A DNA stretch of 64,000 bases from an uncultured Planctomycetaceae bacterium (GTDB lineage Bacteria > Planctomycetota > Planctomycetia > Planctomycetales > Planctomycetaceae). Made by a program: the position numbers and the translations under genes. The number at the start of each line of letters is the position of its first letter. Position 1 is the first letter of the stretch. Of the stretch, positions 1-64,000 are shown in pieces. The stretch is from NCBI GenBank assembly GCA_963815195.1, contig CAWFGE010000010.1, positions 416,001 through 480,000 on the forward strand, written 5' to 3'. The notes under the pieces were generated by a model that saw nothing but the letters and a program-made list of their open reading frames with translations, was not told the DNA's origin and did not search any database.

Positions 1-1188
1 GAACTTCACCGGCGGCGTGTACGTGGCGGTGGCCGACCTGGACGGCGACAACCGCGCCAATATCATCACCGGTCCGGGCCAGGGCGGCGGCCCCAACGTG
101 CGGGTCTTCCGGTCCAGCGACGGGGCGATGATCAGGAACTTCTACGCCTACCCGGGCGGCTTCGCGGGCGGCGTGCGAGTGGCCGCCGCCGATGTGAACG
201 GCGACGGGACTCCGGACATTATTACCAGTCCGGGGCCGGGCGGCGGCCCGGACGTGCGGGTGTTCGATGGCACGACGAACGGAATGACGATTCCCGGTCC
301 ATTGGGCGACTTCTATGCCTATCCGGGCAACTTCACCGGCGGCGTGTATGTTGCGGCCGCCGACTTGGACGGCGACAACCGGCCGGACATTATCACGGGA
401 CCCGACGCGGGCGGCGGCCCCAACGTGCGCGTCTTTCGAGCCAGCGACGGGGCGATGATCATGGACTTCTACGCCTATGGTAACTTCACCGGCGGCGTGC
501 GCGTGGCCGCCGCCGATGTGAATGGCGATGTTATCCCTGACATTATTACCACTCCCGGACCCGGCGGCGGACCGGACGTGCGGGTGTTCGACGGCACGAC
601 GAACGGAATGACGATTCCCGGTCCATTGGGCGACTTCTACGCGTATGGTAACTTCACCGGCGGCGTGTATGTTGCGGCCGCGGATGCAATCGCCGGCATT
701 GACGTGGATGTCATTGCGGAAGCCGGCGCAGGCGGCGGCAACGCTGCCCCTCAGCGCAATCCGATCTGCCCCCGCTTGTGGACGAGGCAATCCGGGAGTT
801 CGAGCAAGCTGGCCTTGCTGCTCCCGGTGCCTTGTCGAACGTGAATATTCAAATCGTGGACTTGCCAGGCGATGAACTGGCGGAAGCCATCGGCAACACG
901 ATTCTTTTGGATGTCGATGCCGCCGGTTTTGGCTGGTTCATCGATCCCACCCCGGCGGACGATGTGGAATTCCAAACGGGTGCTCCCGAAGTCCAGGGAC
1001 GCGTGGACCTGCTCACCGTCATCACCCACGAATTCGGCCACGTGTTAGGGCTAACTCGTGACAACGATCACGCGAGCTTCATGTCTGACCAATTGCCATT
1101 AGGCACCAGATATCGAATTGAAGAGGAAGATCACTCGGCACTGGATTCCATCTTCGCGAACCCATCGCTGTCCGAATTGCTATTGTGA
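1..1188 (+). CDS. 3' part of extracellular FG-GAP-repeat protein with C-terminal HExxH metallopeptidase-like domain (5'-partial, frameshift near 750-780)
   Basis: Repeats GGV(R/Y)VAAAD(V/L)xGDxxxDIITxPGxGGGP in ORF 17..844; overlapping ORF 778..1188 continues with VDLLTVITHEFGHVLGL. Confidence 0.75.
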
Positions 1189-1974
1189 CTCCGCTCCTGC
1201 GACTGGCCGGCAGCACGTTGACCTCGGCCGCGCTTCAAACCATCGTCTCCGCCGCGATCACCCGCTTGGCCGCCGCGGGCCTGGATACCTCGATCCCGGC
1301 CGATGCCCAAGTTCGAGTCGCCAACCTGGATGACGAATTGGGCCTCGCCGGTTCGCAGTTGGTGCTGATCGATGATGACGCGGCCGGTGCGGGCTGGTTC
1401 ATCGATGCCACTCCGTTCGATGATTGGCGATTATGAAGCGCTCACCGATGATTCCGAGTTCGCCTCCACGTCAGCGGCCAACGAACTAGCCGCCGCAACG
1501 GGAAGCCCCGCGGCGGGGCAGGCGCATTTCCTCACGGTGGTCATGCACCAACTCAGCCACCTGTTGGGCTACGGCGACTTGGATCCGGCTTACTCGCCGC
1601 ACGAACTCATGACCGGCAGCCTGGGCACCGGCACCCGCCGACTGTTCAGCGGCGAACCGTCCCAAAAGGCGGGCTCGGAATCGCCAGCCCGCGCATCAAC
1701 CGCTGCGGGAGTCGAATCCGTCCCCGCGGCCGAGATCGATACGAGCCTGCTTCACACGGGCAACTCCAGCGGCACGCCATTGGGCATCGTCTCTGAAACG
1801 GATTCCAACGAAGACACGGTAACCACACACGCAGCGACCGTGGAACCACTGGCCCACCAAACGGACTACGCGGCCATCGACGACCTGTTCGCCGCCGTCG
1901 CAGAGGTTCACCGTGGGAGCCCAGCTCTGGGACCAACTTGGAATCTAGCAACAAAACCGCCTGCCCCAGCGTGA
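1185..1974 (+). pseudogene. Second, degenerate copy of the peptidase-like C-terminal domain
   Basis: DDDAAGAGWFIDATP (1185..1436), then after a frameshift HFLTVVMHQLSHLLGYGDL (HExxH changed to HQxxH) in 1372..1974. Confidence 0.6.
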
Positions 1975-2036
1975 CGAAGACCGCTGAGCGTCAAGAGCGT
2001 CAGGCGAATGACTTTCGGCCTGTGGCTTCCGTTTTG

Positions 2037-2267
2037 TCAGTCTTCCGCATCGAGCGGGGCGGATTCGCAGGAGGCCATAGCGTCGGATACGATGCCGATC
2101 CATCGGCAGGTTTCGCACTCGCAGGGGGAACTCGCTTCCCAGGCCGAAGTGAGCGTCACCGGTTCCGTGAGCTGGTATTCGTCGGCCGCGTGAAAATACG
2201 CCGTGACGTATCCCTGAAGTTGGATTTCGATTCTTAAAAGCTGTCCCTGGCAATTCGGACATCGCAT
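2037..2267 (-). CDS. 76-aa CxxC...CxxC small protein, copy 1
   Basis: MRCPNC...CECETC; same-length paralog at 28079..28309 with conserved frame. Confidence 0.7.
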   Translation of the reverse strand: MRCPNCQGQLLRIEIQLQGYVTAYFHAADEYQLTEPVTLTSAWEASSPCECETCRWIGIVSDAMASCESAPLDAED

Positions 2268-2442
2268 GGTGCGCCTGACTTTCCAAATTACTGATTTGTT
2301 TTCGAATGCCGCTCGCTCGCACCACTCGGTGGAGGAGATTCGGCTGAAGTTTCGGTGCGACAAAGTTGCGTTTCGGGCGTTTCTTCAGATTCTTGTGGCG
2401 CGACAAAGCGAGGGACCACCCAACGCGGCCGATACGAGCCGG

Positions 2443-3012
2443 TTATGACGGCGTGGCGGGGACTTCGCGATTCGATCGGAACTCGGGATGGTTGAACCAT
2501 TCGTTGACCGGTCCCAGGCGGGGAGCGATGGGGCCGGGCGGGGATTCGCGTTTGTCGGCGAGCCGGCGGATGCGGTGGAAGAGTTTTTCCCGTTCCTGGG
2601 AGAACTCGCGGTTTCGCCGGGCCATGACTTTGCGGGCGATCTCGGCTCCGCGAAACTCGTCAAAGGTCGTCCAGTCCTCGCCGTCGATCCACACGAAGCT
2701 GGGCACGAACTTCGGGCTTTGGGAGGCGAACACGCTGCTGCAAAAGCCGATGACCGCGCCGGTGGGGAAGCTCACGTTGATGCCGAGTTTGCTGTAATCG
2801 CCCACGAGCATGCCCACGAACATTTCGCCGGTTTCGACAGGTTGGCCGTTGATGGGCACCCGCACGGTGCCGTAGGCGTTTTTGAGGTCGCTGTTGATGC
2901 AGTCGGCGGCGGTGTTGACCCAGGTGCCCACGTAGCTATGGCCCCAAAAGCCATCGTGCTGTTTGTTGGAGTAGCCGTGGATGATGCTGGCTTCGATCTC
3001 GCCGCACAGCCG
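2443..3012 (-). pseudogene. 3' fragment of glmU-like sugar nucleotidyltransferase/acetyltransferase
   Basis: GEIEASIIHGYSNKQHDGF / GHSYVGTWVN...SDLKNAYG...GDYSKLGIN...TGAVIG; N-terminal part absent, one frameshift. Confidence 0.7.
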
Positions 3013-3461
3013 CGCAGCCGCGATGCGCGTGAAGCTGAGAGGACGAGATTGACGACGTCATTCCAAACAGGGACGCACGGCAAACCGCACGCAGTATCGG
3101 TTGATGTTTCGACCGCCAAGGCGGGTTCTTTCCGGAAACGGCCGAATCGATTCCTCGATCAGGCCGGGCGGCGCAGATCTTGGGAAGGGTCAAAAACCGC
3201 CGAGCGGCGCCGCGTCGAACTGTCGGGGCCAAGCGAAAATTTTTTCGACGTTTGATACCCACGCGAAGCGGCTGGAATTTCCGGCGTTTCGTCCGCAGGA
3301 AACGTCCAGGGGGACTCCATGTCTTGATCCTGCTCCTTGCGCGAACGCGAACACGGCTGTGCCGGCGGCTCGGGGGCACTTTGCTTCGTTCACTTTTGTT
3401 GTCTAATGTGTAGAATAGCCAGCATCGTCAAATACCCCGGGGCCTCGTTCTGACAAAGTGA

Positions 3462-4122
3462 GTGAAATTCATGCCCACCGAACCCGAAGACTTCACGCCG
3501 GCGGCGATCGGCCACCAGCGGCTCAACGAACTCTTGGAGCGGCTCTGCGAACGCGGACTGACGCAGGTCCAGATCGCGTCGAAAGCCGGGCTGCCGCCGC
3601 AGTACATCTCCGACATTAAACACGGCCGGCGCCCGATGACCGAACTGGTCGCCCGCCGGTTCGGCGACGAGTTTGACTTCAATTTCCAATGGCTTTTGGG
3701 CACGAGCGATTCCATGGACAACCCGTCGCCCCGCGCGGTGGCCGCCGCGGGCAGTGCGGTTTGGCTGCCGTTGTTCTCGTCTCCCATCGCCGGCGAGCCG
3801 CGCCAGCACCCCTATTGGAACGGCGCCGGCGTGGAACTCGCCGGTGCCGCGGCCGGGAAAGTCGGCCTGGCGAAACACCCCTACGTTCTCCAATTCGGTC
3901 ATGACGACGTCCAAGGCCGCCTCCGCCGCGGCGATTTAATCTTGATCTCCCAGGCCGCCCATGACGACGCCGAGATTTCTGTCCTGAGCCGCGGCAAGAG
4001 CTTGTTTCTGGCGCAGGGATCAGGACGGCTCCTGGTCGCGAATTGCAAACGGCAAGCCGCTGCCCGACGGGTGTCCGATCACGGGGCACTGCATCGGAAT
4101 CATCTGGTCGGCGCTTGTCTGA
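3462..4122 (+). CDS. XRE/CI-like repressor with degenerate S24-like C-terminal domain (frameshift near 4015)
   Basis: HTH LTQVQIASKAGLPPQYISDIKHGRR, WLLG, LPLFSSPIAGEP, RGDLILIS; alternative frame ends GHCIGIIWSALV*. Confidence 0.7.
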
Positions 4123-4452
4123 TTCGCAACCGTTGGAGCCCACCCGACCGGGATGGGCCCGAAGGCTCGCGGGTTAGCTCTCGGGAAACGCTTTGCAGCC
4201 GGGTCGACGCGGCGGCTGCCGTGGCGGACCATAAAAAAATCAGACGGCGAAACGAATCGCGGCTCGTTTCAAAATCTCGCCCCGTCTTTCAGCCGCCGGG
4301 TCGCCCGGCCCGGCGGCTGCTGACACAGGTCAAATTGTCAAAGAACGGTCCGGACACGCAGTCGCGCCGGCCGGCCCGATCGAATGGGAGCCGGAAGAAA
4401 GAATCGCCGGAGGACTCGAAACACAGCCCAAACGGCAACTCCAATGTGGGTA

Positions 4453-4914
4453 TCAAATCTCCGAATCTTCGCTTTTGTGGGATTGCGGCAGGGAGGGCGT
4501 GGCAGGCGGCGGGACCCGGCGGGGCTTCCCCGTCTCGGGCCGCGGAGCGGTCGTAGTGCGGAGCTCGAGCTGTGCGAAGCGGTCGATCTGCCGCGTCAGC
4601 CGCAACTGCGTCTCGAGCGCGGGCAAGATCCGCTCGATCCGCTCGGGATTCGGCGGACCATTCTCAATGTCCTGCTCGATCGTCTCCTCCAACCAGAGCG
4701 CCAATCGCATGAGTCCGCTGTTGATCGAACCGAGATTCGTGCCCAAGGCGTCCTCTTTTTCGAGCGCATCGGCCAGATAATCCGTAATGCGGGTTAACCG
4801 TGCCGGATGCCGATCGGCCCACGACGAGGGCTGCCGCGAGGTCCGTGGCCCGCAATCAGAAGTTGGGTCGTCTCTGCGAATGGGGTCGTCTCTGGGATCA
4901 GACGTATTTTCCAT
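4453..4914 (-). CDS. Hypothetical helical protein
   Basis: ATG with GGAGG-like RBS; overlaps the upstream minus-strand gene. Confidence 0.55.
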   Translation of the reverse strand: MENTSDPRDDPIRRDDPTSDCGPRTSRQPSSWADRHPARLTRITDYLADALEKEDALGTNLGSINSGLMRLALWLEETIEQDIENGPPNPERIERILPALETQLRLTRQIDRFAQLELRTTTAPRPETGKPRRVPPPATPSLPQSHKSEDSEI

Positions 4915-5377
4915 GGGAGTCCTCCTCGAAAGCACAAACGGGTTTAGAAAAATCGTGGACAGTTTTTGGATTGAGGGTCCACCCGCGCGGTCTGCGGATA
5001 GCCCGTCCGTGAAACGCGAAGCCCTGGGCGTTGAGTAGGGGTTCCAACAGCCGTTTGGCCTCCGCGATCGCGCGGTTGGCGCGGCAGGTTCTCCTCTTCA
5101 GCTCTTTTGCGGTCTTCGACGTTTGCTGCAATACTGCAAGCTCCTCCCGGACGGCGGCGGTGCGCTGGGCGTTCCCGATATATCGAACCGTCTGCTTGCC
5201 GCCCGAGCGAAAGCGAAGCTTGTGGTACGTTCGATCTCCCCGCCGCTCTGCGCTCACAAATCCCTGGCGGGCAAGTTCCTCGAGGTCGTCCGCGGCAATC
5301 CGTAGAGAGCCCAGGACGGGGAACCGCGTGAAAGAATCGTTTGGGTTTCGATCCGGGTTCATTGGCCGTGGCGACAT
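4898..5377 (-). CDS. Hypothetical basic protein, possibly DNA-binding
   Basis: RQGFVSAERRGDRTYHKLRFRSGGKQTVRYIG followed by a coiled coil; operon-like packing. Confidence 0.6.
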   Translation of the reverse strand: MSPRPMNPDRNPNDSFTRFPVLGSLRIAADDLEELARQGFVSAERRGDRTYHKLRFRSGGKQTVRYIGNAQRTAAVREELAVLQQTSKTAKELKRRTCRANRAIAEAKRLLEPLLNAQGFAFHGRAIRRPRGWTLNPKTVHDFSKPVCAFEEDSHGKYV

Positions 5378-5421
5378 GCTCGTTCGTAATATCGGGAAAC
5401 GACGGGACCGTGACAATTACA

Positions 5422-6637
5422 TTACGGTTTGTAACTGGGCTTTTTCGTTTGACGTTTTAGTAGCTCTTTGTGGAGTTTGACGAAACTGTCCACCACGCAA
5501 AGTTGGTCCCGAATGTCGCGGGGGTGGGGCACGTGGTCTTCGCTCAGCCCTCCTTGGATTTGAGCGGTTCGGACGACTTCGAGCGACTGATACCAGAGGC
5601 CCATGAGTTCCGCGGCCGCGAGGAACAAGCACCGTTCGAGCGAATCGGCAGTCGACATCGCGTCCTTTAGCAGCGCTTCCACGACGTCCAAATCGAAGGT
5701 GCAACGAAAGGCCTCCAGCCGGGCGGCGATCTCGCTGGCACCGACGAGGCGTCCCGGCTTTCGAGCCTTTTCCAGAATGCGAAGCAGGTCGCGCCGCTTG
5801 GCCGGATAGTCGTTGGCGGCCTGGGTGCGGATATGTTCCAAAAATCCGTCCGCGGGCAGCGAGTATTCCGCACTTTCCCAGATGCACCTCCGCGCAAGAG
5901 CACTGTCCCGGAACCGGGTTGCGGCAAAAATGCTCTCGTGCTCGGGGGGATCCATCGGCCATACCTCGACGCGTTCGCCGACGTCGAATCCGTACGCATC
6001 TTCTATCTGTAGCAAATGCGAGACGAGTATCGACAGCCCTTCCGGGAACTGATGTTTGGGAAGCGCGAGGCTCGCACCCATGAGAAGCAGCTGATAGCCG
6101 TCGGTGGTGATCGCCGCAGGCTGCAGGGGATGGGAAACCGTGTGGTCGCACAGACGCCGGGCTTGGTCACCCCTGAGTTGGTCTAGGCCCGTGGAAATCG
6201 TCGCTGGGAGACCAAGCGAACGTAAGATGACCCAGTCCTCCGCCGAAAATGCCACGAAGATCTGCATCGTCTCTCCACTGAGTTCACGGGTGCGAAAATC
6301 CCGCGACACGTGGAAGGCCGGCGGATCGTCGGAGATGAGGGATCCTCGTTCGGTGACGATGTCGAACGGTGCCGCCGCTTTCGACGCGCAAAAAAAGGGC
6401 CGGGGTGCCTTCGCATTCGAGGACCGGATTGGGCTGGAATTCGCCGTCACTTTGGCGGAGGAGTACCCGGGCCGACACCAGGTCCTCGTGCTCGAATTCC
6501 GCTGTGAGCGACTCGACGAGGTCGGTTGCGGAGGTCAACTCCCGCATGTAGCGACTGGGGCGCAAAAAAGACCACGGCCCCGTCACCCTTACGGGCGGCA
6601 GGATCTTATAAATTCGCGAGAGGATTTTTCCGGACAC
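5422..6637 (-). CDS. Hypothetical protein (frameshift near 6390), weak TOPRIM-like segment
   Basis: ORFs 6284..6637 and 5422..6450 join; IFVAFSAEDWVILRSLGLPATISTG loosely resembles a degenerate TOPRIM motif. Confidence 0.5.
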
Positions 6638-7236
6638 GGTCGTGGCGACTCCGTTCGTTTTGCTGATGGCCGAGAGCGTCCAGCGGCTTCTGCACGTAAT
6701 TCACTTTTATAGTACTTTCAATAGAACCTTCTGCGTTGTCAAGGCGTAAAGCCGTTTTTTTTCAAATTTCGGCATGAGTACCGGCGCTGAGCGTCTCCTC
6801 GGGTTTTCCTTGGGGGGAGGATTACGCGACACGCGCAATCGCCAAGCGGTCTGCGGCACTTAGCGGATATCGCGGGCGCGGTTAATGCTCAGCGGCCTTC
6901 AGAGAATTGGAAACGCAATCCAATTACCCGCAAATGGCTTGGGACGTCGGACACCTAAAAAAACGCCGAAAGTGCGCCAAAACAAATGCTGCCCGCGGCA
7001 TAGCTTTTGGAAAGGCCTTTTGAGTTAAGTCACAACCCGCGATTTCGGCCTGTCCGGCGGAGTTTCCCGGAATCTTTTCGCCGGTCAGCCCCATGAAAGG
7101 GGACCCCGTTGCAGTGCCCTTCTGCTCAAGCGGCTTTGGAAGTGCGGACGCTCGCACCGGGGTCCAAACGGCAAATTCCGTCGCCCGTTTTTGAGCATTG
7201 AATAGCATCCAGATAACCGAATCGCTTCGTGCGTCT

Positions 7237-7285
7237 AACGCCTCCGGATGGGTCTGATTGAAGACCGATCCGGGGGCGTTTTTTT
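7237..7285 (+). terminator. Terminator/attenuator-like hairpin plus U-tract in the leader of the sigma-like gene
   Basis: aacgcctccggat-g-ggtct / agacc-g-atccgggggcgtt followed by T7; pairing conserved in copies 2 and 3. Confidence 0.7.
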
Positions 7286-7374
7286 GTGCGCTCTCGGAGC
7301 GGTCCGGGGGCGGTGTGTTTTTTTGACACGCCGCTCCCGGCGTGGGGGCGGCCCTAATGAAGGAGGTCGTTCCC

Positions 7375-8025
7375 ATGACCCAACTCTCAACGCCTGCAGC
7401 CGACTTGAGCGCCACGTCTTCGCTTTCGAAAGCCCCTCCATCGGATGCCGCGTGGCACGCGACGTTTCTTCCGATGGTCCCCAAGATCAAAGAGCACGCG
7501 AGTTACCGCTTCCGCGGCTGGCCCGAGGATGTCCGAGAGGAGGCGATCCAAGAGACCCTCGCCAATGCCTGCCAGGCGTATGCCCGACTCGCCCAACGCG
7601 GTGCCACCGACTCAGCCACCTGGAGCAGTCTCGCCAAGTACGCCATCCGGCAAGTTCGGACGGGGCGGAAGGTGGGCGGCTCGCTCAACGTTCGCGATGT
7701 GAGTTCCCGCTATTGCCAACGGCATTACAACGTCACGGTTCAAAACCTCCATCGCTGGGACGATGAGAATCAGGAATGGACGGAGATGGTCGTGGAAGAC
7801 CGCCGGACCACTCCCGCCGACATCGCGGCGCTTCGGATCGACTTCCGGGAGTTCCTAAAATCCCTTTCCCGTCGCCACCGCAAGATCGCGCTCAAGCTCG
7901 CCAAGGGATATTCCACATCGGCTGTGGCCAGGATGTTCCATCTCTCCGTGGGCAGGATTTCCCAGATCCGGCGGGAACTTTTCGATGCCTGGCAAGCCTT
8001 CCACGGCGAGCCCGCCTGCGCCTGA
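7375..8025 (+). CDS. Sigma-70/ECF-like protein, copy 1
   Basis: AAGGAGG RBS; region-2-like EDVREEAIQETLANA; region-4-like LSRRHRKIALKLAKGYSTSAVARMFHLSVGRISQIRREL. Confidence 0.7.
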   Translation: MTQLSTPAADLSATSSLSKAPPSDAAWHATFLPMVPKIKEHASYRFRGWPEDVREEAIQETLANACQAYARLAQRGATDSATWSSLAKYAIRQVRTGRKVGGSLNVRDVSSRYCQRHYNVTVQNLHRWDDENQEWTEMVVEDRRTTPADIAALRIDFREFLKSLSRRHRKIALKLAKGYSTSAVARMFHLSVGRISQIRRELFDAWQAFHGEPACA

Positions 8026-8113
8026 GCTTTGTCAGCATCTCCCACGCGGATTGACCGACTTCATCTCACTTCCTCCGTTCCCTTTCGGTACGAGCAATCA
8101 AGGAGATCCATTT

Positions 8114-8449
8114 ATGTCGTCCCCTTCCCCAAACGAAACCCATTCTCGAAACGGCGAGTCTTCAGGCTCTCTGGTCCCCGCCCGTCTTCCCGCGGCAGTT
8201 TTGATCTCGGCGTTGGAATTCGAAAAGCTCCAACTCCGAGAACGCCGCGAATCGCTCCGCCGAAAGATGGCGGAGGCGGAGGCAGAACTGGTGCGGCTCA
8301 CCAGCCGGCAGGCGGAACTCCAAAAGCTCGACGTGTCGCTCGATCGCTTGCTGAAATATCTGCAGGAGCACAGCTCCAATGAAGAACTGGGCAATGCCTC
8401 CCAGCCTTGCCGAGGCCTCGCCAACGCCGCCGTCGCCGGCACGTTTTGA
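8114..8449 (+). CDS. 111-aa coiled-coil protein, copy 1
   Basis: AAGGAG RBS; heptad-like LEFEKLQLRERRESLRRKMAEAEAEL; same length in all three copies. Confidence 0.75.
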   Translation: MSSPSPNETHSRNGESSGSLVPARLPAAVLISALEFEKLQLRERRESLRRKMAEAEAELVRLTSRQAELQKLDVSLDRLLKYLQEHSSNEELGNASQPCRGLANAAVAGTF

Positions 8450-8561
8450 TCGAGCCTGTGCCGGTTCTGCGATTCCGATAAAGCGAACGGAATCGCGATC
8501 GAGCCCACAATGGGCACCGCGCTATTTAAGAAAAGCGGAAGCCGAGTCTCCGACTCTTGTT

Positions 8562-8612
8562 GCTCACGCGCCGGGGACGTGTTTGGAGCGTTCCCGGTGC
8601 GTGAGTTGTTTT
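8562..8612 (+). terminator. Conserved hairpin downstream of module copy 1
   Basis: ctcacgcgccggggacg / cgttcccggtgcgtgag followed by a T-rich run. Confidence 0.65.
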
Positions 8613-8749
8613 GATCAAAGAAGCTGGCGACAGAAGCCGTTTTTTAGCTCTCAGACGAAATCCCATTGAAGGCTCGGAAAGCATTCGGCGAGTTGCTGCT
8701 CGACTGCGAGGAGCAGACGGCGATCCTACGGCCAAAGAATCCAAGAAAA

Positions 8750-9230
8750 ACCATGGAGGGAACGTGGGACCGACGGCACGGCCAAATCGGCCGGCAACTC
8801 ATCGAGGAAAACCTGTTGGATGCGGTCGTGGGGCGGCCGGCGAATCGACTTTAAGGCACGGGGATTCCCGCCGCGGTTTTGTTGTTCAAAAAGCAGACGC
8901 CGTTTCGAAATGTTGATCTTCATCGACGCCAGCCGGGAGTATGAGCACGGCAAGAACCAGAACCGGCCAAAGGCCGAGCACATTGAAAAAAATGCCGCGG
9001 CGTACAAATCCCGGTGGATCATGGACAAGTACGCCTATGTCGCCGAGTTTGCCGAGATCGAGGAAAATGATTTCAACCTCAACATTCCCCGCTACGTGGA
9101 GCCCGTTGAGGAAGAAGAGGAAATCGACATTCGCCTTGCGCAGGAAGGGATCGATGCCCTCGATCCGGAGTTGGCCCAAGCCCACGAGCAGATGGCCGGG
9201 TATCGGAAGGAACTCAAACTGCTAGAATAA
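8750..9230 (+). pseudogene. hsdM: 3' remnant of type I restriction-modification methyltransferase subunit
   Basis: IEENLLDAVVGxPANxL*GTGIP, FIDASREYEHGKNQN, EIEENDFNLNIPRYV; internal stop and frameshift. Confidence 0.85.
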
Positions 9231-9261
9231 AGAGAGACCCCGGATTTTGGAGAGACTCCGC

Positions 9262-9531
9262 ATGACAACAATTCACACAAGCGTGCAAAACGGCCGCACC
9301 AATGTCGCGGCTCTCGATGGCACCGAAGTCGTGGCGGAGATCGCTTGTGCCGCGAAGAACGATTCTCCGGAGGCCGATATTTTCACCGATTCGCCTGACT
9401 CGATCACCGCGCGGGTCGAGGCAGTCAATCAACTCGAACCGCTGATTTTTGGCGAAGGCGAAGAAGCAAAGATTCAAGCGGAACGAGAGGAACGCAGAAT
9501 AAATGATTCGACCGAGGAGGATCCGCTATGA
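9262..9531 (+). CDS. Antitoxin-like protein 1
   Basis: Paralog of the next gene (MTxIxTxV...DGTEVV...SP..I...LEP); stop overlaps the next start. Confidence 0.55.
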   Translation: MTTIHTSVQNGRTNVAALDGTEVVAEIACAAKNDSPEADIFTDSPDSITARVEAVNQLEPLIFGEGEEAKIQAEREERRINDSTEEDPL

Positions 9532-9812
9532 CAAGTATTCGTACCATCGTCCACGACCGCAAGATTGAAGTCCCCGCTCCCGATGATGTCCCGGATGGGA
9601 CCGAAGTGGTTGTTGAAGTGAGTCCCGCCCGCGAAAAGATCGGGCTGGACGACTCCGAATGGGATAACTCCCCCGAGGGAATCGCCCTGTGGCTGGCTTG
9701 GCTGAATACGCTCGAACCGATCTCCTTCGCCGAACCGGATGCGTTTGACGAGGAGTTTCGACGCTTCAATGTGGAAGCCGTGCGCCGACAGATGGACGGG
9801 GAGGCGTCGTGA
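9528..9812 (+). CDS. Antitoxin-like protein 2 (VapB position)
   Basis: GAGGAGG RBS; overlaps the start of the PIN toxin gene. Confidence 0.7.
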   Translation: MTSIRTIVHDRKIEVPAPDDVPDGTEVVVEVSPAREKIGLDDSEWDNSPEGIALWLAWLNTLEPISFAEPDAFDEEFRRFNVEAVRRQMDGEAS

Positions 9813-10231
9813 AACGCTTCCTGCTCGATACTGGTCCGGCGCAGAAGTTTCTGAATAGCGATCCGAACGTTCGCCCGAGAGCCGAGCTTGGAACGTCGCC
9901 AGGGGCATCGGATCGGGATCTGCACGCCGGTCCTGGGCGAACTCTGGTCGGGCGTGGAAGGCAGCGACACCCGGGACAGGAATTTGCAGAGGCTCAAGCA
10001 CGGTCTCTCCCATCTGGTGATCTGGCCGTTCGACAACGACGCGGCGGGCGAATACGGGCGAATTTTCATCCAACTGAAGCGGATGGGGCGACCGATGCAG
10101 CAGATCGACATCCAGATTGCCGCCGTCGCTCTGTCGTTGGAAACTGCACCGTCGTCACCAGCGACAGCGACCTCTCCGCCGTGCCCGGATTGTCCGTGGA
10201 GAATTGGGAGCTCGAAGAGCAATCAATCTGA
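9809..10231 (+). CDS. vapC: VapC PIN-domain toxin (two compensating frameshifts)
   Basis: FLLDT...VLGELWSG...AAGEYGRI...IDIQIAAVAL...VVTSDSDLSAVPGLSVENW across frames. Confidence 0.85.
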   Translation: MKRFLLDTGPAQKFLNSDPNVRPRAELGTSPGASDRDLHAGPGRTLVGRGRQRHPGQEFAEAQARSLPSGDLAVRQRRGGRIRANFHPTEADGATDAADRHPDCRRRSVVGNCTVVTSDSDLSAVPGLSVENWELEEQSI

Positions 10232-10334
10232 GAACTTTCCGCGTGGGGCAGAAGTCGGAAGTTCAGGCCGAGGGCGGTTGCCATTTCTGAATCGCCGATT
10301 TGGCCCATTTTGCCCCGCGATTTCCTGGACGCTC

Positions 10335-11243
10335 CTAACGAAGTTCTTCTTTCACGCCTTCAACCAACTTGGCCACGGTCTGCCTCAAGATCTGCTTACC
10401 GCCGAATTGCATTCCCAGCGCCCGAATCTTTTCCGTGACGATCTGATGCTTGGACTGCTTCGGTTCGCCGAGGATCTCGCTTGTGCTCCGCGAGAGTTCC
10501 TTGGCGATTGTGGCCACGTCGAGTTCCGATACGTACCGGTCATAGCAGTTGTAGGCTTCGCCGGCGATTCCTTCGGCTGTCAATAGAATGCCAACCGCCT
10601 TGGCAACATCGGCCGCGTGGACTTCCTTGCCGCCGCGGGAACATTGGACCGTCTCGCCGCGGACCACCGCCGAGACCATGTCGTACCACTTGCTGTTCTG
10701 GATCGGGTGGGCGATTCCATAAACGCCGGTGGGCCGGAGGGCGCAGATCGGATAGCCTTGGCCCAGGCCGTAGCTGTGCACGAACTTTTCGATGGCCGCC
10801 TTGTGGGCCCCGTAATGGCTCGTCGGCCACAGTGGATGGGTCTCATCGAGCGGGCGGTCGTCGAGAATCTTCTCATGGATGGCGCACGTGGAAATAAAGA
10901 CGAAGCGGCGGACCTTCGCTCTCCGGGCCGCCTCGATCAGTTCCAGCGTGCCGACGACATTTTTCTCGACGAAGTCGATCACATCGCCCTCGGCACCGCG
11001 GAATCCTGCTCCCGGCCGGTCGAGCGCCGCATGCACGACCGCATCGCAGTCTTCCACCAAGGCGTTCGCGCTGTCCCAATCGCCCAGGCCGCCCTCGATC
11101 CATTCGAGGTCGGTGATTTGGTCGAATCCCTCCCGGTTGCTCGACGGCCGATGCCAACAGCGCAGGGAGTGTCCCTGGTCGGCCAGGTGGTTGGCAATGT
11201 AGCGGCCGATGAATCCCGTGGCTCCGGTGAGTGCTACTTTCAT
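10335..11243 (-). CDS. NAD-dependent epimerase/dehydratase
   Basis: TGATGFIG, VVHAA, NVVGT, YGAHK (YxxxK), LRPTGVYG. Confidence 0.92.
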   Translation of the reverse strand: MKVALTGATGFIGRYIANHLADQGHSLRCWHRPSSNREGFDQITDLEWIEGGLGDWDSANALVEDCDAVVHAALDRPGAGFRGAEGDVIDFVEKNVVGTLELIEAARRAKVRRFVFISTCAIHEKILDDRPLDETHPLWPTSHYGAHKAAIEKFVHSYGLGQGYPICALRPTGVYGIAHPIQNSKWYDMVSAVVRGETVQCSRGGKEVHAADVAKAVGILLTAEGIAGEAYNCYDRYVSELDVATIAKELSRSTSEILGEPKQSKHQIVTEKIRALGMQFGGKQILRQTVAKLVEGVKEELR

Positions 11244-11279
11244 CTTGTCTCCCTGCTATGAACTGGCCCGTTATGGAAG

Positions 11280-12667
11280 CTATTTCATCTTCGGATTCTT
11301 CTTTTGGAACTCCTGCCACCATTTCTCAGCCTTCTCTTTGCATCGTTGTTCTTCGCCATCATGGATGGGATAACTCACGGTCGTCGTTCCCCGAAAAATG
11401 GTGTGCCCCGTGATGCTCTCGAAAATCTGCTGGCAGCAATCCCCATAGCGGAGCAGGTAATGCCCTTCCGGCCAATAACTCCGCCAGTGACCTTTACATC
11501 GAGTTGGGCGAGCATCATCGAGGTGCTCGATGAGTTGAGGCACAGCGGCAAGGCCGAGTTTTTGCAATTCGACGGCGGCGTTCGGTGTACGGCTCTTTCG
11601 GGAACCTAAGCAAATGCCGAGTTTACAAACAACGATACAGCGTCCGGGGTCGAAACTTTGCTCAACATCTAGATCCCGCAAATGGTAAAGCCAATAGGCG
11701 ATTTTTTGCTCGGTCGTGAATTTTGCAAATTTCTCCGCATCCGGTTCGGTCCACCGGGCGTCTTCCTCCAGAAGGTTCTTGTAGTGCTTTGCCATCGCCT
11801 TCGCCTCGTCCCGGTATTGGTGGTAGGGGATGCGTGCGATTTTTTCCCATTGCGTCTTGAGTTCCTTACGGGAGGCTCCATTGTTGGCGGACGAAATCGC
11901 CCAGTTGCGGTATCCCGACGCAATTTGACTGGCGACAAAGACGGGCAGCGCAGCCGATTGGTCAAATCCGCCGAGGTAGTGATCCGCATACTTCTTGTAG
12001 GCTTTGAGAGCATGCGAATAAAGGGCCTCGGCATGATCCTTCTGACCGAACTGGTGGGCGAAATGTGCATAGCGGGCGGCATTGACGATGTGGTATGCCA
12101 GGCCGAACCGCCGGTTCACAAAACCGAAAATGCGATCTTCGTTTTTGTCCTGGGGCAGACCGTCTGCGAGGAACTTCTTGCTCTTCGCATTGTAGTCTTC
12201 TTTACGGACGTTCCAGGCGACAGAATGGTCGGCCTCGGAATCCCAGAGCACGGCCCCGTCCTTTTCCTCTTTGAGCTTTGGACGTTTTTCCGCTGGAGCG
12301 GGTTTGCGGAGCGTGTGGACCTCTCCGTACCAATCAAGCAAAAGAATCTCTTTGGGTGCGTCCTCGATGAGCCAGCCTTCCAAGTCCTCGGGCCAATTCG
12401 CCGGACCTATATCGACCGCGACCCACGGTTCGCCTTTGAGCTTGGATCCCCCGGGCAGCGAAAAATCTTGGCCAGCCGGCCAAACTCATCGTCATCTTTA
12501 TCCTCTGCGGACGGCGTCTGTGCCGCCGCGCCAACTCCGAGAAGCATCAGCACCATGCCAACGCAACACACGAGGCGAAGCAAACGAAATGCCAGCTTTG
12601 GTTGTTTCCAAACCGGGGTGTGAAGCGCGGTAATCCGTCGCATGAACATCGCGATTCCTCCAATCAA
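11280..12667 (-). CDS. Hypothetical exported protein (frameshifted near the 5' end)
   Basis: Signal-peptide-like LLRLVCCVGMVLMLLGVGAAA in 12407..12667; 367-aa ORF 11280..12383 with HEAT-like LAAVPQLIEHLDD. Confidence 0.6.
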
Positions 12668-13175
12668 TGAGGCTCTGGCATTCTCTGATCTGATTATCTG
12701 TCGCCCGATCGCTTACCGCAATGGATTTTTGTTTCCGTTGAATGCTGAGAACTTGACACGCCCTTTCGCACGACGTGCCGAATACGTGGAGGCCCGCTCA
12801 CGTGCCTGGGGATCGTTTCCCCAAACTCACCGGCCCCGAGCCGAGATCGCACCAGCTTTGCTGGGCCGAACAGTGGTCACGTGCCGAGGCACCGCGGAGG
12901 ACTTGAGGCCTGCCGCCCATGCCGAGGCCGATACGGACGGCTTGGACTCACTCGCGGCGATCCGGGCCGTCAATGTGCCGACCCCGCCGGATGAGACCGC
13001 AATTCGGCCTTCGCTGAGATTGATGGCCGAAAAGACACGGAGTATTCTCAAGGCAGATCGTTGAGGGAAAAAGAAATTCGCTGATAATCAGAAGACGGAT
13101 TCAGAAGACGGATAGAGAATCCCGCCAACGAGCATCAGCCTTTGTCCACAGGGCGGTTCACAGAGGACGCACCGA

Positions 13176-13520
13176 ATGACCACCCGAATTGACTTGCCGG
13201 CTGACCTGAAACTCTCACTCAGCGAATCCGACTACGACGCGGTGCGTCGCTGGTGGGAATCGCTGACGGCGGAGCAGCAATGCGAATACAGCGATGTCTC
13301 CGAAATGACTCCCGAAGACTTCGAGACACTGCCAGACCTGGAAGACACCGCCCCTGAACCCGAAACTCAGCCATACTACGATTATCTCATCAATCACGAA
13401 CTCAGGCTTGTCGGATTTGTCGATGATGTGGCAGCAAAATCGTCGTATAGGATCATGTCGTCGTACGTTGCGTCATTGGGTTCTGATTATCGTCACGGCA
13501 AACCTGGAACAGTCTGCTAA
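13176..13520 (+). CDS. Hypothetical acidic protein
   Basis: ATG with GAGG RBS; natural-looking composition. Confidence 0.6.
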   Translation: MTTRIDLPADLKLSLSESDYDAVRRWWESLTAEQQCEYSDVSEMTPEDFETLPDLEDTAPEPETQPYYDYLINHELRLVGFVDDVAAKSSYRIMSSYVASLGSDYRHGKPGTVC

Positions 13521-13553
13521 CAAACCGTTGCACTGGGGCTGCGCGGGTTGGCG
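13515..13553. other. Truncated attC-like site
   Basis: tgcTAAC (contains the stop codon)-aaacc-GTTGCAC...tgcgcgg-GTTGGCG imperfect hairpin; shorter than a canonical attC. Confidence 0.35.
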
Positions 13554-14078
13554 AGGGAGAACATCAGCGTGTTGGTCAAGGTGCTCGAAATCCTTCTTTT
13601 CCCATTCGTCCTCTTGATGCGATGTATCGAGGAGATCAGCGGCGAGGGGCGGTGGTACCGACAGCAACGGCGTCGGATGGAGTGCGACCGACCGCCGCTC
13701 CCCGACCCAGAGTTCCTTCATGCTGTGGGCGCGAGGCCGGATGAGCAACGGCTTTGGCTAGCCGTCCGCCGCGCTATGGCGGACGCGGTGGGATTGCCGG
13801 CGGAAGCCGTGCACCCGCAGGACCGACTCGCCGACCTTTGGCGAATGCAATGGCTCGGTCCCGACCTCCTCGATTTGGTATTTCGGTTAGAGAAACAACT
13901 CGACTTCAATATTCCTCGGCAGATGATCGAGCAGTTCACCGGGGGACTGCATTACGGCCAAGCCGGAGATTTCCAGGAGTTCGCACATGGTGTCGTCCGC
14001 GGTCTCCGCGAGTTGAGCAAGGCGTCCATGGCCGAACCTGTCGCTCCGCCAACCGGCGACCACAGCGACGATTCCTGA
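13548..14078 (+). CDS. Hypothetical protein with ACP-like C-terminal segment
   Basis: N-terminal hydrophobic stretch; DRLADLW...PDLLDLVFRLEKQLDFNIP resembles an acyl-carrier-protein pattern without the Ser. Confidence 0.55.
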   Translation: MARENISVLVKVLEILLFPFVLLMRCIEEISGEGRWYRQQRRRMECDRPPLPDPEFLHAVGARPDEQRLWLAVRRAMADAVGLPAEAVHPQDRLADLWRMQWLGPDLLDLVFRLEKQLDFNIPRQMIEQFTGGLHYGQAGDFQEFAHGVVRGLRELSKASMAEPVAPPTGDHSDDS

Positions 14079-14115
14079 AACTTCATACGAAGTCATTTGC
14101 ACGAACGGATCACGA

Positions 14116-15350
14116 TCAGCCCGCAAACGCTTGCCTATTGAACTTCGTGTTGGCCGTGCGGAGGGGAATCGAACAGTCCGTTCCACCGCCGCCGAACTTC
14201 GCCAATCGCTCCGACAGACTCAGGATCGAGTCGGCCGGATCCATGCGGACATCGTAGGCTTGGGTGTCGAACGGAACGATCACGCTGTCCGGGTTCTGGC
14301 GGAGAATCGCCGCGGCGAACAACGCCGCCACATCGACACACCGCATCGTGCTAGTCGCACCGCGACCCCGCCAGCCGGTTGCTGGCATCGACATCGACCC
14401 GGACGTGTCCAGACCGATGACGACCGGCCACGGCACTTCCGGCACATTGCCGCAAGCAATCTCAGCCGCCTGATGCAAAGCGGCCTTGATCTTCTGCGGA
14501 ACCTCAACCGAGGCGTTCAGGTACGCCGCGAGGTACTGGTACGGGAACTGCCGCGAGCGACGGATTTCATCCGCATCCGCCAAACGCTTTGCCACGTAAT
14601 CCACCATCTTCGGCATCCTTCAGAACCTCATGCCGCAGAAGCGTGTTGAGGTTCATTCGCAGGGCCTGGGGCCGCATCTGGCGGGCGATGCCCTTCCAGA
14701 CGATTGGACCCTTGGCCGCGTCCGCCAAGAGATCCCACCGCACCGACAAGTCGCCCAGGATGAGCCCTGCATCTCGGCCGTGTCCGCCTGGCGGTACGCG
14801 ATCAGCGACTGGACCTGCGCCGGCAGGTCGGCCTCCGTGGCGGGAGCCCACTTCTCGGTCTCCTTGTCCGTCAGCCAGCCGAACAGCGCACGCCGCTCGT
14901 TGTCCTTGGGCGTCGGGCGGGCCATCCGCAGCACATCCCGCAGGCTCGGATCGTTTCCGATCGAAGCCGACAAGAGCTTCCCGACCGAAGCCTCGTTCAA
15001 CCACCGCTGGAACGCCCGCTGCAAACTGCACGACAGGCTGGTGGCCGAACTGTCCGAACGGATCATCTGAAACATGTTTCGCAGGACGCGGCCATTATCG
15101 ACGACCCGATCGAACACGCGGTGCAAAATCTCGGTGTCCCGCGTGGACAAAACGACCAACACCGCCGCCGGCATGTCCTTCATGTAAGCTCGCTCGCGGG
15201 CATAAACCGCCAACTTCGCCAGGAAGACGTTGTCGTCCACCTGGTCGATCAGCTTCCGCGTCTCATCCAGTTGGCTCTTGGCACTCGCGTAGAAAACCCC
15301 ATCGAAGCAGCCGGTCGCCGCCATCTGGGCCAGCGCTGCTTCGGCGTGAA
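14116..15350 (-). pseudogene. Internal fragment of TROVE/Ro60-like protein with vWA domain
   Basis: [59 protein letters not shown]; several frameshifts, both ends missing. Confidence 0.85.
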
Positions 15351-15354
15351 CTGG

Positions 15355-15800
15355 TAAGCCCGGCCCCGTGTTCAAAGGATAATTGTGGACCGCCGCCCCG
15401 GCTTGCATAATCACGAACATGTCGCTGGGGCAAAGCAGCAAAGGGATCTCCTGGGCCAAAAAGACGGCATTGTCGTTGGTGTAGCTGTCCGGGTTTTCGT
15501 TCCAGTGAATCTCGTCGTAAACATTCTTGCGGTCGAGGTAAGGCAGCAGATGGGCATACGCCGAAAAACAATGCCCCTGCCCGGCGACCGGATTCACGAT
15601 CCGGCCCGGAGGAAACGCGCGGTGGCTGTCGTGATAATTGTTGAGTGCAATCCCGATTTGCTTGAGATGGTTTTTGCACTCGGCCCGGCGGGCGGCTTCG
15701 CGGGCCTGCTGCACCGCCGGCAACAAGAGCGCCACCAGAATCGCGATGATCGCAATCACCACAAAGAGGCTCGATCAGTGTGAAACCTTTGTGTCCGTAA
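15355..15800 (-). pseudogene. 5' half of DUF1559 prepilin-type protein, fused in frame to the TROVE fragment
   Basis: GFTLIE / [43 protein letters not shown]...CPSD. Confidence 0.85.
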
Positions 15801-16519
15801 CCTTTGTAATAATCGTCAGCCCGGTAAACTTCGCTTTTTTTCGTATTGCGATTGCGTCTGGAGTTTTGGTTCGGAAAACCTCTTTGGGTGGAGACTTCTC
15901 CAATACAAGGAATCGGCAAACACTCTGGGGCAGTGCCCTCGGTAACGACAGTCCCCAAAGGCGACCAATGTGTTGCCGCGGCTGGACTTCGCCGCACTCA
16001 CACTCGCCAAGAAGCCAGCAGGGGGCGCCGTCGACGGGCTACCGGCGGCAGAGGATTGATAATGCCGCCCGACGCAAACGGCTTGGGACGTCGCGGACAT
16101 CTAAAGATATGCCGAAAATGCGCCAAAACCAGTGGTGCCCGTGGCATAGCATTTGGAAAGGTCATTTTTTGCGTCAAAACCCCGCGATTTTCGGCCTGCC
16201 GGCGAGTTTCGCGGGTCCTTTTGTGCCAGTCAGCCCATGAAAAGGGGACCGCGTTGCAGTGCCCTTCTGCTCAAGCGGCTTTGGAAGTGCGGACGCTCGC
16301 ACCGGGGTCCAAACGGCAGATTCCGTCGCCCGTTTTTGAGCATTGAATAGCATCCAGATAACCGAATCGCTTCGTGCGTCTGACGCCTCCGGATGGGTCT
16401 GATTGAAGACCGATCCGGGGGCGTTTTTTGTGCGCTCTCGGAGCGGTCCGGGGGCGGTGTGTTTTTTTGACACGCCGTCCCCGGCGTGGGGACGGCCCTA
16501 ATGAAGGAGGCCCTTTCCC

Positions 16520-17170
16520 ATGAGCCAACTCTCAACGCCTGCAGCCGACTTGAGCGCCACGTCTTCGCTTTCGAAAGCCCCTCCATCGGATGCCGTGTGG
16601 CACGCGACGTTTCTTCCGATGGTCCCCAAGATCAAAGAGCACGCGAGTTACCGCTTCCGCGGCTGGCCCGAGGATGTCCGAGAGGAGGCGATCCAAGAGA
16701 CCCTCGCCAATGCCTGCCAGGCGTATGCCCGGCTCGCCCAACGCGGGGCCACCGACTCCGCCACCTGGAGCAGTCTCGCCAAGTACGCCATCCGGCAAGT
16801 TCGGACGGGGCGGAAGGTGGGCGGCTCGCTCAACGTCCGCGATGTGAGTTCCCGCTATTGCCAACGGCATTACGGTGTCTCAGTCCATAACCTCCATCGC
16901 TGGGATGATGAGAATCAGGAATGGACGGAGATGGTCGTGGAAGACCGCCGGACCACTCCCGCCGACATCGCCGCTCTTCGGATCGACTTTTGGGAGTTCC
17001 TAAAATCCCTCTCACGCCGCCACCGCAAGATCGCGCTCAAGCTCGCCAAGGGATATTCCACATCGGCAGTGGCCAAGATGTTCGAGCTCTCGGCGGCCCG
17101 GATTTCCCAAATCCGCCGGGAGCTCGACGATGCCTGGCAAGCCTTCCACGGCGAGCCGGCCTGCGTCTGA
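16520..17170 (+). CDS. Sigma-70/ECF-like protein, copy 2
   Basis: Paralog of 7375..8025; AAGGAGG RBS. Confidence 0.7.
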   Translation: MSQLSTPAADLSATSSLSKAPPSDAVWHATFLPMVPKIKEHASYRFRGWPEDVREEAIQETLANACQAYARLAQRGATDSATWSSLAKYAIRQVRTGRKVGGSLNVRDVSSRYCQRHYGVSVHNLHRWDDENQEWTEMVVEDRRTTPADIAALRIDFWEFLKSLSRRHRKIALKLAKGYSTSAVAKMFELSAARISQIRRELDDAWQAFHGEPACV

Positions 17171-17259
17171 GCTTTGTCAGCATCTCCCACGCGGTGACCG
17201 ACTTCATCTCACTTCCCCGTTCCGTTCCGGTACGAGCAATCAAGGAGATCCTTTTATTT

Positions 17260-17595
17260 ATGTCGTCCCCTTCCCAAAATGAAACCCATTCTCGAAACGG
17301 CGAGTCTTCAAGCTCTCTGGTCCCCGCCCGTCTTCCCGCGGCAGCTTTGATCTCGGCATTGGAATTCGAGAAGCTCCAACTCGAAGAACGCCGCGAATCA
17401 CTCCGCCGAAAGATGGCGGAGGCGGAGGCAGAACTGGTGTGGCTCACGAGCCGGCAGGCGGAACTCCAAAAGCTCGACGTGTCGCTCGATCGCTTGCTGA
17501 AGTATTTGCACGAGCACGGCTCCAATGAAGAACCGGATAATGCCTCCAATCGCTGCCGAGGTCTCGCGAATGCCGCCGTCGCCGGCACGTTTTGA
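17260..17595 (+). CDS. 111-aa coiled-coil protein, copy 2
   Basis: Paralog of 8114..8449. Confidence 0.75.
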   Translation: MSSPSQNETHSRNGESSSSLVPARLPAAALISALEFEKLQLEERRESLRRKMAEAEAELVWLTSRQAELQKLDVSLDRLLKYLHEHGSNEEPDNASNRCRGLANAAVAGTF

Positions 17596-17706
17596 TCGAG
17601 CCTGTGCCTGTTCTGTGATTCCGATGAAGCGAACGGAATCGCGATCGAGCCCACAATGGGCGCCGCGCTATTCAAGAAAAACGCAAACCGAATGTCCGGC
17701 TCTTGT

Positions 17707-17757
17707 GCTCACGCGCCGGGGACGTGTTTAAAACGTTCCCGGCCTGTGAGCTGTTTT
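17707..17757 (+). terminator. Conserved hairpin downstream of module copy 2
   Basis: gctcacgcgccggggacg / cgttcccggcctgtgagc followed by tgtttt. Confidence 0.6.
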
Positions 17758-17899
17758 GATCAAAAAACTTTCCGGCACCGAGGCCATTTTTTTAGCTCTC
17801 AGACCAAATCCCTGGAAGGCTCCGAAAGCATTCGGCGAGTTCCGGTGTTAGAATGGGGGAAAGAGAAACGACATCCCAACGGATTTTAGCTTGGGGAAT

Positions 17900-18148
17900 A
17901 TGATGAGTCGTCCGTTTCAGGAACTGAACGAGATATTCGAACGAACCAGGACGTGGCCGACGGCGCTGCGGATTCGGCTTGCGCGGCGGTTGCTGGAAAG
18001 CCTCGATACGAGCGTTGTCGAACCGCCCGGCCGCAGATGGCGGGCCGCCGACGCCATCGCCGCCGTCAACAGCCGCCAGCCTGCCCCGGACGATGAGACA
18101 GTGAAGCAATGGATTGAGGAACACCGTATGGAGAAGTACGAGCAATGA
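17900..18148 (+). CDS. Antitoxin-like protein
   Basis: Small ORF overlapping the PIN gene start (ATGA). Confidence 0.7.
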   Translation: MMSRPFQELNEIFERTRTWPTALRIRLARRLLESLDTSVVEPPGRRWRAADAIAAVNSRQPAPDDETVKQWIEEHRMEKYEQ

Positions 18149-18561
18149 ACGTCCTCTTGGACATCAATGTTGTGCTGGACGTGATTTTGAGCCGGCATCC
18201 CTGGGTCGCGGAGGCTTCCTCTGTCTGGAATGCGCACGAAGACGGCAGGCTCAACGCTTGTATCGCGGCGTTCTCGATTCCGACAATTTTCTACGTCGTT
18301 CGCCGCCAGAACGATCTGGCAGCCGCTCATGACGCGGTGCGGATTTGCCTTGAGAAGTTTGAGATCGCGGCTGTGGGCCGCTCGAGTCTGGAATTGGCTC
18401 GTCAACAGAGTCTTTCCGACTACGAGAATGCCTTGCAGATTGCCGTAGCGGTTGAAGCGGGTGCGAACGCGATCGTCACCCGTGATCCGTCTGGTTTCGG
18501 GCAAAGTCCTGTTCCCCCCATCTCGCCCGCGGACCTGCTTAAGCAGATCTCTGGTGCCTGA
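18145..18561 (+). CDS. PIN-domain toxin
   Basis: VLLDINVVLD, TIFY, DYENALQIAVA, IVTRDPSGF. Confidence 0.9.
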   Translation: MNVLLDINVVLDVILSRHPWVAEASSVWNAHEDGRLNACIAAFSIPTIFYVVRRQNDLAAAHDAVRICLEKFEIAAVGRSSLELARQQSLSDYENALQIAVAVEAGANAIVTRDPSGFGQSPVPPISPADLLKQISGA

Positions 18562-18629
18562 CGGAGTGAGGAGAATCTTCCCGAATGGCCAAACGCAAAA
18601 CGTCAAAAGCCACGGGATTACCGGCGGCG

Positions 18630-18805
18630 AAAGCGGGAATGCTCGACGATCCCGCGCTCTTGGCCGATGTGCGGCAGTCGATCCGCCGCCCGAGAACAGA
18701 CGGCACGTGTGGTCCATAGCGGACCCGTGATGATGGACTGGCACATCGGACGCCGGATTCGCCAGGATGGCCTTCAAAACGAGCGTGCGCGGCGCTATCG
18801 CGACA
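18630..18805 (+). pseudogene. 5' remnant of YhcG/DUF1016-like gene
   Basis: LLADVRQSI / TARVVHSGPVMMDWHIGRRIRQDGLQNERA resembles the YhcG N-terminus. Confidence 0.5.
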
Positions 18806-18891
18806 CTGACAGCGGAGTTCTGGGAGAGATGCTCTGATCTGAGGGAGCTTCGCCGATCGCTCCCTCATTGGCAATGCACTTCGTCGCCGCT

Positions 18892-20118
18892 TCATTTGGT
18901 CCCGCAGCACTTTTTGAATTTCTTTCCGCTGCCACAAGGGCAAGGGGCATTGCGGCCCGCCTTGGGGCCAGTGTTGCGAATGATTGTCGCGGGTTCCGCC
19001 GGAACGTCCCATGCGTCCTCCGCAGGCGCGGTTCGCCGGAGTTTTTCGGGCCGCTTCGCCGTGTCTTCCGCATCGACTGCGGAATCCGGCCCGCCCTTTT
19101 CCTGTTCCTGCCTTTCGATCGACCGGCCGTCGGGGGACGGTGCCGCTGCGTTTTCGCTCGCCTGCTCATCGCGGAGGCTCGCCGCTTTTTCCATTTGCCC
19201 CGTCTCTTCATAGAGGCCGGCCAGGCGCTCGACGAGGTGTTGCCGCCGCTCGACATCGGACACGGCGAGGCCGTCTTTTAGAATCCGCTCGGCTTTGGCG
19301 GGGTCCGTTTGATCTTGGGGGGCGAACCGGCTGTAGAGATCGGCCCAACCGATCCATCCGCCACCCCAGCTCGGATCTTCCTGCAACCATTGCGTGTAGA
19401 GTTTGTCCGTCGTGGCATAGTCGCCCAAGTCGGCGTGCGATTCCGCCAGATCGTGCCGGAAGTTGGGAATCAGCCGGGCGTCACGGTCACTCTTCTCGGC
19501 AAGTTCGAGCACCGTCTGGCAAACCGCGATCCGCTCGCGGGCGAGAGCCGGCTCGACGCCGGCGGCCCAATGCAAAGCACCGCTGAAATCCTGGACCCAA
19601 TTGAAAACGCATTGCGTTCCGCCGAATTCCTCATCGAATTCCTCGATCGTCGGAATCGCGAATGTCCGCATCAGCGATCGAATGTCTTGCCACGCGCGAA
19701 GCCAAAGCCGGGCTGTCTCGAGCGGCTCCTTGCGGTTGTAGGCCCCATATCCAGCCTGCATCCGATCGTTGAGCATTTCGAAATTCGGGCGGTCGGGAAA
19801 CCAGCGCTCCCACAAGCACACGAGCGAAATCCAGACCCAGTCCACTTGGTTCTCCGGGATGTCGCGCCCCGGATGGTCTGTGACGGCGACCGACAAGATT
19901 TGAGCCGACGGAAATTTGCGGCTTTGACGGTCGAGCCAATCCCGGTTGACCTCGGTCACTTCCAGCGCATGCAGTTTCTCAAGCAACTCTTCATCCGATA
20001 AAACCCGCCCGTCCGCCAGCGTGCATTTGCCGTTGCTTTTGACCAGCTGCCGATATTCCGCATCCTCGGCGGTGCGCTTCTCGATCAATCGATTCATGGC
20101 GATGTAGGAAACATGCAT
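18892..20118 (-). CDS. SEC-C motif protein
   Basis: C-terminal [19 protein letters not shown]; helical TPR-like body. Confidence 0.88.
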
Positions 20119-20224
20119 CTCAGCGGCCTCCGTTTCACTCGCTGTGCCCTGGACTCCTTTTTTCCGACGAACCGTGATTATGGCAATTTTCGCCCTCGGT
20201 GTCAGCATGTTGACGCCCAGGCCG

Positions 20225-20419
20225 TGGATCGAGGCGGTCAACCAAGTCGAAGCGCTGATTTATGCCGAAGGCGAAGAAGCTGAGATTCAAGGCGAACGAG
20301 AGGAACAAAAAGCGGTGGGAGAAGGTTCGTTATGGCGAATACGGGCGAGTTTTCATCCAACTGAAGCGGATGGGGCGACCGATGCAGCAGATCGATATCC
20401 AGATCGCCGCCGTCGCTCA
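20225..20419 (+). pseudogene. Deleted duplicate of antitoxin-1 3' end joined to an internal vapC segment
   Basis: Matches ~9415-9493 and ~10047-10131. Confidence 0.8.
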
Positions 20420-20545
20420 CCGCTCGAATTCCGAAGTCAACTGCTCGACGCCCTGCGGCTGGATTTGGACGGCCCGATGATTGGGCACGTCGAACAAAAC
20501 GCTCCACTGGGTATCTCACCGGGTGTCGGGCGCCGACCGGCAACC
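20420..20545 (+). pseudogene. Possible 5' remnant of DISARM DrmA-like helicase
   Basis: PLEFRSQLLDALRLDLDGP ... W/YLTG resembles the DrmA N-terminus. Confidence 0.4.
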
Positions 20546-20624
20546 GAATGTTTTGGCAATCAACAAATACGCGGGCGTAGGAAACCGCGAAATCCGTGAA
20601 TGGAGAACCGGAACGTATCAACGC

Positions 20625-20844
20625 ATGAGTCTTGACGAAGCGCAAGCGACGAGGGCGGATGTCCTCGCTCAGCTTGTCCCGGGCGAAGAAGTATCACGCT
20701 CAACCAGCATCCGGTAACAAAATCGTCCGCCAGCGGCCACCTGCCCCTCAGCGTCCTGAACCGGGGCCGTGCCGGGGAATGATCAGGATCGTGCCCGATG
20801 ACGATGCGCCCACTTAAGAACTTTATGGAGTACATCATTCGCTA
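20625..20844 (+). pseudogene. Degraded Phd/YefM-like antitoxin
   Basis: MSLDEAQA...LVPGEEV...RPEPGPCRGMIRIVPDDD across frames. Confidence 0.55.
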
Positions 20845-20970
20845 ACGCTGTGCGAGATCCGCAACCGAGTGCAGCCTTATGCGGACATGGCAGATACTCA
20901 TAGTGGTTTCTGTGAAATAGAGTATGTATAGTATTCTTGAAGGTTTCGTGTCTCTTCTGGAGAAGCCAGG

Positions 20971-23900
20971 ATGCAGGTTCGTTGTCCTTATTGCCAAAGT
21001 TCCATCGAGCTCACGGCCGAAGAATGGGACCACGATATTCAGTGCCCGACGTGCGATAGTTCCTTCAATCTCGTCGCAGATGACACGATTACCTTCCAAG
21101 AGACCGGTCGAACGATCGACCGGTTTCAGCTTTTGGAGTGTCTGGGGACAGGGAGTTTCGGAGCGGTTTGGAAAGCGAGGGACAGTGAGCTCGGCCGCAT
21201 CGTCGCCGTCAAAATCCCCAGAAAGGAACGGCTCTCGGCCGAAGAGTCGCAACAATTCCTCCGCGAAGCGCGGGCGGCGGCTCAACTCAAGCATCCCAAC
21301 ATCGTGGGCATGCACGAAATCGGGAAAGCGGACGACCTCATCTATCTGATCAGCGATTACATCGAGGGATTGACGCTTTCGGATTGGTTGAGCGGACAAC
21401 AATTGACGGTTCGGGAAGCCGCTGAGATCTGCGCCAAGGTCGCAGCCGCGGTGGGGCACGCTCATCAGGCGGGCGTGATCCACCGCGATTTAAAACCGTC
21501 GAACATCATGATCAGTCTCCGACGGCGAGCCCCATATTCTGGATTTCGGCCTGGCCAAACGCGAAATTGGCGAAGTTACGATGACCATCGAGGGGCAAAT
21601 CCTGGGAACGCCGGCCTATATGTCGCCGGAACAGGCTCGGGGTGATGCACATCATGCGGATGCGAGGTCCGATATTTTCTCGATGGGAGTGATTCTTTTT
21701 GAATTGCTCACGGGGGAGCGGCCGTTTCGGGGCAATCAGCGCATGCTGATTCATAACGTGATTCACGAGGAGGCGCCCAGTCCGCGTAAACTCAACGGCG
21801 AGATCGCGCTCGACTTGGAAACGATCTGCTTGAAATGCCTCGAGAAGGACGGCGAGAACCGCTACCAAACCAGTTTGGAACTCGCAGAGGAATTGCAGCG
21901 ATTTCTTCGAGGCGAACCCATCAAAGCCCGCCCCATCAGCAAACTCGCCCGTGCCGGCCGCTGGTGCGTGCGAAATCCCGTGGTCTCCGCCCTCACCGCC
22001 GCAGTGGTCGTGGTCGCCTTGGCGGCGTTTCTGATTGTTTTTTCGCAGTGGCGGATTGCGGAGGATGCCCGGGAGCAACTGGCGGCACAGGCGATCGCGG
22101 AAGCCGCCGCCAAACAGGAGGCCCTGTCGGCTCAATCCACCGCCCAAGAGGCGGAACAGCAAGCCAAACAGGATCGGCAACGGGCTCAGGCGGCCGAAGC
22201 CGATGCCCACAAAGCCACCTTGGACGGTCTGCATCAGGCGGCCGATTCGATCATCTCCAAATTGCAATTACTCAGAAAGACCAACGACATTCCCGGCGCC
22301 CAAAGCGATGCCCTGGAATCCATCCGCCACGCCGCCCAACTGCGAGCGCAAGCGGAGCAAACCGCAGAGAAACTTGCAGCGCGGACGCCGGAGCAACGCG
22401 AAAACGAGCAGATGTTCTGGGCGGATCGCCTGGTCACGCTGCGAACGGAAGCCGGGCATTGGCTGACGGAAACCCGCCTCAGAATCGCAGGGCAATACCA
22501 GTTTCCCATTCTTCCAGATTCCCGCGTCTATAACGTGCCTGTCAAGATCGCCGTCAGCCCGGATCGAAGCCGCATCGCCTGCGTGGACTCGAATCTTAAA
22601 GAAGTTCTCGTGCTGGAGACTCGGGGCGAAGTGATCCACCGACTGCGAATTCCCAAGCCGGAAAAGCCATTGATTTTCACGAGTTCAGCGCTCTCGGGCG
22701 TCGCATTGAGTTTTCGCACGGCTGATGCCCTCGAATTCATCGACTCCCGCCGTAAGTTGCTTTGGAGATTTCCCGATCCCCAGCCCCAGGTCCTGCCGCG
22801 GCCCAGAAGCCCGTCGTCCACTGCCAACCGCCACATTGCCCGGATCAGCGTGGTAAATGCCGAATGGGAGGCTTCTGTCGTCGACCGCCACTTTGGCAAA
22901 TATGCGGTCACGGCTCGCAAAGCCGGATCCCGAGAGGCCGGGCGGACACTTCTGTCGAAGGACGATTCGGAAACCGGCAGCCGATCCCTGCCGCAACTGC
23001 TCTTCGGCAGCCGGTCCTCCGAATTGTACATCTACGAAGCCGACAGGCTGTTTCTCTCCGATCTGAGTTCCGCGGCAACGGTAGGCGCGAATCTGGCGGA
23101 AAAGACGCAATCGCAGGTGAAGATTCATCACGCCCTGCCCACCGACCAGGGGCTGGTCACGCTCGTTTCCGAAACATCGGCATTGCAGGGGCGTTCCTCG
23201 CAAAAGACGTCTCGTTGGAAACTCATCTTTTGGGATAGCACGCTACCGAAAGTCAGCATCCAATCGCTCTCTCAGTCCTCGCCGGTTGAAAGTTTTGCGG
23301 CGACCCCGGATGGGCTTTGCTTCACAGGAAACGCCGATCACGTCGTGCGGAGCTTTCGAGGGAGCCAATTGGCCTGGAGCGCTGGGCTACCTGATCCAAG
23401 TTTGGATCAGAGTTCTCCCTTTCCTTCCACGTACCAGACAAACTCCCCCTATGTGTGGTGGGGGTTTCCCGGCGAATCCGGAGCAGCCTTTGCCGTCCAG
23501 CGAAGGGTTTCCGGCGAGAAGGCAACGGGAGCCGCCGGATCCATTACCGAAATCTATGCTCCTCACGATGGGCGCCTATTGCACACGTTTCCGGCAAAAG
23601 GTCCGGGCCGGTTACTCCAAGTGAGTATTGACCGTCGCTTCGGGGTTTTGGTGAAACACGAAAACGCGGAAACGATGACACTCGAATTGTGGTCGCTTCC
23701 CGAATTGAAACGCTTGATTGACTTGGGAACCTATTCGGCGACGGATGATCGTGTGTTTTCCGCAGATTCGCGATGGTTGTTGATGAAATTCGAAGCTCTC
23801 CAACGAATTGGAAACCTGGAACCTCGAAGAGCTAAAACTGGTCAGCCGGCTCCCTCTCGAAACTCCAGGAAGTTTCCAATTCGATCTCCCGCGGAACCGC

Positions 23901-26900
23901 GTGTTGGTGACGACTGTTTCGAACGAGAAGAAAACGTCGCATTTCAAAATCCTCGAATTGCCCACCGGCACGTTCAAACAACAATTTGACGAGCCGTTCG
24001 ACTCGTCGTCCAGATCCTATCGAAGCGGATGGTCCTTTACTGGGCACGAGCGATTCTTGCTGAAGAGCGTCGAAACAAGTTCCTTCGGCCCAACACGTCT
24101 GTCTCTGTTTGATTTGAAGCGGCTGAAACCCATCGAACTGGGGACGACCGGCTGGCACAACGCGATTGGCTCAGGCTCTAACGAGAGCTATTTGACATTT
24201 CATCCCGACGGCGAACGGGTGGCGATATTCGGCCAAATTGACGATCGGCACAGCGGACCGTTTCATATCGAAATATGGAATCTGGCCAGCGCGCAGCGGT
24301 TGGCGTACTATACGATACAGCATCGAGACTCAATCTTCGCCGCACGGGAATCAAACCGAGGTCACGATGCCGAGAAGGTCTGGATTCGAGTCCGCGATGG
24401 CGTCGATCGCAATTCCGCCGGCGAATTGCATTGTTGGAACTGGAACGATGGCAAGAAAACCTCTCGGCCCGAACTCCCCCCTTCGGACCAATCCGAGAGA
24501 TTTCAGAAAACGGATGGCGGAATCGTCTTTGACCGAACCGCGATCGGCGGGACGGGAACCGTCACGCTGGAAAATACGGCCGATTCCCCTCTGAAATGGT
24601 CCCGCACGGAATACAGCAAGCAGCGGCGTTATCTCCACTTGATGGGCGACGGCATCAACGGCGTTTGGAATTTGACGGATGGCGGGAAAGTGCTCCAATT
24701 TCCGGAGGAACACGAGTTTCTGATGTTTGACACCTCGGAAGCATGGTGCATCTCGGAAACAAAAGACAAACAGCTTGGCATTTGGAATCTCGACTCCGGG
24801 GAACTGGCCCATCAATTCTCTCCGCCCTGGTTCGATTCGTTGACGTCGTCCGGCAGAATCCCGCTGACAACATCGCAATCCTTTCGGATTGATTTGCATC
24901 CCAGCGGATCGATCCTCTCCCTCCGCAACAAATCCCGCTTAGCGCTCTGGAGCGTGGAGCGAAACGCCCCCATTCGAGAAATCGATCGGCCGGGGCATTC
25001 CGCAAAAATCACGGCGGTCGCCGACCATCCTCCTTCGCAACTGGTTGCCACGGGGGATGCCGAGGGCGTCATTATTTTGTGGGACCGCGACAATGGACGG
25101 CAGGTGCGGATCCTGGATGCTCATGATCGCCAAATTGCGCGGTTGGAATTCGCGGCGGGCGGCGATCTTTTCAGTTTGACGACCGGTGGCGAACTGGCGC
25201 AAATTCATGGGGACGGCACGTTCGCCTGGCGGTTGCAAGCCAACTCGGCCAAATTCACCCGTTTCACCGCCTATCCCGCGGGACGCGTCCTGGCGGTCGC
25301 ATCGGACGAAGGGCGTCTCGCGTTTCTGGACGCCCAAAAAGGGAAGTCTCTCGGCCGGATCTCGCGGGAAGCTTCCCCGATCAACGATTTCCGTTTTTCG
25401 CCTGACGGCCGATTGTTGGCGGTGGCCACCGAATCGGGCCACGTTTCCCTTTGGACCCATGCAGCCGAGACGCCTCGGCTAAAATGGAATGTGGGTGCAC
25501 CGGCAAGATGCGTTTGTTTTACGGCCGACGGTTCGCAGTTGCTGGTGGCAACTGACAAGGAAATCCATTTTTACGATCCAGATACCGGCCAGAAGGCATG
25601 GGCGCTGACGCATGCCGGATCGGGCGTGCAAGCACTCCAAGCGGCTTCTTCTGGTGACACGATTTACTTGCTCGACCAAACCGGCGTGTTGCAGGCTTGC
25701 GGGTTGAGGTCCCTCCTGGAAACGTTCGCACACTTCGGTTTGAGCGGACAAGAAACCTCTAAAAAGACAATGACAGCGGTCAACCTTCAATCGCCGGAAA
25801 CCTGGGTGGAATTTGCAAAAGCCCGCGAATTGGAGTTGAAAGCCCGGCGGGCGGAAGAATTGAAGATTGCTCAGTCGCTCGTAGAGGCGGGAAAGTGGGC
25901 GCAGGCTGTAGCCGCCTACAGCCAACTTCTCGCGGATCAGCCCCATCACGCGGAGTCTCTCCGGGGCCGCGGAATCTCGCTGGCTCGGTTGGAGGAATCG
26001 GCCGCGGCCGTGGCCGACCTGTCAAAAGCCATCGAGTTAAAACTCGTGGATCCCGGGCTTTACTTCGAACGGGGCGTGGCGTTCACAAAACTCAACAAAT
26101 GGAAGGAGGCCGCCGCCGATTTCTCGGAAGCCCTCAAAGGCGACCCGGAGAACCTGCCGGTGTTGAAAGAGCGGGCAGCGGCGGCATGATGCCCTCAAAG
26201 ACTTCGGGAAGGCCATCGAGGATTACACTCGGATCCTGGACAAGGAACCCGAGAATCGGCCCTTTCGAGTCAAGCGGGCGGCGGCCCGTTACGCCCTCAA
26301 AGACTTCGGGAAGGCCATCGAGGACCACACCTGGATCCTGGAAAAGGACGCCGAGAATCGTGCGATTCGGAAACAACGGGCTGAGGCTTATTACGCCTTG
26401 GAAGCGTACGAAAAGGCAATCGAGGATCTCAACCTGATCCTGGCAGCCGAACCGGAGAATCTGGCGTCCCTTTTCCGTCGCGGGTATCTCTATCTCAAAT
26501 TGAAAGAGTGGAAAAAGGCTGTTGCGGATTTCAATGCCTACCTCGCCATCCGGGATGACAGCCGCGCGGCCTGGCAGAATCTGGCGGTTGCCCATTCGAA
26601 CCTGAAAATGTATGAATTGGCCGCGAACGATTACACCCGGGCGATTCAAATTGATCCCAAGAACTGGGACCTGTACCGCTCGCGCGAAGGCGCGGGCGAA
26701 CCTCAAAGATTGGATGGCAGCCGCCGCCGACCTGAACAAAGCGGTCGATCTGGCGCGACAGAGAACGCGGTCTTTCTGGAGAGAGGCATCGCCTTTCAAG
26801 GACTCAAGAAATGGAAAGACGCGGCAGAAGACTTTTCCAAGGTTTTAGAAGCGGACCCCAAACACAAGGCCGCGCTCGAGCGGCGTGCGGCCGTCTATTT

Positions 26901-27831
26901 TGCCCTGAAAGAGTATGAGAGATGCATTGCGGACCACACGCAGATCCTCGCTCTGGATCCCCAAAACCTCGCTTCGCTTTTTGGACGAGGCTATCTCTAT
27001 TCGAAAGCGAACGAATGGGAGAAATCGCTTGCCGATCTCAATGCTTACATCGCCATTCGGGATGACAATCGCGCTGCGTGGCAGAACCGGGCCGTCGCGC
27101 ATTCGAAACTCAAGATGTACGAACACGCTGCGGACGATTACACCCGGGCGATCGAACTGGCACCGGACAACTGGGGTAACTACAAGTGGCGCGGGAGCGC
27201 CCGGGCGAAGCTGAAGGACTGGGCATCGGCCGCGGCCGATTTCCAAAAGGCCATCCAACTCGGCCCCCAAGAAGCATTGCGGGACGTTCAAGTGCTCTAT
27301 TACTGGCTGGCCATTTTGAGCTTGAATAATCAAGATCCCGAGCAATTCGCAAAAACGTGTGCTGACCTAATGGAAAGATTCGGCAAGACAGACGACCTCG
27401 AAATCGCGAACAGCGTGGTCTGGACCTGTTCGCTCGCCAGCCACGTCGCCAAGTTGGACGTGGGGACGGCCCGCGCAAGAATTGAAGAGAGCGTCAAGGA
27501 AAAGCCGTCTCACCCGCTCTTGAATACTTTGGGGGCCGCACACTACCGCGCCCAGGACTACCAAGCCGCCATCGAGACCCTGAATCAGGGGATTGAGATC
27601 CAAGGAAAAGGCGGTTCGCCCCTGGATTGGTTATTCCTCGCGATGGCCCATGCGCGACTTGGGGACCAGGAAGACGCGAAGACATGGCTGGAAAAAGCCG
27701 ACGCCTATCTTTCCGGCGAGGCTCCGGTGGAAGAGTTAACGAGGTTTGAGGATTTGGATTGGCCCCAGAAACTCGTCGTGCGGCAGATTCATTCCGAAGC
27801 AAAACAAATCGTCGGAGCCAGGAAGCAATAG
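20971..27831 (+). CDS. Ser/Thr kinase with TM helix, WD40-like repeats and TPR repeats (several frameshifts)
   Basis: Zn-ribbon CPYC/CPTC, LGTGSFGAVW, VAVKIP, HRDLKPSNI, DFGLA, GTPAYMSPEQ; GHSAKITAVA..WD; TPRs; split over ORFs starting 20971, 21581, 23808, 26398. Confidence 0.88.
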
Positions 27832-27879
27832 TATTCCGGCAATCCGCGCCAGGGGTTCGCGTTTGTCGGCGGCGATCCA

Positions 27880-28030
27880 TATTGGTCGTCAACGGCGTGG
27901 ACATTGCGGAAACTGCAAGCGGCCTGCCGCCGAGGGCCCCGCTCCTCGTCAGCGGCTCTGCCAGTTCGACCGGCAGCACGTTGACCTTGGCGGCACTTCA
28001 ATCGATCGTCACTGCTGCGATCAGCCGCGT
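27880..28030 (+). pseudogene. Remnant homologous to the 1185-1265 region
   Basis: ccggcagcacgttgacct.ggc.gc.cttcaa.c.atcgtc.c.gc.gcgatca.ccgc shared with 1207-1265. Confidence 0.7.
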
Positions 28031-28078
28031 GGCGAGGAGCGTCGCGGAGAGCGACTTTCCGCGTGTGGTGTCTTCTTG

Positions 28079-28309
28079 TCAGTCGTCTGCATCCAGCGGG
28101 GCGGATTCGCAGGAGGCCATAGCGTCGGCCACGAGGCCCGTCCATTGGCAGGTTTCGCACTCGCAGGGAGAGTCCTCTTCCCAGACGGACGTGAGCGTCA
28201 CGGACTCCGTCAGTTGGTATTCATCCGCGGCATGGAAGAATGCGGTGACATAGCCTTGAAGATGGATTTCGATTCTTAAAAGCTGCCCGTGGCATTGGGG
28301 ACATCGCAT
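28079..28309 (-). CDS. 76-aa CxxC...CxxC small protein, copy 2
   Basis: Paralog of 2037..2267. Confidence 0.7.
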   Translation of the reverse strand: MRCPQCHGQLLRIEIHLQGYVTAFFHAADEYQLTESVTLTSVWEEDSPCECETCQWTGLVADAMASCESAPLDADD

Positions 28310-28520
28310 GATTGGCGGTTTCTCGAGAAGGTGGCGGTAAAAGGAAATGGGGCGGGCGGTAGGGGCGCCGGTAGGCGGGAATGGCCATGGGGGAACGGCA
28401 GTTTTAGGGGTTTGAGAATGTTCCAGAGAAACCGTTCGTCAAACCACCGGAGCCAGTGTCGAGGAGAGCCGTTATTGTGCGGCCGTTGCAGGGAAGTAAG
28501 CGCCCGGTTTTGACAGGGGG

Positions 28521-30227
28521 TTATTCGCCTTTGCGGCGGCGGCTTCGTTTGGCTTTTTGGCGGGCGCGTTTTCGGCGGGATTCTTCCAGGCGGTAATTCA
28601 GCACGTGTTCGGGATGGGCGGCGGCCCAGCGGTCGGGAAGCAAGGCGTCCAGGTCGCTGGTCTCGGCGGCGAGCTTGACCAAGACATCGGTCATATAGGC
28701 CCAGGGTTCCAGGTGGTGCCGTTTGGCTCCGGCGAGGATCGTAAACAACACCGCGGCCCGAGGGCCCGCCGACTCGTGGCCCAAGAACAGCCAGTTTTTT
28801 CTTCCAATGGCTTGAGCCCGCAAGGTGCGTTCGCTGACGTTGTTGTCGATCGTCCGCCGGCCGTCGTCCACATAAAGGCAGAACGCCGACCATTGGTTTC
28901 GCGCATAAGTCACCGCCTGGCCGAGCTTCGATTTGGGCAGCGCGCGCAGCTTCAACTCGTCCAACGACGCTTTCATCTTGGCCAAGATTGGCAAGGCTTC
29001 TTTCTGACGCAGGGCGTGACGGATCTCAGCGGGCTCCTCGCGGGCGCGGTCCTCGATGTCATACAGTTGCCGAAACCATTCCAGCATCTGCGCACTCTCG
29101 CGCGGGGCCTGGGATTTCGCCTGCTCGAACTTGCGGCGGATGTGCGCTCCGCACGCCACGCGCACGATCGCCCCATTGGATCCCATCACGATCCCGTCAT
29201 AGCCGCCGTAAGCATCCGCATGCATCGCGCCTTGATAGTTCGCCAGGAACTTGGCCGGGCCGTCGCGCTTGCGGCTTTTGGTGAAGTCATACACCGAGTA
29301 GGGATAGAGATCATCGCCGATGTAAGTCCAAAACCGTGACAGCCGACTGCCGCCCTCCGCCTTCGGATCGAGCATTCGCACCGGCGTGTCGTCGGTCCAG
29401 ATCACATCGGATTTCAATACGAGCGCGAGCATCCGCTCGTAAAGCGGCTTGAGTAAATCCGCCGCCGCTTGCGTCCAATCGCAGAGCGTGCTCCGCGAGA
29501 GATAAAGCCCCAGCCGTGTGAAACGATCTTCCAGGCGATAAAGCGGCAGATGATCGCCGAACTTGCTGATAAGGATTTCGCTGATTAACCCCGGCCCGGC
29601 GATCGAGCGCGGCAGGATTCGCTCCGGCGGAGGCGGGCTGACCACGCCCTCCTGACAACACGGACAAGCGTACTTGGGGAGCACATAGACTTCGACTTCC
29701 AAGACCGCCGGGCGATACTGCAGCACCGAGCGTTCGTCTTCGCCGATCTTCGTCTTCTCGCCGCCGCAGGTTTCGCAGTGCTTGTCTTCCTCGGGAACGT
29801 CGAGTTCAATCCGCCGCTGGGGCAAATGCTCAAGCTTGTCTTTTTGCGAGCGGCGTTTCTTTCGCCGGGGCGAAACCGGCGGCTCTTCCTCGGAAACGCC
29901 CTCTTCGTCGAGAACGGGCGAGGCGCTCGGCTCCAGTTCAAACAGATGCCGTTGGCCGTCGGCTTCGCGGTTGCGCTCCGTCCTTCGCCCAAAAGCCCAG
30001 CGGCGAAACTGCTCGAACTCCGCCTTTAAGAGATCATGTTCCTCAAGCAGTTCGTGATAGTTCGCATCGACTTCGTCCAGTACGCGCCGTTGCTCTTCCA
30101 AAGCATGCTGCTTCTCTTGCAAAGCATGCTGCTTTTGCGTGAGCGCCACTTGCTGCTGCCAAATCAGTTCGTGGCAAGCAGCCAAGTCATCTGGAAGTGA
30201 GGAGTCCGAAGTCATCCAGCACGACAA
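28521..30227 (-). CDS. tnpC: IS66 transposase TnpC
   Basis: FGRRTE, KFGDHLPLYR, DDTPV, HADAYGGY, CGAHIRRKF, IDNNVSER, GRKNWLF. Confidence 0.97.
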   Translation of the reverse strand: MSCWMTSDSSLPDDLAACHELIWQQQVALTQKQHALQEKQHALEEQRRVLDEVDANYHELLEEHDLLKAEFEQFRRWAFGRRTERNREADGQRHLFELEPSASPVLDEEGVSEEEPPVSPRRKKRRSQKDKLEHLPQRRIELDVPEEDKHCETCGGEKTKIGEDERSVLQYRPAVLEVEVYVLPKYACPCCQEGVVSPPPPERILPRSIAGPGLISEILISKFGDHLPLYRLEDRFTRLGLYLSRSTLCDWTQAAADLLKPLYERMLALVLKSDVIWTDDTPVRMLDPKAEGGSRLSRFWTYIGDDLYPYSVYDFTKSRKRDGPAKFLANYQGAMHADAYGGYDGIVMGSNGAIVRVACGAHIRRKFEQAKSQAPRESAQMLEWFRQLYDIEDRAREEPAEIRHALRQKEALPILAKMKASLDELKLRALPKSKLGQAVTYARNQWSAFCLYVDDGRRTIDNNVSERTLRAQAIGRKNWLFLGHESAGPRAAVLFTILAGAKRHHLEPWAYMTDVLVKLAAETSDLDALLPDRWAAAHPEHVLNYRLEESRRKRARQKAKRSRRRKGE

Positions 30228-30322
30228 GCAAAAAAAGGTGAGGGAATCCTCCGACAGGATCCCTCACCCTTCGCGTTTATTCCCCAAAACAAAAAAGTTT
30301 TTTGAAAATATGTTGAGCGGGT

Positions 30323-30682
30323 TTATCGCTCGCGGGATTCGCTTTTCTGATAGCGTTTGCGACGGCGGGCGCTCGTCATGTCAATCCCCGAAAGCAGCAT
30401 CGAAAGCTCGGCCGCGTCCAACTCCACGTGGTCTTCCCCTTCGCGCGGCACTTGATAAGTCCCTCGCTCCAAGCGCTTGTAAAAAATTGACAGACCGTCA
30501 TGGTCCCACGCCAGGATCTTCACGCGATCGCGGCGGCGGTTGAGAAATACAAACCAGTGCCCGCTCAAGACATCGGCCTCGAACCCGGTTTCGACCAACC
30601 CCGAAAGACCATCAAATCCTTTACGAAGATCAGTGGGCTTTGTGCACAGAAACACGCGGACCAAAGGCGAGAGGTTCAGCAT
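30323..30682 (-). CDS. tnpB: IS66 accessory protein TnpB
   Basis: PTDLRKGFDGL, FLNRRRDRVKILAWDHDG, YKRLERG. Confidence 0.95.
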   Translation of the reverse strand: MLNLSPLVRVFLCTKPTDLRKGFDGLSGLVETGFEADVLSGHWFVFLNRRRDRVKILAWDHDGLSIFYKRLERGTYQVPREGEDHVELDAAELSMLLSGIDMTSARRRKRYQKSESRER

Positions 30683-31044
30683 GCCGAATCCTCCCGGCCG
30701 GTCCGGGCCGCGGCCTGGATCGCCAAGGCCAACACCCGCTCGTCCGCCTCCAAAGGCACATGCACCACGGCCCCGCCCGGCAACACGATCCGCACCTCCG
30801 CAGCCGAGGACGGCGGCGTCACACTCACCGGCACAAACAGTGGTTCATTTCCCGAGAGCGTCGCCGAAGTCCGAGACGGCGACGGCATTCTCCCCAGCCC
30901 CAACCGCCTTTTCCAGGCATGAAAGTTCGAGTAGGAAACCCCCTCGCGTTCACAAAAGGCTTTCGCCGTCAAACCGCTGTCGTGAAACCGCCCCAACCGC
31001 TCCCGCCACACCGCTTCCGTCTGCCGCTGCTGATGAGCCATCAT
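30676..31044 (-). CDS. tnpA: IS66 accessory protein TnpA
   Basis: SGLTAKAFCEREGVSYSNFHAWKRRL...FVPV. Confidence 0.9.
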   Translation of the reverse strand: MMAHQQRQTEAVWRERLGRFHDSGLTAKAFCEREGVSYSNFHAWKRRLGLGRMPSPSRTSATLSGNEPLFVPVSVTPPSSAAEVRIVLPGGAVVHVPLEADERVLALAIQAAARTGREDSAC

Positions 31045-31152
31045 ACGCCTCCGCTGTGAGAAGTTCAGAAATCCCCACAGCGTAAACCACCCGTCAAGAA
31101 TGGTTACGTCGGACGCTTACCTTGGAGTTGAGCATTTGTGTGACGTGGTTTG

Positions 31153-31502
31153 GCTGTGGTTCGCGGGGAAGCGCCGCTCGGATACACTCCAGTCATCTGC
31201 GAGGCGGCCGCTATAGGGGCTGTGGTTCGCGGGGAAGCGCCGCTCGGATACACTCGGCGTGGCGACACCCACCTGGCTGAATGCGCTGTGGTTCACGGGG
31301 AAGCGCCGCTCGGATACACTGCCTTCGATTTCAAGTCGGCGCTCGCCGGGCTGTGGTTCGCGGGGAAGCGCCGCTCGGATACACTGCCTTCGATTTCAAG
31401 TCGGCGCTCGCCGGGCTGTGGTTCGCGGGGAAGCGCCGCTCGGATACACTACGGAGGATGAGGTCAGCCGCAACGTCGGCGCTGTGGTTCGCGGGGAAGC
31501 GC
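31153..31502 (+). CRISPR. Orphan CRISPR array, 36-nt repeat GCTGTGGTTCGCGGGGAAGCGCCGCTCGGATACACT, type II-C-like
   Basis: Full repeats at 31153, 31219, 31285 (one mismatch), 31350, 31415 and a 22-nt truncated repeat at 31481; spacers of 30, 30, 29, 29, 30 nt. Confidence 0.93.
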
Positions 31503-31639
31503 ACTGGCGATCGATTCTCAAATCAGTGCCGAGCGACGCTGCGGCCCGGAAATGGCCGCTGTCGTGCTTGTCTCATGTTCGGGATTGTGACACCAAAGCG
31601 TGACACAAACGCCGCGTATTTTTTACACAATTCACGTTT

Positions 31640-31832
31640 TTTGCCATCGGAGCTCGTCACCGGTTCACCTCGCCGCCGCTGTTTTGTCTGACGCTTCGCT
31701 TTCCGTGCCACGTGCCGTGCAATTTTCCGCTTGCGTTTTTGCAGTTGCCGTCGTGTAATAGCTTTCACTTGAAACTCTCTTGAGGGTTGCGTTCGAAGAA
31801 TCGCTTACACTTCTTTTGATGCAAGACCAGGG
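31640..31832 (-). pseudogene. Possible 5' remnant of IS1380-family transposase
   Basis: MKAITRRQLQKRKRKIARHV resembles planctomycete IS1380 N-termini; ORF degenerates after ~40 aa. Confidence 0.4.
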
Positions 31833-32026
31833 AAGTTTCGAGTTCTTCCACAATTTTCAAGAAACAATCCCAAAATCTTCGCTTGGTTAAGGAATTGGCT
31901 GTCGTTAGACAGTTTCTTCCGCGTCCAATCGGAGCTATGGAAATCGCCGACAGAAAGCCGGGTGCGGACGTTTCAACTGTGGATCTTCTATAAAGGGTCA
32001 GATCTCGCTTTCAGAGGAGTGGAAGA

Positions 32027-33601
32027 ATGTCTAGTGTGTCAAATTCTTACGATGCCGTGCCTTACAAAAGCTATCCCTTCAAACAGACTCATCCCGATCG
32101 TTTGGCGACAATTGCCCTTCTGTTCGGTTTGCAGCCGCCGCCCGTGGAACGAGCGAGCGTTCTGGAGCTCGGGTGTGCCAGCGGGGGGAATCTGTTGCCT
32201 TTGGCGGAACAACTGCCGAACGGCCGGTTCATGGGTCTTGACGGTTCAGAACGGCAAATTCGCGACGGGAAGCGGTCGCTGGAGGCGCTGGGATTTGAAC
32301 ACGTGGAGTTGCGCCATCAGGATATTTGTGAGTTTGAACCCAGCGAAGGGGAATTTGACTATATCATCTGTCACGGAGTTTACTCTTGGGTCGGAGACGA
32401 AGTTCAGCGGCGGATTTTGGAGATCTGCCAGAGGGGATTGGCCGTGAACGGCGTCGCCTATATCAGCTACAACACATTCCCCGGCTGGCACATGCGGGGC
32501 ATGATCCGAGACATCATGCGTTACCGCGCCCAGTTTTTCGACACCCCGGAAAGCCAACTCGCCCAGGCCCGTGGGCTGCTGACATTCCTCTCGGAATCGG
32601 TCAACACGGAAAAAAATCCCTACGGAATGCTCCTCAAGAACGAATTGGAATCCATCCGCCGATCGGACAACTCCTATTTGCTTCACGACCATTTGGAAGA
32701 AATCAACGACCCGATCTACTTCCATCAATTCGCGGAACGGGCATCCGCCGCCGGGCTGCAATATTTGGGAGAAGCGGACTACGGCGTGATGTCGCTCGAC
32801 AACTTTTCCGACCGGGTCCGGTCCATGTTGGAAAGCGTCTCTCGAAGCGTGATCGAGATGGAACAGTACATGGATTTCTTGCGGAACCGCGCGTTTCGGC
32901 AGACTTTGCTCTGCCGCGCGGAAGTCCCTCTGGACAGAAACCTCGGCCCTCATCCGCTGATGAAGATGCGCGTCGCGTCCTCGGCCCGGCCTGAGGAAGG
33001 GGAACAGCCCTCCTCCGAGGATCGGGTGACATTTCGCCGGGGAAGCTCCATCCTGGCGACAAACGACGAGGTCGTCAAAGCCGCCATGGTGGAATTACGG
33101 GAAATTTGGCCGTCGTCCATCCCATTTCCGGAACTGGCCGCCCTTGCGCGGTCCCGAGCGGCCGGTCGCCCCATCCCCGTCAATGTCGATGTCATGAGCG
33201 AAGGGACCGAACAATTGGCGGACACGATGCTGAAGTGTTTTGCGACGGCCACGGTGGATCTGCATGTGGTCGCTCCGCCGTTTGCAACGCGGCTCAGCGA
33301 GCGGCCGACCGCCTCGCCTTTGGCGCGTTTCCAGGCCGAACGCGAATCCCAGGTCACGAACCGCTTGCACGGAATCATCCGCCTCGACGACCTCCAACGG
33401 CAAGTGCTCCGCGCGTTGGATGGGACCCGGGATCCAAACGCCCTGCTCGAACGGCTCACCGCCGTCATTTCCTCCGGGGAGTTGATCGTGCACGACCAGG
33501 GCGAGCGGATCACCAAGGAGGACCAGGCCCGCCGTCTTTTGGAAACGCACCTTCCGCCCACCCTGGAATTGCTGCTCCGGCAAGCTCTTTTGATCGGTTA
33601 G
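32027..33601 (+). CDS. Class I SAM methyltransferase with regulatory domain (rickettsial PKMT-like)
   Basis: YDAVPYKSYPFKQTHPDRL, VLELGCASGGNL, FDYIICHGVYSWV, SYNTFPGW, YLLHDHLEEIN, EQYMDFLRNRAFRQTLL. Confidence 0.9.
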   Translation: MSSVSNSYDAVPYKSYPFKQTHPDRLATIALLFGLQPPPVERASVLELGCASGGNLLPLAEQLPNGRFMGLDGSERQIRDGKRSLEALGFEHVELRHQDICEFEPSEGEFDYIICHGVYSWVGDEVQRRILEICQRGLAVNGVAYISYNTFPGWHMRGMIRDIMRYRAQFFDTPESQLAQARGLLTFLSESVNTEKNPYGMLLKNELESIRRSDNSYLLHDHLEEINDPIYFHQFAERASAAGLQYLGEADYGVMSLDNFSDRVRSMLESVSRSVIEMEQYMDFLRNRAFRQTLLCRAEVPLDRNLGPHPLMKMRVASSARPEEGEQPSSEDRVTFRRGSSILATNDEVVKAAMVELREIWPSSIPFPELAALARSRAAGRPIPVNVDVMSEGTEQLADTMLKCFATATVDLHVVAPPFATRLSERPTASPLARFQAERESQVTNRLHGIIRLDDLQRQVLRALDGTRDPNALLERLTAVISSGELIVHDQGERITKEDQARRLLETHLPPTLELLLRQALLIG

Positions 33602-34084
33602 CTCACACGGCCGATCGGCTCCAAATGGACGGCGCTCGCCGCCGGCCTGTGATTTACGGAACCAGGTTTGTGCTGTTCATCGCAGGAACCGCAGCCAAGT
33701 GTGTACACTACGTTTTATAGCGTGACAAAACTTGTCACTCAGTGTGAACTCTCGCGTCATTCTTGGGAAAAAATACTACAAACCCCTTGAAAACTAGACA
33801 ATTCATCCGAAAAAAAACTGGAAATTCTCCAAACAATACTTGAGATCCTGGTTTCGCCAAGGTAGATTGTTCAGGAATCAGGTTTTTCGTTGTTCAACGA
33901 TTACATCGGTTGTTCCATTTCGTTTTTTCAATCTTTCCCACTTCATTGGGAATGAGTTTTTTGGTTGCCGGTGGGGAATCGGCCATCCATCCTCTGAATG
34001 ATCCACACGCGCTTGAGGGTGTGTTTGCGTCGAGAAGATTGTGGGATTTGTTTGGTCGCTGTTGCCGACGGACGATGTGGAGCC

Positions 34085-35484
34085 ATGAATACCACAACGC
34101 ACGAAGAGTCAGTGTGGAAACCGGGCGAGGGCCGGCAAAACTTAGACGCGGTGTTTGCGGAACTCGGCCGAATTTCTGCGATGCCGCCCGCACAAGACTC
34201 GTCGCCCGCCGGGCCGTCTCTTGAGGAAGCGGTGTGCGAGAGGGAAACTCCGGAAACGGTTCTTGGCCGCAGGGATTCGGAGAAGCCGACTCTCGCTCCC
34301 ACCGCAAAGCCAATCGGGGGCTCTCGCCGCTTTGGCTGGGTATTGATGGTCGTCTGCGTGTTAGGCAGCGTTCTGTGTTTCGCGCATGTTTTCACGAACG
34401 GCTTCGCCGGCAGCACTCCTTCACAGGCCAAAGCCGCGCCGCCCGCCAAGCCGGTTTCCCGACTTCTCACCCGCAAAATCCGCGACATTCACCCCGGCAT
34501 GCGCGTGCTGGCCGACAACCCGGAACTTGCCGGCCAGACGATTGCGCCCTAAAGATCGAACCTGCCCAATGGCGGCTGGTCTCATTGGAAATGCCAAAGC
34601 CGGACGGGTCGATTCTGTTCATGGCATTCCTTTGGGAACTGCGTGAACTCGGCGAACGCCAGTGTGGACAATCGGTGCCGATCAACCTGCCGGAATTGGG
34701 CATTAGTGGTTTGGCGACAATTACGTCCATTGCGCCCTGTCCCGAAGTCGAAGACGGCCCGGGCCGGGTCGTCACCGGCACGTTTCGTCATTCGAATGCC
34801 GCCGTAATCGACTTGCAAGTCGCCAGTGAAACAAAGCCGCTCGGTACGACCCCCAATCACCCGTTCTGGTCGGAGGACCGCCACGATTGGGTGCAAGCAG
34901 GACAACTGAACGTTGGCGAACGCCTGCGCCTCGAAAATGGCACGCTGACGACCGTCATTGCCCGCACTCCGCGACCGGGGCGGGATGAGGTCTATAACCT
35001 CCAGGTCGAGGGCCACCACACCTACTACGTCGGCCAATCCGGCGTGCTGGTTCATAACAGCCAGAATTATGCGAAATGGGCGGGAAAAAGCACCGATGCC
35101 CTTTCAGGATCTGAACTCGCCGAACTCCAGGGAGAATTTCGAAAATTAAGGAACAAGCTGCGTCATAATACGCAAGTGCCACAGCCCCTTATCAAGGGCA
35201 AACCGTCCTTCCAGGATCCCCAATTGCAACATTTAGCGGACCGCTTATATAAAGCCTACGGAAAGAAGACGGCAATCGGCTCGGGCAGCACTGCGGATGC
35301 CATCCGTGCGGAACGGCATTTTGGCGTGCGAGTCGGCGGCCTTCTGCACTCAACAAAAGGTGAAGAATTCATCAAAGCCATTCAAAACCAACTTGCCAAG
35401 CTGGGTTCCGGAGTCGATGAACTCGATGCCATTATGGCCAAAAAGTTAATTCAGGATCTGGAAGCGGCGCTTAAAGGATTTTGA
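34085..35484 (+). CDS. Toxin cassette: TM helix, Hint domain lacking its N-terminal Cys block, C-terminal toxin (1-nt frameshift near 34548)
   Basis: SRRFGWVLMVVCVLG, TRKIRDIHPGMRVLADNPE, TTPNHPFWSED, VYNLQVEGHHTYYVGQSGVLVHN|S; tail GSGSTADAIRAE..VGG..HSTKG. Confidence 0.85.
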
Positions 35485-35507
35485 GATTTCCTTTGGGAAT
35501 ACCCTCT

Positions 35508-35855
35508 ATGGCGAACGTTTCGTGGCTTGTCAGCCAGTTGCAGGAAATCTGTCCTGGATTCGCTCCTTTTTTTGAGGATCACAGGCGGATCTGGACCGCA
35601 CCAGATGAGAAATGTCCGTCTGATTTCGGCGTTTTCACCGTGTTCTCGGACTATCTCATTCAGAATTACTCGAATCTGCCGGAAACCCAGAAGAAGAAAT
35701 TAAGTGCCTTCATCGAACAGCACGTGCGGTATCCCGCAGAACCTTTTACGAACGACTTGCTCGTCGGAATCTTTGAGCACGTGGAGGACACGCCCATCGC
35801 AAAAGATTTTGCCCAGCACTTAAGCCCGGTTTCTCGCGAGAGATTTCACTTGTGA
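35508..35855 (+). CDS. Putative immunity protein
   Basis: Small lower-GC ORF directly after the toxin tip. Confidence 0.7.
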   Translation: MANVSWLVSQLQEICPGFAPFFEDHRRIWTAPDEKCPSDFGVFTVFSDYLIQNYSNLPETQKKKLSAFIEQHVRYPAEPFTNDLLVGIFEHVEDTPIAKDFAQHLSPVSRERFHL

Positions 35856-36152
35856 TGCCGTGCGCCGATTGGGCCTCTGATAGGACGACAATAATTGCTT
35901 CAGTCTAGATTCTTTAGACCGTTCTCGCTCGACATTTCCCGCTACGGAGAGATTTGAGCTTAAGGTTCACTGCTCGCTTTATTTGCTTTTTATCAGACAC
36001 GAATTGGTTGACGTTGAACTGGCCGGACGCCCACTCCGCTGTCATGAGCCGTCTTACCGCTCGGCATTCGAAACTCGGGCCACGCTCACTCAATGCCTCC
36101 CACTTTGTGCGCTGGGGTTCCGTCCGTCAAACGGATTTCAAGGAGTGCTGCT

Positions 36153-39100
36153 ATGCTTTTGGTCAACTGGCTGTTCTTGATTCGTCTGCGTTTGGGCTTG
36201 ATCGGACGCAAACGCCGGCGCGTGCATTCACCCTCCCGACGGAACCAAAACAGAACCCGTCCCGGCGAACCCTCGGGCCTCAATTGCCCGGAGGCCTTGG
36301 AGGAGCGAATCTTATTGTCCGCCCCCTCGGCGGCCGACGACTACTACTTCGTCCAAGATGCGACCGCGTGGTCGGTCTCCGCCTCCGGCGTTTTAGGCAA
36401 CGATTCCGATCCCGACTCCGATCCCTTGACCGCACAGCAGGTCAGCGGACCGGCCAACGGCACCCTGACGCTGAACCCCGACGGCTCGTTTACTTACACC
36501 CCGGACACCGGCTTTCAGGGCACCGACAGCTTTAGTTACCAGGCGTTCGACGGCGTCGAGACAAGCTCGGCCGCCCTGGTCACGCTGGATGTCGGCGATG
36601 TGGCAGGCGATTCCTTCGGCAGCGAACGCCTCGTCTCGGTCGCGGACGGACAATCCGTGGAACTCGGCGGGCTCATCGGCGATGGGAGCTATGGCGACGC
36701 GGACGTGGACATGTTCCAAGTGACTTTGAACGCCGGCGATTCGTTGACGGTCAATATCGACGCGGCCCAACTCGACGACGGCTCGGCGCTCAGCGGCCTG
36801 GACAGCTATCTGCGCATCTTCGACGAATACGGTTCCGAAGTGGCCTCCAACGGCGACGGGACGGACCCGCAAACCGGGCTGCCCTCCTCCGACAGTGTGC
36901 TGACATTTACCGCCTCGTCGCCGGGAACCTACACGATCGGCGTCTCGGGAGCTGGCGACGAGTATTACGATCCTTACTCGCCTGGCATGGGCAGTTCCGG
37001 AAGCACCGGGCAATACCAATTGCATTTGAGCCTGGCTGCCAACACTCCCCCGGCATTTGACAGTTCGTCGTACTCTTTCACGGTGCCGGCGGATGCGCAG
37101 TACGGGGACGTGGTGGGCACGGTCTCGGCCACGGATTCCGAAGGGGACATGTTCTCGTATTACAGCAATTCCTCGTTTCCGTTCGAGGTGGATTCCAGCA
37201 CGGGCGAAATCCGCTATGCCGACTCGTCGATGCTGACCGTCGGCAATCAGTACAATTTCACTGTCAACGCCGATGACATGTACGGGAGCGGATCGGCGAC
37301 GGTCATGATTGATGTCACCGCGCCGAACAACACTCCCCCGGCGTTCGACAGCTCCAGTTATTCTTTCACGGTGACGTCGGATGCCACTTATGGGACTTCC
37401 GTCGGCACAGTCACGGCCGCGGATCCGGACGGAGACAGCTTTTCCTACTCCAGCAATTCCTCGTTTCCGTTCGAGGTGGACTCCAGCACGGGCGAAATCC
37501 GCTATGCCGACTCGTCGATGCTGACCGTCGGCAATCAGTACAATTTCACTGTCAACGCCAATGACATGTACGGCAGCGGGTCGGCGACGGTGACGATTGA
37601 CGTGGTCGCCCCAAATCAGCCGCCCGTCGCCAATGCCGACACGTCCACCACGCCCTATGCCACGGCGGTGACGGTCGATGTGCTGGCCAATGATTCCGAT
37701 CCGGAAGGCGAGGCGCTGACTCTCGTTTCCGTGAGTACGCCCGCGCATGGGCAAGCCGTCCTCAGCAACGGGCAGGTGGTTTATACGCCGAATTCCAGTT
37801 TTGCGGGGGATGAGGCTTTCACCTATGTGGTGGCTGACCCGGAGGGCAATTCCAGCACCGGGAACGTCACCGTCACGGTCACCAACAATCCGCCCGTCGC
37901 GGTGGACGACCAGGTCACGACGGATTCCCAGACGGCGGTCACGGTGGACGTGCTCGGCAATGACAGCGACCCGGAAGGCTCCGCGCTGAGCGTGGCCTCC
38001 GTCGCGCAGCCGGCCCACGGCAGTGTCGCCCTCGTAAACGGCGATGTGGTTTATACTCCGGATGGTGTTTTCTTGGGCGACGAGACTTTTGATTACACGG
38101 TCCAGGACGCAGCCGGCGCGACGGCGACCGCGACCGTGACCGTGACGGTCGCCCCGTTGGAATTGACCGCCGTCGATGACACGGTGAATGTCGCCCAAGA
38201 CGGGGCCGGTGTCATCGGTGTGACCGACAACGACCTGATTCCGCAGGGTTCCACTCTCACGGTGACAATCGGCTCCGCTGCCACCAATGGATCGGCCGCG
38301 GTCAACGGCCTCTCGATCGAGTACGCGCCGACAGCCGGCTACGTGGGCTTAGACTCTTTCACTTATACCTTGACGGACCAGGACGGAAACACAAGCACTG
38401 CGACGGTCAATGTGACGGTGTTTGCCAATGAACCGCCCGTCGCGGCGGATGACGACTTGGAAATCGAAGCCGGCAGCGGCAAGGTTCTGGACGTGCTGGC
38501 GAACGACTCCGATCCGGAAGGCGGTCCGCTGACGATTGTCGAGGCGTCGGCGACCTGGCTGGGCACCGTCACGATTGCCCCCGGACAGGACGGGGAACCG
38601 GACCAGCTTGTGTACGATTCGCCGGCCGACACCTACGGAATCGAGACGGTGACTTACACGATCGCCGATGAGTGGGGCCGCACGGCGACGGCGACCGCGA
38701 CGGTGTGGATCTCGCCGCGGCCAGCCCCGGACATCGCGGACCTGGGGCTGGTGAACGACACGGGCGATGTTGGCGACCGGGTCTCGACCGACGTGCGGGT
38801 GACGGGCACAGTGGAGACTTCGATCGATGTCGCGGGCTTGGCGGTGGATGTGGATTACAACGGGGACCAGGCGGCCGACGCGGTGGCCGAGGTCGATTCT
38901 TACGATCTCACCTTCACGTACGATTTTGCCTCCGTTTTGACTTATGGCGATGCCACGGTTTACCTGCGGGCGGTGGAACTCGATGCCGACGGGCAGGTGG
39001 TGACGACGGGCGATTGGCAAGAGTTCCAATTCACGTACGTGGAGCAGGACGACCCGGATCCGACGAATGATGCCGACCCCAATTCCGCCGTATTGACGAG

Positions 39101-42100
39101 CGTGACCGTGGACCAGGCCACGGCGGATCTGGTCCAACTGTCGGGCACAGTGGACAACGTCAACGGCGGGACGGCGGCGGCGGTCGAATTCGACGTCGAT
39201 GGCGACGGCACGCCGGACGCCGAAGCGGCCACGACAAACGACGCCTTCACGCAGCAGTTCACCACCGAGGTCGGCTACGGGGACGAGGTCGTGGTGAGGG
39301 TCCGCACGCGGGACGTGGATGACGGCACCGGCGATATGCTCTATGGAGCCTGGCAACCCGTCGGCTTCAGCCGGGACTATCCGGTCAATGATCCGCCGCT
39401 CATCACGCAGCTCGGATTGGCGAACGACACGGACACGCCGGACGACAACATCACCAGCGATGCCACGGTGATCGGCACGATTTCGCACGCCGACGGTTCG
39501 CTGGAGGGGAACACCATCGAATACGACCTCAACGGAGATGACATTTACGACGGCACGGTCATCACCGATGCGTCCGGGCAATTCACGATCGACTTGAATT
39601 CCGCCGGCCTCGACGACGGGGCGGTGTCGTTGCGGGTCCGCTCGCGGGAATGGGACTCCGCCCGGAAAGAGCAACTCCACAGCGACTGGTCCACGTTGGA
39701 TTTTCAGTACACCGGAGCGGCCGCCCGTTTGCCCAGCCTCAGCGGTCTCGCCTTGGCGAATGACACCGGCACCGCGGGGGATGGGGTCACGTCGGATCCG
39801 ACGATCGCCGGCACCTTCGTCAGCGGGACGGCGGCGTTGAGCCAAACCGGCGTGGAAATCGATTTGAACGGAGACGGCGTTCCCGACGACCGCTTCCTCA
39901 CCGTCGATCCGGGGACCGGCAGTTTCACGGTCGACCTCTCCGATTATCTTAGCACCTCAGGCCCCGTGACCGTCGATTTGCGGGCCTCGGGCTGGGATGA
40001 CGCCGCCCAAGAAGCCCTCCAGGGAGATTGGGTGGAATTCACATTTACCTACGAGGCCCCGCCACCCGCCACCGCCCAGGTGACGGATCTCGCCTTGGTC
40101 AATGACACGGGGACGGTGGGCGACGGCATCACAAGCGATCCGCGGATCAGCGGGAAAGTCACGCATCCCAGCGAATCTGTCTCCGGAGCCTCCGTGCAAT
40201 ACGACTTGGATGGAGACGGGGCCTACGACGGCGAGACAACGGCGGACGGCCGCGGGCGGTTCAGCATCGATCTGACCGATGCGTCGCTTGCACTGGGCAG
40301 CGTCACGGTGGCGGTCCGCGCGGGCGTGTGGTCCGCGGCCGAACTGGGTGACGTCTGGGGCGATTGGGCGTCGTTCACTTTCACGCTGGAAGCCGCCGCC
40401 ACGCCGACGCGGCCCGAAGTCACGCAGTTGCAGCTTTTGGACGATGACGACGGGGACGGAACGGTCAGCCGGGCCACCATTTCCGGCACCGTGACCGACG
40501 GCGATTCCGCGGTGCAGTTGCTGCCGGTCGAGTTTGACGTGGACGGCGACGGCACCGCGGAAGGCCGGATTTACACCGACACGACCGGCTCCGGCAATTT
40601 CCTCGTCGATCTGACGCCCTTCCTCCAAGGCGACGGGGCCAGAACGGTCTATTTCCGCGCGGCGGAATCGGACACGGACGATTCGACCTTCGGCGATTGG
40701 GCCTCGTTCAGCTTCACCTTCCAAGCCGCGAGTGACACGTCGCAGGACGACCTCGTCGATGACAATCCGGTTCCCTTCACCAGTACGGACCTCTCGCACG
40801 TGCAATATGAGACGGGGGATTTGGGCATCGGCCTTACCGTCGAGAACACCGATTCCACGACCGCAGGGACGTTCGCCAGCGGCTATGTCCAAGTGGGAAG
40901 CGTCGTGGGCACTTCCGATCTGTTGGCGGCCATCGCCGACGCCGACATTAGTGAAGATACCCCAACAAACACCTCGGACTCCACCACCGACGCCAACGGC
41001 AACACGACCGACGTGGCGCAAACCGGCACCTGGCAAAGGACCGTGACGACCATCACCGACCAGGCGACGGGCGAGTGGTACCGGTACGAAAACGTGGTCC
41101 AAACCTATGACACCGTCACGGACTATACCGCCGCGGACGGCTCCGGTTATGACTTTCATCAGTGGGGGACTTACGGCTACACGCTCACGGCCTATGGCTA
41201 TAACGGAAACGCCGTCTATACTCTCGTGGAATACCGTACGGACAATTACGAGAATCAGCAGTGGACGGCAGCTGATCCTAATACCCTATTCGTCATCACC
41301 GGCTCGCAGAGCGACGACGTGGAATCCGGCGGCTATGTGAAGGTGAACGACGACGGTCTGGCGGCGCCGGGCTCCACGACCTCCTGGTCGAGCCAGGTCG
41401 ATACGGTCGATCCCACGATCGGCACCTATTCCTATGCCGCTTCCGCTTACGGCCGGCTGGAGTATACCGACTCCACGGGGAGCGGTTCGGTCGATACGAA
41501 CGGCGAGTATAGCGACAGTTGGAGCCAGACCTATTCTAGCGAGGCCGACACCCCCGCCGGCAGCGGCACCACGCTCACCGAGGTCTTCAGCTATCATTCG
41601 GTGCATGATGATCCCTATGACATCACGAATCAGGTGAATGTCAATGAGACGACAAATCTCGGTGGGGTCTCCAGGACGACCGTCATCGACGAGACGACCA
41701 CCCTCACCGGTGCGAAAACGGACACTTTCGACTCATCGGGAACGCGGACGACCTATGCCGACGGCACCTACGAGTCCGCCATCACCCAGACCTCGACACG
41801 CGAAATGCACGACACGTACAACTACAACGGGACACGGACCTACACCGTGGCAGACAACAGCGATCCGAATGCGACCGTCAACGAGTATTCCAACTCGACC
41901 GGCACCGCGACCCGCCAGCGGGACGTCGTGCAGGTTTATGGCGCGACCACGACCCGGCTCGTCGACGGCACGCAAACTGTCGCGGGGACCGTGGATGGGA
42001 ACACCTCGTCCAGCTACAGCGAATCCGGCGGCCAAGACCTCAACTCGGACGGAACCTCCGACGATGGGACCACCGTGATGTCGTTCTCCACAACCGGAAC

Positions 42101-45100
42101 GACGCATACCTCCGCCAATGGAACCTATCTGATGGTCACCACCGGCACGTTCGGCACGGCGGGCAAAGATATCACGAACACCTACGACACGACCGAAGCC
42201 GGCTCCTCCGATTGGAACTACACCGCTCAGGGCAACCGAGACTCCTCCCAGGACGACGGCGCGGGAAATACCAGCCTGTCCGGCGGCACGAGTTCCTCGA
42301 CAAACGACGGCAATACCAGCTACTCCAACACCATGCACGTCGATGAACACGTCACCGACGCCGGTGTCACATCCACCGGCACGATGAACCACACCGGCAA
42401 CGGCAACGGCTCATCCTCCTACGACGACACCGAATACAATACGACCACCACCGCCACCGGCACCACCGGAAATTCCAGCAGTTCCTACAACGACAGCTCG
42501 AACTACGGCAACGGCAGCGGCACCTGGACGTCCACCTCCACCGGGACCGGCACCATCACCAACGGCCAGGCCGATTACACCCAAACCGATACCCGCGACG
42601 AGAACGGCTCGTTCGCATCGGGCAATTCCAACACCTTCACCTCTCACTCGGAAAGCGACGACGGCTACCGCACCGAAACGAACGATTCCTCCGGCGGCAG
42701 CAAGTACGACGAGACCGGCACCTATAGCTCCTCCACCACCGACACGACGCACTCCGCGCCCGCCGGGGACTCGTCGTCCTCGTCCTCCACCTACAGCAAG
42801 CAGGCCGACACGACCTGGTCCAGCAACTCGAAAACCTCGAACACCATCCACGAGGATTACTCCAGCGAGGACTATCCCGGGTCGGGGACTTACGAATCCT
42901 GGCACGATGAATCCCACTCGGGAAGCAGCACGGACAGCGGCTCGGGAAACTACTCACTCAGCGAGAGCGCGAACTCCTCCACGGCGGCCGACGGAACCTC
43001 GACCTCCTCGACCGATTCCAGCTACAACTCCTCGGGATCCGGCACGACGACCACCAGCGGCTCGGATACGATCACCGACCACAGCCATTCCGACGACAAC
43101 AACGGCGTGACCAGCACGTCCGATCGCACCTCGTCCATCACTCGCAGCGGCACGACGACCTACCAAAACACAGCCAACGGCACCTCGAATGAAACCGACG
43201 GAGCAAGCAGCTCCACGGACTCGACTTCCTCCGTCAGCGACACGACCTCCACCGTCCACACCCAAAGTGACACCGTGCAGGACAGCGACGACACCAACGC
43301 CTCCGACAAGGCCACTTCCGACAGCCATTCCGAATCGCACGCCACCGACGACACGACCACGACCTCCCATGAGGAAACGGGTTCCGTGAATCAACAGTTC
43401 GCCGACGGCACCAGCGCGTCCCAGACCACGGACTCGGGATCGAGCGATTCGACAGGCACGTTCACCACGAGCACCAGCGCCGACAGTACGCGGGACGACC
43501 TGGGGGTGATGCTCGGCATCACCAGCCATGTCGCCAAGTCCTCGAGTTCCAACAGCACCGGCGACTCGACGTCGCATTCCGACTGGGACGACGAGCAGGA
43601 CACCTATGCCGACGGCACCTGGTCGACCTCTTCGTCTTCGTCCGGCAACTCGACCGTCAACACCACCGGCGACTCGTCCGCCACCGATGACGCCAACAGA
43701 ACCGACGCTTCGACCTCGACGACGAAAACCTCCACCACGCACGCCCACACGGCCACCACGAATGCCAAGCGATCGGTCACCTCCAACTGGTCCTCCGACT
43801 CGACGAACGGCTCCGCCGGCGGCACGACCGTGAGCTGGAGCACCGAAGACGTGACGGACAGCGGGGACGTTGAATCGGATTCCAATTCCAAGGTCCGGGC
43901 GGAAAAAGACGCCGACAACTTCAGTCAGACCTATAACGAAGAATCGAAAAACGGCTCCTATAACCTCACGGGCTCCAGCCGCGACGACCGCTTCGCCGAC
44001 GGCACGACCAGTTCCACCAGCACGCTGACCCGCACGGAAACCGGGACGAGCACGCGGAAAGAAGAAAACACGGGCAAGAGCAAACAAGTCTCCCATCCCC
44101 AGCCCGGGCTGACGCAGACTCTCACTTCCGATCAGGACGACACCTCGAATTGGACTGACATCACCTACACCGACACCTATTCGCTCAACACGGACGATCC
44201 CGTCGATGCCCCTTTGACCTCGACCGAGATCACGAGCCACACCGAATCCGGCAAGCAGAGTTGGAACTCGACGGACAACGGCGGCAGCAGCCTCACCGGC
44301 ACGGTGAACAATCCCGACGACCCCGACGATGAGAGCAACGGCACGGTATTCAACTCCTCCTCATCGTCCACGACCACCGAAGTCGGCAGCGGCGACTACA
44401 GCGACTCCGACACCACGACCGTCAAGGTCGACAACGGAGTCGAAACCACCACCGGGTCCGGTTCCGACAGCCTGGACGGCAACTCGACGCTCACCACCAC
44501 CGGGAACAGCAGCGGGAGCATCACCCAGAATCGCAAGATCGGCGATACGACTGTCAACTTCAACCAGACTTCTTCCAGTAACTCGAAGGGAACGGTCCTC
44601 ACCAAAATCGACGACTCGTCCTCCTTCGAAACGGACGGGAAGGGCGGTACGAAATCCACGACGAAAAGCAGCCCCACAACCTCCGGCTTTTCCACGTCCA
44701 GCTCCACAAAGACCACGACCGTCACGATGACGAAGAGCGGTTATAACTTTACTAAGACGGAACAAGACATCGATAAGTCCACCGGCAGTTTTGACGCCAA
44801 CCTATCGCATACGATTGATACGGATTTTGACGGGACAACGACACACAGCGGGGGCGGATCGAGCACAACCAAGAGCTGGTCTCTGTCCAAGAACACCGTT
44901 AACAGCACGACCTTCGAAAAGAAGACCGCCCTCTACTCGACCTGGAAGGGCTATTACAACCAGGTGGTCACCTACAATCAGTTGGATCAGACCACCACGA
45001 AATCCGACGGCAATGCCTCGTTGACCTATCAGACGGACGGCACGGAGACCTGGGGCGGCACCCAGACCGACCAGAAAGATATTATTCACGACAAGAAGAA

Positions 45101-48100
45101 AACCACGACCCGAATCGACAACGTTACTCAGGCCAAAACCAATCGCGACTTCGACGGTTACGAGGAAGATTACAAAAAAACATCGGGAAGCTTCACCGAG
45201 GACAAGACCCACGAAGAGAACCACTCGAAGACGAAACATCAAATCCAGTCCGACGGGAGCCTCGACGCCGGCGAGGACGTGCTCGATCCCGATATAAAAG
45301 CCGCGATCATCGAAAAACATGAAAAGGCCGGCTCGTCCGACACCGAGACCTGGGACGAAAAGAGCAGCCCCTCGTCCGGCGTGGGTGTGATGGAGAATTG
45401 GAAACACGTGCAAAACACGGACGGGACCGACAAAGGTTATATCTATTGGTCCAAAGGGTCAGGCGATTTCTACCGCGAGTATTATGACAAGACGGGCGTT
45501 TCGGAAACGATCGACAACTATAAGTACGAGCGGAAAGTCTTTACCGCGACCGAAACTTCCACTGAGACGATCCACGACGATTCGACCAGTTCGTCCGGAT
45601 CCAGCGAAAGCAAAATCGTCACCCCCACCGGCGATCCGAATTCGCCGATCGACACGCAAGAGTGGACCAAGACTTTCAACACTCGCGAGGACACCTACCA
45701 TCACGCCAACAACGGGACCAGGACCAATACCTACCAGGGAGAAATGACCCCCTACGAGGGAACCATCTCTTATGATGACACTACGAAGTCGGATTGGGAC
45801 TGGACCTACGACCGGCATGAGAAATACGACGGGTCTGAATCCCAGCAACGTCCCGCCGGCAGCGACACGGCGACCGCCAAGGTGGATTCGACGTGGGATT
45901 TGACGGTCGATTACCACGGAACCTGGGACGACACGGAGAACATCAACTCGACCAGCGCCACCGACAACTCGACGATGAGCATTACGAACACATCGCATGA
46001 GGAGGCCACGATTCATGGCGTGGCCAACGTCACCTACTCCGCCCAATACGACATCTCCGGCCTCAACGACGATCAGAATCCGCCGGTCGTCACGCCCGTG
46101 GGCGATCCCCAGCCCGTCGCCACCTGGTCCTGGGTCGAGGACTGGACCGGCAAGGCAAATTCCACGGGCAGTGCCACGATCGAACACTACATGCAAGACT
46201 ACACATGGGACGAAGCGACCCAGACTTACACCACGACCTGGGAATCAAAAGACTTCGGCGGCTCTTGGAGCGACAACGAGTCTTACCACTTCTCCGCCAG
46301 CGATTCCGACCCCAACGGCACGGAGAACTCCCCGCCGGGGACCTATAGCTCCAACATGGACAACGCCGACTTCCTCTCAAGCTACATGTATATTTACATG
46401 GACCATTTTTATACGCGGTCGCCCGACGTGGGTAATGGTCGCTCGGCCGATTACACCGACTTCAAGAGCGATGTGGACATGGCCGCGTATGAGCCGACGA
46501 TGGACAGCTACTCGTTCACGCTGTTCGCGTCGCTCGATCCGAGTTGGATCGACCAACTGGCCATCAGCCTGTACGACGCGTTTCAGGAGAACTTCCCCGA
46601 GCTATCCAATCTCATCTCCAGCACCTGGGAATATGCCTCATTCTTCGCCAGCGACCTGTTCCGGCAGTTCGACGACGGCACGATGGCCGACCGGGCCTTC
46701 GGGCTGATCGATGGCTTCTTGGACGGCATCAATCCCTTCAATCAATGGATCAGCGTCCCTGACATCGGACCGGTGTTCGGGCACGTCGAGGATTATGCCT
46801 TCTCGAAAACCGTGGGCACGTTTGCCGGCGTCGCCACGGGCATCGCCATCTCGATGATGGGGCCCGGGCTGGTCTCCTGCGGCACGTTCGCCCACAAGGC
46901 GATGGTGGCCTGGGAAGTGGCCGACGCCGTGGGCGGCATCGGCGGAGCCGTCCAAAACATCTACAACAACGGCGGCCAGGTCGGCGTCATGGACGCCCTA
47001 GCCATCGCGGGCGGCGTTGTCTCCATCGGCGGTCTCAAGGGCCTGATGAATAAGTGCTTCGTCGGCGACACGGCAGTCGTTTATGACCAAGAGGACATCT
47101 TCACGGCTGTCGCGGCGCCCGAGCGCCAGGCCGCCGACGCTCCATGGAACCTGAACTCGCTCATCCTTGGCGGCGGTTTACTGATGGGAATGGGGGCCGG
47201 TTGGTTCCTCGCGACCCGCAGGCGACTGGCTGCCCACGAGGAACCGCTTCGTCGCAAGAAAAAGACCGTCTTGGAGTTGTTCGGCGACCCGCAATTCCTC
47301 GATCGGCTCTGGCTGCCGCCGGGCGTCAAGCGGCCCTTGCCGGCCTTCGCCTTGCCCGGCGCTGCGAACTGTCATAGATTGATGGATGATTGGCCTTCAC
47401 CTGCAATGAACGCAGTCCCGCCACTTCCCAAGGAGCCGCCCGTGCCGGATGTTGCTGGCCCGAACTCCGATGTTGCTGGCCGGAAAGAACCTGCTCCTCG
47501 GAAGGAATCCGTTTTGAGTTCGCGCCGCTTCGGTTGGCTGATGATGCTGATCTGCCTCTTGGGCAGTGGGCTGTGCTTCTGGCAGGCGTTGCCAGGCGTG
47601 TTCTTGTCCGCTTCCCCTGCTGCAGTTCAGGCCGGCCCTCCGCCGGAACGCCAGACGAAGCTCTTGACCCGCAAAATCCGCGACATCCGCCCGGGCATGC
47701 GCGTCCTGGCCGACAATCCCGAACTCGCCGACGAGGTTGTGGAGCCGCTGGACATCGATCCCGCCCAATGGCGACTTGTGACGCTGGAGACGGCCAAAGC
47801 GGATGGCAATGTTCTCACGGTCGAACTGCTCAGGCCTCATGGGGAATTGCTGCTGGCGATTGTGGCGGCGGAGCGCTTGGAGGATCGAAAATCGTCACTT
47901 CCCGATGTGATCGATTTGGCATGCAGCGTCCGACCGACGATCAAGACGCCGGTGCGACTCTGTCAGGGCGCGGCTTTGCTGCCGGCGATTTTCCAAGAGA
48001 TGGCCGCCGCCAAAGCTCGTTTGGATCGCGGTGAGCCGATTTTCGCCGCCGTTTCCGAAGATCACAACTTGATCCGCCGAACCTTGCACCTCAACCTGCC

Positions 48101-48833
48101 GGAAATGGGCGCGGTCGGGCCGGCAAGAATCACCGCAGTGGCTCCCTGCCCGCCGATCGAGGAGGGCAAGGGCCGAATCGTTACGGGCCGGTTTATCCAT
48201 CAGGCCGCAAACGTCATCGACCTCAAAATTAGCGGCCTCGACGATCCCATCGGCACGACCGACACACACCCCTTCTGGAGCGAAGACCGCCATGCCTTCG
48301 TTCCCGCGGGCGAACTCCGCATTGGCGAAGAGCTCCGCAGCCTCTCCGGCGAGAAAACCTACGTCCTCGCCAAAACCCCCCGCGGGCCGCCGGAAGACGT
48401 GTTCAACCTCGAAGTGGAAGGCGAGCACGTTTATTACGTCGCAGAGAGTGGAGTTATCGTACACAACATGTGTGCGGATAAGGCAGGAAAAGGTGTAAAA
48501 TCCTGGATCATGCAAGGTGCCGAAAGTGACAAATACTACAACGAATTATCGCGAGCTGAAAAGTTACTATATATGCGAGGGCAAAAAACATTTAGCGGTG
48601 GTTTTTGGAAGAAAAACAAGGACGTATTAGAAGCCTTCACAGCCGGCAAGACTGGTCGTGAACTTGTCCAGGGAATTGTTGAACGAGGAAAATGGTTGAA
48701 AAAATTTCATCCAATTAGAAGTTCCAGTCTAAATATAATTGACTTCTTTCGAGGAATCGGAACCACAATTAGTTCAGGCCCCGATCCGGCTAGTCGCAAG
48801 ATCCTAATGTGGCTATTCCGTATTAAAGAATAG
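36153..48833 (+). CDS. Giant (4226 aa) extracellular polymorphic toxin: Ig/cadherin-like repeats, Ser/Thr/Asp-rich stalk, Hint domain, C-terminal toxin
   Basis: AAGGAG RBS; Arg-rich leader and EALEERILLS; PVAxDD...VLANDSDPEG repeats; Hint from CFVGDT (47055) to VFNLEVEGEHVYYVAESGVIVHN (48467); 121-aa low-GC tip. Confidence 0.93.
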   Translation: MLLVNWLFLIRLRLGLIGRKRRRVHSPSRRNQNRTRPGEPSGLNCPEALEERILLSAPSAADDYYFVQDATAWSVSASGVLGNDSDPDSDPLTAQQVSGPANGTLTLNPDGSFTYTPDTGFQGTDSFSYQAFDGVETSSAALVTLDVGDVAGDSFGSERLVSVADGQSVELGGLIGDGSYGDADVDMFQVTLNAGDSLTVNIDAAQLDDGSALSGLDSYLRIFDEYGSEVASNGDGTDPQTGLPSSDSVLTFTASSPGTYTIGVSGAGDEYYDPYSPGMGSSGSTGQYQLHLSLAANTPPAFDSSSYSFTVPADAQYGDVVGTVSATDSEGDMFSYYSNSSFPFEVDSSTGEIRYADSSMLTVGNQYNFTVNADDMYGSGSATVMIDVTAPNNTPPAFDSSSYSFTVTSDATYGTSVGTVTAADPDGDSFSYSSNSSFPFEVDSSTGEIRYADSSMLTVGNQYNFTVNANDMYGSGSATVTIDVVAPNQPPVANADTSTTPYATAVTVDVLANDSDPEGEALTLVSVSTPAHGQAVLSNGQVVYTPNSSFAGDEAFTYVVADPEGNSSTGNVTVTVTNNPPVAVDDQVTTDSQTAVTVDVLGNDSDPEGSALSVASVAQPAHGSVALVNGDVVYTPDGVFLGDETFDYTVQDAAGATATATVTVTVAPLELTAVDDTVNVAQDGAGVIGVTDNDLIPQGSTLTVTIGSAATNGSAAVNGLSIEYAPTAGYVGLDSFTYTLTDQDGNTSTATVNVTVFANEPPVAADDDLEIEAGSGKVLDVLANDSDPEGGPLTIVEASATWLGTVTIAPGQDGEPDQLVYDSPADTYGIETVTYTIADEWGRTATATATVWISPRPAPDIADLGLVNDTGDVGDRVSTDVRVTGTVETSIDVAGLAVDVDYNGDQAADAVAEVDSYDLTFTYDFASVLTYGDATVYLRAVELDADGQVVTTGDWQEFQFTYVEQDDPDPTNDADPNSAVLTSVTVDQATADLVQLSGTVDNVNGGTAAAVEFDVDGDGTPDAEAATTNDAFTQQFTTEVGYGDEVVVRVRTRDVDDGTGDMLYGAWQPVGFSRDYPVNDPPLITQLGLANDTDTPDDNITSDATVIGTISHADGSLEGNTIEYDLNGDDIYDGTVITDASGQFTIDLNSAGLDDGAVSLRVRSREWDSARKEQLHSDWSTLDFQYTGAAARLPSLSGLALANDTGTAGDGVTSDPTIAGTFVSGTAALSQTGVEIDLNGDGVPDDRFLTVDPGTGSFTVDLSDYLSTSGPVTVDLRASGWDDAAQEALQGDWVEFTFTYEAPPPATAQVTDLALVNDTGTVGDGITSDPRISGKVTHPSESVSGASVQYDLDGDGAYDGETTADGRGRFSIDLTDASLALGSVTVAVRAGVWSAAELGDVWGDWASFTFTLEAAATPTRPEVTQLQLLDDDDGDGTVSRATISGTVTDGDSAVQLLPVEFDVDGDGTAEGRIYTDTTGSGNFLVDLTPFLQGDGARTVYFRAAESDTDDSTFGDWASFSFTFQAASDTSQDDLVDDNPVPFTSTDLSHVQYETGDLGIGLTVENTDSTTAGTFASGYVQVGSVVGTSDLLAAIADADISEDTPTNTSDSTTDANGNTTDVAQTGTWQRTVTTITDQATGEWYRYENVVQTYDTVTDYTAADGSGYDFHQWGTYGYTLTAYGYNGNAVYTLVEYRTDNYENQQWTAADPNTLFVITGSQSDDVESGGYVKVNDDGLAAPGSTTSWSSQVDTVDPTIGTYSYAASAYGRLEYTDSTGSGSVDTNGEYSDSWSQTYSSEADTPAGSGTTLTEVFSYHSVHDDPYDITNQVNVNETTNLGGVSRTTVIDETTTLTGAKTDTFDSSGTRTTYADGTYESAITQTSTREMHDTYNYNGTRTYTVADNSDPNATVNEYSNSTGTATRQRDVVQVYGATTTRLVDGTQTVAGTVDGNTSSSYSESGGQDLNSDGTSDDGTTVMSFSTTGTTHTSANGTYLMVTTGTFGTAGKDITNTYDTTEAGSSDWNYTAQGNRDSSQDDGAGNTSLSGGTSSSTNDGNTSYSNTMHVDEHVTDAGVTSTGTMNHTGNGNGSSSYDDTEYNTTTTATGTTGNSSSSYNDSSNYGNGSGTWTSTSTGTGTITNGQADYTQTDTRDENGSFASGNSNTFTSHSESDDGYRTETNDSSGGSKYDETGTYSSSTTDTTHSAPAGDSSSSSSTYSKQADTTWSSNSKTSNTIHEDYSSEDYPGSGTYESWHDESHSGSSTDSGSGNYSLSESANSSTAADGTSTSSTDSSYNSSGSGTTTTSGSDTITDHSHSDDNNGVTSTSDRTSSITRSGTTTYQNTANGTSNETDGASSSTDSTSSVSDTTSTVHTQSDTVQDSDDTNASDKATSDSHSESHATDDTTTTSHEETGSVNQQFADGTSASQTTDSGSSDSTGTFTTSTSADSTRDDLGVMLGITSHVAKSSSSNSTGDSTSHSDWDDEQDTYADGTWSTSSSSSGNSTVNTTGDSSATDDANRTDASTSTTKTSTTHAHTATTNAKRSVTSNWSSDSTNGSAGGTTVSWSTEDVTDSGDVESDSNSKVRAEKDADNFSQTYNEESKNGSYNLTGSSRDDRFADGTTSSTSTLTRTETGTSTRKEENTGKSKQVSHPQPGLTQTLTSDQDDTSNWTDITYTDTYSLNTDDPVDAPLTSTEITSHTESGKQSWNSTDNGGSSLTGTVNNPDDPDDESNGTVFNSSSSSTTTEVGSGDYSDSDTTTVKVDNGVETTTGSGSDSLDGNSTLTTTGNSSGSITQNRKIGDTTVNFNQTSSSNSKGTVLTKIDDSSSFETDGKGGTKSTTKSSPTTSGFSTSSSTKTTTVTMTKSGYNFTKTEQDIDKSTGSFDANLSHTIDTDFDGTTTHSGGGSSTTKSWSLSKNTVNSTTFEKKTALYSTWKGYYNQVVTYNQLDQTTTKSDGNASLTYQTDGTETWGGTQTDQKDIIHDKKKTTTRIDNVTQAKTNRDFDGYEEDYKKTSGSFTEDKTHEENHSKTKHQIQSDGSLDAGEDVLDPDIKAAIIEKHEKAGSSDTETWDEKSSPSSGVGVMENWKHVQNTDGTDKGYIYWSKGSGDFYREYYDKTGVSETIDNYKYERKVFTATETSTETIHDDSTSSSGSSESKIVTPTGDPNSPIDTQEWTKTFNTREDTYHHANNGTRTNTYQGEMTPYEGTISYDDTTKSDWDWTYDRHEKYDGSESQQRPAGSDTATAKVDSTWDLTVDYHGTWDDTENINSTSATDNSTMSITNTSHEEATIHGVANVTYSAQYDISGLNDDQNPPVVTPVGDPQPVATWSWVEDWTGKANSTGSATIEHYMQDYTWDEATQTYTTTWESKDFGGSWSDNESYHFSASDSDPNGTENSPPGTYSSNMDNADFLSSYMYIYMDHFYTRSPDVGNGRSADYTDFKSDVDMAAYEPTMDSYSFTLFASLDPSWIDQLAISLYDAFQENFPELSNLISSTWEYASFFASDLFRQFDDGTMADRAFGLIDGFLDGINPFNQWISVPDIGPVFGHVEDYAFSKTVGTFAGVATGIAISMMGPGLVSCGTFAHKAMVAWEVADAVGGIGGAVQNIYNNGGQVGVMDALAIAGGVVSIGGLKGLMNKCFVGDTAVVYDQEDIFTAVAAPERQAADAPWNLNSLILGGGLLMGMGAGWFLATRRRLAAHEEPLRRKKKTVLELFGDPQFLDRLWLPPGVKRPLPAFALPGAANCHRLMDDWPSPAMNAVPPLPKEPPVPDVAGPNSDVAGRKEPAPRKESVLSSRRFGWLMMLICLLGSGLCFWQALPGVFLSASPAAVQAGPPPERQTKLLTRKIRDIRPGMRVLADNPELADEVVEPLDIDPAQWRLVTLETAKADGNVLTVELLRPHGELLLAIVAAERLEDRKSSLPDVIDLACSVRPTIKTPVRLCQGAALLPAIFQEMAAAKARLDRGEPIFAAVSEDHNLIRRTLHLNLPEMGAVGPARITAVAPCPPIEEGKGRIVTGRFIHQAANVIDLKISGLDDPIGTTDTHPFWSEDRHAFVPAGELRIGEELRSLSGEKTYVLAKTPRGPPEDVFNLEVEGEHVYYVAESGVIVHNMCADKAGKGVKSWIMQGAESDKYYNELSRAEKLLYMRGQKTFSGGFWKKNKDVLEAFTAGKTGRELVQGIVERGKWLKKFHPIRSSSLNIIDFFRGIGTTISSGPDPASRKILMWLFRIKE

Positions 48834-48877
48834 AAAACTGATTATTTTCCCTACTTGAATAGTAGCAGGCAAATGAG

Positions 48878-49072
48878 ATGACGCTCTTTGAACTGACCGG
48901 TGTGATAGGAATCGTGATCGGAGTGATTGCCTGCTTGGTCGTTTCGATCTTTGCGGGATGGGGAATTCTCTATGGTTTAGCTGCCATCATCGTGGGAGTC
49001 ATCGGGGGATGGGTTATCGGAGTCGGTGTTGGACATATCGTGTTCTACCTGACTGAGACTAACGACGATTAA
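48878..49072 (+). CDS. Putative membrane immunity protein (2 TM)
   Basis: 64-aa, almost entirely hydrophobic, directly after the toxin. Confidence 0.7.
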   Translation: MTLFELTGVIGIVIGVIACLVVSIFAGWGILYGLAAIIVGVIGGWVIGVGVGHIVFYLTETNDD

Positions 49073-49088
49073 TCAAATAGCCGTAAGG

Positions 49089-49667
49089 TGTTTTGGTTCA
49101 GCGGGAAACGGAATTTGGACGGGTTGGTGTTAGTGAATTGAAGATGACCTCCTGTCGCAGATTTCACGGCATCCTGCCGCGAAGGTTTTGCGCTTTCGGG
49201 CCAATCCCGAAGGGGTGACCCAAGGGACGGGATCGAATCCTCGGATTCGATCCCGTCTTCGGTCTTGGCTCCTGGGACGGCGCTCCGGTTGCTCCTCAGC
49301 AGAGCCGTATCCTCCGCCCAGGTTGTCTTCGATTGTGCCAAGCCGCTTCTCATCGGGCAACCTCCTGGCGCTTTGATTGTCGAGCCGCTTGGCGGCGCTG
49401 GCGGGCTTCTTCCAATTTGCGGTTACGTTCGGCAAAGATTTCTTTTTCGATCCCGGCGAGTTTGTCGCTGGGTGTGACATACCCGATGGCCGAGTGCAAG
49501 CGGACGTTGTTGTAATGCTCGACGTAATTTTGGATTCGCCTTTGAGCTTCCTCCAAGCTGGCGGGACAGGTGACCCGAATGCACTCCGACTTGAGGCTGC
49601 CGTGCCAGCGTTCGATCTTGCCGTTCGATTGCGGGTAATAAGGACTCGTCCGCACATGGGTTGCTCC
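49089..49667 (-). mobile_element. IS3-family remnant: 3' transposase part and right end
   Basis: THVRTSPYYPQSNGKIERWH...YNNVRLHSAIGYVTP; candidate end ...gctgaaccaaaaCA at 49089. Confidence 0.8.
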
Positions 49668-50870
49668 TGTCGGAGAACCCGAAGGTTTACGCAGTTACGG
49701 AACCCGAACTGTTACGCACCGATTTCCCCCAAGCGCGGTGGCTTTGGGGGCTTGAAAATCCCCCGCGCGCGGGGGATTTTCAAATTTTCTGACCGGGCCG
49801 GGGGCTTCGCCTATTCGCCCGGTCTGGATGCTCCCTCGGACCTTGCCGAGTCGGAAGCGGGCCGAGTCGAGTCCCGAACCGGTTCCTTGGCCGAAGTCAG
49901 CGACGTGATCGACCGTTCGCCAAGTTGAGCATCTAACTCTTTCAATCGGTAGCTGCGGCCTTGGATGTTGAGCACGGTTGCGTTGTGAAGCAAACGATCC
50001 AAAATCGCGCCCGCAAGAACCTCATCATCCGCCAGCACGCTGGGCCAACTGGCAATCCCTTTGTTCGTCGTGATCGCAATCGAAGAGCCCTTCGCGTAAC
50101 GATAGTTCACAACGCGGAACAACAGATTCGCACTTTCGCGATCCAATTGCTCATAACCAAACTCGTCGAGGACCACCAAGTTGGAGGACATGTACTTGCG
50201 GTGCTTCAAACGGGCCGGGCTCAATTCCGCGTCCTTGCGCAGCTGATGAAGCAGTTCCTCCACGAGATAAAAACTCACCGAGAAACCCGTCTCGATCGCA
50301 CGGGTCGCCAGCGCGACAACCAGATGCGTTTTTCCCACACCCGGCGGTCCTTGCAGCAACAATGCCCCGCCATCCCGAATCCACTGGCCGGTCCCCAGCG
50401 TTTCGATTTGACTCCGCGAAACCGACGGTTGGAAGGCGAAGTCGAAGTTCGCAATCGTGGGTCCCGTGGGCAAGTGGGAAATGCGAAGCGCTTGAGTCAC
50501 GCGTCGCTCTTCTTGACGTTCCAGCTCCAATCGCAACAACGCATCCAGAAACGCGCCATAACTCTGCTGACTCTTCACAGCCGCCGCGATCAGGTCGGGA
50601 ATCGCTTCGGCCGCGAAGGTCAATCGCATCGCCTCCAGGCGTTCGCTCAGGGCCTCCACATCTTCCGTCGGTTTCGGGCAGGGCAAAATCCCCGCCGCAT
50701 GCAGGCGTCGTGTTTGGGCAATTCTCATTGGGCCACCTCCGCCAGTTGCGCGTAAATCTCAATCGAGCGCAGCTGAACCGGCAGCGATGCGATCTCGTTC
50801 AACTTGCGGGCCATCTGCCCCAAAGGTCGCGGGGCTACAACGTCATCGGTCTCATCCCCCTCGTAGCACG
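49668..50870 (-). mobile_element. IS21-family remnant (istA tail, istB, right end) nested in the IS3 element
   Basis: End TGTCGGAGAACCCGAA with internal direct repeats gaacccgaa...ttacgca; istB; left end and most of istA missing. Confidence 0.8.
49811..50728 (-). CDS. istB: IS21 helper ATPase IstB
   Basis: FDFAFQP, GPPGVGKTHL, VVLDEFGY, ITTNK, AILDRLLH, GRSYRL. Confidence 0.95.
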   Translation of the reverse strand: MRIAQTRRLHAAGILPCPKPTEDVEALSERLEAMRLTFAAEAIPDLIAAAVKSQQSYGAFLDALLRLELERQEERRVTQALRISHLPTGPTIANFDFAFQPSVSRSQIETLGTGQWIRDGGALLLQGPPGVGKTHLVVALATRAIETGFSVSFYLVEELLHQLRKDAELSPARLKHRKYMSSNLVVLDEFGYEQLDRESANLLFRVVNYRYAKGSSIAITTNKGIASWPSVLADDEVLAGAILDRLLHNATVLNIQGRSYRLKELDAQLGERSITSLTSAKEPVRDSTRPASDSARSEGASRPGE

Positions 50871-51345
50871 GTCATCGACTCCCGCAACTCCCAGTGCAGG
50901 ATCGCCCGACGGCAGCCATCCAAGACGCTGGTCAGGTAATAAAACGTGCCTTCGATGTTGATGTAAGACACATCAATGTGCCAGTGTTCGTGGGGTTTTA
51001 AAGGCTGCACGAACCCCGTGCCTTTCTTGGAGGGCGAGAACTTGCCCTGGTCCAGACGCCGATTCGCTTTGAGTACGCGATAGACCGTGGCCGGGCTACA
51101 GGCGGCCACGTCCTCATCGAGCATCATGAACGTCAATCGGCGATAACCTTCCAAGGGATGCAGGTCATGATAGTCCAAAATCGCGGTCTTCTCCCAGTCC
51201 TCCAACCAGTGGTCTCTGGGGATCTGGCCATTGTGCTCGTTGGCCTTTCCATAGCGATTCTTCCACGAGTGAAACTTGCTCGTTCCCAGTTCCAACCAAG
51301 CCAAAAGTTTTGCCTCCTCACCAGAATCTGTGGGTGAACTCTGGT
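50871..51345 (-). pseudogene. IS3-family transposase, N-terminal/central fragment
   Basis: RYGKANEHNGQIPRDHWLE, EGYRRLTFMMLD, HWHIDVSYINI..TFYYL..VLDG. Confidence 0.85.
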
Positions 51346-51356
51346 TCGGGGAGCTT

Positions 51357-51518
51357 GGCGAACACGCTGCTGCAAAAGCCAATGACCGCGCCGGTGGGGA
51401 AGCTCACGTTGATGCCGAGCTTGCTGTAATCGCCCACGAGCATACCCACGAACATTTCGCCGGTTTCGACGGGTTGGCCGTTGATGGGCACGCGCACGGT
51501 GCCGTAGGTGTTTTTGAG
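51357..51518 (-). repeat. Second glmU-like internal fragment, direct repeat of 2725..2886
   Basis: 162 bp with 6 mismatches by manual alignment. Confidence 0.92.
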
Positions 51519-51531
51519 ATGACTCGTCCAG

Positions 51532-53055
51532 CTAACCGCCATATTGCTGGTCGGCATAGAACGCTTTCACGGCCACGAGCAGCGCGTAGTTGGTGGCGTG
51601 CAGGGCATCGTCGGGCTGAGTTTCGGGATGGCTGTAGCGGATGGTGCGGTTCTCGTCGTCATATTCGGCAACTTCTGCAGCGAACTCATCCAGGTAACTG
51701 CCCGAGTCCTCCCAGCGGGGAAAAAGGATCTGTTGCTTTTTGACCCGCGAGAGCACGACGCCGAGGCTCGCAGAGCGGTTGACGGTCCATTTGGTTAAGA
51801 TCCCGTCGGCGCGGGGCGGATGATCGGCTGCGGAATACAAGATCGCATAAAGCCCACCGGGACTCGTGAGCCGGTCCAGCAGCAAACGGTTATAGACATG
51901 GCCATTCCCGCCGCCGTCAGCGGCAATCAGGGGGACGCGGAATTGGGCACACCGCTGGGCGACAGCGCTTAAGATGTGGTTGGGATCTTCCGTTGCGGCA
52001 AATCGCTCGAAACGGCAGATTTGGAAGTGAAAGTCCGAACGCATGTAGCCGAGAACGAGGACCGTCCGCGACGTGCCACCGCCGCCCCAATCGATGCCGG
52101 CCACGAGATTCCGCCGGCCCAAGTGAGGAATCTCCTCAAGTGACTGAGCCATCGGAATCTCGCGGCAGCAAGCCTCGAGTTCCGCGCGGGTAACGACGTG
52201 ATCGCCGGTGGTTGTGGATAGCCCTAAGACTTCGTTTTTGAACTTCGCGAGATCGTAACTCCGCTGCCGCTCCAGGATCTCGTCATAGTTGAGCCAAGGC
52301 ACCATCGGGTGGCAAATCCAGTAGCCGTCCCCCCAACTCGCCTGGGGATTACGGGAAACCCAGCGGCCGGATGAGGGGTCGAGCGGCGCGGCGCAGTCGG
52401 GGCAGCGAAGGCCGTCGGGTCCCAGGCTGTGTTCATCGAGTATGACGCCCCTTTGGCAGACGGGGCAATCCAGCGTCCACTCGTGGGCCATCGACTGGCG
52501 AAACATCGATTCTAAGTGGTTGTCGACGGACTTGGGCGTGCCCGTCAGGATCGTTCGGCCGTTTTCGGCGTGGCTCAAGGTCTCCTGCAGAACGGGCAAA
52601 TCGCCCTCCGCCACGTCTTGGAACTCGTCCACCAGCAGCAAATGGGCGCTGAGTCCCCGGCAGGAATCGCCCGAGTGGTAGGCGGTGCGCAGGTGGACCG
52701 CGGAGCCGTTGGCAAACTGCATATTCATAACCTGCGGCTGCCGGCCTCGGCGACCCAGAAGCTGGCGGCGGATCAGGGGACTCTGATTCAAGGACGGCAA
52801 CAAGCGGATTTTACTGAAGACATGGGCCTGTTCGATCCGCGGGCACACAAACAGAATCTGCACGCCGGGATTTGTGCAGGCTTCGTAGAGGATCGTGTTC
52901 ACGAGAAAGGTGCTTTTTTCCGTCTGGCGGCTGCACCTGAGAACGAGGTTCCGCCCCGCCCTGGCATAGATGGCGGGCAAATACGGCCGGCCCTCAAAGG
53001 AAATCAGCGAGCGGTTCAAAAACACGAACCGCTCGCAAAACGTAAGCTTACTCAT
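51532..53055 (-). CDS. Terminase large subunit-like protein (GpA-like ATPase plus RNase-H-like nuclease)
   Basis: LRCSRQTEKST (Walker A), RGLSAHLLLVDEFQD (Walker B), LTGTPK, CPVC/CPDC, NEVLGL, AGIDWGGG, PDDALHA. Confidence 0.82.
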   Translation of the reverse strand: MSKLTFCERFVFLNRSLISFEGRPYLPAIYARAGRNLVLRCSRQTEKSTFLVNTILYEACTNPGVQILFVCPRIEQAHVFSKIRLLPSLNQSPLIRRQLLGRRGRQPQVMNMQFANGSAVHLRTAYHSGDSCRGLSAHLLLVDEFQDVAEGDLPVLQETLSHAENGRTILTGTPKSVDNHLESMFRQSMAHEWTLDCPVCQRGVILDEHSLGPDGLRCPDCAAPLDPSSGRWVSRNPQASWGDGYWICHPMVPWLNYDEILERQRSYDLAKFKNEVLGLSTTTGDHVVTRAELEACCREIPMAQSLEEIPHLGRRNLVAGIDWGGGGTSRTVLVLGYMRSDFHFQICRFERFAATEDPNHILSAVAQRCAQFRVPLIAADGGGNGHVYNRLLLDRLTSPGGLYAILYSAADHPPRADGILTKWTVNRSASLGVVLSRVKKQQILFPRWEDSGSYLDEFAAEVAEYDDENRTIRYSHPETQPDDALHATNYALLVAVKAFYADQQYGG

Positions 53056-53437
53056 CGTCGGCGCCGTCCTTCAGAACCAGGGCGATCTGCTCTTGGGTGA
53101 GGATCGGTTCTAGCATGCTGAGGATGTCGGGATTCTGGCGCGCCAGTTCCAAAACGTCGGCGTTCGAAAGCCCGGCCTCGCCGGCGCGGGTTTGGGATTT
53201 CTCATGCTGCTTAAGAATCTCCTGGTAGTTGGCCCGGATGGCATTGGCCTGGGCGGGCTTGAGGATCCCGATCGCGATCAGGCCCGGCAACTGCGCGAGA
53301 GCCCGGAGACACTCCTGCGTATCGGGAATCGGAGACGCGCCGCGGCTCTGGGTCTGGCGGGTTTTCTCTCCTTTTGCTTTTTCCTTGGGCTGCGGCGAAT
53401 CCTCACCGGCGGGCCCGGGAAGCGTGAGTTGGGACAT
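53048..53437 (-). CDS. Hypothetical protein coupled to the terminase-like gene
   Basis: GGAGG RBS; overlaps the terminase start. Confidence 0.65.
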   Translation of the reverse strand: MSQLTLPGPAGEDSPQPKEKAKGEKTRQTQSRGASPIPDTQECLRALAQLPGLIAIGILKPAQANAIRANYQEILKQHEKSQTRAGEAGLSNADVLELARQNPDILSMLEPILTQEQIALVLKDGADDE

Positions 53438-53622
53438 TACATCCTCCGTGAAATGGAATCGAAAACGAACAGCTTGAGTCAGGATCAACACGCCTGACTC
53501 AGGGTGAGTCTGCGAGACGGACTGCTTGGATCCTTCGGGATTTCCCGGTATTTTCGGGTGTTTGGCTCGGGCATCGATGAAGGAAGACCTCTGTATGATT
53601 TGTTCAAGTCGGCACACCTCGC

Positions 53623-54458
53623 TCAGGTATTTCTCGATTGATAAAAGTGCTGATCAAGTCCCGCCAAGAGTTCGCCGGCGTGCTCCGTCGTCATCGCCCC
53701 GCGAATTTTTTTGGCGAGGCTTCGTACTGTCGTCGGGCGGGTCATCTTAAGTTTTTCGGCCAGCTCGGCCGTGCCCATTGTCGGCTGCCAAAGCAGCCAG
53801 CGAACCGCATCGAACCACGTGGTCAAGGCGAGCGGCGACCGGGCCATGACCGTGCCGGACCGGAGCCCGACTTGACGATTGCAGTTTTTGCATTCCCAAC
53901 TCTTCCTGTCCGCAAAATAGTAGCCGTCGGCCGCGCCACAGCGGCACGGTCGTTCGCCCCGGCGGAAGCGGTCCGCGAGATAGGCTTCGCAGGCCGCTTC
54001 GTCGGGGAACGGCGGAGGGCACGTCGATCCATCGCTGGCTTCCCGCTTTTTCCGGCGGGCCTGAAGCTCTTCGAGCTTGCGCACGCGCGATAAAATGCCC
54101 GGCTGTGACCGAGAGCCTGCCGTTCGGAACGCTCGGCCGCCTCGGTCGACATCGCCCCGGCGAGGACGGCATCTTTCGCCTCGACATCCGGGAGGATTGT
54201 CCATTCCAAGGCTGGGAGCCTTAGAGCCGCGTGCCGCTCGATGGCCTCCGACGCCACGCCCCATCGCTCCATCGCCGCCGCCTGCCGCGCCATGTCCCCC
54301 ACGATCGCGATTTCGGTCGGCCCAACCGGCTGATGCTCCTCGAGAAAAAGACCATGGAAGTGCAAGGTCCGGTCCCGGCCTAACACCAGCGGCAGATTCC
54401 GATCGTCCGACGCAACCGCATCCAAGGTCACCATGTCCATTGCCGAATTGTATGCCAT
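53623..54458 (-). CDS. Helical domain fused to IS1595-like Zn-ribbon/HTH, no DDE domain (frameshift near 54085)
   Basis: FPDEAACEAYL..PCRCG..WECKNCNRQVGLRSGTVM..SPLALTTWF..ELAEKL..KIRGAM. Confidence 0.65.
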
Positions 54459-54670
54459 CGTTCTTACTCCAGCGCTTCATTCTCGGAACTTGGAGCGGGA
54501 GATCGAGCGGACTTTAGGTGGAGTTCGAAAAAAATCCGTCGTGAGGCGAAGAGCCGGGGAATCGAAGACTAAATTGCTTGCGGTCGCTGGCGGCGACGGC
54601 TTGTCCTTAATTTGTCGTCAGGTACGACAGGAATTTCGACGTCGGCCTGCGGAGAGACTCTCGTGGACTC

Positions 54671-55273
54671 CTACGAGCCGACGGTGTGCCATTGGATTTT
54701 CGTTCCTCCCTCGCGCTGGCGAAACTCGATGGCGGTGAGGCCGTTTTTGAGAGATCGCAACGTCTCGCGGACCTTGGCTGAATCAAAGCCGCTGGGAGCG
54801 GGAACCTGCTCAGGCCAGCCAGCTTGTTCGAAGGCATCTAACACGATCTCGACGTTGGAGGGTTTTTGGTGCGTTCGAACCGTTCGGATTGCTTCACCGC
54901 GAAACCGGATTTGTCCCGCGCTTCGAGCCCACTGAGGGCGATCTTCCAATGGAAGCGGGGCGTGATCGCCGAGGGCTTCGAACAGCCGCACCGCCCAGCG
55001 ATCATCCACCAAACGGAGCTGCTGAGCCAAATCGACGGCGGCCACATAGGGACTCTCAATCCTTCTTATGTGCTGCCAGAGACGGATGGTTCCTCCGTGG
55101 CTTTCCCAAGCCGCGGGGAGATCGTCCTCCAGTTGGATCTGTTGATGGCGGGTTAAGAGCGTATCCCACATCTCTTCAGCCGCAGTGTTGTTGTTGACGC
55201 GCAGCACGCACTCTCGCAACTTGGTTAATAGACGTTGCGACAGATTCTCGATGGTTGGCGAATGACCGAACAT
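54671..55273 (-). CDS. Hypothetical protein with winged-helix-like C-terminus
   Basis: RPQW...IRFRGE...VLDAFEQAGWP...VRETLRSL. Confidence 0.6.
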   Translation of the reverse strand: MFGHSPTIENLSQRLLTKLRECVLRVNNNTAAEEMWDTLLTRHQQIQLEDDLPAAWESHGGTIRLWQHIRRIESPYVAAVDLAQQLRLVDDRWAVRLFEALGDHAPLPLEDRPQWARSAGQIRFRGEAIRTVRTHQKPSNVEIVLDAFEQAGWPEQVPAPSGFDSAKVRETLRSLKNGLTAIEFRQREGGTKIQWHTVGS

Positions 55274-56004
55274 ACGATATTCCCTGTCTTGGACTGAGCT
55301 CAGGAATGGACAGAATAAACCGCCAGAGCACGTACCCTGCGATTTCCAGACATCTACTTCAATTATTCCCTCGGCGGATCCCCTAGGGATCACGAAACGA
55401 AGCTCCTCAATTCCCCTTGGCATCTGCGGGTTACCACGTGATCGCGCCGGACAACCTATTTCAGGGACATGGGTCGCAGGTCCTACTCATGCAGCTTGAA
55501 TCCGAGAGATTTCAGGAGGGACCCGGGCTTTATTGCGACACTTGAGAATTCTCAAACGCGCGGGAGTTCGGGACAGAAGATGCGTTCATCAAGACGCGAT
55601 CCCAGCACGAACGGCGCACGCCTCCCGCACGGAACGAAATCGGCCTAAATTCGGCCGATTTTTGCGTCAAGTAACAAGATGACAGCGGTTTAGATCGGGA
55701 ACACCGCTCCACAAGCCCGTCAATCGACATTTCGCTCTGGTCGATGGCCAATTCTTCCCATGGACTGGCGAGAAACTTGTCGGCAATCGATCTGAATTCC
55801 AGTCGCCAGAGGGAAAGCTGGGCGATGCGAGTCCCTCGCGTTGCTAAATTTCTGCAGATTCCGGGCATTATCACTTGAGGGAGATCTTACCCTTCGAAGC
55901 GTCGTCTCAGTGCTATTCCCGCGATCGGCTTTGGAGGCCATCCGGGATCTCGTTTTTGGTCAAGGCGGTCGGTCTTTTCTCTCCGCATGAAAAGAGGTAA
56001 CTCG

Positions 56005-56541
56005 ATGACATCCCGAATTTGGAAAGCCAATTTGCAACCGGAAGATCTCACTGCGGTCATCGATACGCGCGAAAAGAACCCTTTGGAGTTGTCCCCGCTT
56101 TGCGTGGAGCGTCGGAGTTTGGTCACCGGCGATTACACCGTAAAAGGACTCGAACATCTGGTGGCGATCGAGCGCAAGAGCCTTTCGGATTTGTTAGCGT
56201 GCATTGGCCAGCAGCGGGAGCGGTTTGAGCGGGAAGTCCAGCGGCTGTTGGCTTATCCGGTGCGGGCCTTGGTTGTGGAAGCGGCCTGGGCCGAATTGGA
56301 AGCCGGGAAATGGACGACATCGCAGGTCACGGCTTCTGCTGCGATGGGCAGTTGCCTGGGCTGGGTCGCGCGGGGCCTGCCGGTGTTATTGGCCACGGAT
56401 CATGCCGGGGCTGGGCGGTGCGTTTCGCGACTCTTATGGGTGACCGCGCGCCGCCGTTGGCGGGAGGACCGGGAACTGATCGGCTCGGCTTTGGACCCGC
56501 GGCGAACCGGCTTAGCTCGCCCGACGTTGTGCGAATCGTGA
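56005..56541 (+). CDS. ERCC4/XPF-family nuclease
   Basis: VIDTREK, GDYTV, VAIERKSLSDL, RFERE. Confidence 0.88.
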   Translation: MTSRIWKANLQPEDLTAVIDTREKNPLELSPLCVERRSLVTGDYTVKGLEHLVAIERKSLSDLLACIGQQRERFEREVQRLLAYPVRALVVEAAWAELEAGKWTTSQVTASAAMGSCLGWVARGLPVLLATDHAGAGRCVSRLLWVTARRRWREDRELIGSALDPRRTGLARPTLCES

Positions 56542-56621
56542 AAGCCGGCGCGGACGTGCGTAGAATTGTTTATGATCAGCTTAAACCGGTTCAACATGTC
56601 ATTGGGAGGAGAAAGTCGATC

Positions 56622-57351
56622 ATGCCCATGCACGACTGGATGCGGGGATTTTTCATGCGTTTCATCACGAATGGATTTCCGAAATCTCGCGGGCTTTGAA
56701 CCAAAGCCTCTTGCCCGAGGACTACTATGCCCTTCCGGAGCAAGTCGCCGCCGGCTTCGGTCCCGATGTGTTGACGCTCCAAGGCGAGAGGTCGGACGAT
56801 CATCAAGGCGCCAGCGCCTCCGATACGACTGTGCGCCGGCGGCGACCGGGCTTCAGGCTCGTCCCCAAACGCGGTACACCGCCGAGACGCAGTCAGAGTT
56901 TGCCCGCAGGAGAAAAAGTTCCGTGGTCGTCCGGCATGTCAGCGGCGATCGCATTGTAGCGATGGTCGAGATCCTCTCACCCGGAAACAAATCCAATCCG
57001 CACGCGTTTCAAGCCTTTGTGGACGAGGTCTCTGAACCGCTCGAGCATCGCATCCATTTGCTGATCATCGACCCATTCCCGCCGGGTCCGCGCGATCCCA
57101 ACGGCATCCACGCGGCGATCTGGGAACAAATTGAGGAAACGTCCTTCGAACCGCCCGCCGAAGAACCACTGACCGCGGCCTACGAATGCGACCTCACAAC
57201 CCGGGCCTACATCGAGTCGCTCGCCGTCGGCGAAGTTCTTCCCGACATGCCCCTGTTCTTGGAACCGAATGCATGCGTGATGCTGCCCTTGGAAACGACC
57301 TACCAGGCGGCGTTTTCCGTCATGCCCCGCCGCTGGCAGGCGGTGCTTTAA
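56622..57351 (+). pseudogene. DUF4058-family protein (frameshifted)
   Basis: MPMHDW, LPEDYYAL, PDVLTL, RHVSGDRIVAMVEILSPGNK, LPDMPLFL. Confidence 0.75.
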
Positions 57352-57384
57352 ATCCCGCCGGATCGATGACTACGGTTAGCATTC

Positions 57385-58065
57385 ATGGGACTCACCATTC
57401 ATTACAAGTTGGCATCCGACGCACCGAACCGGGACGCCGCGCGGCGCCTCGTTGAAAATCTGCATCGCGCGGCCTGCGAATTGCCGTTCGCCGAAGTCGG
57501 CGATGTGGCGGAATTCGCCGGCGATGAGGCCGACGATCCGGACCCCGGCGAAGCCTGGCTGCGCATGCAGTCCGAATATATCCTCGTCCGCGGCGAGCGT
57601 GCCGCGTTTATTCCGCCGCTCTATGCGATCGCGTTCACGACTTCTCCCGGTGAAGGCTCTGAATCCGCCAACTTCGGCCTCTCCCGGTATCCGGCCACCG
57701 TCGAAGCGGCCGGGCAGACGATCTCCACCGGCTTGGACCATTGGCATTGGCAATCGTTTTGTAAGACGCAATACGCCTCGAACCCCAGCGACGGCGGGAT
57801 CGAAAATTTTCTGAAATGCCATCTGTCCATCGTCCGCCTGCTGGACCGGGCCCGGGAACTCGCCGTCCTCTCGGAAGTTCATGATGCGAGCGGATTTTGG
57901 GACGATCGCAATCTGCCGAAGCTCGTGGAAACCATCGGCCAGTGGAATCGGCACATCGCGGGGTTCGTCGGGCGGTTCAAAGACCAACTCGGACACGATT
58001 TTGTTGCACCGATCACGGATTATCGGAATTTCGAACATTTGGAAGCCGACGACCAGAACCCATAG
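57385..58065 (+). CDS. Hypothetical protein (FCKTQYAS motif)
   Basis: MGLTIHYKL...WQSFCKTQYASNPSDGGIENFLKCHL; intact 226 aa. Confidence 0.75.
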   Translation: MGLTIHYKLASDAPNRDAARRLVENLHRAACELPFAEVGDVAEFAGDEADDPDPGEAWLRMQSEYILVRGERAAFIPPLYAIAFTTSPGEGSESANFGLSRYPATVEAAGQTISTGLDHWHWQSFCKTQYASNPSDGGIENFLKCHLSIVRLLDRARELAVLSEVHDASGFWDDRNLPKLVETIGQWNRHIAGFVGRFKDQLGHDFVAPITDYRNFEHLEADDQNP

Positions 58066-58130
58066 CCCCAAATCGATGGCCCTCAGCGCCATTTCCATCC
58101 TGCGGACTTAACCGGATCTCTTCGTAGATC

Positions 58131-58180
58131 AAACGCCCCTGGATCGATCCTCTTTTGGATCGGTCTGGGGGCGTTTTTTT
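58131..58180 (+). terminator. Leader hairpin plus U-tract, copy 3
   Basis: aaacgcccctggatcgatcc / ggatcggtctgggggcgttt fully paired allowing G-U, followed by a T-run. Confidence 0.75.
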
Positions 58181-58269
58181 GTGCGCTCTCGGCGCGGTCC
58201 GGGGGCGGTGTGTTTTTTTGACACGCCGTCCCCGGCGTGGGGGCGGCCCTACTGAAGGAGGTCGTTTCC

Positions 58270-58926
58270 ATGACCCAACTCTCTTCTCCGATGCCTGCCT
58301 TGTCCGCCCCGCCTTCGTCTCCTCAATCGACGCCGTCACGAACACGAACACCATGGCACGCGGAGTTTCTTCCGATGCTGCCCAGAATCCAAGAGCATGC
58401 CAGCTACCACTTCCGCCATTGGCCTGAGGATCTCCGCGAGGAGGCGATCCAAGAAACCCTCGCCAATGCCTGCCAGGCGTATGCCCGACTCGCCCAACGC
58501 GGGGCAACCGGCTCGGCCACCTGGAGCAGTCTCGCCAAGTACGCCATCCGGCAAGTTCGGACGGGGCGGAAGGTGGGCGGCTCGCTCAACGTTCGCGATG
58601 TGAGTTCCCGCTATTGCCAACGGCACTACGGTGTCTCAGTCCATAATCTCCATCGCTGGGATGATGAGAATCAGGAATGGACGGAGATGGTCGTGGAAGA
58701 CCGCCGGACCACTCCCGCTGACATCGCGGCGCTTCGGATCGACTTTTGGGAGTTCCTCAAATCCCTTTCCCGCCGCCACCGCAAGATCGCGCTCAAACTC
58801 GCCAAAGGCTATTCCACATCGGCTGTGGCCAAGATGTTCGAGCTCTCGGCGGCCCGGATTTCCCAGATCCGCCGGGAACTCGACGATGCCTGGCAAGCCT
58901 TCCACGGCGAGCCGGCCTGCGTCTGA
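58270..58926 (+). CDS. Sigma-70/ECF-like protein, copy 3
   Basis: Paralog of copies 1 and 2; AAGGAGG RBS. Confidence 0.7.
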   Translation: MTQLSSPMPALSAPPSSPQSTPSRTRTPWHAEFLPMLPRIQEHASYHFRHWPEDLREEAIQETLANACQAYARLAQRGATGSATWSSLAKYAIRQVRTGRKVGGSLNVRDVSSRYCQRHYGVSVHNLHRWDDENQEWTEMVVEDRRTTPADIAALRIDFWEFLKSLSRRHRKIALKLAKGYSTSAVAKMFELSAARISQIRRELDDAWQAFHGEPACV

Positions 58927-59015
58927 GCTTTGTCAGCATCTCCCACGCGGTGACCGACTTCATCTCACTTCCCCGTTCCGTTCCGGTACGAGCAATCAAG
59001 GAGATCCTTTTATTT

Positions 59016-59351
59016 ATGTCGTCCCCTTCCCAAAACGAAACCCATTCTCGAAACGGCGAGTCTTCAGGCTCTCTGGTCCCCGCCCGTCTTCCCGCGGCAG
59101 CTTTGATCTCGGCATTGGAATTCGAGCAGCTCCAACTCGAAGAACGCCGCGAGTCTCTCCGTCAGAAGATGGGCGAGGTGGAGACGGAATTAGTCCGACT
59201 CACGAGCCGGCAGGCTGAACTCCAAAAGCTCGACGTGTCGCTCGATCGCTTGCTGAAGTATTTGCAGGAGCACAGATCCAATGAAGAACCGGGCAATGCC
59301 TCCCAGCCTTGCCGAGGCCTCGCCAATGCCGCCGTCGCCGGCACGTTTTGA
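59016..59351 (+). CDS. 111-aa coiled-coil protein, copy 3
   Basis: Paralog of copies 1 and 2. Confidence 0.75.
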   Translation: MSSPSQNETHSRNGESSGSLVPARLPAAALISALEFEQLQLEERRESLRQKMGEVETELVRLTSRQAELQKLDVSLDRLLKYLQEHRSNEEPGNASQPCRGLANAAVAGTF

Positions 59352-59427
59352 TTGAGCCTGTGCCTGCATTGCTCATCCAGAGAACGGCACAAGACCGCGA
59401 GCGAACCAGGGGTTGGCGTTCTCCTTT

Positions 59428-59477
59428 GCTCACACGCCGGGAACGTTCTTGGAGCGTTCCCGGCGTGTGAGCTTTTT
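59428..59477 (+). terminator. Perfect 18-bp inverted repeat plus T-run
   Basis: gctcacacgccgggaacg / cgttcccggcgtgtgagc ttttt. Confidence 0.75.
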
Positions 59478-59704
59478 AGATCATGAAAAGATTGGCAACA
59501 GGATGCCATTTTTTTAGCACTCGGCCGGGATCGATTGTCTCTCGAATGACCGTTTTTGACACACGGCGTCGCCGAAGCATCGCTGTTCGGCCCCGTTACA
59601 TGCGATACGCCGTCGGAAGTTTTTCTTGAAAATGGAGCCGAATCGAATGACAATCATATCCATATTGATCCTTCCTCTGGCTGCGCTTTAGGATCCTGCT
59701 CGAC

Positions 59705-62700
59705 ATGAACGACCATTCGCAACCGGATACGAGCCGGATTGACCAAGTCTGTGACGCGTTCGAACAAGCCTGGAAGGACGGCCGAAGGCCGCAAATCGAG
59801 GAGGGGCTGTCCGAAGTCGAACCGGCACAGCGTCCCGGGCTGCTTGTCGAGCTGCTCAAACTCGATGTTCATTATCGCCAACAAAACGGCGAAGATCCGG
59901 CACACTCCGACTACGTCTCACGCTTCCCGGGGCAGAGCGATCTGCTGGATGCGGTCTTCGAAGACGAGGATCGGCCGGATACCCATGATGTTTCTCGCGG
60001 AGAAATTGTCTCGACAGTTCTTTATGACTCCAAGCGCGATCCGGCCGCCGAACCCGAAACGATGCCGGATCGCATCGGCCGGTATCGGATTGATGAACTC
60101 CTGGGCGAAGGCGGCTTTGGGCGCGTCTTCCGTGGGTTTGACGAAGACTTAAAGCGGGCGGTGGCCATTAAAGTGCCACGCAAAGACCGCGTGTCGCGGC
60201 CCGAAGACGTGGAAGCCTATCTGAGCGAGGCCCAAACCGTCGCGAAGTTGAAACACCCGCGGATTGTCCCCGTGTTCGATGTGGGCCACACCGAGGATGG
60301 CTTGTGCTTTGTCGTGTCCGATTTTTTGACCGGCGGGGATTTGGCCAAGCGGATCAAACGCAGCCGCCCGGATTTTTGCGAGGCCAGCGATTGGATGTGC
60401 CAACTGGCCGAAGCCCTCCATATCGCCCATCGGCAGGGGGTGGTGCATCGGGACATTAAGCCCGCCAACATTCTATTGGATGAGGAAGGCCAACCGCACT
60501 TGGCGGACTTCGGTTTGGCCCTCCGCGAAGAGGATTTTGGCCGGGGAGCGGGCTTGGCGGGAACGCCCGCGTACATGTCCCCAGAACAAGCCCGGGGCGA
60601 AGGCCATCGGGTGGATGGCCGCAGCGACATTTTTAGCTTGGGGATTGTGTTCTATGAACTCTTGACGGGTCGGCGTCCGTTTCGCGGCACCTTGGATGAA
60701 GTCTTGGATCAAATCAAGCACGTGGAAGCCAAGCCGCCTCGGCAAGTGGACGACAAGATTCCGCAGGAACTCGAACGCATTTGCCTGAAAACGCTCGCGA
60801 AACGGGCCGTGGAACGCTACAGCACCGCCAAGGACTTGGCCGAGGATTTGCTGCATTGGCTCCATCCGCTAAAAGCCCAACCCGCTCCTGCCGCCCGATG
60901 GGAACTGCCCTCACGCAAGGATTTGGAGAAGCTCGCGTTTATCAGCTACGCTTCCCAAGACAAAGAGATGGCCTATCCGCTGTGTCAATTTCTGGAAGCG
61001 CAAGGCGTCGGCTGCTGGATTGCTCCGCGAGATGTGTCTCCGGGCAGCAATTACGCCGAGGAAATCGTCAAGGCCATTGACGCCACGCCGATCACGCTCT
61101 TGTTGTTGTCCTCGCATGCGAACCAGTCGGTGCACGTGGCGAATGAAATCGAGCGGGCTACCAGCAAACGCAAGCGGGTGATTCCGATCCGCTTGGAAGA
61201 GGTGCTGCCCAGCCCCGGCATCGAATTGCATCTGGCAGCGACCCAGTGGGTGGATGCTTGGCATTTGACCGCCGATCAATTGGCGACTCAATTGGCGGAA
61301 AACTTTCGGGGCGTGCTCGGCACACCCCAAGGAATGGCCAGCCCGCCCCGTCTGCTGGCGACCTCGCAGCGGCAGGTCAAAATTATCCCGAAGGGCCTCA
61401 GGTCGTTCGATGCCAACGATGCCGACTTCTTTCTCGAACTGCTGCCCGGTCCCCGCGATCGCGACGGGCTGCCCGAGAACCTGCGCTTTTGGAAACAGCG
61501 GATTGAAACGACCAGCGAGGACCAGACGTTTTCCGTGGGTTTGATCTACGGTCCTTCGGGCTGTGGGAAGTCATCATTGGTCAAAGCCGGTCTGCTTCCT
61601 CGTTTGGCGGAGCAGGTGGTGGCCATCTACATCGAAGCCACGCCGGACGAGACGGAAACCCGCTTGCAAAATGCCCTGGCCCAGCGGTTAAATACCAAAG
61701 GCCGCTTGGGGGACATGCTGGCGGACCTGCGCCGCGGGGCGGGTTGCGGGCCGGGCAGAAAGTCCTGTTGGTCCTGGATCAGTTTGAGCAATGGCTGCAT
61801 GCCCACCGGGAAGAAACGGGCACGGAATTGGTGGAAGCCTTGCGGCAATGCGACGGCGTCCATCTGCAATGCGTGGTCATGGTGCGGGATGATTTTTGGT
61901 TAGCGGTCAGCCGGTTTATGCGGGAATTGGAAGTTCGGATTGTTGAGGCCGACAACAGCGCCCTCGTCGATTTGTTCGATCCCTTGCACGCCCGAAAGGT
62001 GTTGTCGGATTTTGGCCAGGCATTCGGTCGGCTGCCGGAAAATCCCAATGAATTCAGTTCCGACCAACAATCGTTTCTCGATGCGGCCGTCACCGGCCTC
62101 GCGCATGATGGCAAGATCATCTCCGTGCGGTTGGCGTTATTTGCGGAGATGGTCAAAGGCAAGCCCTGGACGCCGGCAACGCTCCAAGCGGTCGGCGGCA
62201 CAGAAGGAGTGGGCGCGACTTTCTTGGAGGAGACATTTAGTGCTGGCACGGCTCCGCCCGAACACCGCCTGCACCAAAAAGCCGCCCGCAACGTCCTGCG
62301 GGCTTTGTTGCCGGAATCGGGCACCGATATTAAAGGCCATATGCGTTCCCACACGGAACTTTTAGTAGCCTCAGGCTATGCAAACCGACCGAAAGACTTT
62401 GCCGATTTGCTGAGGATTCTGGATCAGGAAGTGCGATTGATCACTCCGACTGACCCGGAAGGGCAGGACGATGAAGACGCCGAACCCACGGCAACCGGTG
62501 GGCAGTTTTATCAACTCACACACGATTATCTCGTGCCGTCCTTGCGGGATTGGCTGACCCGCAAGCAGAAGGAGACGCGTCGCGGACGAGCGGAACTTCG
62601 GCTGGCAGAACTCGCGGCGGGTTGGAGTTCCAAACCACTAAAACGCAACCTTCCAACCTGGTGGGAGCACATCAACATTCGCATCCTTACAAAAAAGCTC

Positions 62701-64000
62701 TTCTGGAGTCCCTCCCAACAGCGAATGATGAGGACGTCCGCCAATTATCACGGCCTTCGTTGGACTTCCTCCTTGGTTATTCTGACCATTATCGTCGTGA
62801 GCTTCACGAGGTATCTTGCGGTACGTCAACAAGAAAACGACGTGCAACGCGCGGACACATTGGTTAAAAACGTGCTTGCGGCGCCACCTCAAGCGGTCCC
62901 CTACGCAATTGAAAATCTAAAACCGCTTGAGAAACATGCCGTCATAATTCTCAACCGGTTTCTGAAGGAACGAACATTAAATCACAACCAACGCCTGCAC
63001 GCTGCCTGTGCGCTAGCGGAGTTCGGACATACCAATGTTGATGAGATATTGAGCCTGATTGGTAACACAACTTTGGACGAGATTACCAATATTGCCAACG
63101 TGCTCAAGGGAGCAAGAAAACCAGCATTGGATAGATTGAAAATCCAAATCCGCACCGCTGAAGACGAAGAGAATTGGGCGCAAAAGAGCCGTTATGCAGT
63201 AGTCGCACTGTTGCTTGGCGAGAAAAACGCTGCTTCCGAGATGTGTGCCATGCAAACAGATCCGATTCAACGGACCACTTTTATCAACTTGCTTCCCAAA
63301 ATGCACCCGGATTTAACGCTGCTGGAAAAAGTCACTAGAAACTGTAACGACGGGCCACTGCAATCCGCCCTTTGTTTCGGCCTTGGTGATATTTCCGCAG
63401 AGCAAATGTCCGTAAAAGAAAAAGAATTATGGATCGAACGTTTGACGAATTGGTATAAGAATTCAAACGACACGGGAACCCATAGTGCATCATATTGGGC
63501 AATGCGCCAATGGAAATCGGCACCGGAAGTGAATACGCGCTTGCAAGTCGAGAGAGATCCTAATTGGCAGGTAAATAGCGTTGGAATGACGCTACTGCGT
63601 CTTCAGTCGGGCCAATTCCTCATGGGGAGTCAAAATGGAAATCAGAATGAAAAACCGGTCCATGAGGAGAAAATCGGACACACTTTCTATATTTCCGCCC
63701 AAGAGGTATCGGTTCGCCAGTTCGGGCGATTTTTGGATGACATGTCGCCAAACGTCGCCAAGCCTGAGGATTGGCACGGCTATTCTTCTCACACGAGTCC
63801 GACCGAATTCCACCCGATCCAAAACGTTTCGATAAACGATGCAATTCTATTCTGTAACTGGCTAAGTGATCGCGAACAGCGAGGCAACTGCTATCTTGCG
63901 AGTAACGGACGTTGGTCTCTTGCAAAAAATGTCGGTGGTTATCGGTTGCCCTCAGAAGCAGAGTGGGAGTATGCGTGTCGGGCGGGAACTCAAACTGAGT
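59705..64000 (+). CDS. Ser/Thr kinase-TIR-STAND NTPase-TM-FGE-sulfatase-like protein (frameshift near 61745, 3'-partial)
   Basis: HRDIKPANI/DFGLA; FISYASQD..CWIAPRD..VANEIERA; GPSGCGKSSLVKAGL; VLLVLDQFEQ; TM near 62770-62820; FLMGS..EKPVHE..YRLPSEAEWEYACRAG. Confidence 0.9.

Follow-up and report, generated by a model that had tools for sequence, protein, structure and literature searches.

How can a pre-toxin Hint domain operate when two transmembrane helices stand between its Cys1 and the rest of its fold? The question is raised by a giant gene in a stretch of 64,000 nucleotides from an uncultured Planctomycetaceae bacterium (GCA_963815195.1, contig CAWFGE010000010.1, positions 416,001 to 480,000), here called the window. 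We consider it likely that the gene encodes the fused form of a two-piece, membrane-assembled pre-toxin Hint resembling a type-A BIL, which belongs to a planctomycete polymorphic-toxin system and releases both carrier and tip.

The giant gene and its interrupted Hint domain

The features of the locus are listed in Table 1. The full open reading frame of the giant gene covers 36093-48833, and the SD energy was -7.8 at ATG 36153 as against -2.1 at 36093. The carrier length of about 3650 aa given in the preliminary description was corrected to 3634 aa by the SD-led ATG 36153. The leader resembled the N-termini of several relatives (P0003, P0004, P0009 and P0010). It is not a classical Sec signal, and 3634 residues precede TM1, which is a point against membrane assembly. 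The best-scoring repeats were followed downstream by further repeats and then, judging by composition, by a long Ser/Thr/Asp-rich stalk. For the two Gly/Ala-rich stretches before Cys1, predicted membrane insertion was poor (Hessa sums of 4.5 and 4.7). A contig of run X1, which may be the source sample, was identical to 46979-47367 and bridged Cys1 and TM1; no single listed piece of this run covers the whole Hint.

Table 1. Features of the carrier-Hint-tip locus and of the stand-alone module upstream of it
Feature	Position	Strand	Remarks
Stand-alone TM2-HintC-tip gene lacking Cys1 and TM1	34232..35484	+	upstream of carrier; 55-56% identical to main gene
Candidate immunity gene of stand-alone module	35481..35855	+	overlaps the module's stop; DUF7674 match weak, below cut-off
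Giant carrier-Hint-tip gene	36153..48833	+	4226 aa, AAGGAG-led ATG; protein P0002
N-terminal leader	36153..36320	+	hydrophobic stretch, Arg-rich stretch, E-x-LE-x-R-x-LLS
Ig/cadherin-like repeats, best-scoring stretches	36321..37877	+	Pfam Big_9, Cadherin_4/5; NCBIfam tandem-95
Two Gly/Ala-rich hydrophobic stretches, pre-toxin segment	46818..47036	+	directly before Cys1; KD 1.46, 1.81
Hint N-fragment: Cys1, strands beta1-beta2	47055..47099	+	pLDDT 98 at residues 1-10, strand 7-15
TM1, predicted out to in	47160..47216	+	followed by Arg/Lys cluster
Loop, disordered, predicted cytoplasmic	47217..47528	+	53-219 aa in relatives
Internal in-frame AAGGAG and GTG (47442)	47430..47444	+	about 30 codons before TM2; SD -7.5
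TM2, predicted in to out	47529..47591	+	Arg/Lys before it
Hint C-fragment start (beta3 onward, KIRDIRPG)	47652..47714	+	from alignment and model
Second insert, small beta domain with extra helices here	47715..48173	+	about 150 aa here, about 87 aa in most relatives
Hint core: block B T402/H405, terminal His-Asn H470/N471	48174..48467	+	PT-HINT; TIGR01443
Variable tip, presumed toxin, starting Met-Cys	48468..48833	+	121 aa; GC 0.415 vs 0.62 in Hint
Candidate immunity ORF, hydrophobic, 64 aa	48878..49072	+	from position and sequence

As first described, the Hint starts with CFVGDTAV at 47055, resumes with KIRDIRPG at 47673 (residue 207), measures 471 aa up to the His-Asn ending at 48467 and is followed by a tip of 121 aa. 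Pfam PT-HINT (PF07591) scored 45.4 bits against a gathering cut-off of 27.7 and covered profile positions 33-136 only. The match was confined to Hint residues 374-471 because a second insert (residues ~221-373), overlooked in the preliminary description, also interrupts the domain. In an AlphaFold2 model built from 124 sequences, pLDDT was 91-98 across the Hint core. The first insert ran in this model from about residue 13-15, after beta2, to about residue 199 and comprised TM1, the loop and TM2; the helices spanned residues 33-76 and 155-177, and the loop was disordered. The model superposed on the Clostridium BIL structure 2LWY (C. thermocellum) over 132 of 138 residues in the model range 1-471, with a Z score of 17.4 and an rmsd of 1.8 Å. 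The top 31 structure-comparison rows were all Hint-family by title, and Foldseek agreed. The 2LWY alignment starts at residue 1, so the structure prediction proposed earlier as a check favours the CF segment being part of the Hint fold; in the model it would supply beta1-beta2, with the hairpin in the beta2-beta3 turn.

The window gene thus carries Cys1 in block A and a predicted Hint fold, and its Hint, with 471 aa, two inserts and two TM helices, is not compact, contiguous and soluble. Cys, Phe and Thr of the opening motif were invariant in 30 of 30 rows, which had been selected by that same motif. TxxH was present in 50 of 55 fused relatives and 107 of 112 Cys1-less proteins, and the terminal HN in 54 of 55 and 111 of 112, respectively. 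The residue at +1 is Met in the window, Ser or Thr in 19 of 54 clusters and Ala or Gly in 21 of 54. Counted by row, Cys, Ser or Thr occupied it in 4 of 17 split forms, 12 of 33 fused forms and neither of the 2 unlinked ones. Canonical splicing as the default was rejected, as the +1 nucleophile is unconserved, split forms included. A disulfide tether between an N-extein Cys and a Cys at +1 to +3 was likewise rejected, there being no association between the two (15 of 22 with vs 19 of 32 without).

The two hydrophobic helices scored 1.56 at 47160 and 1.78 at 47535 in 19-residue Kyte-Doolittle (KD) windows. Their summed Hessa values, 1.61 for TM1 and 0.71 for TM2, were the two most favourable among the seven windows of the protein with KD > 1.3; TM1 is Gly-rich and moderately hydrophobic. 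Protein and locus searches yielded 75 full-length Hints with the insert, which formed 55 clusters at 45% insert identity. At KD >= 1.4, TM1 was found in 49 clusters, TM2 in 54 and both in 48, and a third hydrophobic stretch within the loop in one only. The hairpin is not a chance feature, because both helices recur in 48 of the 55 clusters; the two helices of the preliminary description are real, and the search it proposed for homologs with the same insertion recovered the hairpin in 55 sequence clusters.

A positive-inside pattern marks membrane topology. Over the 55 clusters, the mean number of Lys and Arg per 15 residues was 0.47 before and 5.9 after TM1, and 3.85 before and 1.29 after TM2, the pattern of an out-in helix followed by an in-out helix. 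From this signature we infer that the loop is cytoplasmic and that both Hint halves are exposed on the outer face of the inner membrane. The earlier proposal that both halves lie on one side of the membrane agrees with these conserved charges. Its picture of a single chain anchored by the insertion is incomplete: relatives often make the halves from separate genes, each half with an anchor of its own, and the window gene is the fused form. An acidic motif, D-x-[LIVFA]-F, was present in the first 70 loop residues of 32 of 55 clusters (3.9 in shuffles) and was seen by eye also in split N-halves and some stand-alone C-halves. It is possibly a binding site for a cytoplasmic partner.

Split, stand-alone and unlinked halves in relatives

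A class-wide search for the N-half gave 36 matches in 29 of 301 genomes, and 30 loci were returned. These counts are lower bounds, the first N-half profile having recovered only the window gene from its own genome and missed the paralogues on contig C9. False positives of the N-half profile were L223, L245 and L247. Fifteen of the 30 carrier loci were fused, and ten were split into a carrier ending Cys1-TM1-stop and a separate TM2-HintC-toxin gene, a stop codon and intergenic DNA taking the place of the loop region. The ten split loci had N-halves of 70-124 aa, gaps of 13-108 nt and, in seven, an SD of <= -6. The other five were one locus with TM1 and TM2 before the stop and then a C-gene, two without a C-half within 1.7 kb, one contig end and one false match. 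Conversely, 10 of 134 Cys1-less ORFs lay directly behind a carrier ending in Cys1, TM1, a basic tail and a stop. In an intermediate form (L181:3189-3947 and L211), the carrier has Cys1, TM1, loop and TM2 before its stop, and a second gene, for TM2-HintC-toxin, comes next; the two overlap at stop and start in L181, where the SD is strong.

Genus g382, which includes the two Stieleria chromosomes behind L057 and L061, had the N-half in 15 of 19 genomes. Thirteen of its 16 loci were split, three had no adjacent C-half and none was fused; SD at the C-gene starts was weak or absent (0 to -3.0). L061 and L065 had identical stop and ATG positions with frame-breaking indels between them, and the N-genes were intact frames of ~13,000 aa, one of them an open frame of 13,983 aa. 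The shared stop and ATG and the long open N-gene argue against sequencing error or decay. The ~13,000-aa giants of this genus (L194, which is G302:C1:10118000-10134000, and L195, L193, L248 and L249) contain two Hints in series: a compact Hint, ~280 aa of Gly/Ala-rich hydrophobic sequence and then a split or TM-less second Hint. TM-less and split paralogues were both present in one g382 genome. The upstream compact Hint could do the processing instead, which would speak against the split-Hint reading.

On a tree of the Hint core the split rows required 12 changes, at least five of them forced, and a single split clade was rejected (p-AU 7e-166, 50 of 62 rows). Quick trees were used, and the 12 rows omitted from the clade test were long branches or near-copies; C-terminal recombination can also scatter the split and fused labels on a core tree. 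The split L225 grouped with the window protein, with a support of 91 and 49% identity. The loop is evidently dispensable, a stop codon and a new start being able to replace it, which suggests that carrier and toxin can be produced apart and meet later.

Most relatives have no Cys1 and start shortly ahead of TM2. TM2 was kept in 99 of 112 Cys1-less proteins, at a median of 19 residues from the called start, in a set biased toward TM2: the search profile behind the top 150 proteins included TM2 columns. At the DNA loci, TM2 was in frame in 91 of 106 Cys1-less ORFs. An in-frame start with SD <= -6 kcal/mol was found in 34 of 91 C-half ORFs compared with 9-12 of 91 in four control windows; in the window's own genome, by way of scale, 20% of the likely true starts (318) and 7% of the internal ATGs (1119) reached this energy. 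Of 11 in-frame start codons listed from Cys1 to TM2 in the window gene, GTG 47442 had the strongest SD. It is a candidate start of a TM2-HintC-tip product, which would be made from the fused gene itself. An internal SD of <= -6 was found in 8 of 27 fused genes and in 0-2 in controls (p 4e-5 to 0.05), a modest excess among kin that are not independent. In 36 of 55 clusters the final 50 residues of the loop included a Met, and in 25 of 55 the first 50 did.

The stand-alone gene upstream of the carrier has a candidate GTG start at 34232, ~32 codons before TM2, with an SD of -5.6. Its frame is broken near 34546-34552, which may be an assembly error, because a contig of run X1 has one extra base there. 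Among 124 candidates, one homolog of the window tip was found: P0164, a called protein of 455 aa on a contig of only 1.7 kb, which starts 13 residues before TM2, shares the tip and is 63% identical overall. Four to five related modules in tandem, together with a single stand-alone C-half, also occur in the window's own genome (G000), at C9:47600-58600 and C9:2475-3911 (L040 and L041). They belong to another subfamily, in which the TM1 spacer is short.

Some halves are not linked at all. In G301, a genome of one chromosome, a gene of 12,447 aa ends Cys1-TM1-stop at 0.62 Mb. The ORF after it is presumably transposase-like. Only two C-half genes were found there, one at 2.89 and one at 3.01 Mb, ~2.3 Mb away from the carrier; both are surrounded by housekeeping genes and have an ORF downstream. 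The draft assemblies G604 and G600 had the same unlinked pattern, and three g382 species had, in place of an adjacent C-half, unlinked ones only. The G301 N-half and the 2.89-Mb C-half were predicted to bind through N-half residues 3-19 with a score of 0.66 (best control 0.00), a result to be expected anyway from their likeness to solved Hint folds. The contacts of this pair agreed to >= 58%, with a partner pLDDT of >= 55, and the pairing mark was reached by 51 of 78 solved pairs and 2 of 108 mismatched pairs.

Possible assembly at the membrane and competing readings

From the sequence anatomy, its conservation, the charge pattern, the split genes and the predicted fold we infer the topology, the cleavage, the internal start and the pairing in trans. 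The carrier would end in Cys1-beta1-beta2, with TM1 as a stop-transfer, and the remaining Hint and the tip would be led by TM2 as a signal anchor. Both pieces would stand outside the inner membrane, where a cytoplasmic loop, if present, merely links them. Docking of beta1-beta2 into the C-fragment would complete the Hint fold; the carrier would then be freed by an acyl shift at Cys1 and the tip by cyclisation of Asn, leaving the spent Hint in the membrane. Action in trans is plausible, and we lean slightly towards trans processing of some kind. Ligation of the toxin to the carrier is a tentative idea, the +1 position having no conserved nucleophile. Splicing without such a nucleophile was reportedly claimed by Dassa and colleagues in 2004. 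The split system would be easiest to rationalise if the toxin ended up on the carrier. We put forward, as a speculative extension, that one HintN-TM1 carrier may pair with any of several TM2-HintC-toxins, unlinked ones included, and that non-canonical trans-splicing may ligate the toxin and excise the anchors.

The fused protein could instead be a cis-acting anchor, the split and stand-alone forms being decayed copies or silent recombination cassettes. Fifteen of 30 loci are indeed fused, 55 of 134 Cys1-less ORFs are preceded by another Hint-toxin module, as ordinary cassettes are, and stand-alone cassettes are a known source of polymorphism (PMC3482391). Recombination cassettes would need the Hint core only, yet the Cys1-less genes keep TM2 and a start codon. 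Moreover, genus g382 has no fused copy in 16 loci and has kept its stop and start positions, and in G301 the C-half genes are flanked by housekeeping genes, at a distance of 2.3 Mb from the carrier. Processing confined to cis is an unlikely account. An inactive Hint, in which TM1 is just a C-terminal anchor and the C-half cleaves itself alone or never, would fit the carriers without an adjacent C-half, and certain isolated intein C-fragments do C-cleave without a partner (PMC3620165). CF-x-x-x-T-x-V is nevertheless retained even in those carriers, while the neighbouring linker diverges freely, and we regard inactivity as very improbable.

Two further readings assign the helices another role. 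TM2 might be a cleavable signal peptide; the C-half would then be released in soluble form to the periplasm and bind there to the N-half anchored by TM1. In favour of this, TM2 has a basic n-region and is close to the called starts (the median of 19 residues given above), and 29 of 55 clusters have an AXA-like motif behind it, with V-Q-A in the window. The strict A-x-A was found in 6 of 55 only, with no control set for these counts, and the spacing is unconserved by eye; cleavage of TM2 seems improbable to us. By eye, no lipobox match was seen at the end of TM2 in the window. The helices might also form a translocation hairpin, chaperoned or meant for the target membrane, instead of anchoring the protein in the producer. 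The Gly-rich, moderately hydrophobic TM1 and the two-TM domains of other toxins (PMC3113570) would suit such a hairpin. The positive-inside pattern is however present on both helices, each protein of a split pair has one helix and no more, placed at its end or its start, and the Gly/Ala segments before Cys1 fit the role better, so that a translocation hairpin is scarcely credible.

Known systems, variable tips and the second insert

The two-piece Hint shares with PT-HINT (PF07591) and type-A BILs such as 2LWY the Cys1, TxxH and His-Asn, the lack of a conserved +1 nucleophile, the predicted fold and the position between a carrier and a variable tip. The known domains are contiguous and soluble, with ~135 aa, whereas the planctomycete Hint has a TM hairpin after beta2, a second insert with a beta domain and natural splits. 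BILs without a +1 nucleophile give mainly cleavage (PMC7664689). Among split inteins, the natural, atypically split AceL-TerL and GOS-TerL have an N-fragment of 25-37 aa (PMC11766414). Engineered S1 split inteins have one of 10-12 aa and are split between beta2 and beta3, the site of the break in the split Hints, and trans-splicing was active in only 4 of 14 (PMC3620165). A short N-fragment ending after beta2 is common to all of these, and the Hint relatives have it in a two-gene layout. The atypically split inteins, as far as these sources describe them, are soluble, reside in phage enzymes and have Cys, Ser or Thr at +1, in contrast to the split planctomycete Hints with a membrane anchor on each half, a giant carrier and a variable toxin as exteins and an unconserved +1 residue.

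HINT peptidases and toxin-immunity cassettes have been described in polymorphic toxins (PMC3482391; MafB, PMC7738311). A constant carrier, variable nuclease or deaminase tips, downstream immunity ORFs and arrays of extra modules are shared with these systems (PMC3482391, PMC3113570, PMC7738311), but the extra modules of planctomycetes look like translatable genes with a start and an anchor of their own. In the accessible part of PMC3113570, two-TM domains are placed N-terminal to PAAR domains or beside HINT and not inside it, and Planctomyces nuclease toxins with a distinctive signal peptide are mentioned. No description of a TM-interrupted or split BIL was found in the titles, abstract openings and text passages searched.

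Judged from these sequences, the interrupted and split Hint is real and widespread in planctomycetes. It would be a bacterial intein-like domain that is anchored in the membrane and naturally split, and it would offer a mechanism for retaining planctomycete surface proteins of 3,000-14,000 aa at the inner membrane and for releasing them. The view of orphan toxin modules as silent DNA cassettes is called into question, because each such module brings a start and an anchor of its own. The dozens of divergent split-Hint pairs that nature supplies, with an N-fragment of ~12 residues, would work outside the cytoplasm and may be useful in protein ligation and as membrane-proximity tools. If ligation in trans took place, toxin polymorphism would arise at the protein level, without DNA recombination.

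The family of the window tip had no match in Pfam, NCBIfam or Atlas. The tips of relatives matched nuclease or deaminase families in 17 of 90 scanned, many families being represented. The 64-aa ORF behind the tip had no significant family match in Pfam and NCBIfam. Three planctomycete loci (L011, L012 and L019) had Hint-toxin ORFs in which a single hydrophobic segment at the N-terminus precedes a Hint that is intact or extended in a different way.

The second insert had a model pLDDT of 78.8, its best Z score was 4.4 among 48,161 chains, with no clear match, and the ESM Atlas gave leads below 0.9 only. The two inserts are independent of each other: the second was found without the hairpin in L006, L007, L009 and L195, and the hairpin without the second insert in L032:9274-10263. 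The ~87-aa beta domain, which has a conserved W, R-P, E-x-G and C-P (alignment A6), is common in planctomycete Hints.

Around the locus, a methyltransferase with MethyTransf_Reg and PKMT C-terminal domains is encoded upstream, at 32027-33601 on the plus strand. On the minus strand, right after the immunity candidate, an IS21-type istB ATPase (49811-50728, Pfam) lies among transposase-like fragments (49130-51382). The same strand also carries a gene for a phage terminase large subunit gpA-like ATPase (51532-53055, Pfam PF05876), which suggests a prophage or island remnant beside the locus.
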